Both the position numbers and the translations under genes were made by a program. Below are positions 1-38,664 of a stretch of 38,664 nucleotides of DNA, one piece after another. The notes beneath the pieces were generated by a model that saw only the letters and a list, made by a program, of their open reading frames with translations, made no database searches and was not told the DNA's origin. Each line of letters starts with the position of its first letter. Positions within the stretch are counted from its first letter, which is position 1. The stretch comes from Actinomycetes bacterium (GTDB lineage: Bacteria; Actinomycetota; Acidimicrobiia; Acidimicrobiales; Bog-793), in contig JAJZCK010000003.1 in assembly GCA_021846125.1 (NCBI GenBank), positions 1 through 38,664 of the forward strand. Reading direction: 5' to 3'.

Positions 1-260
1 CCTCGTTGCCACGGGAACGAACGTCAAGACCGCGCAACGGCGTCTCGGGCACTCCTCTGCCTCAGTCACCCTCGACATCTACGCCCGGTCGACAAAGGCT
101 GCCGACCGGGAGGCTGCCGAACGGGTCGGGGCGTACCTTCGCCCGTCACTCGCGCACGCTGGACATCTAGTGGGATCGATGCTGGCCCGGCAACCGGCCC
201 TGACCTGCGCATTTGCCGTGGGCGCTGAGGGACTCGAACCCCCGACCTCAGCCGTGTGAA
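1..260. mobile_element. Probable boundary (att site) of an integrative element or prophage inserted at the tRNA-Val 3' end; the element lies left of the window
   Basis: An integrase gene abuts the tRNA 3' end, the classic layout of tRNA-targeting islands. The partner att repeat is not in the window. Confidence 0.65.
2..259 (+). CDS. Tyrosine recombinase/integrase, C-terminal fragment (5' end outside window)
   Basis: Frame 2 translates to LVATGTNVKTAQRRLGHSSASVTLDIYARSTKAADREAAERVG..., containing the LGH-x9-Y box II motif with the catalytic Tyr. The frame stays open to TGA at 257-259. It is absent from the ORF track because its start is outside the window. Confidence 0.85.
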   Translation, partial: LVATGTNVKTAQRRLGHSSASVTLDIYARSTKAADREAAERVGAYLRPSLAHAGHLVGSMLARQPALTCAFAVGAEGLEPPTSAV

Positions 261-292
261 GGCTGCGCTCTAACCACCTGAGCCAAGCGCCC
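219..292 (-). tRNA. tRNA-Val(CAC)
   Basis: The reverse complement folds as a cloverleaf: acceptor GGGCGCT/AGCGCCC plus A discriminator, D-arm GCTC/GAGC, anticodon arm CAGCC-TTCACAC-GGCTG, T-arm GGGGG-TTCGAGT-CCCTC. No encoded CCA. Confidence 0.96.
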
Positions 293-466
293 GTGCAACG
301 CCTCCGGGCACACCGTTTGTCACGTCGACCTGCGATGCGGCATGCACCGCCGCAGGCCAGCTCACGACACCGGTGTCCTTCCGGAGCCCCTCATGCTAGG
401 CGACGCGCGCCATGCGCGCCGGCGAGCCCCTGTAACGAGCATCTCGAGCGCCCTGACGAGTGCGAG

Positions 467-1927
467 TCAGCCGCGTGCGGCGAGGGCCGACCCGGCTTCG
501 GGGGACAGCACAGCCGCCTCGGCAGCTGCCGCGAATGCCACGATGGCGAGCAAGCCGAAGGCCACCACGAATGGTGATCGAGCCGAGCTCGCCACACCGA
601 CGACCCTGTCGGCCCACCCACCGACGTGCAGCGCGAGCGCCCCTACGGTCACCCCTATCCCCATAGTCAGCTGCTGGATCGTGCTCGAGAGCGTGTTGGC
701 GTTTCCCATGCCTTCGAGCGGTACGTCGGCGAAGACGACCGTGTTGTAGGCGGTGAAACCAGTGGATCGGAAGACCCCGCTCACGACGAGGACCAGCACG
801 ACGAGCGCGAGAGGGGTCCCTTCCGTGAAGGCCGCACAGAGGGCGAGGGTGGCGCCGGCCGCCCCTGCCGAGATCACGAGCACTCGCTTGAAGCCGAGCC
901 ACCGCAAGAGCGGAGTAGTGAACGGCTTGACGGCGATGTTGCCGGCGAACACCGCCACCACGAGCGCTCCCGACTTGAGCGGGCTCCAGCCGAAGCCGTC
1001 CTGGAACTGCAGCGGCAATAGGAACGGTGCCGCCCCTACCGCCATCCGGAACAGCGACCCACCGGCGCTCGCCGCCCGGAACGTCGGGATCCGCAGGATG
1101 TCGAGGTCGATCAGTGGATGCTCGCTCCGGCGGAAATGCACGACGGCTCGCCACACGAGGAGCACCCCGACGCCGACGCACGCTCCGACCACCGTCCACG
1201 AGGAGTTGCCGTCGTCCACGAGCTCGAGACCGTAGACGCACGCGCCCAGCCCGGCCCCTGCCAGCACGAACCCGCGCCAGTCGAGGCGGGCAGGCCCGCT
1301 GGGCCTCACGTCGGGCACGATCCGCGACGCGACGAGCAGCGCGACGAGACCGAGCGGGAGGTTGACGACGAAGATCCAGCGCCAGGAGGCATAGGTCACG
1401 AGCACTCCACCGAGTGCCGGCGCGACCACCGGGGCGACGAGCGCGGGCCATGTCAGGTACGCGATGACGCGAATGATGTCCGCCTTGCGCGCGACCCTCA
1501 GCACGACCAGTCGACCGACAGGCACCATCATGGCTCCGCCAATACCCTGGAGCAGGCGCGTCGCCGTCAGCTCCGCGAGGCTCGTGCTCAGCGCGCACAG
1601 GGCCGACGCCAACGTGAACACGGTGATCGCTCCCGAGAGCACCTTCCGCGCGCCGAAGCGGTCTGCCAGCCACCCACTGACGGGGATGAAGACGCCGAGA
1701 GCGAGCAGGTAGGCCGCTATCACGACGTTGAGCTCGCCAGATGGCACGTGGAACGACTGGGCCATGCGTGGCGCAGCAGTAGCGATGATCGTGCCGTCGA
1801 GGTTCTCCATGAAGAACGCTCCTGCGACCAGAAGCGCGAGACCGCTCCAGGCGGGGCGTCTCCGACTTCCCCTCGACTCCGCGCTCTCGAGGCCCTCGGC
1901 GCAGGAGCCCGTCCCCGTGTGAGGCAT
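467..1927 (-). CDS. MFS transporter, DHA2 (EmrB/QacA-like) family
   Basis: FFMENLDGTIIATAAP in TM1, motif A GWLADRFGARK, RLLQGIGGA, PALGG and WRWIF, with many hydrophobic helices. Start is uncertain (ATG at 1927 chosen). Confidence 0.9.
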   Translation of the reverse strand: MPHTGTGSCAEGLESAESRGSRRRPAWSGLALLVAGAFFMENLDGTIIATAAPRMAQSFHVPSGELNVVIAAYLLALGVFIPVSGWLADRFGARKVLSGAITVFTLASALCALSTSLAELTATRLLQGIGGAMMVPVGRLVVLRVARKADIIRVIAYLTWPALVAPVVAPALGGVLVTYASWRWIFVVNLPLGLVALLVASRIVPDVRPSGPARLDWRGFVLAGAGLGACVYGLELVDDGNSSWTVVGACVGVGVLLVWRAVVHFRRSEHPLIDLDILRIPTFRAASAGGSLFRMAVGAAPFLLPLQFQDGFGWSPLKSGALVVAVFAGNIAVKPFTTPLLRWLGFKRVLVISAGAAGATLALCAAFTEGTPLALVVLVLVVSGVFRSTGFTAYNTVVFADVPLEGMGNANTLSSTIQQLTMGIGVTVGALALHVGGWADRVVGVASSARSPFVVAFGLLAIVAFAAAAEAAVLSPEAGSALAARG

Positions 1928-2014
1928 GGTCCCGTCTAGCACACGAGCACGAACGGGGCGTATGTGACTTTTGACCCTGGACCCCAGATCCTCGCGCTCC
2001 TAGCGTCGTCTGTG

Positions 2015-3334
2015 ATGCCGAAGTTGCTGGTCACGGTCGGTTCCCCGGAGGTCGCGCGGCCTCGGGGCCACGAGGGGAGGACAGCGACCGGGACGCGTCG
2101 GTCCGGGGCGAGCCCGGCGAGCCCGGACTGCGCAGGACCGGACTGCGCAGGACCGGATTGCGCAAGCCAGCTGGACGGCACGGGTGGAGCGACACCAGCG
2201 TCAGGCACGCGGAGATCGGTCACCATCGTCGGGACCTATCCGCCGACGATGTGCGGTCTCGCCACGTTCACCGGCAACGTGCGCGACGCGCTCAAGGCAT
2301 CCAACGCGGACTGGGACGTACGCGTCGTCCGCGTGCTCGACCACCCGGAGCCGGTACCGGCCGCGGAAGTGGTCGCGCAATGGGTCCCGGGAGATCGGAC
2401 GTCGCTCGATCGCGCCCGCGATGCACTCGCGTCGTCCGACATCGTGGTCGTCCAGCACGAGTACGGACTGTTCGGCCCCGACGACGGTATCGCCGTGCTG
2501 GACCTCGTCGACGAGATGCGGCCCCCACTGGTGGTCGTCCTGCACACGGCGCTGCTCGAGCCGAGCCCTCGTCAGCGTCGGATCCTCGACCACCTGATTG
2601 GTGCCGCGGCGGCCGTGATCGTCCAGAGCGATGCGGCGCGCCGGCACCTCGCAGCGATCTACGGCAGCGAGCTCTCGAGGGTGGTCGTCGTGCCACACGG
2701 TGCCGCCGAGAACTTCGCCGGTCCGGTGCTCGAGGACGTGCCCCATCCTGCAGTGCTCAGCTGGGGTCTGCTGAGCCCGGGCAAGGGGATCGAGCACGGC
2801 ATCGCAGCCGTCGCCAGGCTCGGCCGGCGACGGCCGCCTCCGACCTTCGTCGTGGCGGGGCAGACCCACCCGAAGGTCCTCGCAGCGCACGGCGAGGTCT
2901 ATCGCGACAGCCTCGTCCGCCTCGCCCGTGACCTCGGAGCCGCTGACCGGGTGCGCTTCGACGACAGCTACCGGGACTGGACATCGCTCCGCGCGCTCGT
3001 GCGGAGCGCCGATGTCGTCCTGCTCGCGTACGACTCGCGCGAGCAGGTCAGCTCGGGCGTGCTCGCCGAGGCGCTCGCCTCCGGGAAGCCGGTCGTCGCA
3101 ACCCGCTTTCCCCATGCCGTCGAGCTGTTGGGCGGCGGGGCGGGCATCCTCGTCGACCAGGGGGACGTCGTCGGGATGAGCGAGGCGATCGACCGGGTCC
3201 TCTACCAACCGGCCGTGGCACGTGCCATGGCCACGGCCGCCCGGCGCGCCGCCATACCCTTGCTCTGGCCTGCAGTCGGGCTCCGCTACCGCACGGTCCT
3301 CGAAGGAGCTCTGGCCGCTCGCGCCATCACGTGA
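2015..3334 (+). CDS. Glycosyltransferase family 4 (mannosyltransferase-like subfamily)
   Basis: GTYPPTMCGLATF, VQHEYGLFG, VVPHG, WGLLSPGKGIE, GQTHP, SSGVLAEALASGKPVVAT. The domain starts near 2215; the true start is uncertain. Confidence 0.85.
   Translation: MPKLLVTVGSPEVARPRGHEGRTATGTRRSGASPASPDCAGPDCAGPDCASQLDGTGGATPASGTRRSVTIVGTYPPTMCGLATFTGNVRDALKASNADWDVRVVRVLDHPEPVPAAEVVAQWVPGDRTSLDRARDALASSDIVVVQHEYGLFGPDDGIAVLDLVDEMRPPLVVVLHTALLEPSPRQRRILDHLIGAAAAVIVQSDAARRHLAAIYGSELSRVVVVPHGAAENFAGPVLEDVPHPAVLSWGLLSPGKGIEHGIAAVARLGRRRPPPTFVVAGQTHPKVLAAHGEVYRDSLVRLARDLGAADRVRFDDSYRDWTSLRALVRSADVVLLAYDSREQVSSGVLAEALASGKPVVATRFPHAVELLGGGAGILVDQGDVVGMSEAIDRVLYQPAVARAMATAARRAAIPLLWPAVGLRYRTVLEGALAARAIT
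2123..2167 (+). repeat. 15-bp tandem repeat CCGGACTGCGCAGGA x3 (encodes PDCAG if translated)
   Basis: Read directly; the third copy is degenerate. Confidence 0.85.
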
Positions 3335-3409
3335 CCGGGGATGGCGGCGCCCGCCCTTGCCCCGGAGCCTCCCGGCCAACGGTGCCCCCGACGATCTTCA
3401 GACGACGGC

Positions 3410-4429
3410 CTAGATGGCGACGAGCACCTTGACGTGCTCCCCCGAGGCGGAGAGCGCGAAGGCCTCGGCGACGAGATCCATGGGACGGGTCGCCGTGACG
3501 ATGTCCGCGGCCCGCACGGCGCCGCGGCGCAGGAGGTCGATCGACTCGGCGAAGTCCTCGGGCAGGTAGGTCGCGCTCCCCTGGATCCGGATCTGGTGGT
3601 CCTGGACCAGCGGGAGGGGGACGGTCACCGCCCGGGCCGGCACGCCGACGATGACCACGGTCCCACCCTTGTCGGCCATCGCGATCGCCTCGCTCACGGT
3701 GCTCTCGACGGCCACGCAGTCGAAGACGACGTCCGCGCTCTCGCCGAGGGCAGCTCGGACCTCGCCGACGACGTCCGGGGCCATGGCGTCCACCGAGGCG
3801 TCGGCCCCCAGCGCGACGGCCCGGGCGCGCTTCGACCCGACGACGTCGGTCACGACGATCCGCGCTGCACCGTGCGCTAGGCAGACCGCGAGGACGAGCA
3901 GGCCGATCGTCCCCGCTCCGAGGATCGCGACTGTCCTGCCGGTGACGTCGCCCGCGGTCCGGACCGCATGCACAGGCGTCGCAAGAGGCTCGATCAGGAC
4001 AGCGGTGCGGTCGTCGATGTCGTCAGGCACGACGTGCAAGCGGTCGGCGGGCAGGGTGAAGTAGGTGGCCATGCCGCCCTGGCCGTACCCACACCCGAAG
4101 AACTGGAGCCCCTCGCAGAGGTTCTGCCTGCCCGACGTGCACATCTTGCAGTGCCAGCACGGCAGGTCCGGCTCCACCGTCACCCGCTGTCCGGGCCGAA
4201 TGCCCTCGACCGAGGCGTCGACCGACTCGACGACGCCGACCACCTCGTGACCGGGGAAGTACGGAGGCGGGACGAAGGGGTGGGTGCCGTGCGCGGCATG
4301 GGTGTCGGACCCGCAGACGCCGACGACGACGCTTTTCACGAGCACCTCGCCCGCCCGCGGGACGGGCACGTCTGCGGCCTCCACGTCGATCCGGTCACGG
4401 CGCACGACGACCCGTCGCATGGTTGTCAT
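3410..4429 (-). CDS. Zn-dependent alcohol dehydrogenase (sorbitol/L-idonate/L-gulonate dehydrogenase-like, MDR family)
   Basis: GVCGSDTH, GHE, structural-Zn CWHCKMC..NLC, EPLA, GAGTIG; RBS GGAGGAG upstream. Confidence 0.9.
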   Translation of the reverse strand: MTTMRRVVVRRDRIDVEAADVPVPRAGEVLVKSVVVGVCGSDTHAAHGTHPFVPPPYFPGHEVVGVVESVDASVEGIRPGQRVTVEPDLPCWHCKMCTSGRQNLCEGLQFFGCGYGQGGMATYFTLPADRLHVVPDDIDDRTAVLIEPLATPVHAVRTAGDVTGRTVAILGAGTIGLLVLAVCLAHGAARIVVTDVVGSKRARAVALGADASVDAMAPDVVGEVRAALGESADVVFDCVAVESTVSEAIAMADKGGTVVIVGVPARAVTVPLPLVQDHQIRIQGSATYLPEDFAESIDLLRRGAVRAADIVTATRPMDLVAEAFALSASGEHVKVLVAI

Positions 4430-4488
4430 CTCTGCTCCTCCTGTGTTCGATGGTCGATGGGGTCCAGAGACACCTGACGCCGCACGGG

Positions 4489-5988
4489 TCAGCTCGTCCC
4501 CGGACGATCTGCGATCTGGTCGAGCTGCTCGAGAGTCCCGCGTACCCCTCGCTCGTAGATCGAGCCGAGGATCGACTCGTAGAGACCCGTGAACCTCGGA
4601 GAGTCGGCGAGGTCGCCGAACATCTCACGATTGGCGTCGAGAAATGCGAGCGGCTCGTGGCGCTGTCTACGGGCGGCCGCCATGAGCCTCCCCCTGATCC
4701 GATCTTCGACGTCGATCGGCTCGCCCCCTTCGTCCACTCCGTCGGCATAGCGAGCCCAGCTTGCCACCACCGCGGTCGCTCGCGTGACGGGCCCGCCAAC
4801 GCCGATCTGGTGCCGGATGACCGGAAGGAGGAACTTGGGTATGCGGTCGGAGGTGTCCCTGCACAGCCGAGCAACGGTGTCGCAGACGGCCGCGTTCGAA
4901 AAGCGCTCGATGAGGCTCCGCGCGTAGCTGTCGAGATCGATGCCTGGTACGGGGCGAAGGGTCGGAATGGCCTCGCCTGTCATATAGTCCCAGAGAAACT
5001 TGGCAAACAACGGGTCCTGGGCCACCTCGTGGACGAGGCGATGACCGGCGAGATATCCCGCGTAGCAAAGTGCCTGGTGGCCAGCGTTCAACATTCTTAG
5101 CTTCATCAGCTCGTAGGGCTCGACGTCGGGGACCAGGTGCACGCCGGCATCCTCGAATGGCGGGCGACCGTCGCCGAAGCTGTCCTCGAGGACCCACTGG
5201 CTGAACGGTTCGCACAGCACGGGCCACCGGTCGTCGACGCCGAAGCGCCTGCTTACCTCGAGGCGGTCAGCGTCGGTCGTCTGCGGTGTGATCCGATCCA
5301 CCATGGAGCTCGGGAAGCGCACTTCGTCGGCAACCCAGCTACCGAGCTCCCGGTCACGCAGGTGTGCGAAGCTCGCAAAGGCCGCGCGGGCAACGGCACC
5401 GTTGGCCTGGATGTTGTCGCACGACACGACGGTGAACGCTGGGACTCTCCGCTCACGTCGTCGCGCGAGCGCCTCGACGACCACGCCGAAGACCGTCGAC
5501 GGGGCCGTCGCATGTGCAAGGTCCCCCAGCACCTCAGGATTGGTCTCGTCGAAGGAGTCGGTAGACGGGTCGATGTTGTACCCGCCCTCGGTGATCGTGA
5601 GCGACACGATCCGGATCGCCGGCGACGCGAGCCTTTCCACAAGTCGCTGAGGGTCGTCAGCGAGGAGCAGGTAGTCGACGATCGAGCCGACCACTCGAGG
5701 CTCCCATCTCCCGTCTGCGTGCTTGACCACGACGGTGTACAGGCCGTCCTGCGCGACGAGGACATCGCGCATGGCACGCCCGGAGCCCAGCACGCTCGCC
5801 CCGCAGACTCCCCAGTCCATGGCCGATCCTCGGTTCATCAGTTGGTCCAGGTACACGGCTTCGTGGGAGCGGTGGAACCCGCCTACGCCGATGTGCACGA
5901 TCCCGGCGCTCACCGCGGAGCGGTCGAAGCTCGGGACGGCCACGCGAGAGCCCAAGAGCGTCAATGTCCGAGCATTCAAAGCCAGCAT
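4489..5988 (-). CDS. Mannitol dehydrogenase family protein (mannitol 2-dehydrogenase / fructuronate reductase-like)
   Basis: HIGVGGFHRSH, SLTITEGGY, SCDN, MVDRITP, EPFSQWVLED, KLRMLNAGH; GGAGAG RBS precedes the ATG at 5988. Confidence 0.92.
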   Translation of the reverse strand: MLALNARTLTLLGSRVAVPSFDRSAVSAGIVHIGVGGFHRSHEAVYLDQLMNRGSAMDWGVCGASVLGSGRAMRDVLVAQDGLYTVVVKHADGRWEPRVVGSIVDYLLLADDPQRLVERLASPAIRIVSLTITEGGYNIDPSTDSFDETNPEVLGDLAHATAPSTVFGVVVEALARRRERRVPAFTVVSCDNIQANGAVARAAFASFAHLRDRELGSWVADEVRFPSSMVDRITPQTTDADRLEVSRRFGVDDRWPVLCEPFSQWVLEDSFGDGRPPFEDAGVHLVPDVEPYELMKLRMLNAGHQALCYAGYLAGHRLVHEVAQDPLFAKFLWDYMTGEAIPTLRPVPGIDLDSYARSLIERFSNAAVCDTVARLCRDTSDRIPKFLLPVIRHQIGVGGPVTRATAVVASWARYADGVDEGGEPIDVEDRIRGRLMAAARRQRHEPLAFLDANREMFGDLADSPRFTGLYESILGSIYERGVRGTLEQLDQIADRPGTS

Positions 5989-6094
5989 CTCTAGCTCTCC
6001 GGTATCTTGCCAGGAGGGTGCACGTGCCCCCTCGCGTGTGAGCGCTTCGACCACCACGACGATCCGTCGCAGGCGGCATCCCGAGCTCTCGTGC

Positions 6095-7117
6095 TCATCC
6101 GAGCGAGTCGAGGGCTCCCTGGAGGTAGCCGATCGCGTGGGCCCTGCCCCGGCTGCAGTACGAGCCGGTGCCGACACCCACCCACGTGTCCTCGTCGAAG
6201 ATCATCGCGGGCACGTGGTCGTCGATGACGAAGCCGTCGAAGCCCACGCGCGCGAGCCGGCGCATCACCTCGGCCGGCTTGTAGTTGCCTTCACCGAGAA
6301 AGCACTCGCGAAATGCAGGGACGCTCCCCTGCACGTCGCGGAAGTGCACGTAGAAGATCTGGCCCTTCGGGCCGAGAGCGTCTACCACGTCGTGGACCGC
6401 GCCCTCGCCGCCCATCTCCGAGACGGTCCCGAGGCACAGGTCGAGACCCCACACGGGGCTGCCGCCGGCCATGTCCATCGCGCGGACGAGGGACTCCGGG
6501 GAGACGAAGATCCGCTCTGCGCCCCCGAGGGGCACGCCCACGGGCGGGTCGTCGGGATGGAGCGCGAGCCGCAGGCCCACCTCCTCCGCGACGGGCAGCA
6601 CCGCGTCGAGGAAGTACCCGTAGTTCGCCCAGAGCTGCTCGGCGGTGACGGGCTCCGTGAGGCTCTCGTCGGGGGAGAGCTTGTAACCCCGGAGCGCGTT
6701 CCCCTCCGCCGCCCTCGCGAGGTCGAAGGCCGTCACCCGCGCACCACCGCGGCCGGCCGCGTCGACGTCGGTCCGCCAGACGTAGGTGGCTATGAAGTTG
6801 TAGCCGAGGACGGGGATCCCGGCTGCGGCCACGTTGCGCACCGTCGCCTGGAAGCCTTCGATCTGCTCGTCCCGCCGTGGACCCCCGCGCTGGATCTGGT
6901 CGAAGTGCGCGCGTGGGACGTTCTCCAGGCCCTCGAGCACGAGCCCGTAGCGCTCGACCTCCTCGCGGAGCGCCACCAGCTCGGCGAGGGACCACCGTCC
7001 GCCGTCGCCGGTGAGGTTCGACGGCGTATGGAGCTGCACCCCGGTCAGCCCCAGCTGGCGGGCGAAGGTGGCTATCGACTCGTCGAAGTGCTCGACATGG
7101 CCGAGGGCGACACGCAT
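6095..7117 (-). CDS. uxuA: Mannonate dehydratase (UxuA family)
   Basis: GYNF, LWANYGYFLDAVLPVAEE, LALHPDDPP, CLGT, HFRDV, DHVP, AIGY. The start is at MRVALG (7117), not at the 8116 start in the ORF track. Confidence 0.8.
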   Translation of the reverse strand: MRVALGHVEHFDESIATFARQLGLTGVQLHTPSNLTGDGGRWSLAELVALREEVERYGLVLEGLENVPRAHFDQIQRGGPRRDEQIEGFQATVRNVAAAGIPVLGYNFIATYVWRTDVDAAGRGGARVTAFDLARAAEGNALRGYKLSPDESLTEPVTAEQLWANYGYFLDAVLPVAEEVGLRLALHPDDPPVGVPLGGAERIFVSPESLVRAMDMAGGSPVWGLDLCLGTVSEMGGEGAVHDVVDALGPKGQIFYVHFRDVQGSVPAFRECFLGEGNYKPAEVMRRLARVGFDGFVIDDHVPAMIFDEDTWVGVGTGSYCSRGRAHAIGYLQGALDSLG

Positions 7118-7158
7118 GGAGCGGCGATCTTTCCCGGACGCGGCGGCGCGCGGATGCG

Positions 7159-7998
7159 TCACGAGGAACCCTGGCCCGGCAGGCTGACGGGGATCCCGGC
7201 GAGCAGGCCACCGTCGGCGCGGACGTCCTCGCCTGTCACGAATGACGCCTCCGGGCTCGCGAGGAAGCTGACGACTGCCGCGATCTCGTCGGGGCGGGCG
7301 AGCCTGCCGAGCGGGTGTGCGAGACCCCAGCGACGCATGAGCGCCGCCGGGTCCTCGCCCGCCGAAGCGAACAACTCCGCCGATCGGCGCAGCATCGGCG
7401 TGTCGACCGATCCAGGTGAGACGGTGTTGACGCGCACGCCGTAGGCGGCCTCGTCGAGCGCCATCGCGCGCGCGAGCGCGCCGAGCGCCCCCTTGCTCGC
7501 GGCGTAGGCGGCCACCCCCGTCTGGCACGCGTCGGCCTGCACGGAGGAGACCACCACGACCGCACCGCGCGAGCTGGCGCGCAGCAGCGGCAGGGTTGCC
7601 TTCGCCGCGACGAACACCCCGGTCAGGTTGACCCTCAGCACCTCGTCCCAGGTCTGCATCGTCGTCTCGACAACGTCGCCGTAGCGCTGTATCCCGGCAC
7701 TCGTGACGAGGATGTCGCACCCGCCGTGCTCCTCGCGCACATGGCGTGCGATACCCACCATCGCGTCGAGGTCGGCGACGTCGGCGACGGCCGAGGACGC
7801 CCGCCCGCCTGCGCTGCCGACGCGCTCCGTCGTCGTGCCGAGCCCGGCCGCGTCGCGGTCGACCACCACGACCGTCGCCCCTTCGGCACCGAGCCGCTCG
7901 GCGACCGCCGCCCCGATCCCGCTTGCGCCGCCGGTGACGAGCGCGACCGATCCGAGGTGTCGCTGCGCCACCGGGCTCCCTGCGCCTGCCGGGCTCAT
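7159..7998 (-). CDS. Short-chain dehydrogenase/reductase (SDR)
   Basis: TGGASGIG, SAG, VNLTG, SSVQ, YAASK, VRVNTVSPG, DGG. Confidence 0.92.
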   Translation of the reverse strand: MSPAGAGSPVAQRHLGSVALVTGGASGIGAAVAERLGAEGATVVVVDRDAAGLGTTTERVGSAGGRASSAVADVADLDAMVGIARHVREEHGGCDILVTSAGIQRYGDVVETTMQTWDEVLRVNLTGVFVAAKATLPLLRASSRGAVVVVSSVQADACQTGVAAYAASKGALGALARAMALDEAAYGVRVNTVSPGSVDTPMLRRSAELFASAGEDPAALMRRWGLAHPLGRLARPDEIAAVVSFLASPEASFVTGEDVRADGGLLAGIPVSLPGQGSS

Positions 7999-9428
7999 TC
8001 GAACCCGCCCGACGCCGCGGCAGCTCGCGCGACAGACGCGTCCCCGACGGGCGGGGGCGGGAGCTCGTCCACGCTCGCGAAGAGCCCCGCCGCCAGACCT
8101 GCGAGCAACGCCGCACCCCGGATGCCCGCCTCCTCGACGCGCGGGTAGGTGGGTGCCGGGAAGCAGGACCTCTTCAACGCGACGAGCACGGGGTTGCGTG
8201 ACCAGCCACCGCTGATCCGCACCTCCGCCACCGGGCCGCCGAGCGCCTCGAAGCCGTCGAGCAGCTCGCGCGCACCCGCGACAGCGGACTCGAGCGCGGC
8301 GCGCCAGGTTGCCTCGGGCGAGCCGTCGCCGAGGCGTTCGATCTCGCTCACGTCGAACCTCTCGCGCAGCGACGCGACCGGCGAGCGCGGGGCGTCACGG
8401 CGCGAGAGGTTGCCGGAGCCGAGAGCGAGCGCTCCTTGGTCGAGCGAGGTCGACCCGTGCTCGCTCACGACGCGGAGGCGGCCGAGCACCGCCGTGAGGT
8501 TGAGCCCGAGCGAGAGCCCGCCGATGACCGCGTAGTGGTCCGCAAGCACGTGCCAGCCGATCTCGAGGCCGCGGTCGAGTCCCTCCGAGAGGTCCCGGTC
8601 CGGCGACGCCGGCACGGCGCGCACGAGTGCTTCGGCGGTGCCACACGAGTCCGTCACCTGCGACGAGTCGACGGCTCCGATCCCGACGGAGCCACAGAGG
8701 TGGTCGTGGCCTGCCACGGTGACGACGGCGCCTCGCAGCCTCTCGCAGCCAGGGGGCGCCTCGTGGATCCGGCCGAACGGCGTCCCGGCCTGGCGAACGG
8801 GCGGAAAGAGCGTGGACGGAACGCTTGCCCACTCGAGCGCGTCGCTCCACCATGCGCGTCCCGCGACCGCGAGCGCGCCCGTCCGTGACGCGAGCGACGC
8901 TTCCGCGGCCTGCTCGCCGCCGAGACGGTAGGCGATCCACTCCGCGACGCTGAGAGCGCGCACCGCTCGTCGAGTCTCCACCACGTTGCGCGCGAGCCAG
9001 CGCAGGGTCGCGATGGTCGGGATCTGGGACGTCCCGAGACCTGTGCACCGGCCGATGGCATCCGTGCCTAGGTCACGCCGGTACGCCTCGTGCTCGCCGG
9101 TCGCCCGGACGTCGTGCCAGGCGATCGCGGGCCCGAGCGTGCCTCCCGCTGCGTCGAGGAGCACCACCGTCTCCGCCATGCTCGTCACCCCGAGAGCGAC
9201 GACAGACCCGCGAGGTGCGACGACCATCACCTCGCGGAGCACGTCGAGCACCGAGGCAAGCAGCGCGTCCCCGCTCGTCTCGGCGCCGGTCGCAGTGGGC
9301 CGCCAGACGGTCGGCACTGCCGCGCGGACGATCTCCCGCCCGCCGGCGTCGACGACGCCGGCCTTCGTGAGCGTCGTGCCGACGTCGACGCCGACGAGCA
9401 GGAGCCGCTCGCCGGCCTGCCCCGTCAC
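7995..9428 (-). CDS. FGGY-family carbohydrate kinase (xylulokinase-like)
   Basis: GVDVGTTLTK, IAWHD, ASRTG, GHDH, SCGTAE, SGGWSRN. The GTG at 9428 overlaps the aldolase stop (GTGA). Confidence 0.88.
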   Translation of the reverse strand: MTGQAGERLLLVGVDVGTTLTKAGVVDAGGREIVRAAVPTVWRPTATGAETSGDALLASVLDVLREVMVVAPRGSVVALGVTSMAETVVLLDAAGGTLGPAIAWHDVRATGEHEAYRRDLGTDAIGRCTGLGTSQIPTIATLRWLARNVVETRRAVRALSVAEWIAYRLGGEQAAEASLASRTGALAVAGRAWWSDALEWASVPSTLFPPVRQAGTPFGRIHEAPPGCERLRGAVVTVAGHDHLCGSVGIGAVDSSQVTDSCGTAEALVRAVPASPDRDLSEGLDRGLEIGWHVLADHYAVIGGLSLGLNLTAVLGRLRVVSEHGSTSLDQGALALGSGNLSRRDAPRSPVASLRERFDVSEIERLGDGSPEATWRAALESAVAGARELLDGFEALGGPVAEVRISGGWSRNPVLVALKRSCFPAPTYPRVEEAGIRGAALLAGLAAGLFASVDELPPPPVGDASVARAAAASGGFE

Positions 9429-10360
9429 GCGCCCACTGCCGCGTTCCACGGCCGGGCACGTCCCTCCATGGCCGTCAGGGACTGCTCGAGGCGGCTACGC
9501 GCGGTCGTGGTGAGGAACTCCCGCCGGGCGTCGCCTTCGAGGGCGACCGCCTCCTTCCAGTACACGCGGCCGGCGATGAAGCCCGAGGCCCCACCCTCGT
9601 CGCAGGCGGTGGCGACCGCCTCGAGGAACGGCTCGAGCGGCATGCCCGCCGAGAGCATGGCCCACGGCACGGTCACGACTTCGCCGACGGCACGGCACCC
9701 TGCCGCGTCGCTCGGGTACTCGAGCTTCAACAGGTCCGGTGCCGTCTCGGTGAGGATCCGTGCCGACTCGACGATGAGCTCGGCGCGGCGCCGCGCACCG
9801 AGCGGCTCCTCGCCGGGTAGGGCATACAGGAGCGTCTCGACGACCGAGGGCACACCGGACGCAGCGCAATCTTCGACAACCGCGCGCACGACGTCCACCA
9901 CCTCGGCGACGAGGTCGGGCTCGCCCGCCTCGCGCTTGCGGTCCGGCCGGAGCTGGACGAGGAGCTTCACGGCGTCGCCCCCCATGTCCCGTACCCACTG
10001 CGCCGTGTGGGAGGGGTCCCGCGTCGCACGCGGCTCGCCGTTCCAGGTCTCACGGGCTTCCGGCTCGACCGCGACGAGGGTCGCGCAGCCCGGAGCCATG
10101 GCGCCGGCGTCGCTCACCGCCGGTACGCCGAAGTCCGGGTCGAGCAGCACGGCGCTCGCGACCGGGCTCAGCGCAGCGACGACGTCGACCTTGAACGCTC
10201 GCATCTCCTCCGGCCCGGTGGGGCGCTCGGCGGCGACGAGCATCCTGCGCAAGGTGTTGCGCTGGTCCATCGCGACGATTGCGAGGGTCCCGTCTGCTCG
10301 AGCGATGGCGCCGAGACCGGCCCTGGGGGTCGTCGAGGTCGAAGGGGGCATAGTGCTCAT
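9425..10360 (-). CDS. Class I aldolase, LacD/YihT type (tagatose-1,6-bisphosphate or sulfofructosephosphate aldolase-like)
   Basis: AMDQR, FKVD..LSPVASAVLLDP, AVKLL, LLKLEYP, WAMLSAG, GASGFIAGR.W; RBS AGGAGA. Confidence 0.85.
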   Translation of the reverse strand: MSTMPPSTSTTPRAGLGAIARADGTLAIVAMDQRNTLRRMLVAAERPTGPEEMRAFKVDVVAALSPVASAVLLDPDFGVPAVSDAGAMAPGCATLVAVEPEARETWNGEPRATRDPSHTAQWVRDMGGDAVKLLVQLRPDRKREAGEPDLVAEVVDVVRAVVEDCAASGVPSVVETLLYALPGEEPLGARRRAELIVESARILTETAPDLLKLEYPSDAAGCRAVGEVVTVPWAMLSAGMPLEPFLEAVATACDEGGASGFIAGRVYWKEAVALEGDARREFLTTTARSRLEQSLTAMEGRARPWNAAVGA

Positions 10361-10368
10361 TCTCCTGG

Positions 10369-11469
10369 CTATCTCTGGGATGTCGTGGAACATGGAGGGA
10401 TCGCTGCAGCACGCGTGCGCCGGCGAGTGGGACGGCCCGCGTCGGGGGCTGCTCGTGCAACGCGGACCGGTGCGATCTCCCCCGAGCCTCGCTCGACGAA
10501 CGTCGTCGGCAACACGAGCCGCTGCGGCGCGCTGGCGTCGCCCCGTATCCTGCGGAGCAGGAGGTCGATCGCCGTCCGGCCCATGAGCGCGGGGTCCTGG
10601 CGCGCCACCGTCACGGGAGGCGAGAGCGACTCGGCGATCGGGAAGTCGTCGAAGCTCACGAACGCGACGTCTGTCCGCGCGCAGCCGTGGAGGTGGCGGA
10701 CGACGTCGAGGGATGCGACCGCGTTCGCCGAGAGCACGGCTGTCGCCGGATCCTCGAGCGAGAGGACGCCGGAGAGCAGCGGAGCGTCGCCGTCCGCGCT
10801 GCGGGCGTGGGAGACGACGAGCGCGGGGTCGAACTCGATGCCTGCCGCCGCGAGCGCGGCGGCATAGCCGCTCAAGCGCTGGCGGAGCGGGAAGCGCTCG
10901 ATGGCCGTGCCGACGAATGCGATCCTGCGGTGGCCGTGCGCGACGAGATGCGCCGTCGCCCGCTGCGCGCTGCCCTCGTTGTCGACGACGACCGTGTCCA
11001 CCTCGAGGCCGGACGGGGGGCGGTCGATGAACACGACTGGCACGCCACCTGGGCCGATGGGCAACCGCTCACGTGCGTAGCCGAGCCAGCAGGGCACGAC
11101 GATCAGGCCGCACACGGACCGGTGCAGCAGGCCGAGCACGACGGCACGCTCCTGGTCAGGAGTCCTACCAGCGCTCGCGATGATGAGGAAGAGCCCCGCC
11201 TCCCGGGCGGCCTCCTCGACGGTTTCGGTCACCGCTGCGAAGAACGGGTCGCTGATCGTCTCGACGACGAGACCGATCGCCTCGTCGCGTCCTGTCCGCA
11301 ACGAGCGCGCCAGCGGGTTGGGCCGGTAGCCGAGCGCCTCGATGGTCGACCGCACCCTCGCAGCGGTCGCCTCCGTGACCTCCGGGTCCTCGTTGACGAC
11401 GCGCGAGACGGTCTTGATGCTGACCCCGGCGAGCTGCGCGACGTCTCGCAACGTCGGTGTCGGGCTCAT
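10369..11469 (-). CDS. LacI-family transcriptional regulator
   Basis: N-terminal HTH PTLRDVAQLAGVSIKTVSRVVN, YRPNPLARSL, GHRRIAF, SFDD. The ATG overlaps the PfkB stop. Confidence 0.95.
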   Translation of the reverse strand: MSPTPTLRDVAQLAGVSIKTVSRVVNEDPEVTEATAARVRSTIEALGYRPNPLARSLRTGRDEAIGLVVETISDPFFAAVTETVEEAAREAGLFLIIASAGRTPDQERAVVLGLLHRSVCGLIVVPCWLGYARERLPIGPGGVPVVFIDRPPSGLEVDTVVVDNEGSAQRATAHLVAHGHRRIAFVGTAIERFPLRQRLSGYAAALAAAGIEFDPALVVSHARSADGDAPLLSGVLSLEDPATAVLSANAVASLDVVRHLHGCARTDVAFVSFDDFPIAESLSPPVTVARQDPALMGRTAIDLLLRRIRGDASAPQRLVLPTTFVERGSGEIAPVRVARAAPDAGRPTRRRTRAAAIPPCSTTSQR

Positions 11470-12449
11470 CGCTCGGCCGGGCCCGGAAGGCCGGCGCCCA
11501 CGACGGTGCTCGGCGGCAAGCCGGCGAGCAGTTGCGTCACGCGGCCGACGTCGACACCGCCTGCGAGCGGATCCTCGCAGGACGCCGAGGCCACGACGAG
11601 AGCGAAGCGCACTGCGTCGGTCCACGGCCGACCGCCCTCGAGCGCGTGGACGAGCCCGCCGACGAGCGAGTCCCCGGCCCCGATGGGGTTGACGACCTCG
11701 ACAACCGGAGCCGCGCACCACGCCACGCCGGCGCCGTCGTCGAAGGCGGCGCCGTGGCTCCCGGCGCTCACGATGACGTGACGAGCGCCCCGGGCCCGCA
11801 AGCCCACCACCGCCGCGGCCGCGCGCAGCGCGACGTCCGTGCCCGTCGGCTCCACCGCCTCGCCCGAGGTCCCGTGCAACAGGGCCTCGGCCTCGGAGAG
11901 GTTGGGGCTCACGACGTCCGGTCCGACCTCGAGGGCACCCGCGAGCGCCGGGCCGGTGGCGTCGACGACGGTGCGCAGCCCGACACGCCGCGCGGCGAGC
12001 ACGACCCTCGCGTACGCGTCCGGCGGCGAGCCGGGCGGCAGGCTGCCCGAGCACGCAAGGCTCTCGTGGCCGGAGGCGAGACCGGGGACGAGCGCGACGA
12101 GTGCCTCCCAGTCCGCCGGCCCGGTCGTCACGCCGGGCTCGTTGAGCACGGTGACACGTCCGGACGTCTCGATGACGATCGTCGCGACGCGCACCGCTCC
12201 GTCGACGTCGATGCCACGGAGGTCGGCATGCTCGCCTTCCGCCAGCTCACGGAGCCGCGCGGCGTCACGCGTCGGCAGGAAGCCGAGGATCGTGCCCGGC
12301 CGGCCGAAGCTCCGTGCGACGCGCGCGACGTTGACACCCTTGCCGCCGAGGGTGGTCGCCGCGCTCCCCGTGCGGTGGACGTTGCCCGGCACGAGCTCGC
12401 CGACGCCGATGGTCCTGTCGATGCACACGTTGGGGTTGACGATCAGCAC
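11466..12449 (-). CDS. PfkB-family hexose-phosphate kinase (1-phosphofructokinase / LacC-like)
   Basis: NPNVCIDRT, GGKGVNVAR, SGSLPPG, PNLSE, NPIGAGDS. Confidence 0.9.
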   Translation of the reverse strand: MLIVNPNVCIDRTIGVGELVPGNVHRTGSAATTLGGKGVNVARVARSFGRPGTILGFLPTRDAARLRELAEGEHADLRGIDVDGAVRVATIVIETSGRVTVLNEPGVTTGPADWEALVALVPGLASGHESLACSGSLPPGSPPDAYARVVLAARRVGLRTVVDATGPALAGALEVGPDVVSPNLSEAEALLHGTSGEAVEPTGTDVALRAAAAVVGLRARGARHVIVSAGSHGAAFDDGAGVAWCAAPVVEVVNPIGAGDSLVGGLVHALEGGRPWTDAVRFALVVASASCEDPLAGGVDVGRVTQLLAGLPPSTVVGAGLPGPAER

Positions 12450-13162
12450 GCATGGCTCCTCGCCGCCGTGCCCCGGTCGACCCTGCGGCCGACGCCGAGC
12501 TCTGCGACGGCATCTCGCACCTGGTCGCCGAGGCTCGACGTGGCGTCGACGCGCACGTGGGCGACGACAGGCCTACCAACGAGGACGGCGGCGCGCACCA
12601 GCTCCGGACGGTCGATCTTCGCCCGGTCGCGAAGTGCCCGACGGCTCGCGAGCCTCTCGAGCAGCAGGTCCGTCGGGCAATCGAGGTAGCAGAGCGCGAC
12701 GGCCCCGTGGCCGGCCGAGGACGCCCGGGCACCGAGGGAGCCGACGACCCCCTCCCATGCCTCGACCGAGGCGCGCTCCCGGGTGAACGGAGCGACGACG
12801 ACGACGCGACGTCCGACCGCCAGGTTCGCTGCCGCGGTACCGAGCAGGCAGGCGTAGCGCGCCTCGCGCAGCCGCGCCCCGGCCGAGTCGCCGTCGAGCG
12901 CGTACGGCTCGGCGCCCGCGAGCGCGAGCGCCGCCGCGGTGAGCGGCCCCGTCACGTCGTCGAGGTCGAGCAGCACGAAGCCGGTCTCGGACGCGAGCGA
13001 CGTCGCGAAGGTTGTCTTGCCCGAGCCGGCGGGACCGCTCACCACCACGGCGCGCGGCCCCTGCGCCTCGCACTCGGCCATCTGATCGTCGCTCCCCGCG
13101 TCAGGGCCCGCCGTGGACGGGTGGACGATGTCCACCCGTCCACGGCTTTCACCCCAGGTCAC
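12443..13162 (-). CDS. P-loop small-molecule kinase (AAA_33 / gluconate-shikimate kinase-like)
   Basis: Walker A SGPAGSGKTT, LDLD, VVAPF, lid motif ERLASR. The start may be the ATG at 13081. Confidence 0.7.
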   Translation of the reverse strand: MTWGESRGRVDIVHPSTAGPDAGSDDQMAECEAQGPRAVVVSGPAGSGKTTFATSLASETGFVLLDLDDVTGPLTAAALALAGAEPYALDGDSAGARLREARYACLLGTAAANLAVGRRVVVVAPFTRERASVEAWEGVVGSLGARASSAGHGAVALCYLDCPTDLLLERLASRRALRDRAKIDRPELVRAAVLVGRPVVAHVRVDATSSLGDQVRDAVAELGVGRRVDRGTAARSHAC

Positions 13163-13224
13163 CTCGGCAGGTGCGAGCGCACGGCGACGCTCGTTCCGCC
13201 GCGGTCATGGCTTGTCACCGGCAC

Positions 13225-14304
13225 TCAGCCTCCGAGGGAGGCCAAGGAGGACTGGTAGTAGTACTTCGTGATGCTCGGGTTCGACGAGTTCGCCGTCGTC
13301 CCGACGATGTTCGGCACGAGCGTCGCCTTCGGCACCGCCGACTTGTGCCCCGTCAAGATGTCGTACGCGTACTTGACCGCGTCGGCACCCTCGACCGCCG
13401 GCTGCTGGATGACGAGGACGTTGATGACGCCCTTCTTCAAGAGCTTGACCGTAGCGGGCTCCGCGTCGTAGCCGGCGACGAAGATCTTGCCCTTCTTGCC
13501 GGCCGCAGCGATGGCCTCTCCGGCACCTTGTGCACCGTAGAGGTTCGTGCCGAAGATGCCGACGAGCTTCGGGAACTTGAGCACCATGTCCTTGGTCTGG
13601 CTGGCGGCCAGCGTCGGGCTGTCCGTGTTGTACTCGACTGCCGCTACCGACATGTGCGGGTACTTCTTGATCTGCGCGATGAAGCCCGCCTGCCGGGCGT
13701 CGGTCGTCGAGATGCCCGGGTTCACGTTGTCGACGGCGACCTGGCCCGTGTAGTGCGCCAGCTTCGCGATGGTCTCGGCCGCGAGCTCGCCGCCTTGGAA
13801 GTTGTCCGAGGTGATCCTCGCGTCGAGGATGCTCGTGTCGGTGAGCGTCGTGTCGACCGATATGACCGGGATCCCCGCATGGACGAACTTCTCGATCGGC
13901 GCCTTCAACGCGACCACGTCGGTCGGCGCGATGAGCAGGGCGCTCGGGTGCTCCGCGAGGAGCGACTCCACGACCGGGATCTGCGTCGTCGGGCTGAACG
14001 TGGTCCCGCCCTGCCAGATGAGCTTCACCCCGAGCTTCGCGGCTTCCGCTGCTGCTCCGCGCTCCATCGTGATGTAGAACGGATCGACAGTCAGGCCAGG
14101 GACGAGCGCGATCGTGAACTTCTTCGCGGCCTTCGGCGTCGCGGCCACGCGTGCGGCCGACGACGGTGCGACGAGCGCCAGCGACATCGCCGTCGTCCCC
14201 GCTGCCATGACCGCAGCCGAGCCCACGAGGCGCGCTCGACGGCGGGCCGGACCTGATCCCCTTGCTGCGTTCCTGTTGGACATTGCAACCCCCTCGATTG
14301 TCAT
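13225..14304 (-). CDS. Sugar ABC transporter substrate-binding protein (RbsB-like)
   Basis: Signal-like N-terminus, DPFYITMERGA, IPVISVD, SDNFQGG, AGYD, IQQP. Confidence 0.92.
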   Translation of the reverse strand: MTIEGVAMSNRNAARGSGPARRRARLVGSAAVMAAGTTAMSLALVAPSSAARVAATPKAAKKFTIALVPGLTVDPFYITMERGAAAEAAKLGVKLIWQGGTTFSPTTQIPVVESLLAEHPSALLIAPTDVVALKAPIEKFVHAGIPVISVDTTLTDTSILDARITSDNFQGGELAAETIAKLAHYTGQVAVDNVNPGISTTDARQAGFIAQIKKYPHMSVAAVEYNTDSPTLAASQTKDMVLKFPKLVGIFGTNLYGAQGAGEAIAAAGKKGKIFVAGYDAEPATVKLLKKGVINVLVIQQPAVEGADAVKYAYDILTGHKSAVPKATLVPNIVGTTANSSNPSITKYYYQSSLASLGG

Positions 14305-14372
14305 GCTTCTCTCTTTTCCTCTTGGCTAGAGGATCCTGTGCGCGCACCGTGGCGCGCGGGCGGCGTGGCGGC

Positions 14373-15422
14373 TCAGTCCGTGCCGACCACCGTCCGGACA
14401 CGGTCGACGGCCACTGCGCCGACGACGACAGCACCGATTGCAACCTGCTGCCAGAACGGCTGGACGTTCGCGAGCACGAGCCCAGTCGTCAGGAGCGCGA
14501 TGATCGCAGTGCCGATCACGGTCCCGAAGATGGTGCCGCGTCCTCCGAAGATGCTCGCACCTCCGATGACGACAGCTGCGATCGCGTAGAGCTCGTCGTT
14601 CGCGCCGGCGATCGGCGAGGCGGAGGAGAAGTTCGCCGTGACCATCAGACCCGCGACTCCGGCGAGCAGCCCGGAGAGCATGTAGACCCGCACGAGGTGC
14701 CGGTCGACGTCGATGCCGGCGCGGCGGGCGGCGACCTCGTTCGAACCGATGGCGTACGTCCGCAAGCCAAACCTCGTACGTGTGAGCACCAGCCCGAACA
14801 CGAAGGCGAGCGCGAGCGCGACGAGCACCGGGACGGGGAGCCAGCCCGAGATCACGCTCGCAGTGCCGAGGGTCGTGATGAACCCTGGGAGGTTGGTGAT
14901 CTCCGTGCCGTTGTTCAACAGATCGGTCGCTCCGGTCACGGCGGTAAGGGTCCCGAGCGTGACGATGAACGGTGGCAGCTTCATCTTCGTGATGATGAGG
15001 CCGTTGAGAAGGCCGATTCCCGCACCCGTCGCGAGCATGAGGAGGATCCCCGCCGCGACCGTCAGGCCACCAGAGTCGTGCGAGCCGAGCATGTTCGCCA
15101 TCAGCAGCGAGCCCGCCATGGCGGAGAAGCCGAGAGTTGCCCCGTCCGCGAGGTCGATACCAGCGGTGACGATGACGAATGTCTGGCCGATCGCGAGGAT
15201 GAGGTACTCGACCGCGAAGCTCGCGGTGGCGAGCCAGGCTGCCTTCGTGTAGAGCGTCGGAGCCACGGCTCCGAAGGCGACGATGAGCACGACGAGGACA
15301 CCGAGCGTCCACAGCGCCCCGATGCGCTCCATGAACCTCTGGAACCACGGAACCCCGCCGGTCTCGTCCTCGTCGGGCGTCCCCGCCAGATCTCGCTGAT
15401 CCTCCTCGACCTTGAGCATCAT
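14373..15422 (-). CDS. Sugar ABC transporter permease (RbsC-like)
   Basis: QTFVIVTAGIDL, PPFIVTLG, YAIGSNEVAARRAGI, ELYAIAAVVIGGAS. The ATG at 15422 overlaps the ATPase stop. Confidence 0.93.
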   Translation of the reverse strand: MMLKVEEDQRDLAGTPDEDETGGVPWFQRFMERIGALWTLGVLVVLIVAFGAVAPTLYTKAAWLATASFAVEYLILAIGQTFVIVTAGIDLADGATLGFSAMAGSLLMANMLGSHDSGGLTVAAGILLMLATGAGIGLLNGLIITKMKLPPFIVTLGTLTAVTGATDLLNNGTEITNLPGFITTLGTASVISGWLPVPVLVALALAFVFGLVLTRTRFGLRTYAIGSNEVAARRAGIDVDRHLVRVYMLSGLLAGVAGLMVTANFSSASPIAGANDELYAIAAVVIGGASIFGGRGTIFGTVIGTAIIALLTTGLVLANVQPFWQQVAIGAVVVGAVAVDRVRTVVGTD

Positions 15423-16261
15423 CGCGTCGTCTTCCCGGCGAGCATCGCCGAACCCGTGATCCAGCTCACGATGGAGTCGAGGTCGGTCTCCTTCGGCCGG
15501 AGCTCGGCGATGACCCGACCGTGGAAGAGCACGACGACGCGGTCGCAGAGCTCGTAGACCTGGGGGAGGTTGTGGCTGATCAGAAGGACGGGGATGCCGT
15601 GCCCCGAGACGGTCCGGATGAGGTCGCCGACCTTTGCCTGCTGCTCCACGCCGAGCGCTGCGGTGGGCTCGTCCAGGAGCAGCACACGCGACCCCCAAGC
15701 GACGGCCCGGCCCACCGCGACGGCCTGGCGCTGACCGCCCGAGAGCCGACCGACACGGGACGAGACCGATGCGATATGGATCTTCGTCCGGTCGAGGTCC
15801 TCCACGCTGCGAGCCATCATCGCCCGCCGGTCCAGCCATCCCAGCCAGCCGAGCGGTCCCGAGACCGTGCGCTCGCGCCCGAGGAAAAGGTTCGCCCAGA
15901 TGCTGAGGTCCGGCGCGAGGGCGAGATCCTGGTAGACGGTCTCGATGCCTACGTCGCGCGCGTCGGTCGCCGACTTGAACGACACGGGCGCACCGTCGAC
16001 GAGGATCTGTCCGCTAGTCGGATGCAATGCGCCTGACAAGATGTTCACGAGCGTCGACTTGCCGGCGCCGTTGTCGCCGACGAGGCCGACCACCTCGTCG
16101 CGGTGGATCTCGAAGTTGATATCGCGAAGCGCGTGCACGCTTCCATAGCGCTTCGAGACGCCCCGCACCTCGAGGACCGGCTGTCCGAGATCCGGTGACG
16201 CTGCCGCGCCGCGCTGCTCCCCACCGTCCACTGCTCCACCCCCCAAGCTCGGACCGGTCAC
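15419..16261 (-). CDS. Sugar ABC transporter ATP-binding protein (single domain)
   Basis: GDNGAGKST, YQDLAL, LSGGQRQ, LLDEPTAALG, ISH. Confidence 0.95.
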   Translation of the reverse strand: MTGPSLGGGAVDGGEQRGAAASPDLGQPVLEVRGVSKRYGSVHALRDINFEIHRDEVVGLVGDNGAGKSTLVNILSGALHPTSGQILVDGAPVSFKSATDARDVGIETVYQDLALAPDLSIWANLFLGRERTVSGPLGWLGWLDRRAMMARSVEDLDRTKIHIASVSSRVGRLSGGQRQAVAVGRAVAWGSRVLLLDEPTAALGVEQQAKVGDLIRTVSGHGIPVLLISHNLPQVYELCDRVVVLFHGRVIAELRPKETDLDSIVSWITGSAMLAGKTTR

Positions 16262-16290
16262 GACGCGTCGACCGCTCGCGACGGGTTAGC

Positions 16291-16304
16291 TGACATCGAT
16301 GTCA
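16291..16304. promoter_or_regulatory. Putative LacI operator O1, TGACATCGATGTCA
   Basis: Perfect 14-bp palindrome with a central CG, 30 bp upstream of the first operon gene; a LacI gene lies in the same operon. Confidence 0.75.
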
Positions 16305-16363
16305 AACCATGCGACCCCTGGATGCCGGCAAGCTAGCGATCCCCCGCAACCCCGACCGGGCAC

Positions 16364-16392
16364 ACAGTAGCGCGCTCTGACAAGGTTGTCAC
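16364..16392 (-). promoter_or_regulatory. Putative housekeeping-sigma promoter of the sugar operon (-35 GTGACA, 17 bp spacer, -10 TACTGT)
   Basis: Near-consensus hexamers with canonical spacing, read directly. Confidence 0.6.
16378..16391. promoter_or_regulatory. Putative LacI operator O2, TGACAAGGTTGTCA
   Basis: Same TGACA-N4-TGTCA arms as O1; overlaps the predicted -35 element. Confidence 0.7.
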
Positions 16393-16424
16393 GACCGTCG
16401 GGTCTTCGCGAGGTCCTCGCGGGG

Positions 16425-17066
16425 TCACCGCCCTGTCCGGCGCCTCAGCTCCGCGGCCGCAGCCGTCGGCTCGCGCGCAGCGCAGATCGCAGCCACGACC
16501 GCGATGCCCGCCACGCCGGCACCGGCGACCTCGCGAGCCCGCTCGACTGTGATCCCTCCGATGGCGACGCACGGCACCGGCGACACCGCGCAGATCGCAC
16601 GCAGCCCGTCGACGCCGATCGGCGCCGCGGCGTCGGGCTTCGTCGCCGTCGTGAAGACCGGCCCGACGCCGAGGTAGTCGACCGTGCCGGGGGCGAGCGC
16701 CGCCGCCGCCACGGCTTGTGACAGGCAGGTGACGGACCAGCCGATCACGAGGCGCTCCCCCGCGATCTCGCGTGCCATCCCCACCGGGAGATCCGACTGG
16801 CCGAGGTGGACACCGTCTGCGCCGGCTGCGAGAGCGACGTCGAGGCGGTCGTCGACGACGAGCGCGACGCCGGTGCCCGCGAGAAGCTCGCGCAGCCCGA
16901 TCGCCGACACCGTGAGCTCTCGAGCCGTCGCCCGATGGTCACGGAGCTGGACCGCCGTCACCCCTCCTGCGACCGCCGCACGCACCGTCTCCGGTACGCC
17001 TCGGGCACCGCACGCCGCGGCATCGGTGACGAGGTAGAGGCGCGGGTCGAAAGTTGCCCGGCTCAC
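16425..17066 (-). CDS. thiE: Thiamine-phosphate synthase
   Basis: LYLVTD, VQLRD, VDDRLDVA, GVHLGQSD, GPVFTTATKPDA, AIGGI; lies downstream of thiM. Confidence 0.95.
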   Translation of the reverse strand: MSRATFDPRLYLVTDAAACGARGVPETVRAAVAGGVTAVQLRDHRATARELTVSAIGLRELLAGTGVALVVDDRLDVALAAGADGVHLGQSDLPVGMAREIAGERLVIGWSVTCLSQAVAAAALAPGTVDYLGVGPVFTTATKPDAAAPIGVDGLRAICAVSPVPCVAIGGITVERAREVAGAGVAGIAVVAAICAAREPTAAAAELRRRTGR

Positions 17067-17070
17067 CGCG

Positions 17071-17874
17071 TCACCCGCCGGCCACAGTGCGGGACTCCTC
17101 GGACAAGGCTGCGAGCTCGTCGAGAAGAGCGACGGCGAACGATCCCGGACCGGGGCTCCCGCCGGCGGCACGCTCCCCGGCACGCGCGAGCACGGCAGAT
17201 GCGGCCGACGCTGCGAGAAGGACGTCGGCCTCGACGGCGGCGAACGCCGCGACGAGCGCGCCGAGCGCGCAGCCGACCCCCGTGACCCTCGTCATGAGCG
17301 GGCTCCCGCCCGGGACCGCGACGACGTCCGCGCCGTCGGTGACGTAGTCGACCGCGCCGCTCACGGCGACAACGCAGCCGGCGGCACGCGCGAGCGTGAG
17401 CGCCGCACCGAGAGCTTCGTCCGATCCTGCTTGCGAATCGACGCCCCGCCCGCCGGGACCGGCACCCGCGAGGCTCATGATCTCGGATGCGTTGCCTCGC
17501 ACCACCGACGGGCGCGCCGCGAGCAGCTCCCCGGCGAAGCGCGTCCGGTGGGCGAGGGCGCCGACGGCAACCGGGTCGAGGACCCACGGCCGTCCCGCCG
17601 CCGCCGCGCCCGTCGCCGCCGCGCGCATCGCGACCTCGCGCTCGGCCGAGAGGGTGCCGAGGTTGACGAGGACGGCACCGGCGGTCGCGGCGAACTCCCC
17701 GGACTCCTGCGAGTTCTCGACCATCGCCGGAGACGCGTCCACGGCGAGGAGCACGTTCGCCGTGAAGCCCGCCACGACGACGTTCGTCAGGCAGTGGACG
17801 AGGGGATGCCCCGCCCGCACCTCGGCCAAGAGCTCCGGCACACGACGATCGGTCCAGGTCAGCTCGGAGTGCAT
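17071..17874 (-). CDS. thiM: Hydroxyethylthiazole kinase
   Basis: PLVHCLTNVV, ASPAM, VNLGT, WVLDPVAVG, RGNASEI, GVDS, VTGVGC. Confidence 0.95.
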   Translation of the reverse strand: MHSELTWTDRRVPELLAEVRAGHPLVHCLTNVVVAGFTANVLLAVDASPAMVENSQESGEFAATAGAVLVNLGTLSAEREVAMRAAATGAAAAGRPWVLDPVAVGALAHRTRFAGELLAARPSVVRGNASEIMSLAGAGPGGRGVDSQAGSDEALGAALTLARAAGCVVAVSGAVDYVTDGADVVAVPGGSPLMTRVTGVGCALGALVAAFAAVEADVLLAASAASAVLARAGERAAGGSPGPGSFAVALLDELAALSEESRTVAGG

Positions 17875-17878
17875 GGGC

Positions 17879-17973
17879 GACGTCCCTCCGCTCGTACGAA
17901 CGAGATCAGGTTCGACAGGTCTCTCTCAGCCCGCGGGCGGTCCGGACGGACCACCGCGGGCACCCTGCGTCTC
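17879..17973 (-). ncRNA. TPP riboswitch (thi-box)
   Basis: Minus strand reads GACGCAGGGTGC...GCTGAGA...ACCTG.CGAACCTGATC....GT...AGCGGAGGGACGTC directly before the thiM ATG. The SD-like GGAGGG lies inside the aptamer 3' strand, which implies translational control. Confidence 0.93.
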
Positions 17974-17979
17974 CCCAGA

Positions 17980-18019
17980 TCCTACCGATCCATTCCTACC
18001 GATCCATTCCTACCGATCC
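17980..18019. repeat. 14-bp tandem repeat TCCTACCGATCCAT, about 2.9 copies
   Basis: Read directly; overlaps a TAGGAT -10 candidate for the riboswitch transcript. Confidence 0.9.
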
Positions 18020-18087
18020 GGCCACCGCGCCGCGGCCGGGCGGGCTCGGTCGCTCCGGTGCGCCCCGCACGGGTACCCTTGACGCCC

Positions 18088-18747
18088 GTGGCGACGAAGG
18101 ACGTGAAGGCTGGGGGGCACGAGACGGAGCCTGGGCCCGACGGCAGCGAGGCCGACCCGGGCGCCACCTATCGCCAGCCGAAGAGCCTGCGGGAGATCGC
18201 GAGCGACCTCTGGCGCCCGAGGTTCGGCACGCGGCCGGAGCCTGGCGCCGGCCAGCGGGCGCCGACCACGAAGGACGTCGTCAACGGCCTCGCCCGCAAC
18301 GAGCTCGCCATCGGCACGGCTCTGCTCCTCGCCGAGCTGGCGATCACGATCGCGGACTACGTCGTCTGGCACCACTCGCACGACCTGAAGCTTCGCCAGC
18401 TCGCGCCGGACGCCCTCGTCGCCGGACTCGTCGGCACGGCGATCATGGCCCTCGGCGTGGCGCTCCACCGCCGCGCCCTGCTCGGTTTCGCAGCCTTCAT
18501 CGTCGGCATGGAGTCGATCTCCTTCGGCAACGTCTTCGGTCTCATCTACCTGTTCTTCGGGGGATGGCTCATCATGCGGGTCATGCGCAAGCAGCGCCAG
18601 GACAAGGCCCTCGGCCTCGCGGCGTCGTCCGCCGACCCCCGCAGGACCACGCGGTCGGCCCGCTCGGCGCGACCGGTGCCGTCGGGACCGAAGCCGTCGA
18701 AGCGCTACACCCCGCCGCGGCGCTCGGCCGCGGCGAGGAAGCGGTGA
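18088..18747 (+). CDS. Hypothetical membrane protein (3-4 TM, basic C-terminal tail ...PSKRYTPPRR)
   Basis: Hydrophobic segments and GC3-rich codons; TACCCT -10 candidate 8 nt before the GTG suggests a leaderless start. Confidence 0.75.
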   Translation: MATKDVKAGGHETEPGPDGSEADPGATYRQPKSLREIASDLWRPRFGTRPEPGAGQRAPTTKDVVNGLARNELAIGTALLLAELAITIADYVVWHHSHDLKLRQLAPDALVAGLVGTAIMALGVALHRRALLGFAAFIVGMESISFGNVFGLIYLFFGGWLIMRVMRKQRQDKALGLAASSADPRRTTRSARSARPVPSGPKPSKRYTPPRRSAAARKR

Positions 18748-18828
18748 CGGTGCGGACCGCCCCGCCACGGCGTCCCGCGCGCCTCGCCAGGCAGGAGCGT
18801 TGAGCCGGTCGGGCGACGGGGCGCCGAG

Positions 18829-21252
18829 ATGATCGCCGACGCGCTCGCCGGCAAGAGGATTGCCGTCACCGGGGCGACCGGCTTCCTCGGCACCGCTCTC
18901 GTCGAGCGCCTCCTGCGCAGCGTTCCAGGGTGCGAGGTCGTCCTGCTCGTGCGACCGGGTCGTCGGCTCGACGCAGCGGAGCGCACGGCACGCGAGATCT
19001 TGCGCAACGACTGCTTCGACCGGCTCCGGGCCGAGCTCGGCGACGGCTTCGCCGGCGAGGTCGCTCGCCGCGTCACCACGATCGCCGGCGACGTCGGGAC
19101 CGACGGCCTCGGCCTCGACGACCAAGCACGGGCCCTGCTCGCGAGCTGCGACGTGGTCGTCCACTCCGCGGCGACGGTCAGCTTCGACGCCCCGCTCGAC
19201 GGCGCCGTCGAGGTCAACCTGCTCGGTCCGAGCCGTGTGGCGGCCGCGATGCTCGACGCAGCGCGTGCCTACCGGCCCGCCGCTCGGCCACTCCCCCATC
19301 TCGTCGCCGTGTCGACCGCCTATGTGAACAGCGGTCACCACGGGGACGCCAGCGAGGAGCTCGTCACGCAGAGCCGCTACCTCGCTCTGCCGGACTGGCG
19401 CGGCGAGGTCGCTGCCGCGAGGCGCTCCCGCTCCGACGCCGACGCGGAGAGCCGGACGCCGGCAAGGCTCGCCGAGCTCCGCAAGGCCGCCCGGCGCGAG
19501 CTCGGCGCAGCGGGGACCGCTCTGCTTGCCGAGCGGACCGAGAAGCTACGCGGGGAGTGGGTGGACGACACGCTCGTCGAGCTCGGCCGGTCTCGCGCGC
19601 AAGCGCTCGGCTGGCCCGACGCCTACGCCTACACGAAGTCCCTCGGCGAGATGGCGCTCGGCGACAGCTGCGAGGACCTCCCCGTGTCGATCGTGCGCCC
19701 ATCGATCGTCGAGTCCGCCCTCGCGGAGCCGCGCCCGGGCTGGATCCGAGGCTTTCGCATGGCCGAGCCGGTCATCATCTCCTACGCCCGTGGCCTGCTC
19801 CGGCAGTTCCCCGGCGTCCCGGAGGGAGTCGTCGACGTCATACCGGTCGACCTCGTCGTCGCGGCCATCATCGCCGTCGCCGCGCACGGCCCGGAGGTCG
19901 CCGGCGGCGGTGACGGCTGCGATCCGGCCGTGTACCAGGTCGCGTCCGGCGTGCGGAACCCGTTCCGCTACGGCACCCTCGTCGACCTCTGCGAGCAGTG
20001 GTTCACCGAGCGACCCCTCTACGACGCCAAGGGCCAACCGATCGTCGTTCCCACCTGGTCCTTCCCCGGCCGTGGCAAGGTCCAGGGCGACCTGAGGCGC
20101 GCCGCGAAGGGCCTCCAGGCGATCGAGCGCATCGCGAGCATGCTGCCGGTACGCGGCGCGCTCGCCGAGAGGGTCAGCGCCGTCGAGGAGAAGCGGGACC
20201 TCGCGGAGCGTGCCCTCGGCTACGTCGAGCTCTACGGCGCCTACACCGAGACCGAGGCACGCTTTCGCGTCGACCGGACCCTCGCGCTTTACGACTCGCT
20301 CGACGACACCGACCGCACCGACTTCTGCTTCGACCCCGCTGTCGTCGACTGGGAGCACTACGTCACCGAGGTGCACCTGCCGTCGGTCGTCGCGCACGCT
20401 CGGGTCCGGACCTCGCCGGGCCGGCGTGTCACGGCGAGCAGGGAGGACCGGGCGCGGGCGGCGATCCTGTCGTCCGAGCCACGCTGCGCGGTGTTCGATC
20501 TCGAGCAGACCCTCGTGAGCTCGAACGTCGTCGAGTCGTACGCGTGGCTCGCGACACGTCACCTCGCCCCGCTCGCACGAGCACGGCTGGCGGTCCAGCT
20601 CGTCGCCGAGGGTCCTCGTCTCCTCGCGCTCGACCGCCGAGACCGCGGCGACTTCCTCCGCTCCTTCTACCGCCGCTACGAGGACGCCCCGGCCGAGCGG
20701 GTCCGTGACGACGCCTGGGAGCTGTTCGGCGACCTGATCCTCACCCGGTCGTTCCCCGACGGGTTGCAGCGGGTCCGCGACCACCGTGCGCTCGGCCACA
20801 AGACCCTGCTCATCACCGGTGCGCTCGACTTCGTCGTCGCGCCGCTCGCACCGCTGTTCGACGAGATCGTCTGCGCGCGCCTCGGCGAGCTCGACGGCAG
20901 GTTCACCGGTGAGATGGTCGCGACACCGCCGACCGGCGAGGCCCGCGCGCTTCTCATGGAGCGCTGGGCGGCATCGTTCGGGCTCGGCAAGGAGTCGACC
21001 GTCGCCTACGCGGACTCGACGAGCGACCTGCCGATGCTCGAGGCAGCCGGCCACCCGGTAGCGGTGAACCCCGAGCCGAAGCTCTCCGCTGTGGCACGCA
21101 AGCGCGGCTGGCCGGTCGAGCTCTGGCAGCAGACGCGTGGTGGACCGCGCCGGCCACTCGCCGTGTCGACCCGGCGGGTCGGCACGCGCACCCCGGCGCC
21201 GCGGGCGGCTGCCGCGGGCAACCCGGCACCGGAACGAGGACGGCTGTCGTGA
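18829..21252 (+). CDS. Fusion: fatty acyl-CoA reductase (male-sterility/NAD_binding_4) plus HAD-IB (SerB-like) hydrolase
   Basis: FAR half: TGATGFLG, HSAA, VSTAYV, YAYTK, RPSIV, DVIPVDLV. HAD half: FDLEQTL, LITGA, YADSTSDLPML, AVNP. Confidence 0.88.
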   Translation: MIADALAGKRIAVTGATGFLGTALVERLLRSVPGCEVVLLVRPGRRLDAAERTAREILRNDCFDRLRAELGDGFAGEVARRVTTIAGDVGTDGLGLDDQARALLASCDVVVHSAATVSFDAPLDGAVEVNLLGPSRVAAAMLDAARAYRPAARPLPHLVAVSTAYVNSGHHGDASEELVTQSRYLALPDWRGEVAAARRSRSDADAESRTPARLAELRKAARRELGAAGTALLAERTEKLRGEWVDDTLVELGRSRAQALGWPDAYAYTKSLGEMALGDSCEDLPVSIVRPSIVESALAEPRPGWIRGFRMAEPVIISYARGLLRQFPGVPEGVVDVIPVDLVVAAIIAVAAHGPEVAGGGDGCDPAVYQVASGVRNPFRYGTLVDLCEQWFTERPLYDAKGQPIVVPTWSFPGRGKVQGDLRRAAKGLQAIERIASMLPVRGALAERVSAVEEKRDLAERALGYVELYGAYTETEARFRVDRTLALYDSLDDTDRTDFCFDPAVVDWEHYVTEVHLPSVVAHARVRTSPGRRVTASREDRARAAILSSEPRCAVFDLEQTLVSSNVVESYAWLATRHLAPLARARLAVQLVAEGPRLLALDRRDRGDFLRSFYRRYEDAPAERVRDDAWELFGDLILTRSFPDGLQRVRDHRALGHKTLLITGALDFVVAPLAPLFDEIVCARLGELDGRFTGEMVATPPTGEARALLMERWAASFGLGKESTVAYADSTSDLPMLEAAGHPVAVNPEPKLSAVARKRGWPVELWQQTRGGPRRPLAVSTRRVGTRTPAPRAAAAGNPAPERGRLS

Positions 21253-22502
21253 GGGAGATCCTCGTCGAGCGGAGCCTTGCCCGCTTCGCCGCCGCGCGCG
21301 CCGCGTCGGTGGTCGCCGGCGCTGGCAGCGGCATCACCGTCGGGCCACTCCGCCTCGCCGACCGCGAGCCTCGGGCGCTGCCGGGCCCGGACTGGCATCG
21401 CGTCTCGCCCGTGCTCGCGGGGATCTGCGGCTCCGACCTCGCGACAGTCGACGGGGCGAGCTCGCGTTACTTCGAGTCGATCGTCAGCTTCCCCTTCGTC
21501 CTCGGGCACGAGATCGTCGGCACGGTCGGTGGCGGACGTCTCGCGGGCTCCCGGGTGGTCGTCGAGCCGGTGCTCGGCTGCGTCGCCCGCGCGATCGAGC
21601 CGCCGTGCCCGGCATGCGCGGCCGGCCGCAAGGGCGCTTGCGAGCGCATCGCCTTCGGCCACCTGAAGCCGGGCTTGCAGACGGGCTTCTGCGCGGACAC
21701 GGGCGGCGGCTGGTCGGACGGCCTCGTCGCGCACACGTCACAGCTGCACGCGGTGCCGGCGGAGCTGTCCGACGAGGCTGCGGTCATGGTCGAGCCGGCG
21801 GCGTGCGCGATCCACGCGGCACTTCTCGGCGCCGTCGTCCCGGGCGAGCGGGTCGTCGTGCTCGGCAGCGGCACGCTCGGTCTCGCCACCCTCGCCGCTC
21901 TGCGCCACTACGGCCAGCCTGCAGTCGTCGTCGCGGTCGCGAAGCACCCCGTCCAACGTGATCTCGCGGAGCAGCTCGGCGCCGACCAGGTCGTACGCCC
22001 CGAGGAGCTCGAGCGCGCCGTGCGGCGGCTCACGGGCTCCCTCGGCCTCGCGGGAGGAGGATCGCCGTCACGCCTCACCGGCGGCGCGGACGTCGTCTTC
22101 GACTGCGTCGGCTCGTCCTCGTCGATCGCCTCCTCGCTGGCGGTCGTCCGCCCCGGTGGGCGCGTCGTGCTCGTCGGGATGCCGGGCACGGTGCGGCTCG
22201 ACCTCGCGCCGCTCTGGCAGCGCGAGATCGCGCTCGTCGGTGCCTACGCCTACGGCACGGAGCAGACCCCAGACGGACCGAGGTCGACGTTCGACCTGGC
22301 GTTCGAGCTCGTCGCGGCTGCGCGCCTCGAGCGGCTCGTCTCGGCCCGCTACCCTCTCGAGCGCTACGAGGAAGCTGTGCGCCATGCTGCGAACGCAGGA
22401 CGGCGCGGCGCCGTGAAGGTCGTGTTCGCCATCGGCCGATCCTCCTCACCGGCCTGGCGGTCCGGGCCCCCGAACACCGAGAGCGTGGAGACGAACGCGT
22501 GA
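21249..22502 (+). CDS. Zn-dependent alcohol dehydrogenase (MDR family)
   Basis: GICGSD, GHE, C..PPCPAC..C, EPAA, GSGTLG; GTGA overlaps on both sides. Confidence 0.9.
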   Translation: MREILVERSLARFAAARAASVVAGAGSGITVGPLRLADREPRALPGPDWHRVSPVLAGICGSDLATVDGASSRYFESIVSFPFVLGHEIVGTVGGGRLAGSRVVVEPVLGCVARAIEPPCPACAAGRKGACERIAFGHLKPGLQTGFCADTGGGWSDGLVAHTSQLHAVPAELSDEAAVMVEPAACAIHAALLGAVVPGERVVVLGSGTLGLATLAALRHYGQPAVVVAVAKHPVQRDLAEQLGADQVVRPEELERAVRRLTGSLGLAGGGSPSRLTGGADVVFDCVGSSSSIASSLAVVRPGGRVVLVGMPGTVRLDLAPLWQREIALVGAYAYGTEQTPDGPRSTFDLAFELVAAARLERLVSARYPLERYEEAVRHAANAGRRGAVKVVFAIGRSSSPAWRSGPPNTESVETNA

Positions 22503-24088
22503 GTCCGAGACCTGGTTTCGTCCTCGAGGTGGACCGTTCGACACCACCGACGTTGTTCTGGCACGGCGAAGGGTGGCGGCTCGAGCGCCTTCCCGCCGGC
22601 AGTCGTGTCGTCTACCCGCCGGAGCCCCTCCCCGCTCTCGAGGACCCTGACGCTGCGATCCGCCACGCGCTGGAGCATCCCGCGGGCGACTCCTCGCCGC
22701 TCTCCGCGCTACTCCGTCCCGGCGCCAAGGTGACGATCGCGTTCGACGACGTCTCGCTGCCGCTTCCCCCCATGCGCGCTCCCGACGTGCGCCAGCGCGT
22801 CGTCGAGGCCGTGCTCGACGCGGCCGCAGGAGCGGGCGTCGACGACGTCGTGCTGATCGCCGCGCTCGCGCTCCACCGGCGGATGACAGACGCGGAGCTG
22901 CGCCACGCGCTCGGGTCCCGGGTGTTCGACGCGTTCGCCCCGCACGGCCTGCTCCTCCAGCACGACGCGGAGGACCCGGCCGGTGTCGTCCACCTCGGCC
23001 TCACGGACCACGGCGAGGACGTCGAGATCAACCGCCGCGCGGCCGAGAGCGACCTTCTCGTCTACGTCAACATCAATCTCGTCGCGATGGACGGCGGCCA
23101 CAAGTCGGTGGCGACGGGCCTGGCGAGCTACAAGAGCATCCGCCACCACCACAACGTCCGCACGATGCAGCAGAGCCGCTCGTTCATGGACCGCCACCAC
23201 AGCGAGCTCCACACGTCGAACTGGCGCATGGGCCGGCTCATCGCGAAGGCAGGTGTCAAGGTCTTCCAGATCGAGACCACCTTGAACCTCGACACCTTCC
23301 CGTCGCAGTTCTCCTTCCTGCAAAAGCGCGAGTGGGAGTGGTCTCTCCGGGACCGTGCTGCGTTCCACGCGACGAGCGCGGCGCTCGAGCGCACCCCGGC
23401 AGGGCTCAAGCGCCAGATCTTCCAGTCGATCCGCTCGCCACACGCGCTCACCTCGGTCCACGCTGGCGAGGTGGAAGCGGTCCACGAGCTCACGCTCGCA
23501 GACGTCCACCGCCAGCAGCTCGTACGCGTCGACGGCCAGGCCGACGTCCTCACGATGGGCCTTCCATACATCTGCCCGTACAACGTCAACTCGATCATGA
23601 ACCCGATCCTCGTCGCGTGCCTCGGGCTCGGGTACTTCTTCAACCTCTACCGGGGCAGGCCGCTCGTGCGCGAGGGGGGGGTGTGCATCATGTCGCACCC
23701 GACGCCGTGGGCGTTCAACCCAGTCCATCACCCGAGCTACATCGACTTCTTCGAGCAGGTGCTCGCCGAGACCGTCGACCCGCTCGAGATCGAGGCCAAG
23801 TACGAGGAGTCGTTCGCCACCGATCCGTGGTACGTCCACCTCTACCGCACCTCGAACGCCTACCACGGGGTGCACCCGTTCTACATGTGGTACTGGTGCG
23901 CGCACGCCCTCCAGCACCTCGGGCAGGTGATCGTCGTCGGCGGCGACAGGGCGGCCGTCCGCAGGCTCGGCTTCAAGCCCGCCTCGAGCCTCGCCGACGC
24001 GCTCGAGATGGCCGAGGACGTCGTCGGGCGCGACCCGAGCATCACCCACCTGCACAACCCACCGCTGTTCCTCGCCGACGTCACGTGA
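22499..24088 (+). CDS. Lactate racemase (LarA/DUF2088) domain protein
   Basis: IAFDDVSLP, ALALHRRMT, HDAED, INRRAAESDL, GGHKS follow the order of the LarA N-terminal motifs. Confidence 0.8.
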   Translation: MSPRPGFVLEVDRSTPPTLFWHGEGWRLERLPAGSRVVYPPEPLPALEDPDAAIRHALEHPAGDSSPLSALLRPGAKVTIAFDDVSLPLPPMRAPDVRQRVVEAVLDAAAGAGVDDVVLIAALALHRRMTDAELRHALGSRVFDAFAPHGLLLQHDAEDPAGVVHLGLTDHGEDVEINRRAAESDLLVYVNINLVAMDGGHKSVATGLASYKSIRHHHNVRTMQQSRSFMDRHHSELHTSNWRMGRLIAKAGVKVFQIETTLNLDTFPSQFSFLQKREWEWSLRDRAAFHATSAALERTPAGLKRQIFQSIRSPHALTSVHAGEVEAVHELTLADVHRQQLVRVDGQADVLTMGLPYICPYNVNSIMNPILVACLGLGYFFNLYRGRPLVREGGVCIMSHPTPWAFNPVHHPSYIDFFEQVLAETVDPLEIEAKYEESFATDPWYVHLYRTSNAYHGVHPFYMWYWCAHALQHLGQVIVVGGDRAAVRRLGFKPASSLADALEMAEDVVGRDPSITHLHNPPLFLADVT

Positions 24089-25074
24089 GCCCTGCACCCG
24101 AGCGTCCCGTCACCCGGGGACACTCCTCGCCCGTCGTCCGGCTGCCGCGCAAGATGCTCGGTGCGCTCGCTCCCCCGACCTGGCCGGGGACGGTCGAGCG
24201 GCCCCTGCCGCGCAGCCACGTCGGCACCGACTACGACACGAGCTGGTCCCGTACCCCCGTCGCGCGGCTCGCGCGGGCGATGATCACCGACAACATCACC
24301 CGGCCGTTCGTCCGCCTTGCCGCGGCGCCGACAGTCGTCGGTGCCGAGCACCTCGACCCGCTCCGCGGTCCCGTCATCTTCGCTGCGAACCACTCGAGCC
24401 ATCTCGACACCGCGATCGTGCTCAGCGCGCTCCCCGTGCGCTACCGCCACCACTGCGTGGTCGCGGCCGCGGCCGACTACTTCTTCGACCGGCGCTGGAA
24501 GGGCGACCTATGGTCGCTCGCCCTCGGCACGATCCCGATGGAGCGCTCCCGGGTGAACCGACGCAGCGTGGACCTCGCCGCCGAGCTCGTCGCAGACGGC
24601 TGGAGCGTGGTCATCTTTCCCGAAGGCGGGCGGACAACCGACGGCTGGGGCCAGGAGTTCCGCGGCTGGACCGCGTACCTCGCGAAGCGCTGCGGCGTGC
24701 CCGTCGTCCCGGTCCATCTCCACGGCGTGCGGCCGATCTTCCCGAAGGGCGGGAACCGCCTCCGGCCGGGCGAGGTCGAGGTCCGCTTCGGCGCTCCGCT
24801 CCGGCCGCTCACAGCCACCGCGACAGCCTCGGAAGGTGGGCACGGTCGCGAGGAGGACGCACGCCGTTTCGGCGCGCGCGTGGAGCAGAGCGTCGCCGCT
24901 CTCGCGGACGAGGCGGAGACGGACTGGTGGTCCGCTCGCCGGCGCGCGGCGCGAGGTGAGACACCCGACCTGCGGGGCCCTGACGCCGCAGCGTGGCGCC
25001 GGGCGTGGTTGCTCCCCGAGAGCCGGCGCTCGAACGCCGGTGTGCGCCGGCGCACCCCCTCCGCACCCTGGTGA
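24085..25074 (+). CDS. Lysophospholipid acyltransferase (PlsC family)
   Basis: NHSSHLD (HX4D), AAADYFF, FPEGGRT, VPVVPV. The GTG at 24085 overlaps the LarA-like stop. Confidence 0.9.
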   Translation: MSPAPERPVTRGHSSPVVRLPRKMLGALAPPTWPGTVERPLPRSHVGTDYDTSWSRTPVARLARAMITDNITRPFVRLAAAPTVVGAEHLDPLRGPVIFAANHSSHLDTAIVLSALPVRYRHHCVVAAAADYFFDRRWKGDLWSLALGTIPMERSRVNRRSVDLAAELVADGWSVVIFPEGGRTTDGWGQEFRGWTAYLAKRCGVPVVPVHLHGVRPIFPKGGNRLRPGEVEVRFGAPLRPLTATATASEGGHGREEDARRFGARVEQSVAALADEAETDWWSARRRAARGETPDLRGPDAAAWRRAWLLPESRRSNAGVRRRTPSAPW

Positions 25075-25162
25075 GGCTGCGCTGCAGCGCCCTGGTGACG
25101 CTGCGCCGGCCACGCGCGCGGACGACGACGAAGGCGACCAGCGCTGCACGTGCCCGGACGCG

Positions 25163-25247
25163 AAGAACGGGCCGGAGGGGGGATCCGGCCCGCTCTTACT
25201 AGACTCACCAGGAATCGGAGGGGGGGTCCGATGTGTTCCTGAGGTCT
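25163..25247 (-). ncRNA. 6C-like small RNA (two hairpins with C7 and C6 loops)
   Basis: Minus strand: ATCGGA-CCCCCCC-TCCGAT (stem extended by AGAC..CAGGA/TCCTG..GTCT), then AAGAGCGGGCCGGA-TCCCCCC-TCCGGCCCGTTCTT. A CATACT -10 candidate sits at 25254-25259. Confidence 0.75.
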
Positions 25248-25304
25248 GGGACCAGTATGCGCCCGGGCGAGCCATCGGTCAAACAGCTTCGGTAGATATC
25301 TGGT

Positions 25305-25319
25305 ATCGTTTGCAGCGAT
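25305..25319. promoter_or_regulatory. Putative LysR box ATC-N9-GAT (T-N11-A)
   Basis: ATCGTTTGCAGCGAT overlaps the LysR start and its TATCGT -10 candidate, about 60-70 bp upstream of the divergent sRNA start. Confidence 0.5.
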
Positions 25320-26301
25320 GGATCTCCGGCAGCTCAACGCTCTCGTCGCGATAGCGGAGCACGGATCGTTCTCTGCCGCCGCCGACGCGCTCGCGACGGT
25401 CCAGTCGAACGTCTCGACCCATGTGAAGAAGCTCGAGCGGGAGCTCGGCACGGTCCTCGTCGACCGGGCGACCGGCGAGCTCACCGAGGCGGGGGAGCTC
25501 GTCGTCAACCGTGCACGCCGGGTCATCGGCGAGCTCGACGCGATGACCTCGGACGTCACCGCGCTCAGTCACGAGGTGGTGGGGACGGTCCGCCTCGGCG
25601 CTATCGGAACGGCGGCGCGCTGGATCGTGCCGCTGCTGCTCGACGAGGTCCCCGGTCGCCACCCGATGCTCCATCTCGTCTTCGTCGAGGCCACCGGGCT
25701 CGGCCTCGACGCCCAGCTCGCGCTCGGCCAGGTCGACGTCGCGGTCATCGCGCTCCCTGCGTCTGGGAGCGAGGTGCGGACGATCCCGCTGTTCCGCGAA
25801 GATCTCGGCCTCGTCGTGCCCCGCGGCCACCCGCTCGACACCGGCGAGCCGGTCGACCCGGCCATCCTTCCAGAGCTGCCCCTCATGCTGCCGCTGCCGG
25901 GAAGCTCGTTCCGCGACGAGCTCGACGCAGTCGCTCGTGCGGCTGGTGTGGCGCTGCGGCCCCGCGCCGAGATGGACAGCCTGCGTCTCATCGCGACGCT
26001 CACCTTCGAGGGCTGCGGCTTCTCGATCCTGCCGGCCGGGGCGTTACCCTCCTTCCTCGAGGACTCGTGGGTGCTGCTTCCCGTCCGCGGGCTCCAGCCC
26101 CGGCTCGTCGGCGTTGCGCAGCGCCGGCGCGGCCTGCCTGGCGCGCCGGTGCGTGCCGTGCTCGACATCCTTGCCGAGGTCGTCATGGACGAGGACCGCA
26201 CGCCGCACGGCGTCTACCCCGTGGCGGGCTCCCGCCACATGAGCCAGAGCGGCGGACCACCACCGGGAGCGGCGACCTCTCCTGTCACGACGAAGCCGTG
26301 A
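25318..26301 (+). CDS. LysR-family transcriptional regulator
   Basis: MDLRQL..IAEHGSFSAAADAL..VQSNVSTHVKKLERELG..L.DR..LTEAG. Confidence 0.95.
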   Translation: MDLRQLNALVAIAEHGSFSAAADALATVQSNVSTHVKKLERELGTVLVDRATGELTEAGELVVNRARRVIGELDAMTSDVTALSHEVVGTVRLGAIGTAARWIVPLLLDEVPGRHPMLHLVFVEATGLGLDAQLALGQVDVAVIALPASGSEVRTIPLFREDLGLVVPRGHPLDTGEPVDPAILPELPLMLPLPGSSFRDELDAVARAAGVALRPRAEMDSLRLIATLTFEGCGFSILPAGALPSFLEDSWVLLPVRGLQPRLVGVAQRRRGLPGAPVRAVLDILAEVVMDEDRTPHGVYPVAGSRHMSQSGGPPPGAATSPVTTKP

Positions 26302-26810
26302 CGGCCGTAGAACTCGACGTTCTCCCGCTTCGAGCACTCGAGGTAGGCCGGTAGGCGGTCGGCGTCGCACCGCTGGAGAACGGGCGCGAGCAGCGCGGAG
26401 CCGACACCGCGACGCTGGCGGGCCGGATCCGTACCGATCGTGCCGAGATAGTAGTGCCGGCTGCTCGGGTGCCGTGCGGCGAGCAGCATCGAGAGCCGGC
26501 GCGTCGCGAGGAACCGCTCGGAGAGAAGTGGGACGAGCCGGAGGTGGGCGAGCACGTCCCGGGTCCGTGGCGCGAGCGGCGTCGGGGGCATCCACAGCGC
26601 CGCAGCGACACCGTCGGAGACGGTGTAGACCTCGCCGCGCGGCAGGTAGTTGTGCAGGAGCTGGACACCGAAGAACCGGCTGAGCCGCTCCTCACGGTGC
26701 GACGCGTCGGGGAAGATGTACGCCGCGACGGGATCGTCTGCAAAGGCACGGCCGAGCGCCGCAGCGACTGCCGGCACGTCGCCCTTCCGCGCCAGGCGCA
26801 CCTCCCCCAC
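26214..26810 (-). CDS. GNAT N-acetyltransferase (puromycin N-acetyltransferase-like)
   Basis: AFADDP, AALW, HYYLGTIGTDPARQRRGVGSALL, AYLE, NVEFYGRHGF; TAGCAT -10 candidate 7 nt before the GTG. Confidence 0.88.
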   Translation of the reverse strand: MGEVRLARKGDVPAVAAALGRAFADDPVAAYIFPDASHREERLSRFFGVQLLHNYLPRGEVYTVSDGVAAALWMPPTPLAPRTRDVLAHLRLVPLLSERFLATRRLSMLLAARHPSSRHYYLGTIGTDPARQRRGVGSALLAPVLQRCDADRLPAYLECSKRENVEFYGRHGFVVTGEVAAPGGGPPLWLMWREPATG

Positions 26811-26921
26811 GCTCGCGATGCTACTTCCCCGCTGGTGCCTCCCCGCTGATCCCGCGCTCGTGCGGACAACGGCCACGGCTGCTCGTGGAATCTCGAGCCC
26901 TCGCGAGACGTTGGCCTATGC

Positions 26922-27542
26922 ATGACATCCGATCCTCCAGGGACCTCCGCTTTCTCCGTCAACTTCGACTATCGCTGCCCCTTCGCACGCAACGCGAACG
27001 AGCATGTCGTCACCGCGCTCCGAGCGGGCGCGCCCTGGCAGGTCCACTTCGCTCCCTTCTCGCTCACCCAGGTCCATCTCGAAGAGGGGGAGCCTGCCGC
27101 GTGGGAGCAACCCGCCAAGCGGCCGGAGCTCGTCGCCGTCGCGGCCGGAGTCGCCGTGCGTGAACGCTTTCCCGACGCCTTCCTCGCTGTCCATCTCGAG
27201 CTGTTCCGCGCACGCCACGACGAGCACGGCGACCTGCGCGACGACGGGGTCGTTCGCGCCGCTCTCGCCCGGGGCGGCGTCGACCCCGACGCCGTCTACG
27301 CCGAGCTCGAGGATGGCTGGCCGTTCGCGACGCTCGCGAGCGAGCACGAGGAGGCTGTCGCGGAGCACGCTGTCTTCGGCGTCCCGACGTTCGTGACGGG
27401 CACGGAGGCGGCTTTCGTCCGCATCATGACTCGACCCGCTGGCGACGCGGATCTCGCACGGCGGACAATCGAGCGCGTCCTCGGCCTGCTCGGTGATGCA
27501 CCCGAGCTGAACGAGGTGAAGCACACTACGGTCCCGCGCTGA
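26922..27542 (+). CDS. DsbA/thioredoxin-fold protein (FDYRCPFA, single Cys; Rv2466c/FrnE-like)
   Basis: FDYRCPF near the N-terminus and the cis-Pro loop FGVPT. Confidence 0.8.
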   Translation: MTSDPPGTSAFSVNFDYRCPFARNANEHVVTALRAGAPWQVHFAPFSLTQVHLEEGEPAAWEQPAKRPELVAVAAGVAVRERFPDAFLAVHLELFRARHDEHGDLRDDGVVRAALARGGVDPDAVYAELEDGWPFATLASEHEEAVAEHAVFGVPTFVTGTEAAFVRIMTRPAGDADLARRTIERVLGLLGDAPELNEVKHTTVPR

Positions 27543-27561
27543 CTGCGGGACCGTAGTGCCG

Positions 27562-28605
27562 TCAGCTGTCGAGAGAGATCGGCTCGTCGTCCCGCGTCCC
27601 CGAGCCGAGAGCCACCTCCACCGGAACCGCAGCACCTGCCTGGCGGATTCGCTCGTCGAGCTCGACCACGAGCTCGGGGCTGTCCCGCAAGAACTGCTTC
27701 GCGTTCTCACGCCCCTGGCCGAGCTGCTCGCCTTCGTAGGTGTACCAGGCTCCCGACTTCTTCACGATCGCGAGGTCGACCGCGACGTCGAGGATCGAGC
27801 CCTCGCGACTGATCCCCTTGCCGTACATGATGTCGAACTCCGCCGTGCGGAACGGCGGGGCACACTTGTTCTTCACAACCTTCACCCGTGTCCGGTTGCC
27901 GACCATCTCGGAGCCGTCCTTGATCGACTCGACCCTACGGATGTCGAGGCGCACGGACGAGTAGAACTTGAGCGCACGGCCGCCAGGAGTGACCTCCGGA
28001 GAGCCGTAGATGACACCGATCTTCTCCCGCAGCTGATTGATGAAGAGTGCGATCGTCTTCGACTTGCTCAGCGTACCGGTGATCTTGCGCAGAGCCTGCG
28101 ACATAAGGCGGGCCTGGAGCCCGACGTGGCTATCGCCCATGTCGCCTTCGATCTCGGCGCGCGGCGTCAGCGCAGCGACGGAGTCGATGACGATGACGTC
28201 GATCGCTCCCGAGCGGATCAGCATGTCGGCGATCTCGAGCGCCTGCTCACCGGTGTCGGGCTGGGAGATCAACAGCTCGTCGATGTCGACCCCGATCGCC
28301 GACGCATAGACGGGGTCCATCGCGTGCTCGGCGTCGATGTACGCCGCGACCCCGCCGTTGCGCTGGGCCTCCGCGACGACGTGCAGTGCGAGCGTCGACT
28401 TTCCCGACGACTCGGGTCCGTAGAGCTCGACGATCCGACCGCGGGGAAGGCCACCGACGCCGAGAGCGAGATCGAGCGACATCGCACCCGTGGAGATCGC
28501 CTCGATCCCCATCGTGAGGCTCTCCCCCATCCGCATGACAGAGCCCTTGCCGAACTGCTTCTCGATCTGGCCGAGCGCCGCCTCGAGTGCCTTGTCCCGC
28601 TCCAT
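27562..28605 (-). CDS. recA: Recombinase A
   Basis: [62 protein letters not shown]. Confidence 0.99.
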
Positions 28606-28764
28606 GTCTCTCCCTCTCCTCGCGGACCGGGCCGCTCCGGCGGCTCCGTGGCCGATCTCCACCTTGACGAGCGCACCCTACGAGGGTGCTGTATCAGCCG
28701 GTTCCCGTCACCGTCGGCCCGGGTGCCCGTCGGCCGGCCCGGCCGACTTGCACGACTGTAGTTC

Positions 28765-28778
28765 CGAACGTGTGTTCG
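28765..28778. promoter_or_regulatory. LexA SOS box CGAAC-GTGT-GTTCG upstream of recA
   Basis: Matches the Gram-positive/actinobacterial GAAC-N4-GTTC consensus; a TACAGT -10 candidate (minus strand) lies at 28755-28760. Confidence 0.88.
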
Positions 28779-28850
28779 GTGGTGGATGGTAGCCGCACGC
28801 CGCGACGCGCGGCGCCGGCGCAAGCCGGGGTGGACCGGGCCCGGGCGGGC

Positions 28851-30098
28851 TCAGGTCTCGGCGAGGAGGCGGCGGCGGAGCTCGTCGAGGGTGGAGATGG
28901 TGCCGATCTGGCGGATCCGCTCGCGGGAGCCGGAGAGCCGGAGAGCCACCGCGTCCGGCGGCGATCCGGGTAGCGCTATGCCGGCGAAGCCGGTGCCCGG
29001 CGGCAGCCCTTCCTGCGCGTCGGGCCCGGCAACCCCCGTCGTCGCGACGCCGACGTCCGCACCGAGCAGGCGCCGGACGCCCTCGGCCATCGCGGCGGCT
29101 GCGTCCGGCGTGACGACCGGTCCCTCGGGGACGGCGAGGACGGCGTGCTTCACCTCGCTCGCATACGCGACGACGGCCCCACGGAACCACAAGCTCGCAC
29201 CCGGTAGGGCAACGATACGAGACGCGATGAGGCCGCCGGTGAACGACTCGGCGACGGCGAGCGTCCGGCCACGCGCGACGAGCAGCGCCCCGACGGCGTG
29301 CTCCATCGTCTCGTCGTCCACGCCAAACACCACCTCGCCGACGAGGGCACGGATCTCCGCCTCCTCGGCGTCGAGGGCGGACTCGGCTCTCGCCAGGCTC
29401 GGCGCCTTCACCGTCAACCGGAGCTTGATCCCCTCGATCCCGCTCGCGAGGAACGCGATCGTCGGTGCGCCCGGTCCGGCGGCGTCGAGCGCGTCGAGAC
29501 GGGGCGCGACGATCTCGGCAAGCCCCGACTCACTCGTCCCCCAGGTCCGCAGCGTCCTGCTGACGATGACCGCCTGCTCGCCGGCCCGGGAGAGAAGGTC
29601 CGGCAGCACTGCCCGCTCGACCATCTCCCGCAGCTCGTCGGGCACCCCGGGAAGCGCGTAGACGACCTTCTCCCCGACCGGGCAGACGAGCCCGGGCGCA
29701 GTCCCGATCCGCTGCTCGATCGGTACGGCACCGACAGGAAGGTCCGCCTGCTTCGCGTTGATCGCAGCCATCTGCCGACCGCGAGCGGCGAACACCGCCT
29801 CGACAGCTGCGAGCAGTCCGGGGTCACGCCGGATCGGGACGCCCATGACCGCGGCGATCGCCTCACGCGTGATGTCGTCCTGGGTCGGGCCCAGGCCACC
29901 GCAGACCACCACCGCATCCGATCGCCCGAGAGCGACCTGCAGCGCCTCGACGATGCGCTCCAGGTTGTCGCCCACCCGGGTCTGGAACAGGCAGTCGATC
30001 CCCGCGCTCGCCAGCTGCTCCGCGATCCAGGTCGAGTTCGTGTCGACGATCTGGCCGAGGAGCAGCTCGGTCCCGACGGCGACGATCTCCGCGCGCAC
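28851..30098 (-). CDS. cinA: Competence/damage-inducible protein CinA (MoCF domain plus PncC domain)
   Basis: VGTELLLGQIVDTNS, GGLGPTQDDIT, GTAPG, LPGVP, AESFTGG, TTGVAGP; directly upstream of recA. Confidence 0.95.
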   Translation of the reverse strand: MRAEIVAVGTELLLGQIVDTNSTWIAEQLASAGIDCLFQTRVGDNLERIVEALQVALGRSDAVVVCGGLGPTQDDITREAIAAVMGVPIRRDPGLLAAVEAVFAARGRQMAAINAKQADLPVGAVPIEQRIGTAPGLVCPVGEKVVYALPGVPDELREMVERAVLPDLLSRAGEQAVIVSRTLRTWGTSESGLAEIVAPRLDALDAAGPGAPTIAFLASGIEGIKLRLTVKAPSLARAESALDAEEAEIRALVGEVVFGVDDETMEHAVGALLVARGRTLAVAESFTGGLIASRIVALPGASLWFRGAVVAYASEVKHAVLAVPEGPVVTPDAAAAMAEGVRRLLGADVGVATTGVAGPDAQEGLPPGTGFAGIALPGSPPDAVALRLSGSRERIRQIGTISTLDELRRRLLAET

Positions 30099-30105
30099 GT
30101 CCCGC

Positions 30106-30705
30106 TCAGACGGTCCGCGCGCTGCCGACGCGCAGCATCCGGCGCCCGTCGAGGAGGTACTCCCCGCCCGTATAGATTGTCAGCGCGACCGCGCACCACA
30201 GAGCGACCGCCACTGCGCCGTCGTGGTGCACGCCGATCGGCGGGAACAGTGCCATCGCGATAGCCGTGTCCTGGACGAAGGTCTTCACCTTGGCGAGCGG
30301 GCGGGCGGGGACGGACACGCCACGTCGGCCGGCGTGGACCCGGAAGACCGTCATGGCGGCCTCACGGAGAAAGATGAGCACGACGGGCAGCCAGCCGACG
30401 ACACCGGACGCGGCGAGCGCGGCGAGCGCGGCGATCACGAGGAACTTGTCCGCCTGCGGGTCGAGGAACGCGCCGGAACGCGTCGAACCGTGCCGCCGGG
30501 CGAGGTGACCGTCGAGGCCGTCGGATCCGGCGAGGACGACCCAGAGCAGGAACAGCAGCCACGACGACGGACCGGTCGTCGCGACGAGCACCGCGAGCAC
30601 CGGCGACGCGAGGAGCCGGGCTATCGTCACCGCGTTCGCCGGAGTGGCGAGCGCGGTCGGCCCGAAGGCCTTGCGGGTCTCGGTCGACGAGCCGGCTTCG
30701 CTCAT
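30106..30705 (-). CDS. pgsA: CDP-alcohol phosphatidyltransferase (phosphatidylglycerophosphate synthase)
   Basis: PANAVTIAR and DGLDGHLARRHGSTRSGAFLDPQADK; rimO-pgsA-cinA gene order. Confidence 0.9.
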   Translation of the reverse strand: MSEAGSSTETRKAFGPTALATPANAVTIARLLASPVLAVLVATTGPSSWLLFLLWVVLAGSDGLDGHLARRHGSTRSGAFLDPQADKFLVIAALAALAASGVVGWLPVVLIFLREAAMTVFRVHAGRRGVSVPARPLAKVKTFVQDTAIAMALFPPIGVHHDGAVAVALWCAVALTIYTGGEYLLDGRRMLRVGSARTV

Positions 30706-32045
30706 CGAGCGGCGAGCGCAGTCCCGCGTCGAGGCATCTCCTCGGCGGCATCGCACGGCACGGCGACGAGGTCCGGCCCTTCCGCCGCGACGACCTCGAC
30801 CGCCACGATCGATCCTGGCCGTAGGGAAAGGGGCAGGCGGACCACCCCGTCGATCTCCGGTGCCTCACGGTGCGAGCGTCCCACGCCCGGGGCATCGACG
30901 AGCACCTCGACGACGCTCCCGACGAGACCGGCGCGCCTGCGGGCGGTGAGCGCGTCCTGGATCTCCGCGCACTCCCGCAGCCTCTCGAGCGCGAGCTCGG
31001 TCGGGACGACCTCCGGGAGCGACGCGGCGTAGGTGCCCGGCTCCTCGGAGAAAGTGAAGAAGCCGGCCCAGTCGAGCTCCGCCTCGGCGAGGAACGAGAG
31101 GAGCTGGTCGTGGTCCTCCTCGGTCTCACCCGGGTAGCCGAGGATGAAAGACGACCGCATCGCCGCGTCCGGTGCCTTCGCGCGGATCTGCTCGATCCGT
31201 CTCAGGAAATGGCTCGCGTCGCCGACACGCCGCATGCGTCGGAGCAGCGCGCCCGAGACGTGCTGGAGCGAGAGGTCGAAGTACGGCACATCCGTCGCAC
31301 AGATGGCGTCGACCAGCGCGTCGGTGAGCGACGACGGGTAGAGATAGAGCAGGCGCACCCGGTCGGCCCGCTCGGCGACCGCCTCGACGAGAGCGACGAT
31401 CCCGGCACCGTCGGACCGGGCGGCACGCGCCGATCGGTCGCGCCCGTAGGACGCCAGGTCCTGCGCCACGAGGACGACCTCGCGTACGCCGAGCTCGTCG
31501 ACCTCGTCGAGCACCGCCGCCAGCGGGCGCGAGCGCTGGGGCCCGCGGAAACCGGGGATCGCGCAGAAGCCGCATCGTCGGTCGCAACCCTCGGCGACCT
31601 TCACGTACGCCCACGGTGCCTCGGCTGGGCGACGCGGCATCTCGAGCAGGTCGAGAGGGGGGATCGCCTCGCCAGCTCGCGGCCGCCAGCGACGCTCCGC
31701 GCCGGGACCGGAGCCGAGCGCTATCTCGACGGGCACACCGACGTCCGCCACGACGTCCACCTCGGGTAGGGCAGCAGCGAGCTCCTCGCCTGCCCGGGCC
31801 GCGAGGCACCCGGTCACGACGAGACGCGCGCCGTCGCGCCGCCCTTCGGACAGGGCGAGGATGGTCTCGACGGACTCGGCGCGCGCAGGCTCGATGAACG
31901 CGCACGTGTTGACGACCACGACGTCCGCCATGCCCGGACCGGATGCGGCGACATAGCCGCCGGCGAGCAACGATCCTGCGAGCTTTTCAGAGTCGACCTG
32001 GTTCTTCGGGCAGCCGAGGGTCTCGATCCAGAATGTGCCCGCCAC
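30702..32045 (-). CDS. rimO: Ribosomal protein S12 methylthiotransferase
   Basis: TLGCPKNQVDSE, NTCAFI, radical-SAM CDRRCGFC, LYLYP, GYPGETE, APEIDG. Confidence 0.93.
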   Translation of the reverse strand: MAGTFWIETLGCPKNQVDSEKLAGSLLAGGYVAASGPGMADVVVVNTCAFIEPARAESVETILALSEGRRDGARLVVTGCLAARAGEELAAALPEVDVVADVGVPVEIALGSGPGAERRWRPRAGEAIPPLDLLEMPRRPAEAPWAYVKVAEGCDRRCGFCAIPGFRGPQRSRPLAAVLDEVDELGVREVVLVAQDLASYGRDRSARAARSDGAGIVALVEAVAERADRVRLLYLYPSSLTDALVDAICATDVPYFDLSLQHVSGALLRRMRRVGDASHFLRRIEQIRAKAPDAAMRSSFILGYPGETEEDHDQLLSFLAEAELDWAGFFTFSEEPGTYAASLPEVVPTELALERLRECAEIQDALTARRRAGLVGSVVEVLVDAPGVGRSHREAPEIDGVVRLPLSLRPGSIVAVEVVAAEGPDLVAVPCDAAEEMPRRGTALAAR

Positions 32046-32124
32046 TGCACCAGCCTAGCAACACCCGTCGCTGGGGCCCCTCGCGCTGCTCCACGAGCCG
32101 CGCTCGGGTGTCGGGGCCCACGCG

Positions 32125-32754
32125 TCACATCCGGTCGAGCAGCTCGGCCTTCTTGCGCGCGAACTCCCCCGCCGTGAGGATGCCCTGCCGGCAGAGCTCC
32201 GCGAGCTCGGCGATCTGTGCGGGGATCGTCGCGTCGGCAGGCACCCGCTCTGGCGGCCGCGGTGCACCCCGGGCGGTGTGTGCCGCGCTCGTTGCTCTGT
32301 TGACCGCGCTCTGGAACCGGTCCGGCCGTGGCACGTCGAGGAACGGCAACGCGCCGCGCTCACCCGCCGACTCGACGGTGACGCTACCGGCTCGCGCGAC
32401 TCGCTCGAGGATGCCTTGACGGAAGCTCACGTCTTGGACGCTCGTGATCGGCACCTCCCGTCCCGAGCGCCGCAGGACACCCGTGCGGTAGACGACACGG
32501 CTCGTCGTCACCGCGATCGACGTCGCCCGCCAGCGCGCGAGCGCCAGGCCGAGGCGTCCCCCCGCGAGGAGCACCAAGGCGAGCAGCGCCCAGCCGCACC
32601 AAGGTGGCGCTGTCGTCCACGCGACGACGACAGCGAGGGCAGCGGCGAGCACCGCGACGACGGCAGCGGCACGACCCACGAGCGCCGTCCAGCTCGGACG
32701 AGCGTCGTAGAGCACGTCCTCGCCTTCGCCGAGCATCCCTTCCGGCAGCGGCAC
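32125..32754 (-). CDS. Membrane protein with bacterial PH (bPH_2) domain and C-terminal SHOCT
   Basis: Two TM helices, VTTSRVVYRTGVL, VQDVSFRQGILER..GSVTVESAG, and C-terminal ELAELCRQGILTAGEFARKKAELL. Confidence 0.85.
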   Translation of the reverse strand: MPLPEGMLGEGEDVLYDARPSWTALVGRAAAVVAVLAAALAVVVAWTTAPPWCGWALLALVLLAGGRLGLALARWRATSIAVTTSRVVYRTGVLRRSGREVPITSVQDVSFRQGILERVARAGSVTVESAGERGALPFLDVPRPDRFQSAVNRATSAAHTARGAPRPPERVPADATIPAQIAELAELCRQGILTAGEFARKKAELLDRM

Positions 32755-32794
32755 GACTCCCCCCTGCTCCAGGCCCGCCTCGCGCCCCGGCGCG

Positions 32795-33937
32795 TCAGGC
32801 GAGCTTCGCGGCGATGCTCGAGGCGCCGCGAAGCACCGTGCCGTCTGCTCCCGCCGAGCCGAGGTGCGCCGCGGGACGGGCGACCGCCTCGGCGAGCAGA
32901 CCGGCGAGCAGCTCGGAGAATGTGACGGGCGGGTCGACGAACAGATAGCGGGCGAGCGATCCCGGCACGGTGTTCACCTCGTTGACGAAGAGCTGCTCGC
33001 CGTCGCTCAGGATGTCGACACGGGCGACACCGCGCAGACCCATCACGCGCGCGACAGACAAGGCAACCGCACGCAGCTGTGCCGCGACCCCGTCCGCGAG
33101 CACCGCTGGCAGCTCTCGCGGTGCGCTCGCCATGCCATCGCCACCCACGTACTTGTCGGCGTAGCCGAGGATCTCCGCCCCCGCCCGCGCACGAAGCGGT
33201 CGCTCGATGGCGGAGAGCTCGAGCTCGGGGAAGCTCCGGACCGCGATCTGCAGGTCGTAGAGATCCGGCCGGTACGGCTCGAGCACCGCTCCGCGACGCA
33301 GGTGGACGTTCGTGCCGAGACGCGCGATCGCGGTCGGGAAGTCGGCGACGACGTCGATGCCGATGGACGAGCCGCCGAAGCGCGGCTTGACGATGTACGG
33401 CCCTTCGAAGTCGGGCGGGGGCGTCGCCGGGTCGAGGAGGATCCGGTCTAGCGCGGGCAGGCCCGCTCCGTGCACGACCGCTCCAGATGCGAGCTTGTCC
33501 ATCCCGAGCGCGGCACCCGCCGCGTCCGGACCCGAGTACGCGATCCCAGCGAGGTCGAGGGCACCCTGGAGGGCACCATCCTCCCCCGGTCCGCCGTGGC
33601 AGCAGACGAGCGCAGCGTCGACGGCGAGCCGCTCCGCTCGCGGTCGCAGCCCGCCGTGGCGCTCGACGAAGCCGCCGTCGCTTCCGAGGACGAGCTCGAC
33701 GCGCCGCGAGCGAGCCGGTGGGCCGTCGGCGAACGCCGTCGCCTCGAGCGCTGCGTCGACTGCGAACCAGTCGCCCGCCTTCGTCCAGTAGAGAGGCCGC
33801 ACCTCGGATATGCCTTGCACGCCCACGAGACCGCGCACTGCCTGCAGGCCGGTGAGCACCGAGACATCGTGCTCGGGAGATGGCCCGCCGAACAGCACGG
33901 CGACTCGGGACGGGGCTGTGACGGCTCGTCGGCTCAT
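32795..33937 (-). CDS. ddl: D-alanine--D-alanine ligase family ATP-grasp protein
   Basis: LFGGPSPEHDVS, HGGPGEDGALQG, GMDK, VKPRFGGSSIG, YADKY, ARVD, NEVNTVPGS. Confidence 0.82.
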   Translation of the reverse strand: MSRRAVTAPSRVAVLFGGPSPEHDVSVLTGLQAVRGLVGVQGISEVRPLYWTKAGDWFAVDAALEATAFADGPPARSRRVELVLGSDGGFVERHGGLRPRAERLAVDAALVCCHGGPGEDGALQGALDLAGIAYSGPDAAGAALGMDKLASGAVVHGAGLPALDRILLDPATPPPDFEGPYIVKPRFGGSSIGIDVVADFPTAIARLGTNVHLRRGAVLEPYRPDLYDLQIAVRSFPELELSAIERPLRARAGAEILGYADKYVGGDGMASAPRELPAVLADGVAAQLRAVALSVARVMGLRGVARVDILSDGEQLFVNEVNTVPGSLARYLFVDPPVTFSELLAGLLAEAVARPAAHLGSAGADGTVLRGASSIAAKLA

Positions 33938-33990
33938 GGTGGCCTCATGCTACGCGGCGGCCGGCCCGACTTCGCGACTCGGGCGGGATC

Positions 33991-34045
33991 CTCACGGGCT
34001 CACGGGCTCACGGGCTCACGGGCTCACGGGCTCACGGGCTCACGG
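33991..34045. repeat. 8-bp tandem repeat CTCACGGG, about 6.9 copies, including the murF stop codon
   Basis: Read directly. Confidence 0.95.
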
Positions 34046-35605
34046 ATAGTGGTCCGGCAGGTCGTTCTCGTAGAGCACGGCGTCACCCGGGCCGCACTCG
34101 GCTCGCACGAAGGCGACCGCGGCCTCTCGCGTCGCACGACGGTGCAGCGTGACATCATGCCCCGCGGCGCGCGCTGCGACGATCCCACGTTCGAGCGCGG
34201 CCCTGTTCGTCCGCCCGACCACCACGACGTCGGTGGCGACGGAGCCTGCAGCTGCGGCGAACGCCGTGTTCTCCGACGCCTGCACCGATCCGAGCTCCAC
34301 CATCCCGGGCGTGACGACGACCCGGCGGCCACCGTCGCTTCCGGCGGCGGCGAGCGCCTTCAAGGCGAGTGCCGCGCCGGCGGGGTTGGCGTTGTACGTG
34401 TCGTCGAGCACGACGACACCGGACGCCGAGATCGTCGCGTCCAGGCGGTTCGCAGCCACCGGGAGGGAGCCGACGCGCTCGAGCGCGTTCTCTGGCTCCA
34501 CACCGAGCGCGAGCGCGACTGCGACGGCGCAGGCGACGTTCGACAGCGCAGGCACCGCCTCGCCGTGGATGCGCGTCGCTCCGACACGGGTGCCCGCCCT
34601 GTAGAGCACGAGACCGCCCTCACCGGCGAGCACTGCGACGTCCATCGCCGTGTCGACGGCGGAGCAGCGCACGACCGCGCGGCCCGCGTCCTCGAGACGG
34701 CGCGCGAGTCCGGCAAGGCGCTCGTCGTCGACGTTGAGAACGCTCACCTCGGCGCGATCGGTGATCTCGGACTTCGCCGCGAGTGTCGCGTCGAGGCTCT
34801 TGAACCGCTCGAGGTGGACGGGTCCGATCGCGGTGATCACCGCGATCCGGGGTGGGAGCCATGCGCATAGCGCAGCGATCTCGCCCGGACCGTAGGTCCC
34901 CATCTCCGCGACGAGCACGTCGGTCCCAGGCACGAGAAGCTCGTTCACCGTGCGCGCCAGGCCGGCACGATTGTTGAAGCTCCTCGGGCTCGCCACGACT
35001 GTCATGTGTGGTGAGAGCAGATGTGCGACGTAGCCCTTCGTCGTCGTCTTGCCGTACGAGCCGGTGATCGCCACGATGTCCGGTCCGATCCGCTCCACCC
35101 GGGCTGCGGCGGAGCGCACGAAGCGGGACGCCACACGCTCCTCGACCGGCGAGAGGGCCGCGAGGACTCCGTCGACGAGGACGGGAAGCAGCACTAGGCA
35201 GATCGCCGCTGCAGACGAGGACGCCCCGAGCCCTCCCGCTGCGGCGGACGTCCCGACGACGAGGCCGACGACGAGGACCAGGCCCGCGGCGACCGTGCGC
35301 AGGCGACGAGTCCATGCGAGCACGGAAGTGCGCCCGCGCATCCCGAGCCCGAGCGGTCCGGTCACGGCGACCGCAGCGGCGGCTAGGCCCGCGCCGGGCA
35401 GTGCTATTCCGGCGGCGGCTCCGGCGATGCCGACGAGCGCGAGCAGCACGTTTGCAGGTGACCCGGACCACCACCTCACGGCGAACCTGCTCGTCGAGCC
35501 TCTCAGGTAGTGCTCGCGCTGCGCGACCCGCAGCCAGCGCAGCCCGGCGGGGATCATGGCAGCAAGGCAGGCTCCGAGCACAGCGGAGGCGAGCGCAGCG
35601 CTCAC
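34040..35605 (-). CDS. murF: UDP-MurNAc-tripeptide--D-Ala-D-Ala ligase (MurF type) with N-terminal transmembrane region
   Basis: AITGSYGKTTTK, SFNN, AEMG, HLERF, AKSEI, DDTYNANP, TPGMVELG, YENDLPDHY; about 150 hydrophobic N-terminal residues. Confidence 0.82.
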   Translation of the reverse strand: MSAALASAVLGACLAAMIPAGLRWLRVAQREHYLRGSTSRFAVRWWSGSPANVLLALVGIAGAAAGIALPGAGLAAAAVAVTGPLGLGMRGRTSVLAWTRRLRTVAAGLVLVVGLVVGTSAAAGGLGASSSAAAICLVLLPVLVDGVLAALSPVEERVASRFVRSAAARVERIGPDIVAITGSYGKTTTKGYVAHLLSPHMTVVASPRSFNNRAGLARTVNELLVPGTDVLVAEMGTYGPGEIAALCAWLPPRIAVITAIGPVHLERFKSLDATLAAKSEITDRAEVSVLNVDDERLAGLARRLEDAGRAVVRCSAVDTAMDVAVLAGEGGLVLYRAGTRVGATRIHGEAVPALSNVACAVAVALALGVEPENALERVGSLPVAANRLDATISASGVVVLDDTYNANPAGAALALKALAAAGSDGGRRVVVTPGMVELGSVQASENTAFAAAAGSVATDVVVVGRTNRAALERGIVAARAAGHDVTLHRRATREAAVAFVRAECGPGDAVLYENDLPDHYP

Positions 35606-35988
35606 GGCCGCATGTCGACGATCAGCCCACGGAGAGCCTGCGGGGCCTCGGTGGGCACGAGGTGGCCGATACCCGCCAGGACCGTCGGAGCCGGCCATCC
35701 GAGCACGTCAGCGAGCTCCGTGGCGATCTCGACGGGCACGTCACGGTCGAGCTCGCCCCAAGGCAGCGCAACCGGGCAGGAGATGGTGCGGAGCACGGCT
35801 GCGTTCTCCTCGCCGACTGTCGCGACGAGAGCGATCGCGTCGAGCGGCGTGCCGTCGACTCCCGGGCCGCCGAGAGCTGCGGCAAAGTCCCGGTGAGTCC
35901 GCCCCCAGCCGCGGAGCGCGAGCACCCACGCAGCCTCCCTGCCGAAGCTCTCCCCGAAGAGCCGGCCCGACGCATAGGCCCGGAGCAC
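35602..35988 (-). pseudogene. Alpha/beta-hydrolase with an apparent in-frame internal deletion (no nucleophile elbow)
   Basis: The N-part VLALRGWGRTHRDF..LDAIAL joins directly to the C-part ..ISCPVALPWGELDRDVP..GIGHLVP. DLPGFG and GxSxG are missing and the ORF is only 128 aa. Confidence 0.7.
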
Positions 35989-36059
35989 GGCGCAGACCAT
36001 AACGCGATGGCATGCGCCCCGAGCGGACCGTCGCGCACCCGCGCGCTAGCTTGCCCGCA

Positions 36060-37841
36060 ATGACCGACGAGGCTGATCTGCGCCGGCTCCTCGCAGGTTG
36101 CGACGACGCGCAGCGCCGTGCGATCACTTCCGATGCAGCACCGCTGCTCGTCGTCGCTGGCGCAGGGTCTGGCAAGACCCGCGTGCTCACTCGTCGCGTT
36201 GCTCGGCGCGTGCTCGACGGCTCCGCCGACGCGGCCCACGTGCTCGCGCTGACCTTCACGCGCCGTGCGGCCGGCGAGCTGCGCTCGCGATTGCAGGCGC
36301 TCGGCCTCGTCGAACCCGTCGCAGCCGGCACCTTCCACGCGGTCGCGCTACGCGAGCTCCGCCGAATCGCCGCTGACCGCGGCGACCGCCCTCCCGTCGT
36401 CCTCGACTCGAAGGTGCGCCTTCTCGCAGCGCTCTCCCCGTCCCGTAGCGACGTCCTCTCCTCGATCGCCTCGGAGATCGAGTGGGCCAAGGCCCGCTGC
36501 GTGGGCCCGGACGGCTACGTCACGGCAGCCGCCTCCGCCGGCCGCTCGGCGAGCGTCGGCGCAGCTCGCGTCGCCGAGCTCTACGCCAGGTACGAGCAGG
36601 AAAAGAGGCGGCGGCACGTCCTCGATTTCGACGATCTGCTGAGCACGCTCGCAGCCGCTATCGAACAGGACCGCGACGTCGCCACATCTCAGCGCTGGCG
36701 GCATCGCCATCTGTTCGTCGACGAGCTCCAGGACGCGAACGCGTCCCAGCTCCGTCTCCTCGACGGATGGCTCGGGGGGCGGAGCGACCTCTGTGCGGTC
36801 GGAGACCCGCAACAGTCGATCTACGGCTGGAACGGCGCGGAGCCAGCCGTGCTCGAGCGCTTCGCCACGCGCTTTCCCGGGTCGGTGGTCTTGCGTCTCG
36901 ACGCCAACCACCGGTCGTCCCCTCAGGTCGTCGCCGTGGCGTCCGCCGCGCTTGGACGCACCGAGCGCGGCGACGTGCTCACGAGCCGAGCGGACGGTCC
37001 GATCCCTACCGTGACCTGCTACGCGGACGACGCCGCAGAATGTGCCGGCGTCGTGGCTGCCGTACGACGGACAAGGCGGCCCGGTCGGCGCTGGGCATGC
37101 TGCGCGGTGCTTGCGCGAACGAACGCCCAGCTCGACGGCTTCGAGGCCGCGTTCGATGCAGCTGGTATCCCGTCCCGCAATAGCGCCGGAGCACGGCTTC
37201 TCGCTCGTGCCGACGTACGCGCCGTGCTCGAGAGCGCCGCCGACCGCTCGAGCTCCGCCGCCTTCGCAGCGCTCGTCGACGACCTCGACCTCGACCTGAG
37301 AGCGATGACGACGAGCGGAGCACCAGGCTCCGGCGTCACGGCGGCGGGACGGGATGCGATGGGGGCCCTAGCCGAGCTGGCGCACGAGTACCGCGCCGAG
37401 GACACGACGCCGACCGTCGACGGCTTCGTTGCATGGGCACGGGCCACGCTGCGAAGCGATCCCGCCGCCGGCACCAGCGATGCTGTCGTGCTGTCGACCT
37501 TCCACCGCGCGAAGGGACTCGAATGGCCGGTCGTCTTCGTCACGGGACTCGAAGACGGCCTCGTCCCCCATGCGAGCGCGCTATCGCCCGAAGCGCTCGA
37601 CGAGGAGCGACGCCTGCTCTACGTCGCACTCAGCCGAGCGGGCGAGGAGCTCCACTGTTCCTGGTCACTGCAGCGTGCCTTCGGGGCGCGGAAGGTCGAG
37701 CGACACCCGTCGCCATATCTCCGTGCGGTCGAGGCCGCTCGGGAGGCCCTCGAGCGCCTCGCGCGTCCGGACAGGGATGCCTCGCGACGTGCCGTCGCAG
37801 AAAGCCGAGCGCTGCTGCGCGCGGCTCGGGACGGCGGCTAG
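36060..37841 (+). CDS. UvrD/PcrA/Rep-family ATP-dependent DNA helicase (UvrD2-like, no HRDC)
   Basis: AGAGSGKT, LTFTRRAA, TFH, VDELQD, VGDPQQSIYGW, NHRS, TFHRAKGLEW, EERRLLYVALSRA. Confidence 0.92.
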   Translation: MTDEADLRRLLAGCDDAQRRAITSDAAPLLVVAGAGSGKTRVLTRRVARRVLDGSADAAHVLALTFTRRAAGELRSRLQALGLVEPVAAGTFHAVALRELRRIAADRGDRPPVVLDSKVRLLAALSPSRSDVLSSIASEIEWAKARCVGPDGYVTAAASAGRSASVGAARVAELYARYEQEKRRRHVLDFDDLLSTLAAAIEQDRDVATSQRWRHRHLFVDELQDANASQLRLLDGWLGGRSDLCAVGDPQQSIYGWNGAEPAVLERFATRFPGSVVLRLDANHRSSPQVVAVASAALGRTERGDVLTSRADGPIPTVTCYADDAAECAGVVAAVRRTRRPGRRWACCAVLARTNAQLDGFEAAFDAAGIPSRNSAGARLLARADVRAVLESAADRSSSAAFAALVDDLDLDLRAMTTSGAPGSGVTAAGRDAMGALAELAHEYRAEDTTPTVDGFVAWARATLRSDPAAGTSDAVVLSTFHRAKGLEWPVVFVTGLEDGLVPHASALSPEALDEERRLLYVALSRAGEELHCSWSLQRAFGARKVERHPSPYLRAVEAAREALERLARPDRDASRRAVAESRALLRAARDGG

Positions 37842-38356
37842 CTCGAGGGATCGCGACCTCGCTCGGCACCCGATCGTGCGCCACCGAAGATGTTCACCGC
37901 TATGAGGCCGGCGACGAACACTGCGACCATCGCGATGAGCAGCGCAAGCTCGGCAGTCGATATCCGCTGCGAGCTGCCGAGGATGAACAGGATCTTCCGG
38001 ATCACGGCCACGAGGCCGACGACGATGAACGGTTGCGGCACGAGGGTGTGCGCTCTCAGCGAGAGCACGACCGTGTGGACGATCTCGACGAGGATAAGGA
38101 CAAGCAGGACCCTGTCAAGAAGGTTGTTCGCCGCGTCCAGCACAGCGCTGTGGAAGAGGTCCCTGGCAAAGTTGACGAGCCCCGAGACGAGAAGCACACC
38201 TGCTAGCGCGACGAGCACCACTCCGACGATGACGGAGACGCCGTCCTGGGCGTGCTCGAGGAGCATCATCGACCGCGACGTCGCCCACGACGGACCGTGC
38301 TCGGAATGCCCGTCCTGCAGGGGATCTCCAGCAGCCTCGTCCAGGGCGTCGGCCAC
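37838..38356 (-). CDS. PsiE-family membrane protein
   Basis: LILVEIVHTV and PFIVVGLVAVIRKIL, four TM helices; RBS AGGAGG before the GTG at 38356. Confidence 0.85.
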   Translation of the reverse strand: MADALDEAAGDPLQDGHSEHGPSWATSRSMMLLEHAQDGVSVIVGVVLVALAGVLLVSGLVNFARDLFHSAVLDAANNLLDRVLLVLILVEIVHTVVLSLRAHTLVPQPFIVVGLVAVIRKILFILGSSQRISTAELALLIAMVAVFVAGLIAVNIFGGARSGAERGRDPSS

Positions 38357-38616
38357 GTCGTCCTCCTGACCGTGATGCGAGCCGGCGCAGCGCAGCCGCT
38401 CGGGCGCCGAGCCGTCCGGCCCCGCCGGATGGCCACCTGCGCCGCAGAGCGTACTGGCTGGACCGTCCCCGCGCGGCGGAGCGAGCGCCGCCGAGACAGG
38501 TCGGGCGCGCACGCGACCATCGGCCACGGGGCCGTCACGCACGCTGCACGCGCATCTCGGCACGTGGTCGCTACCATGCACGTCGATGGCGGATCGGCAA
38601 CCCGACGGGATGCACT

Positions 38617-38664
38617 GCGACCGGGAGAGCCGCGACCGGGAGAGCCGCGACCGGGAGAGCCGCG
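38617..38664. repeat. 15-bp tandem repeat GCGACCGGGAGAGCC, at least 3.2 copies, running off the window end
   Basis: Read directly. Confidence 0.92.

What the first reader, a model, noticed from the sequence alone, without database searches (positions are those of the whole stretch)
18829..25074. Four-gene lipid operon (FAR-HAD, Zn-dehydrogenase, LarA-like, acyltransferase): candidate actinobacterial ether-lipid pathway
Seen: four genes joined by three consecutive GTGA start/stop overlaps (21249, 22499, 24085), so they form one coupled unit. Known: male-sterility-type FARs make fatty alcohols, and PlsC-family enzymes acylate glycerol-phosphate or DHAP backbones. The Myxococcus ether-lipid enzyme ElbD combines FAR, acyl-CoA synthetase, ACP and acyltransferase domains; from memory (needs checking) its neighbours include a HAD hydrolase and a DUF2088/LarA-like protein. 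Inference: this is a rearranged elb-like system with FAR fused to HAD, a free acyltransferase, no synthetase/ACP module and an added Zn-dehydrogenase. A plausible route is acyl-DHAP formation, exchange with fatty alcohol or ether formation by the LarA-like protein, ketone reduction by the dehydrogenase, then dephosphorylation. I do not know of a characterised actinobacterial version. Wax-ester or another fatty-alcohol lipid is the alternative.
Basis: partly seen in the sequence, partly recalled or inferred. Interest (0 to 1): 0.85.

Follow-up and report, generated by a model that had tools for sequence, protein, structure and literature searches.

The report
Actinobacterial elb-like ether-lipid operon
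These four coupled genes are a slimmed-down actinobacterial relative of the myxobacterial 'elb' genes for ether-linked membrane lipids, and their best-conserved member is a nickel-cofactor-type enzyme of unknown reaction that may carry out the still unexplained ether-forming step.

Summary
Four + strand genes (18829-25074) encode a fatty-acyl reductase fused to a HAD phosphatase, a Zn dehydrogenase, a LarA-family protein and a PlsC acyltransferase, and they are joined by GTGA overlaps. The third start is less certain.

The gene order is kept in Acidimicrobiales and in other Actinomycetota families. A close LarA relative occurs in a protein named from Rubrobacter radiotolerans.

In 48 of 56 metagenome loci built around an ElbD-type megaenzyme, a LarA homologue 42-56% identical to this one lies directly upstream. 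In 42 of those it is preceded by a HAD gene. This matches the published elbB-elbC-elbD order. Both LarA sets pass NCBI's LarAH14/15/16 model.

This operon lacks the synthetase and ACP modules. It carries a Zn dehydrogenase where elb loci carry SDR-type ElbE.

The LarA homologue keeps the cofactor-holding residues but has Asn in place of the second catalytic His. larB, larC and larE are in the genome.

Against a universal nickel-cofactor role: five related genomes with the operon show no larB or larC.

No lipid was measured, so an ether-lipid product is inferred.

The scan has reported this operon before in at least 19 other windows. I recall, unverified, a 2023 Rubrobacter paper that mentions a putative operon.

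The parts
18829..21252 (+). Gene 1: fatty acyl-CoA/ACP reductase (residues 1-540; GATGFLG at 15, STAY at 162, YAYTK at 266) fused to a HAD-IB phosphatase (about 552-770; motif I FDLEQT at 556, DSTSD at 729)
   Evidence: Pfam PF07993, PF03015 and PF12710. Solved FAR 7eoz matches at E 1e-66 and a HAD-IB protein, 3fvv, at E 4e-19.
21249..22502 (+). Gene 2: Zn-dependent medium-chain dehydrogenase of the polyol/ketose-reductase type (GICGSD at 58, GHE at 86, Cys111/120/123/131, GSGTLG at 206)
   Evidence: Pfam PF08240 and PF00107. All NCBIfam hits are far below their cut-offs. Nearest solved relatives are ketose reductase, sorbitol, xylitol and L-idonate 5-dehydrogenases.
22499..24088 (+). Gene 3: LarA-family protein of the LarAH14/15/16 (ElbC-position) type. 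His126, Asn193 (in place of the second catalytic His), Lys202, His217/His218 and Asp83/Asp84 are conserved.
   Evidence: NF052592 scores 898.9 bits against a cut-off of 740. Conservation over 174 relatives is. The AlphaFold model has pLDDT 94.5. The best fold matches are 9q3k/9q3j, with TM 0.82-0.84 normalised to the target.
24085..25074 (+). Gene 4: PlsC-type acyltransferase (HSSHLD at 103, PEGG at 179). An alternative start is the ATG at 24154.
   Evidence: Pfam PF01553. The solved PlsC 5kym matches at E 7e-11. It is 29-40% identical to the acyltransferase domain of ElbD-type proteins.
18150..18747 (+). Possible small membrane-protein gene just upstream. Its start is not fixed and it is not part of the conserved core.
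   Evidence: The ORF is listed. It has no Pfam hit. A similar ORF lies upstream of the operon in 16 of 80 Acidimicrobiales loci.

Best explanation
The four genes are one operon for making 1-O-alkylglycerol-type (ether) lipids. It is a compact actinobacterial relative of the myxobacterial elb cluster.

Inferred route:
1. The reductase domain turns a fatty acyl thioester into a fatty alcohol or aldehyde.
2. The PlsC enzyme supplies an acylated glycerone-phosphate or glycerol-phosphate backbone.
3. The LarA homologue carries out the ether-forming step. It takes the place that the flavoenzyme alkyl-DHAP synthase holds in animals. It holds a nickel-pincer nucleotide and has a single catalytic His.
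4. The polyol-dehydrogenase-like Zn enzyme reduces the 2-keto group, a job that SDR-type ElbE may do in elb clusters.
5. The HAD domain removes a phosphate.

Shown here: homology of four modules to elb-locus genes, conserved linkage, the cofactor-binding residues, and cofactor synthesis genes in this genome. Inferred: the product, the order of steps, and the role of every single enzyme.
For: Homology to elb, module by module:
- The reductase hits 91 ElbD-architecture proteins among 94 longer hits.
- The HAD domain is 29-36% identical to the gene at the ElbB position and shares its unusual D-L-E motif.
- The LarA homologue is 42-56% identical over its full length to the gene at the ElbC position, which is present in 48 of 56 ElbD loci with room upstream.
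- 3 of 3 ElbC-position proteins tested, and 2 of 2 operon proteins tested, pass NF052592. 3 of 3 LarA homologues from other gene contexts fall below its cut-off.
- The acyltransferase is 29-40% identical to the ElbD C-terminal domain.

Linkage:
- The operon is kept in 80 Acidimicrobiales loci.
- It is kept in 15 of 20 loci from other genomes of the phylum.

Genetics in print: elbD and elbE insertions lower ether lipids in M. xanthus (PMC9131029, passages).

Cofactor:
- larB, larC and larE are in this genome.
- In the window's order and class, 17 of 17 sampled genomes with the LarA homologue have larC, and 13 of 13 without it lack larC.

Link to known ether lipids: the operon-type LarA homologue of family f25 is 79% identical to a protein that NCBI names from Rubrobacter radiotolerans. 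A 2023 paper, of which I saw only the title in reference lists, reports mixed ether/ester lipids as dominant in Rubrobacterales.

Dehydrogenase: its nearest solved relatives act on the C2 hydroxyl/ketone of polyols.
Against: - No lipid data exist for this organism.
- PMC11868695 (passages) warns that the elb proteins' role in ether-bond formation is not conclusively shown. It also notes that Pontiella has elbD homologues but no detected ether lipids.
- The reductase domain is not specifically sister to ElbD reductases. Stand-alone reductases and reductase-acyltransferase fusions are mixed among its nearest relatives.
- The deep branching between operon-type, ElbC-position and other LarA homologues is unresolved.
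- In family f28, 9 of the 20 genomes with the LarA homologue show no larC. Five of these were checked further and have no PF01969 match and no larB over the cut-off. Nickel-pincer dependence is therefore not secured everywhere.
- The Frankia LarAH14 enzyme showed no activity on seven 2-hydroxy acids (PMC7583248, Table 1). This leaves the reaction unknown and says nothing for an ether-forming role.
- The two f25 loci fetched have no adjacent acyltransferase.
Confidence: 0.62

Rival explanations
1. Same product (an ether lipid) by a different mechanism. The reductase stops at the fatty aldehyde. The aldehyde forms a hemiacetal with glycerol phosphate. The LarA homologue takes a hydride from the C2 hydroxyl and passes it to the activated C1' carbon. 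The Zn dehydrogenase then restores the C2 hydroxyl. The acyltransferase acts only afterwards, at sn-2.
For: [quoted passage not shown] The two f25 loci fetched keep reductase-HAD, dehydrogenase and LarA homologue but have no adjacent acyltransferase. This fits an ether-forming step that needs no acylated precursor.
Against: No precedent was found in the papers read. ElbD-type and reductase-acyltransferase fusions tie reductase and acyltransferase together physically. This fits a precursor that is acylated first.
Confidence: 0.15
2. The operon makes a fatty-alcohol or diol lipid without an ether bond. Examples are wax-type esters, or long-chain 1,2-diol or 2-hydroxy lipids. In this reading the LarA homologue isomerises a 2-hydroxy fatty acid or an alpha-hydroxy aldehyde.
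For: All characterised LarA-family enzymes act on 2-hydroxy acids (PMC7583248, section read and passages; PMC11770544, passages). The reductase and acyltransferase alone could give esters of fatty alcohols (family assignments).
Against: PlsC-type enzymes are glycerol-phosphate-backbone acyltransferases, not wax synthases. There is no fatty-acid 2-hydroxylase in the operon. The same module set is linked to ether lipids by M. xanthus genetics. The second catalytic His needed for racemisation is replaced by Asn193. A search for WS/DGAT in the genome found nothing, but its control rang nowhere, so that result carries no weight.
Confidence: 0.13
3. The LarA homologue has lost cofactor-dependent catalysis and serves as a scaffold or lipid-binding subunit. 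The chemistry is done by the other three enzymes.
For: Five genomes with an intact operon show no larC and no larB over the cut-off. The Frankia homologue showed no activity in vitro.
Against: It is the most conserved protein of the operon: 73-91% identity against 42-85% for the others in Acidimicrobiales loci. His126, Lys202, His218 and Asp83/84 are invariant in a 31-sequence alignment that includes the f28 sequences L128 and L129. Within the window's order and class its presence tracks larC exactly.
Confidence: 0.07

Closest known systems
Myxococcus xanthus elbA-E ether-lipid operon (Lorenzen et al. 2014, known to me only through the review PMC9131029; passages read)
   Same: It shares a male-sterility-type reductase, a PlsC/AGPAT-type acyltransferase and a HAD phosphohydrolase (ElbB). 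At the ElbC position, ElbD-type loci in metagenomes carry a LarAH14/15/16 protein.
   Different: - Here the reductase is fused to the HAD domain rather than to synthetase, ACP and acyltransferase.
- The acyltransferase is a free protein.
- There is no AMP-binding or ACP module.
- A Zn medium-chain dehydrogenase replaces the SDR-type ElbE/ElbA. It occurs in 0 of 80 ElbD loci, whereas the SDR occurs in 62 of 80.
- I compared against ElbD-type metagenome loci, not M. xanthus DNA itself.
LarAH group 14/15 of the lactate racemase superfamily (Desguin et al. 2020, PMC7583248; NCBIfam NF052592)
   Same: P0003 scores 898.9 bits against the 740 cut-off. Like groups 14 and 15 it lacks the equivalent of His174 (PMC12611868, section 2.1; alignment).
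   Different: No substrate is known for this group. The Frankia enzyme was inactive on seven substrates. The link to a lipid operon is not made in any text I could search.
Single-histidine LarA homologues LarASp and LarABw (PDB 9q2u/9q3k and 9q3j; PMC12611868)
   Same: They are the best matches by sequence (E 3e-36) and by fold (TM 0.82-0.84 normalised to the target). They also have Asn at the second-His position, the tethering Lys and the Ni-binding His.
   Different: Identity is only 22-24% in the structural alignment. Those enzymes sit in carbohydrate-type gene contexts (abstract) and belong to group 17 rather than 14/15.
Animal/myxobacterial FAR1-GNPAT-AGPS route (MXAN_1675/1676 in M. xanthus; PMC9131029)
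   Same: It uses the same logic of reductase plus acyltransferase. Reductase-acyltransferase fusions are among the nearest relatives of this reductase domain: 4 of 4 proteins of 800-840 aa checked have that architecture.
   Different: There is no flavin-type AGPS gene in the operon. The LarA homologue is the only unassigned conserved enzyme.

Membership tests
elb-type ether-lipid gene cluster | Reductase domain homologous to the N-terminal FAR domain of ElbD | tested here: met
   91 of 94 longer hits have ElbD architecture, with 26-38% identity over 63-100% of the 540-residue query. The domain is not a specific sister group of ElbD reductases.
elb-type ether-lipid gene cluster | PlsC/AGPAT-type acyltransferase | tested here: met
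   PF01553 with HSSHLD and PEGG motifs. It is 29-40% identical to the ElbD C-terminal domain.
elb-type ether-lipid gene cluster | HAD phosphohydrolase (ElbB) | tested here: met
   The HAD domain of P0001 is 29-36% identical to the gene two places upstream of ElbD in 42 loci. D557, T561 and DS.SD are shared.
elb-type ether-lipid gene cluster | ElbC-position protein | tested here: met
   A LarA homologue lies directly upstream of ElbD in 48 of 56 loci and is 42-56% identical to P0003. 3 of 3 tested pass NF052592. M. xanthus ElbC itself was not read.
elb-type ether-lipid gene cluster | Acyl-CoA synthetase and ACP modules of ElbD | tested here: not met
   None of the four proteins has an AMP-binding or PP-binding domain.
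elb-type ether-lipid gene cluster | SDR-type NAD epimerase/dehydratase protein (ElbE) | tested here: not met
   No ElbE-like gene lies in the window's operon or beside the operon in relatives. A Zn dehydrogenase stands there instead.
elb-type ether-lipid gene cluster | Ether lipids depend on the genes | not testable with these tools
   This needs lipid analysis of a carrier or of an expression host.
LarA superfamily, LarAH14/15/16 (NF052592) | Score over the curated cut-off, and LarA fold | tested here: met
   898.9 bits against 740. The model has pLDDT 94.5. The 17 best listed fold matches are all LarA-family entries.
LarA superfamily, LarAH14/15/16 (NF052592) | Residues that hold the nickel-pincer nucleotide (tethering Lys, Ni-binding His, ribose-binding Asp) | tested here: met
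   Lys202, His217/218 and Asp83/84 align with those of 9q2u. In the 179-sequence alignment Lys202, His217, His218 and Asp83/84 are kept in at least 97% of 125 operon-type and at least 95% of 49 ElbC-position sequences. In the 31-sequence alignment Lys202, His218 and Asp83/84 are invariant and His217 is at least 90% conserved.
Canonical 2-hydroxy-acid racemase (LarA proper) | Two catalytic histidines (His108 and His174 of L. plantarum LarA) | tested here: not met
   His126 is present. Asn193 stands at the second position. The literature says the same for groups 14 and 15.
LarA superfamily, LarAH14/15/16 (NF052592) | Cofactor synthesis genes larB, larC and larE in the same genome | tested here: inconclusive
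   All three are present in this genome. They were not found in 5 of 5 f28 genomes checked that carry the operon.
HAD-IB phosphatase | Motif I DxD with nucleophile Asp and acid/base Asp+2 | tested here: inconclusive
   The nucleophile Asp557 is present. Position +2 is Glu (D-L-E) here, in most relatives and in 19 of 37 ElbB-position proteins.
Zn medium-chain dehydrogenase, polyol dehydrogenase branch | Catalytic Cys/His/Glu and structural four-Cys zinc sites, and a Rossmann GxGxxG | tested here: met
   Cys60, His87-Glu88 of the GHE motif, Cys111/120/123/131 and GSGTLG at 206 were read from the sequence. My assignment of these residues to the zinc sites is from general knowledge of the family.

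The most novel reading that the evidence does not exclude
The LarA homologue (ElbC type) is the missing ether-bond-forming enzyme of the aerobic bacterial elb pathway. It would be a nickel-pincer-nucleotide enzyme that replaces the flavoenzyme alkyl-DHAP synthase. It would use its single His to deprotonate the backbone and its pyridinium carbon as an electron sink or hydride carrier. If so, part of bacterial ether-lipid synthesis would depend on nickel.
Probability: 0.3. Interest if true: 0.9.

Novelty: new variant of a known kind. Interest (0 to 1): 0.62.

Why it matters
Two open questions meet in this operon. How the ElbD pathway forms the ether bond has not been settled since the cluster was described (PMC9131029 and PMC11868695, passages read). 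LarAH groups 14 and 15 have no known reaction (PMC7583248; PMC12611868).

The actinobacterial version has only four genes and no synthetase or ACP module, so it is a convenient set for reconstitution.

The operon-type LarA homologue is in about 107 of 401 sampled genomes of the phylum. That figure is my count of the rows with at least 53% identity. The homologue has thousands of 90%-identity clusters in metagenomes. These bacteria could therefore be an overlooked source of the non-isoprenoid alkylglycerols used as environmental markers.

If the LarA homologue proves catalytic, it would be the first lipid-pathway role for the nickel-pincer cofactor.

Tried and rejected
- Apparent single-protein fusions of reductase-HAD, dehydrogenase and LarA homologue (P0125, P0149) are not real fusions. 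Homologous stretches alternate with out-of-frame filler, so they come from frameshifted contigs.
- No RNA holder was listed for the operon. No reads were laid.
- Searches of the genome for CarF (PF10520) and WS/DGAT (PF03007) found nothing. Their controls rang in no genome, so these results carry no weight.
- The tree of LarA homologues, rooted on the genome's second LarA homologue, did not resolve whether operon-type and ElbC-position proteins are sisters. The outgroup branch is very long.
- The reductase tree did not place the window's domain next to ElbD types specifically.
- A link between the LarA gene and the mannonate/sugar-acid genes 10 kb upstream was considered, because a 'LarAH15' is a gluconate epimerase (PMC11770544). 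I dropped it, because the LarA gene travels with the lipid genes in every relative examined.
- TetR control, reported by earlier notes for other genomes, was not seen here. Upstream lie thiM and an ORF with no Pfam hit, and downstream lies a LysR gene.
- The Rubrobacterales lipid paper could not be opened.
- Literature searches: 'DUF2088' with 'fatty acyl-CoA reductase' found 0 papers. 'elbC' with 'ether lipid' found only the review that calls ElbC unknown.


Full report
**The observation.** The window is a high-GC contig (about 68-74% GC) of a 2.83 Mb, 304-contig genome. Its nearest named relatives are Acidimicrobiales metagenome-assembled genomes. Four + strand ORFs fill 18829-25074.
- P0001 (807 aa) has a male-sterility-type reductase domain (PF07993, E 8e-57), the 'Sterile' C-terminal domain, and then a HAD-IB phosphatase domain (PF12710, E 4e-25).
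- P0002 (417 aa) is a Zn medium-chain dehydrogenase.
- P0003 (529 aa) matches Lar_N, and NCBI's model NF052592 'LarAH14/15/16' at 898.9 bits (cut-off 740).
- P0004 (329 aa) is a PlsC-type acyltransferase.

GTGA stands at 21249, 22499 and 24085. GTGA alone is frequent, with 117 copies in the window, so the overlaps matter only together with conserved order. Relatives align to genes 2 and 3 from residue 1. They align to gene 4 mostly from residue 17-31, and an ATG at 24154 is an alternative start, so the third overlap is the least certain.

**Conservation.**
- A scan of one genome per species found at least 567 stretches encoding relatives of P0003. The best 80 are all close relatives labelled Acidimicrobiales or Actinomycetota, apart from one Acidobacteriota label and one 'bacterium'.
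- In those 80 loci the reductase-HAD gene was found in 74, the dehydrogenase in 78 and the acyltransferase in 79, in the same order. I do not count L027's opposite-strand, HAD-only match as a reductase-HAD gene. The missing reductase and dehydrogenase cases all lie at contig ends. L094 lacks the acyltransferase despite room.
- The LarA homologue is the best-kept protein, at 73-91% identity against 42-85% for the other three.
- In an even sample of 401 genomes of the phylum, 135 have a match at E <= 1e-30. By my count of the rows with at least 53% identity, about 107 carry the operon-type protein. These tallies include genomes flagged as unpublished.
- I fetched 20 loci from 20 published genomes of that sample. 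Fifteen keep reductase-HAD, dehydrogenase and LarA homologue, and 13 of these also have the acyltransferase next door.
- The five loci whose LarA homologue is only 40-45% identical have none of the operon's other three genes beside it. Of the four I annotated, two have a family III CoA-transferase next door. The three I scored fall below the NF052592 cut-off, at 419-535 bits.

**The elb test.** The review PMC9131029 (passages read) describes elbB as a HAD-like phosphohydrolase and elbC as a protein of unknown function. It describes elbD as reductase, acyl-CoA synthetase, ACP and AGPAT-like acyltransferase, and elbA and elbE as NAD-dependent epimerase/dehydratase proteins. According to the review, insertions in elbD and elbE lower ether lipids.
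- The first 540 residues of P0001, searched among longer proteins, gave 94 hits. 91 of them have the ElbD domain set. Source names include Myxococcota, Anaeromyxobacteraceae, Pyrinomonadaceae, Vicinamibacteria, Gemmatimonadota and Armatimonadota.
- I aligned 18 of these and used the alignment to fetch 80 ElbD-type loci from metagenomes.
- Of the 56 loci with at least 1800 nt upstream of ElbD, 48 have a LarA homologue directly upstream on the same strand, 42-56% identical to P0003 over residues 8-528. 42 of those also have a HAD gene before it. 7 of the 24 shorter loci show the end of a LarA homologue at the contig edge.
- Locus L165 reads HAD, LarA homologue, a 1474-aa ElbD-type protein, then NAD-epimerase. 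This is the published elbB-C-D-E order.
- Three of three ElbC-position proteins pass NF052592, at 804-843 bits.
I did not read M. xanthus DNA itself.

**Differences from elb.**
- None of the four proteins has an AMP-binding or ACP domain.
- No ElbD locus has a P0002-like dehydrogenase (0 of 80).
- ElbE-like SDR genes occur in 62 of the 80 ElbD loci. Among the 80 Acidimicrobiales loci only two have matches, both weak (25-33% identity) and 2-6 kb beyond the acyltransferase. None of the 15 operon loci has one.
- The Zn dehydrogenase thus looks like a non-homologous stand-in for the SDR. Its nearest solved relatives are ketose reductase and sorbitol, xylitol and L-idonate 5-dehydrogenases. These enzymes work on a C2 hydroxyl or ketone next to a primary alcohol, which is the chemistry of a glycerone backbone.

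**Limits of the homology.**
- In a tree of LarA homologues the operon-type, ElbC-position and other-context proteins each form one side of a branch. Their deep order is unresolved and the outgroup branch is very long.
- The reductase domain, searched against 1.84 billion representatives, has 820 relatives at E <= 1e-30.
- In a tree of 90 of these, the window's domain lies in a 23-row clade. The other side mixes ElbD-length proteins, reductase-acyltransferase fusions (4 of 4 checked) and stand-alone reductases of 530-565 aa (5 of 5 checked).
- The reductase therefore belongs to the same subfamily as ElbD's, one often fused to acyltransferases. It is not shown to be ElbD's sister.

**The LarA homologue.**
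- Alignment with the solved one-histidine enzyme 9q2u and with 174 relatives (three of the sequences come from genomes flagged as unpublished) gives these conserved residues: His126 (the first catalytic His), Asn193 where lactate racemase has its second catalytic His, Lys202 (the cofactor tether), His217/His218 (the nickel ligand) and Asp83/Asp84.
- In all, 100 columns are conserved and identical between operon-type and ElbC-position proteins. They include a His/Tyr/Trp-rich C-terminal set.
- The AlphaFold model is confident (pLDDT 94.5). Its best fold matches are the one-histidine enzymes 9q3k and 9q3j (TM 0.82-0.84 normalised to the target), followed by the racemases.
- PMC12611868 (section 2.1) states that groups 14 and 15 lack the His174 equivalent.
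- PMC7583248 reports the Frankia LarAH14 as inactive on seven 2-hydroxy acids (Table 1). It suggests that one-His homologues may move the hydride to a neighbouring site (Discussion passage).

**Cofactor supply.**
- This genome has larB (two copies), larC and larE, plus a second, distant LarA homologue.
- In the window's order and class, the 17 sampled genomes with the LarA homologue all have larC, and the 13 without it all lack larC.
- Against this, in family f28 only 11 of the 20 genomes with the LarA homologue have larC. Five of the others (94-98% complete) have no PF01969 match and no larB over the cut-off, although their LarA homologues keep the cofactor-binding residues. I cannot explain this.

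**A link to measured lipids.**
- Family f25 has the LarA homologue in 31 of 31 sampled genomes.
- The LarA homologue of one f25 locus (L126) is 79% identical to a protein that NCBI names as DUF2088 of Rubrobacter radiotolerans. That protein is 54% identical to P0003.
- The two f25 loci fetched hold reductase-HAD, dehydrogenase and LarA homologue, but no adjacent acyltransferase.
[quoted passage not shown] I saw only this title, in two reference lists, and the paper is not held.
- From memory, unverified, its abstract mentions a putative operon for 1-O-alkylglycerol phosphate that resembles the operon of other aerobic bacteria. If so, the operon has been noticed in print for Rubrobacter.
- PMC11868695 (passages) reports elbD homologues in Actinobacteriota genomes from the Black Sea. 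It cautions that the role of the elb proteins in ether formation is not conclusively shown.

**Most likely working.** Matching the modules to the animal route leaves one step and one protein unassigned. The reductase supplies fatty alcohol, like FAR1. The PlsC enzyme supplies the acylated backbone, like GNPAT. The dehydrogenase reduces the 2-keto group. The HAD domain removes a phosphate. The ether-forming step and the LarA homologue remain. I therefore take the LarA homologue as the candidate ether-forming enzyme. All of this is inference. A variant in which aldehyde and glycerol phosphate are joined by a hydride relay is not excluded.

**Status.**
- Earlier notes of this scan describe the same operon, with the same elb reading, in at least 19 other windows. 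I tested the central claims again here.
- In the library I could search, no paper holds both 'DUF2088' and 'fatty acyl-CoA reductase'. 'elbC' with 'ether lipid' finds only the review that calls ElbC unknown.

Noticed in passing
G014, G074, G116, G183, G387 (family f28); loci L128, L129: These genomes carry the full operon with an intact LarA homologue. They show no larC (TIGR00299, PF01969) and no larB over the cut-off, so the operon occurs without known nickel-pincer cofactor synthesis genes.
   Followed up: partly
L134, L135 (family f37); also L136-L138: A sister subgroup of LarA homologues, 40-45% identical to P0003 and below the NF052592 cut-off where scored. In the two f37 loci annotated it sits next to a family III CoA-transferase, and L134 also has a large HEAT-repeat protein nearby. 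This hints at a CoA-ester substrate in that subgroup.
   Followed up: partly
L138 (G159, 48% GC): A LarA homologue followed by an NAD-epimerase (ElbE-like) gene. A stretch matching the HAD domain lies 5 kb away on the other strand. This may be a dispersed elb-like set without a reductase in view.
   Followed up: no
window 6095-16261: A sugar-acid and sugar-uptake block lies upstream. It contains a UxuA-like mannonate dehydratase domain in a long ORF, an FGGY kinase, a PfkB kinase, an AAA_33 (P-loop kinase-like) protein, a periplasmic sugar-binding protein and an ABC ATPase. It is not linked to the operon in relatives.
   Followed up: partly
window 16425-17874 (- strand): thiE (TMP-TENI) and thiM (hydroxyethylthiazole kinase) lie directly upstream of the operon region on the opposite strand.
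   Followed up: yes
window 25318-32054: Downstream lie a LysR regulator (a similar gene is somewhere in 34 of 80 related loci; its position was not checked), a GNAT, a DsbA-like protein, recA, cinA, a CDP-alcohol phosphatidyltransferase (pgsA-like) and a MiaB-type radical SAM enzyme.
   Followed up: partly
G000 contigs C78, C131, C48, C124: larB and larC are adjacent on C78. A second larB copy is on C131 and larE is on C48. A second, very divergent LarA homologue is on C124. BLAST does not connect it to P0003.
   Followed up: partly
P0125, P0149 (public protein collection): These very long 'fusion' proteins, covering reductase-HAD, dehydrogenase and LarA homologue, are products of frameshifted high-GC contigs in which wrong frames stay open. 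They are not real fusions.
   Followed up: yes
P0295, P0328, P0288, P0262 (representative proteins): Reductase-acyltransferase fusions of about 800-840 aa, the MXAN_1675-like architecture, are among the nearest relatives of the window's reductase domain.
   Followed up: partly
window 20494-20511 (P0001 residues 556-561) and relatives: HAD motif I reads D-L-E, with Glu instead of the usual second Asp. This holds in most operon HAD domains and in about half of the ElbB-position proteins.
   Followed up: partly

Follow-up and report, generated by a model that had tools for sequence, protein, structure and literature searches.

In a 38,664-nt stretch of DNA from the Acidimicrobiales (the window), the minus strand upstream of a lysR gene carries two C-loop hairpins with a covarying structure and a conserved promoter, which stay linked to lysR and do not depend on the gene on their 3′ side. 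We consider that this element is probably an independent gene encoding a small RNA (sRNA) of ~88 nt that acts in trans, one of a family that extends across the Acidimicrobiales, with transcription controlled by the divergent LysR and with C-rich loops that mask G-rich ribosome-binding sites. Conservation, covariation, fold stability and a promoter scan together indicate an element beyond chance expectation; we further infer its transcription, the binding of LysR and the sign of the effect, a base-pairing mechanism and targets.

Layout of the locus and its promoter

The predicted sRNA transcript occupies 25160..25247 of the minus strand, its 5′ end placed from the −10 box and its 3′ end from the terminator hairpin. 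In the minimum-free-energy (MFE) structure, hairpin 1 (25201..25247, minus strand) consists of an outer stem AGACCUCAGGA/UCCUGGUGAGUCU and an inner stem AUCGGA/UCCGAU, closed by a loop in which C7 (25226-25220) is followed by UCC. Hairpin 2 (25163..25197, minus strand), a putative intrinsic terminator, has a 13-bp stem AAGAGCGGGCCGG/CCGGCCCGUUCUU and the loop AUCCCCCCU, where C6 (25182-25177) again runs into UCC, and a conserved CGCG follows on its 3′ side (25162-25159, same strand). These two adjacent hairpins with loops of seven and six C, each followed by UCC, had been described in a first-pass annotation of the window and can be read directly from the sequence. A scan for canonical intrinsic terminators (a GC-rich stem, then at least five U within 8 nt) called none at the locus; it missed hairpin 2 because the U tract is short, and this tract is also interrupted (UUCUU) and itself paired with AAGAG.

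The CATACT that the annotation had offered as a −10 candidate (25259-25254, minus strand) is indeed 6 nt from the first stem of hairpin 1, on its upstream side. To it we add a −35 box, TTGACC (25282-25277), at a spacing of 17 nt, which gives a promoter at 25254..25282 with 9/12 matches to the housekeeping consensus. This was the only promoter-like site that a promoter scan found in 24700-25700, and none was found in 50 shuffles. TTGAC is kept in 42/43 orthologous loci and a −10 box [TC]ANNNT follows at 17–18 nt in 40/42. The distance from the lysR ATG to the −35 box is free of indels (35 nt in 40/42 loci, the other two being regex artefacts). A point against our explanation is that the −10 hexamer starts with C, not T. 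We propose that this housekeeping-type promoter, TTGACC-N17-CATACT, would drive a transcript from the foot of hairpin 1, which would end at hairpin 2 acting as a terminator.

The gene divergent from this promoter, lysR (25318..26301, plus strand), encodes a LysR-type transcriptional regulator (LTTR) of 327 aa (Pfam HTH_1, E = 2e-18; LysR_substrate, E = 1.3e-36). As the annotation had stated, this LysR has no divergent protein gene: the codon-position GC profile shows none on the minus strand between lysR and the convergent acyltransferase gene. The latter (24085..25074, plus strand; Pfam PF01553) is the last gene of a lipid operon. Its start is approximate, a switch in codon-position GC marking it near 24070-24090, and we treat the gene as context outside the module.

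Structure and covariation of the RNA

The predicted fold of the minus strand has a free energy of −52.4 kcal/mol (z = −3.58), a value matched by 0/200 shuffles, compared with z = −1.30 and 17/200 shuffles as good for the plus strand. The first-pass annotation had pointed to the regions upstream of lysR orthologues as the place to look for covariation, and there the stems are well supported. In a MAFFT alignment of 20 genus-level relatives on which no structure was imposed, 86.8% of cells were paired and 18/28 pairs had changes on both sides, which 0/500 shuffles reached; slid controls on this alignment gave 38–53% pairing. An alignment of 65 sequences (54 distinct) fitted to the model gave 91.2% paired cells and 25/28 double-changed pairs, again reached by 0/500 shuffles. 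Within the fitted alignment, both-side changes were present in 10/10 outer-stem and 4/5 inner-stem pairs of hairpin 1. In hairpin 2, 11/13 pairs were double-changed, and the proportion of paired cells was 96.9% in the unfitted and 99.3% in the fitted alignment.

Summed over pairs in the fitted alignment, 74 cells were G-U or U-G wobbles. Read from the opposite strand, each of them would be an A-C mismatch, so it is the minus-strand RNA on which selection acts. The C runs themselves measure 5–8 C in 42 family-level relatives, with at least six in 41/42 for loop 1 and likewise in 41/42 for loop 2. We rejected a reading of the region as a small ORF because loop and spacer lengths differ by 1–2 nt among relatives.

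Linkage to lysR and control of the sRNA

Our own model of the RNA, R1, matched minus-strand positions 25156-25250 with 100.4 bits, and this is the sole convincing copy in the genome. A family-level search with R1 placed the RNA divergent from lysR in 43/45 Acidimicrobiales lysR-orthologue loci, at 72–98 bits on the RNA strand versus 15–25 on the opposite strand. In the other two loci the RNA lies ~2.4 kb upstream of lysR, behind an inserted altronate-dehydratase-like gene. At the level of the order, where a class-wide sample showed a lysR orthologue in 33/35 genomes, we counted C runs on the opposite strand within 260 nt upstream of lysR. At least two runs of at least five C were present at 28/29 orthologues versus 297 of 5710 control windows (5.2%), and in 23/29 loci at least two C runs fell inside hairpin loops of the MFE fold. 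Carriers of the module in the sample include several complete genomes assembled as single contigs. The first-pass annotation had made its reading depend on conservation of the C loops beside lysR orthologues, and these counts bear it out. Three C-loop hairpins in place of two, for a predicted RNA of about 130 nt, are common among order-level relatives, and one genome (G078) has a second C-loop RNA that is distant from any lysR. Outside the Acidimicrobiia, R1 detected only terminator-like hairpins and no two-C-loop RNA in 17 matching genomes (the G234 locus set aside).

Between lysR and the sRNA promoter lies a putative LysR operator (25295..25319, no strand assigned) made of two overlapping dyads. 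The first, ATC-N9-GAT (25319-25305), overlaps the lysR ATG (25318-25320) and is centred at −65 from the predicted sRNA start, A25247, in agreement with the annotated box at the LysR start some 60–70 bp upstream. The second, GATA-N5-TATC (25307-25295), is centred at −54. Both are conserved, the first in 42/42 family-level and 29/29 order-level loci and the second in 41/42 and 24/29, respectively. In 23/24 order-level loci ATC-N9-GAT lies at a constant 11–12 nt from the TTGnnn hexamer, whereas its offset from the lysR ATG varies from 4 to 45 nt. A dyad whose distance is fixed to the sRNA promoter and variable to the lysR start points to control of the sRNA by LysR. We propose that the divergent LysR would bind the operator, ATC-N9-GAT(A)-N5-TATC, with its centre at about −54 to −65 from the sRNA start, and would control sRNA transcription, most likely by activation upon binding of a co-inducer. 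As the operator extends over the lysR start codon, LysR may also repress its own gene, and with this codon inside the operator the lysR mRNA is probably leaderless or nearly so.

It is possible, but in our judgement unlikely, that the sRNA is real and escapes LysR control, the operator serving lysR autoregulation only and the sRNA being constitutive or otherwise driven. Adjacency across a shared intergenic region would by itself be expected in this case as well. Promoters as near to the housekeeping consensus as this one often need no activator, and in one sampled genome of the same order (G182, 97% complete) the RNA occurs while no lysR orthologue reaches E ≤ 1e-40. The 6C RNA of Corynebacterium glutamicum would be a precedent, as the available portion of one study describes its promoter as strong and SigA/SigB-dependent (PMC5014011). 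Against such independence, the dyad keeps its place next to the −35 hexamer even where the lysR start is 17–45 nt further away, and the inner dyad and the sRNA promoter are retained in the two loci where an inserted gene separates lysR from the sRNA. Linkage to lysR in 45/45 family-level and 28/29 order-level loci also speaks against it.

Mode of action and targets

Under the favoured reading, in which LysR controls a trans-acting sRNA, the exposed C7 and C6 loops, each running into UCC, would mimic an extended anti-Shine–Dalgarno (anti-SD) sequence. By analogy with mycobacterial 6C RNA, they may pair with GGAGGGG-like, G-rich ribosome-binding regions and thereby lower the translation or stability of target mRNAs. 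A crude motif count found GGAGGGGG at 114 sites in the genome, only 13 of them before a plausible start codon, and several of these 13 are clearly internal to genes, so that the count gave little information on targets. We set aside as a candidate target a G8 run complementary to loop 1 in a neighbouring LarA-like gene, since a run of this kind is expected by chance in ~3% of operons of such size. A search of sequencing runs listed no RNA run containing this DNA. For 24600-26000, three metatranscriptome runs had no matching contigs, and a further run, whose type is not given, contained only a relative of 90–95% similarity; neither result bears on expression.

The C loops could instead bind or titrate a protein (for example one of poly(C)-binding or KH type) or the ribosome, without pairing to mRNA. 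A variable number of repeated modules is typical of sponge-like RNAs, and near-identical C-loop modules do vary from two to three per RNA across the order; the motif search also yielded no convincing mRNA target. We nevertheless hold this explanation to be improbable, as each loop with its UCC forms CCCUCC, the anti-SD core, and as the closest studied design, 6C/B11, pairs with mRNAs through its C-rich loops and without a chaperone in the available text of PMC6486639.

Neighbouring genes

The gene on the 3′ side of the RNA differs among genomes, being a convergent acyltransferase, a co-directional TauE, a co-directional HAD-acyltransferase or murT. Loci that have no convergent gene still keep hairpin 1, the C loops and the promoter. 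A 3′ neighbour that varies and has its own promoter marks the element as a stand-alone sRNA gene and neither a leader nor just a terminator of the lipid operon. The first-pass annotation had raised the concern that the hairpins act only as this terminator, which is answered by the presence of the same RNA next to TauE or HAD-acyltransferase genes.

A cis-acting 5′ leader or attenuator of a downstream gene, which would then be a classical divergent LysR target, could be imagined in the many relatives where a co-directional gene comes next, with HAD-acyltransferase starts 60–90 nt and TauE starts 130–260 nt after hairpin 2. However, a conserved TANNNT box of their own precedes these co-directional genes, which begin with a leaderless GTG or ATG, while a convergent gene comes next in the window and 12 close relatives, and the downstream genes come from at least four unrelated families. 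There is also no conserved alternative pairing of anti-terminator type, and hairpin 2 is paired in 97–99% of cells. We thus consider a leader highly improbable. We find it scarcely credible that the hairpins do no more than terminate the convergent lipid operon (in one or both directions), or that they are palindromic DNA from which no separate RNA is made: hairpin 2 does lie 89 nt past the acyltransferase stop codon and its symmetry (AAGAG...CUCUU) could end plus-strand transcription, but the conservation of hairpin 1, C loops and promoter apart from any convergent gene, the G-U pairs, the fold z-score and the strand bias of the R1 scores all favour a minus-strand RNA. As part of the stand-alone sRNA gene, hairpin 2 may also terminate the acyltransferase gene from the other side.

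Significance

Few small RNAs of the Actinomycetota are better conserved than those of the 6C type, and the Acidimicrobiia are an abundant, mostly uncultured lineage of soil and water for which, to our knowledge, no riboregulation has been described. A full-text literature search, with subscription journals outside its scope, returned no relevant paper joining 6C RNA with LysR, or the Acidimicrobiia with a LysR-linked small RNA, 6C RNA or an anti-SD sRNA; the one match for 6C RNA with LysR used ‘LysR’ for lysyl-tRNA synthetase. We see about an even chance that the locus represents an order-wide, hard-wired module in which, in essentially all Acidimicrobiales, a dedicated ligand-sensing LysR switches on a modular anti-SD-mimic sRNA of two to three hairpins. 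The RNA family would be either a deep, strongly diverged branch of 6C with a changed partner or an independent invention of this design. In both cases a 6C-type RNA would for the first time have a dedicated transcription factor to which it is genetically coupled, which would provide a handle on the input signal for this class of actinobacterial riboregulators. The coupling of one LysR-type sensor to a 6C-like RNA throughout the order, with an operator phased to the sRNA promoter, would make both control and targets experimentally approachable. The results also show that the Rfam 6C model misses a large sister group built to a common design, and that C-loop modules vary in number.

Comparison with known systems

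The RNA resembles 6C (RF01066; B11 in mycobacteria, cgb_03605 in C. glutamicum) in its occurrence in the Actinomycetota, its length of ~80–90 nt, its covarying stems and a second hairpin that ends the transcript, here by prediction. In the available parts of two studies, 6C is defined by a pair of hairpins whose loops each contain six or more consecutive C (PMC1950547, PMC5014011). Here both C7 and C6 lie in hairpin loops, so the verbal definition describes this RNA too. The first-pass annotation had called the RNA 6C-like, a description that holds for the architecture of two C-loop hairpins and fails for the Rfam 6C model and for 6C synteny. On the window RF01066 gave nothing at its gathering score, nor even at E ≤ 10 on 24950-25450, and it had no match in the whole genome or in the ~10 Acidimicrobiia genomes of a phylum sample. 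This model is narrow, as it finds 6C in 8/151 genomes of that sample. Among the loci of 18 relatives one scored, reaching 34.8 of the 47 bits that the model requires; this RNA scored equally with the alphaproteobacterial ar14 and ar7, which indicates that the 6C match is generic. In the other direction, R1 found the correct place in 6/7 genuine 6C loci, at only 16–19 bits.

The genomic context also differs. The accessible text of one study places 6C near chromosome-partitioning or pilus genes (PMC1950547). In our comparison, genuine 6C loci had a divergent HAD-IB gene (PF12710) in 7/7 cases and no LysR, and a ParA/Ssd-like gene downstream (with a CbiA domain match in 2 of 7 loci), whereas the RNA described here has a divergent LysR and a convergent acyltransferase. 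A PF12710 HAD gene does adjoin the acidimicrobial RNA in many loci, and we considered shared synteny through HAD-IB as evidence of orthology. We rejected it because the two HADs are paralogues: the one beside the acidimicrobial RNA has 32–35% identity to the 6C-linked HAD compared with 44–52% for the true orthologue, which lies elsewhere in this genome without a C-loop RNA beside it. The frequency of three C-loop hairpins among order-level relatives is a further difference from 6C. We therefore read the RNA as a distinct Acidimicrobiales family of C-loop sRNAs with two to three hairpins.

No Rfam family reached its threshold at the locus, the best sub-threshold matches being ar14 (22 bits against a gathering score of 58.8) and CcsR1 (18.4 against 65.3). 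We rejected the weak matches to ar14, CcsR1, ar7 and PtaRNA1 as generic matches to hairpins with C-rich loops, given that the one relative's RNA had similar scores with 6C, ar14 and ar7. The ar14 and CcsR1-4 ‘cuckoo’ RNAs (RF02344, RF02791) do share a modular design, a variable number of hairpins and C-rich, anti-SD-like loops with the RNA described here. They differ in phylum and in a loop motif CCUCCUCCC where our family has plain runs of C6–C8. CcsR RNAs reportedly share a transcript with a DUF1127 gene, controlled in RpoH fashion, and are not paired with an LTTR, in contrast to the LysR pairing seen here.

In the enterobacterial OxyR/OxyS and GcvA/GcvB pairs, an LTTR gene is divergent from the gene of an sRNA that the LTTR activates. 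The present locus has the same layout, with the LTTR and sRNA genes facing away from each other across one shared operator-bearing intergenic region and, as in OxyR/OxyS-type loci with a T-N11-A-type dyad ~55–80 nt upstream of the sRNA start, dyads at −65 and −54 from the predicted start. The RNA is unrelated in sequence to OxyS and GcvB, and its regulation is predicted from sequence. We know of no Hfq in the acidimicrobial lineage of this RNA. Nor does the LysR reach any NCBIfam equivalog (CynR, 117 bits against a cut-off of 277; OxyR, 111.8 against 329; GcvA, 55 against 288). It thus has no assignable subfamily or ligand, a point against our explanation; the neighbouring genes hint only loosely at lipid/acyl metabolism and thiol stress. 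An OxyR orthologue would have a redox pair of two cysteines as well as the equivalog score, and the LysR here, with a single Cys, has neither.

A second LTTR–sRNA pair is that of vtlR and abcR1, whose genes are adjacent and in which short, C/U-rich loop motifs resembling an anti-SD sequence mediate the action of the sRNA. In the Rhizobiales, VtlR (LsrB) binds and activates the abcR1 promoter directly and recognizes the box GCAT-N3-TG-N3-T, as described in the accessible text of PMC7486931. The pairing of an LTTR with an sRNA is common to both systems, with LysR control here being a prediction, while the phylum, the binding box and the RNA fold are different and the targets of AbcR1 are ABC transporter mRNAs.

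The predicted C-loop RNA and its promoter in the window

The first-pass annotation had read 25163..25320 as a 6C-like sRNA divergent from a LysR gene, and all the elements it listed were found in place. On the minus strand, the complement of the lysR start codon (25320-25318) is followed by an ATC-N9-GAT dyad (25319-25305) and an overlapping second dyad, GATA-N5-TATC (25307-25295). A -10 candidate, CATACT (25259-25254), lies six bases before hairpin 1 with its C7 loop (25247-25201), and hairpin 2 (25197-25163) carries C6 in its loop and is followed by CGCG. To these we add a -35 box, TTGACC (25282-25277, minus strand), absent from the earlier list. In a generic promoter scan, TTGACC-17-CATACT was the sole sigma-70-like site in 24700-25700 and none occurred in 50 shuffles. 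The minus-strand fold has an energy of -52.4 kcal/mol (z = -3.58; equalled by none of 200 shuffles), and the plus-strand fold a z of -1.30. A generic scan called no canonical terminator in 24700-25700, because the U tract behind hairpin 2 is short. The only above-threshold Rfam matches in the window were a TPP riboswitch (17866-17977, 59.4 bits) and a tRNA (219-292, 66.4 bits), both on the minus strand.

The lysR gene (25318-26301, plus strand) encodes HTH_1 and LysR_substrate domains and a single cysteine; the protein could be assigned to no LysR subfamily, as its best NCBIfam matches, CynR and OxyR, were both far under cut-off. The other side holds only a convergent acyltransferase gene (approximately 24085-25074, plus strand; coding signal by codon-position GC profile), so nothing protein-coding is divergent from this lysR in the genome.

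Conservation, covariation and linkage to lysR

The genome of the window is a 2.83-Mb assembly of 304 contigs (95% complete). When the DNA of 40 relatives was searched with a 171-nt intergenic query, 18 of the 24 other same-family genomes aligned over at least 90 nt (68-98% identity); further full copies, in G020 of the same family and G036 of another, were first detected via hairpin 2 alone. Conserved blocks fall exactly on the lysR start, the dyads, the -35 and -10 boxes and both C loops, and the sequence past the CGCG is variable. For covariation, 20 of 22 sequences were aligned with MAFFT, fitted to no structure, and scored against a hand-written structure (alignment A1; excluded were L002, 98% identical to the window, and L021, of which hairpin 2 alone aligns). 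In A1, 86.8% of cells were paired and 18 of 28 pairs showed both-side changes, values attained by none of 500 shuffles; slid controls gave 38-53% pairing. Covariation upstream of lysR orthologues, one of the analyses proposed with the first-pass annotation, thus supports the stems. A covariance model built from A1, termed R1, found one convincing copy in the genome (100.4 bits; runner-up 20.9 bits, E = 0.7). The model-fitted alignment of 65 hits (54 distinct) reached 91.2% pairing with both-side changes in 25 of 28 pairs, but is biased towards structure, which makes the unfitted A1 the cleaner test. Summed from per-pair counts of the model-fitted alignment, G-U or U-G pairs occupy 74 cells, all of which are mismatches if read on the plus strand.

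Linkage to lysR was tested INDEPENDENTLY, with loci collected via the LysR protein and not via the RNA. This retrieved 45 Acidimicrobiales loci and one weak gammaproteobacterial match. R1 placed the predicted sRNA opposite the lysR strand in 43 of the 45, at 72-98 bits and ending about 68 nt short of the lysR ATG, against 15-25 bits at the corresponding position of the lysR strand itself; the C-loop RNA is therefore conserved beside lysR at family level. The sequence TTGAC was present in 42 of these 43 loci (the remaining one has Ns there), 35 nt from the lysR ATG in 40 of 42 (the other two being regex artefacts), and was followed at 17-18 nt spacing by a [TC]ANNNT -10 box in 40 of 42. The ATC-N9-GAT dyad occurred in 42/42 and the second dyad in 41/42. 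In both loci missed by R1 (L044, L045), lysR and the RNA are separated by an altronate-dehydratase-like gene; in these genomes the RNA lies about 2.4 kb upstream, on what its coordinates indicate are the same contigs, and retains its promoter and an inner dyad, as GATG-N5-CATC. This inserted altronate/galactarate-dehydratase-like gene (GD_AH) is divergent from lysR (L044, L045, L014/L108 and L109; two genomes), and the sRNA promoter persists there together with a perfect palindrome of 19 bp, TTAGATGG-N3-CCATCTAA. One MAG carries a lysR-sRNA pair on each of two contigs (L032, L040; LysR 87-88% identical to the query), which reflects either genuine duplication or the binning of two strains into one MAG.

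Distribution across the order and class

A search of 150 genomes of the class with R1 (E <= 0.01) gave 21 hits, of which, besides that of the window, only seven had two C loops; the remainder were terminators on inspection. A divergent lysR orthologue (43-52% identity) accompanied five of the seven. As R1 was too narrow for distant relatives, the order was searched via the LysR protein. Orthologues were found in 33 of 35 same-order genomes (E <= 1e-62, 41-54% identity), and other orders of the class gave only weaker LysR matches (36-42%). In 28 of 29 order-level lysR loci (L128-L156), the strand opposite lysR has two or more runs of at least five C in the first 260 nt upstream, as do 297 of 5710 random windows (5.2%) from the same loci, so that retention of the C loops beside lysR extends to the order. 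In minimum-energy folds, at least two C runs fall within hairpin loops in 23 of the 29 loci and three in 15. The three-hairpin RNA is thus the commonest form in the order, the number of C-loop modules varies, and the family of the window has the two-hairpin version of the order's RNA. The order-level loops are often C5 only.

The ATC-N9-GAT dyad is present in all 29 order-level loci and the second dyad in 24. While the lysR start lies 7-45 nt farther from the box in nine loci, the distance from the box to the TTGnnn hexamer of the predicted sRNA promoter stays at 11-12 nt in 23 of 24 loci, the exception being a regex artefact. Of the evidence available, this fixed spacing argues most strongly that the putative operator acts on the sRNA promoter, rather than in lysR autoregulation alone.

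Two exceptional loci were noted. One genome (G078, locus L092) carries an additional RNA with two C loops that is nowhere near a lysR. In another, 97% complete (G182, L080), the RNA lies upstream of murT, and no lysR orthologue was found in the assembly at E <= 1e-40.

Neighbouring genes and alternative readings

Pfam searches of the gene 3' of the RNA in 27 of the 45 family-level loci identified a convergent acyltransferase in seven, a co-directional TauE/SafE gene in eight, a co-directional HAD (PF12710)–acyltransferase fusion or truncated part of it in nine and the inserted dehydratase in two; the last gave no result, the chosen ORF being an antisense artefact. By tblastn, the window-type convergent acyltransferase was present in 12 loci. 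In more distant loci of the class, murT, a GntR gene or a gene of the fumarylacetoacetase family takes the 3' position. The constant partner of the RNA is lysR and the downstream gene is the variable one. A 5' leader of the downstream gene was rejected because that neighbour varies and because co-directional genes, starting 60-260 nt past hairpin 2, have their own conserved TANNNT box followed by a leaderless-type GTG/ATG; the TauE genes have an additional palindromic operator-like sequence of their own. The reading of the hairpins as a mere terminator, which the first-pass annotation had set against its own as the terminator of the lipid operon, fails because the RNA is kept beside lysR whatever lies 3', convergent or co-directional, including TauE and HAD-acyltransferase genes. 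The palindrome-like sequence (GTTGTCCG-N-...ACAAC type, with a TAGNGT box) directly before leaderless TauE/SafE genes (L047, L050, L053, L058, L065) probably serves as operator for a different regulator.

In the window, the acyltransferase gene is the last of a four-gene operon (18829-25074, plus strand). The preceding genes encode an NAD_binding_4/Sterile fatty-acyl reductase with a fused HAD-IB domain, a zinc alcohol dehydrogenase and a LarA_N-like protein, and the operon may specify a pathway to wax esters or unusual lipids. A G8 run (GAGGGGGGGGU; 23674-23681, plus strand) within the LarA_N-like gene has 9-nt complementarity to loop 1 of the sRNA; the genome holds 30 G/C runs of at least eight, and one would land in this operon by chance at about 3%. 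Downstream of lysR, a DsbA-like thioredoxin-fold gene (PF01323; 26922-27542, plus strand), with a monothiol CPFA replacing CxxC, is kept in 39 of the 45 loci. A GGAAT-N~18-GTT element a few bases ahead of its start codon, conserved in many of them, looks like a SigR/SigH-type thiol-stress promoter of a leaderless mRNA. About 1.3 kb past lysR lie recA (27562-28662) and cinA (28851-30098), both on the minus strand, and recA is also at the locus edge in three relatives. An SOS-response link is described for C. glutamicum 6C (PMC5014011); the closeness of recA to the lysR-sRNA pair may be coincidence.

Comparison with 6C and with regulator-controlled sRNAs

The 6C RNA is described as two hairpins with at least six consecutive C in each loop, occurring widely in Actinobacteria in the vicinity of genes for partition or pili (PMC1950547), and as about 80 nt long (PMC5014011). 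The C7 and C6 loops fit this structural definition, so the earlier label '6C-like' stands for structure, but not for score against the Rfam 6C model (RF01066) or for synteny. RF01066 matched nothing in the window at the gathering score or at E <= 10, nothing in the whole genome and nothing in about 10 Acidimicrobiia genomes of a 151-genome phylum sample, in which it detected 6C in eight. Among 18 relatives' loci one scored (L081), its 34.8 bits falling short of the 47-bit threshold, and its RNA scored alike with the alphaproteobacterial ar14 (32.4) and ar7 (31.3), indicating that these models respond to generic design. Conversely, R1 matched the right place in six of seven genuine 6C loci at only 16-19 bits, and outside Acidimicrobiia found terminator-like hairpins only. 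At genuine 6C loci the divergent gene is a HAD-IB gene (7/7), LysR is absent and a ParA-like gene lies downstream (CbiA match in 2/7), whereas the acidimicrobial RNA has lysR as partner. The HAD domains adjoining the latter are paralogues (32-35% identity) of the 6C-linked HAD-IB, whose orthologue (44-52%) is at another site and has no C-loop RNA next to it. PF12710 HAD-IB adjoins both genuine 6C (L099-L105) and the acidimicrobial RNA (L046, L059, L060, L069-L074, L081, L015), in differing orientation. Failing the tests of RF01066, R1 and synteny, the sRNA was filed as a distinct family, possibly but not necessarily related to 6C by descent, that by analogy would be 6C-like in its way of working.

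Each sRNA loop is a C run that runs on into UCC, and the C-rich loops of 6C are described as pairing with G-rich mRNA regions with no chaperone (PMC6486639). By this analogy, the two C loops would mask G-rich ribosome-binding sites. Comparative evidence backs the interpretation of the first-pass annotation, a putative LysR-controlled anti-RBS sRNA. We know of no riboregulation in the Acidimicrobiia lineage. What appears to be new is an order-wide, 6C-type predicted sRNA with C loops under a divergent LysR-type regulator (LTTR), a module that is not conceptually surprising yet is clean and testable. Its general kind is already known, OxyR/OxyS and GcvA/GcvB being precedents of LTTR-controlled sRNAs. 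A further one is VtlR, described as binding and activating the abcR1 promoter (PMC7486931).
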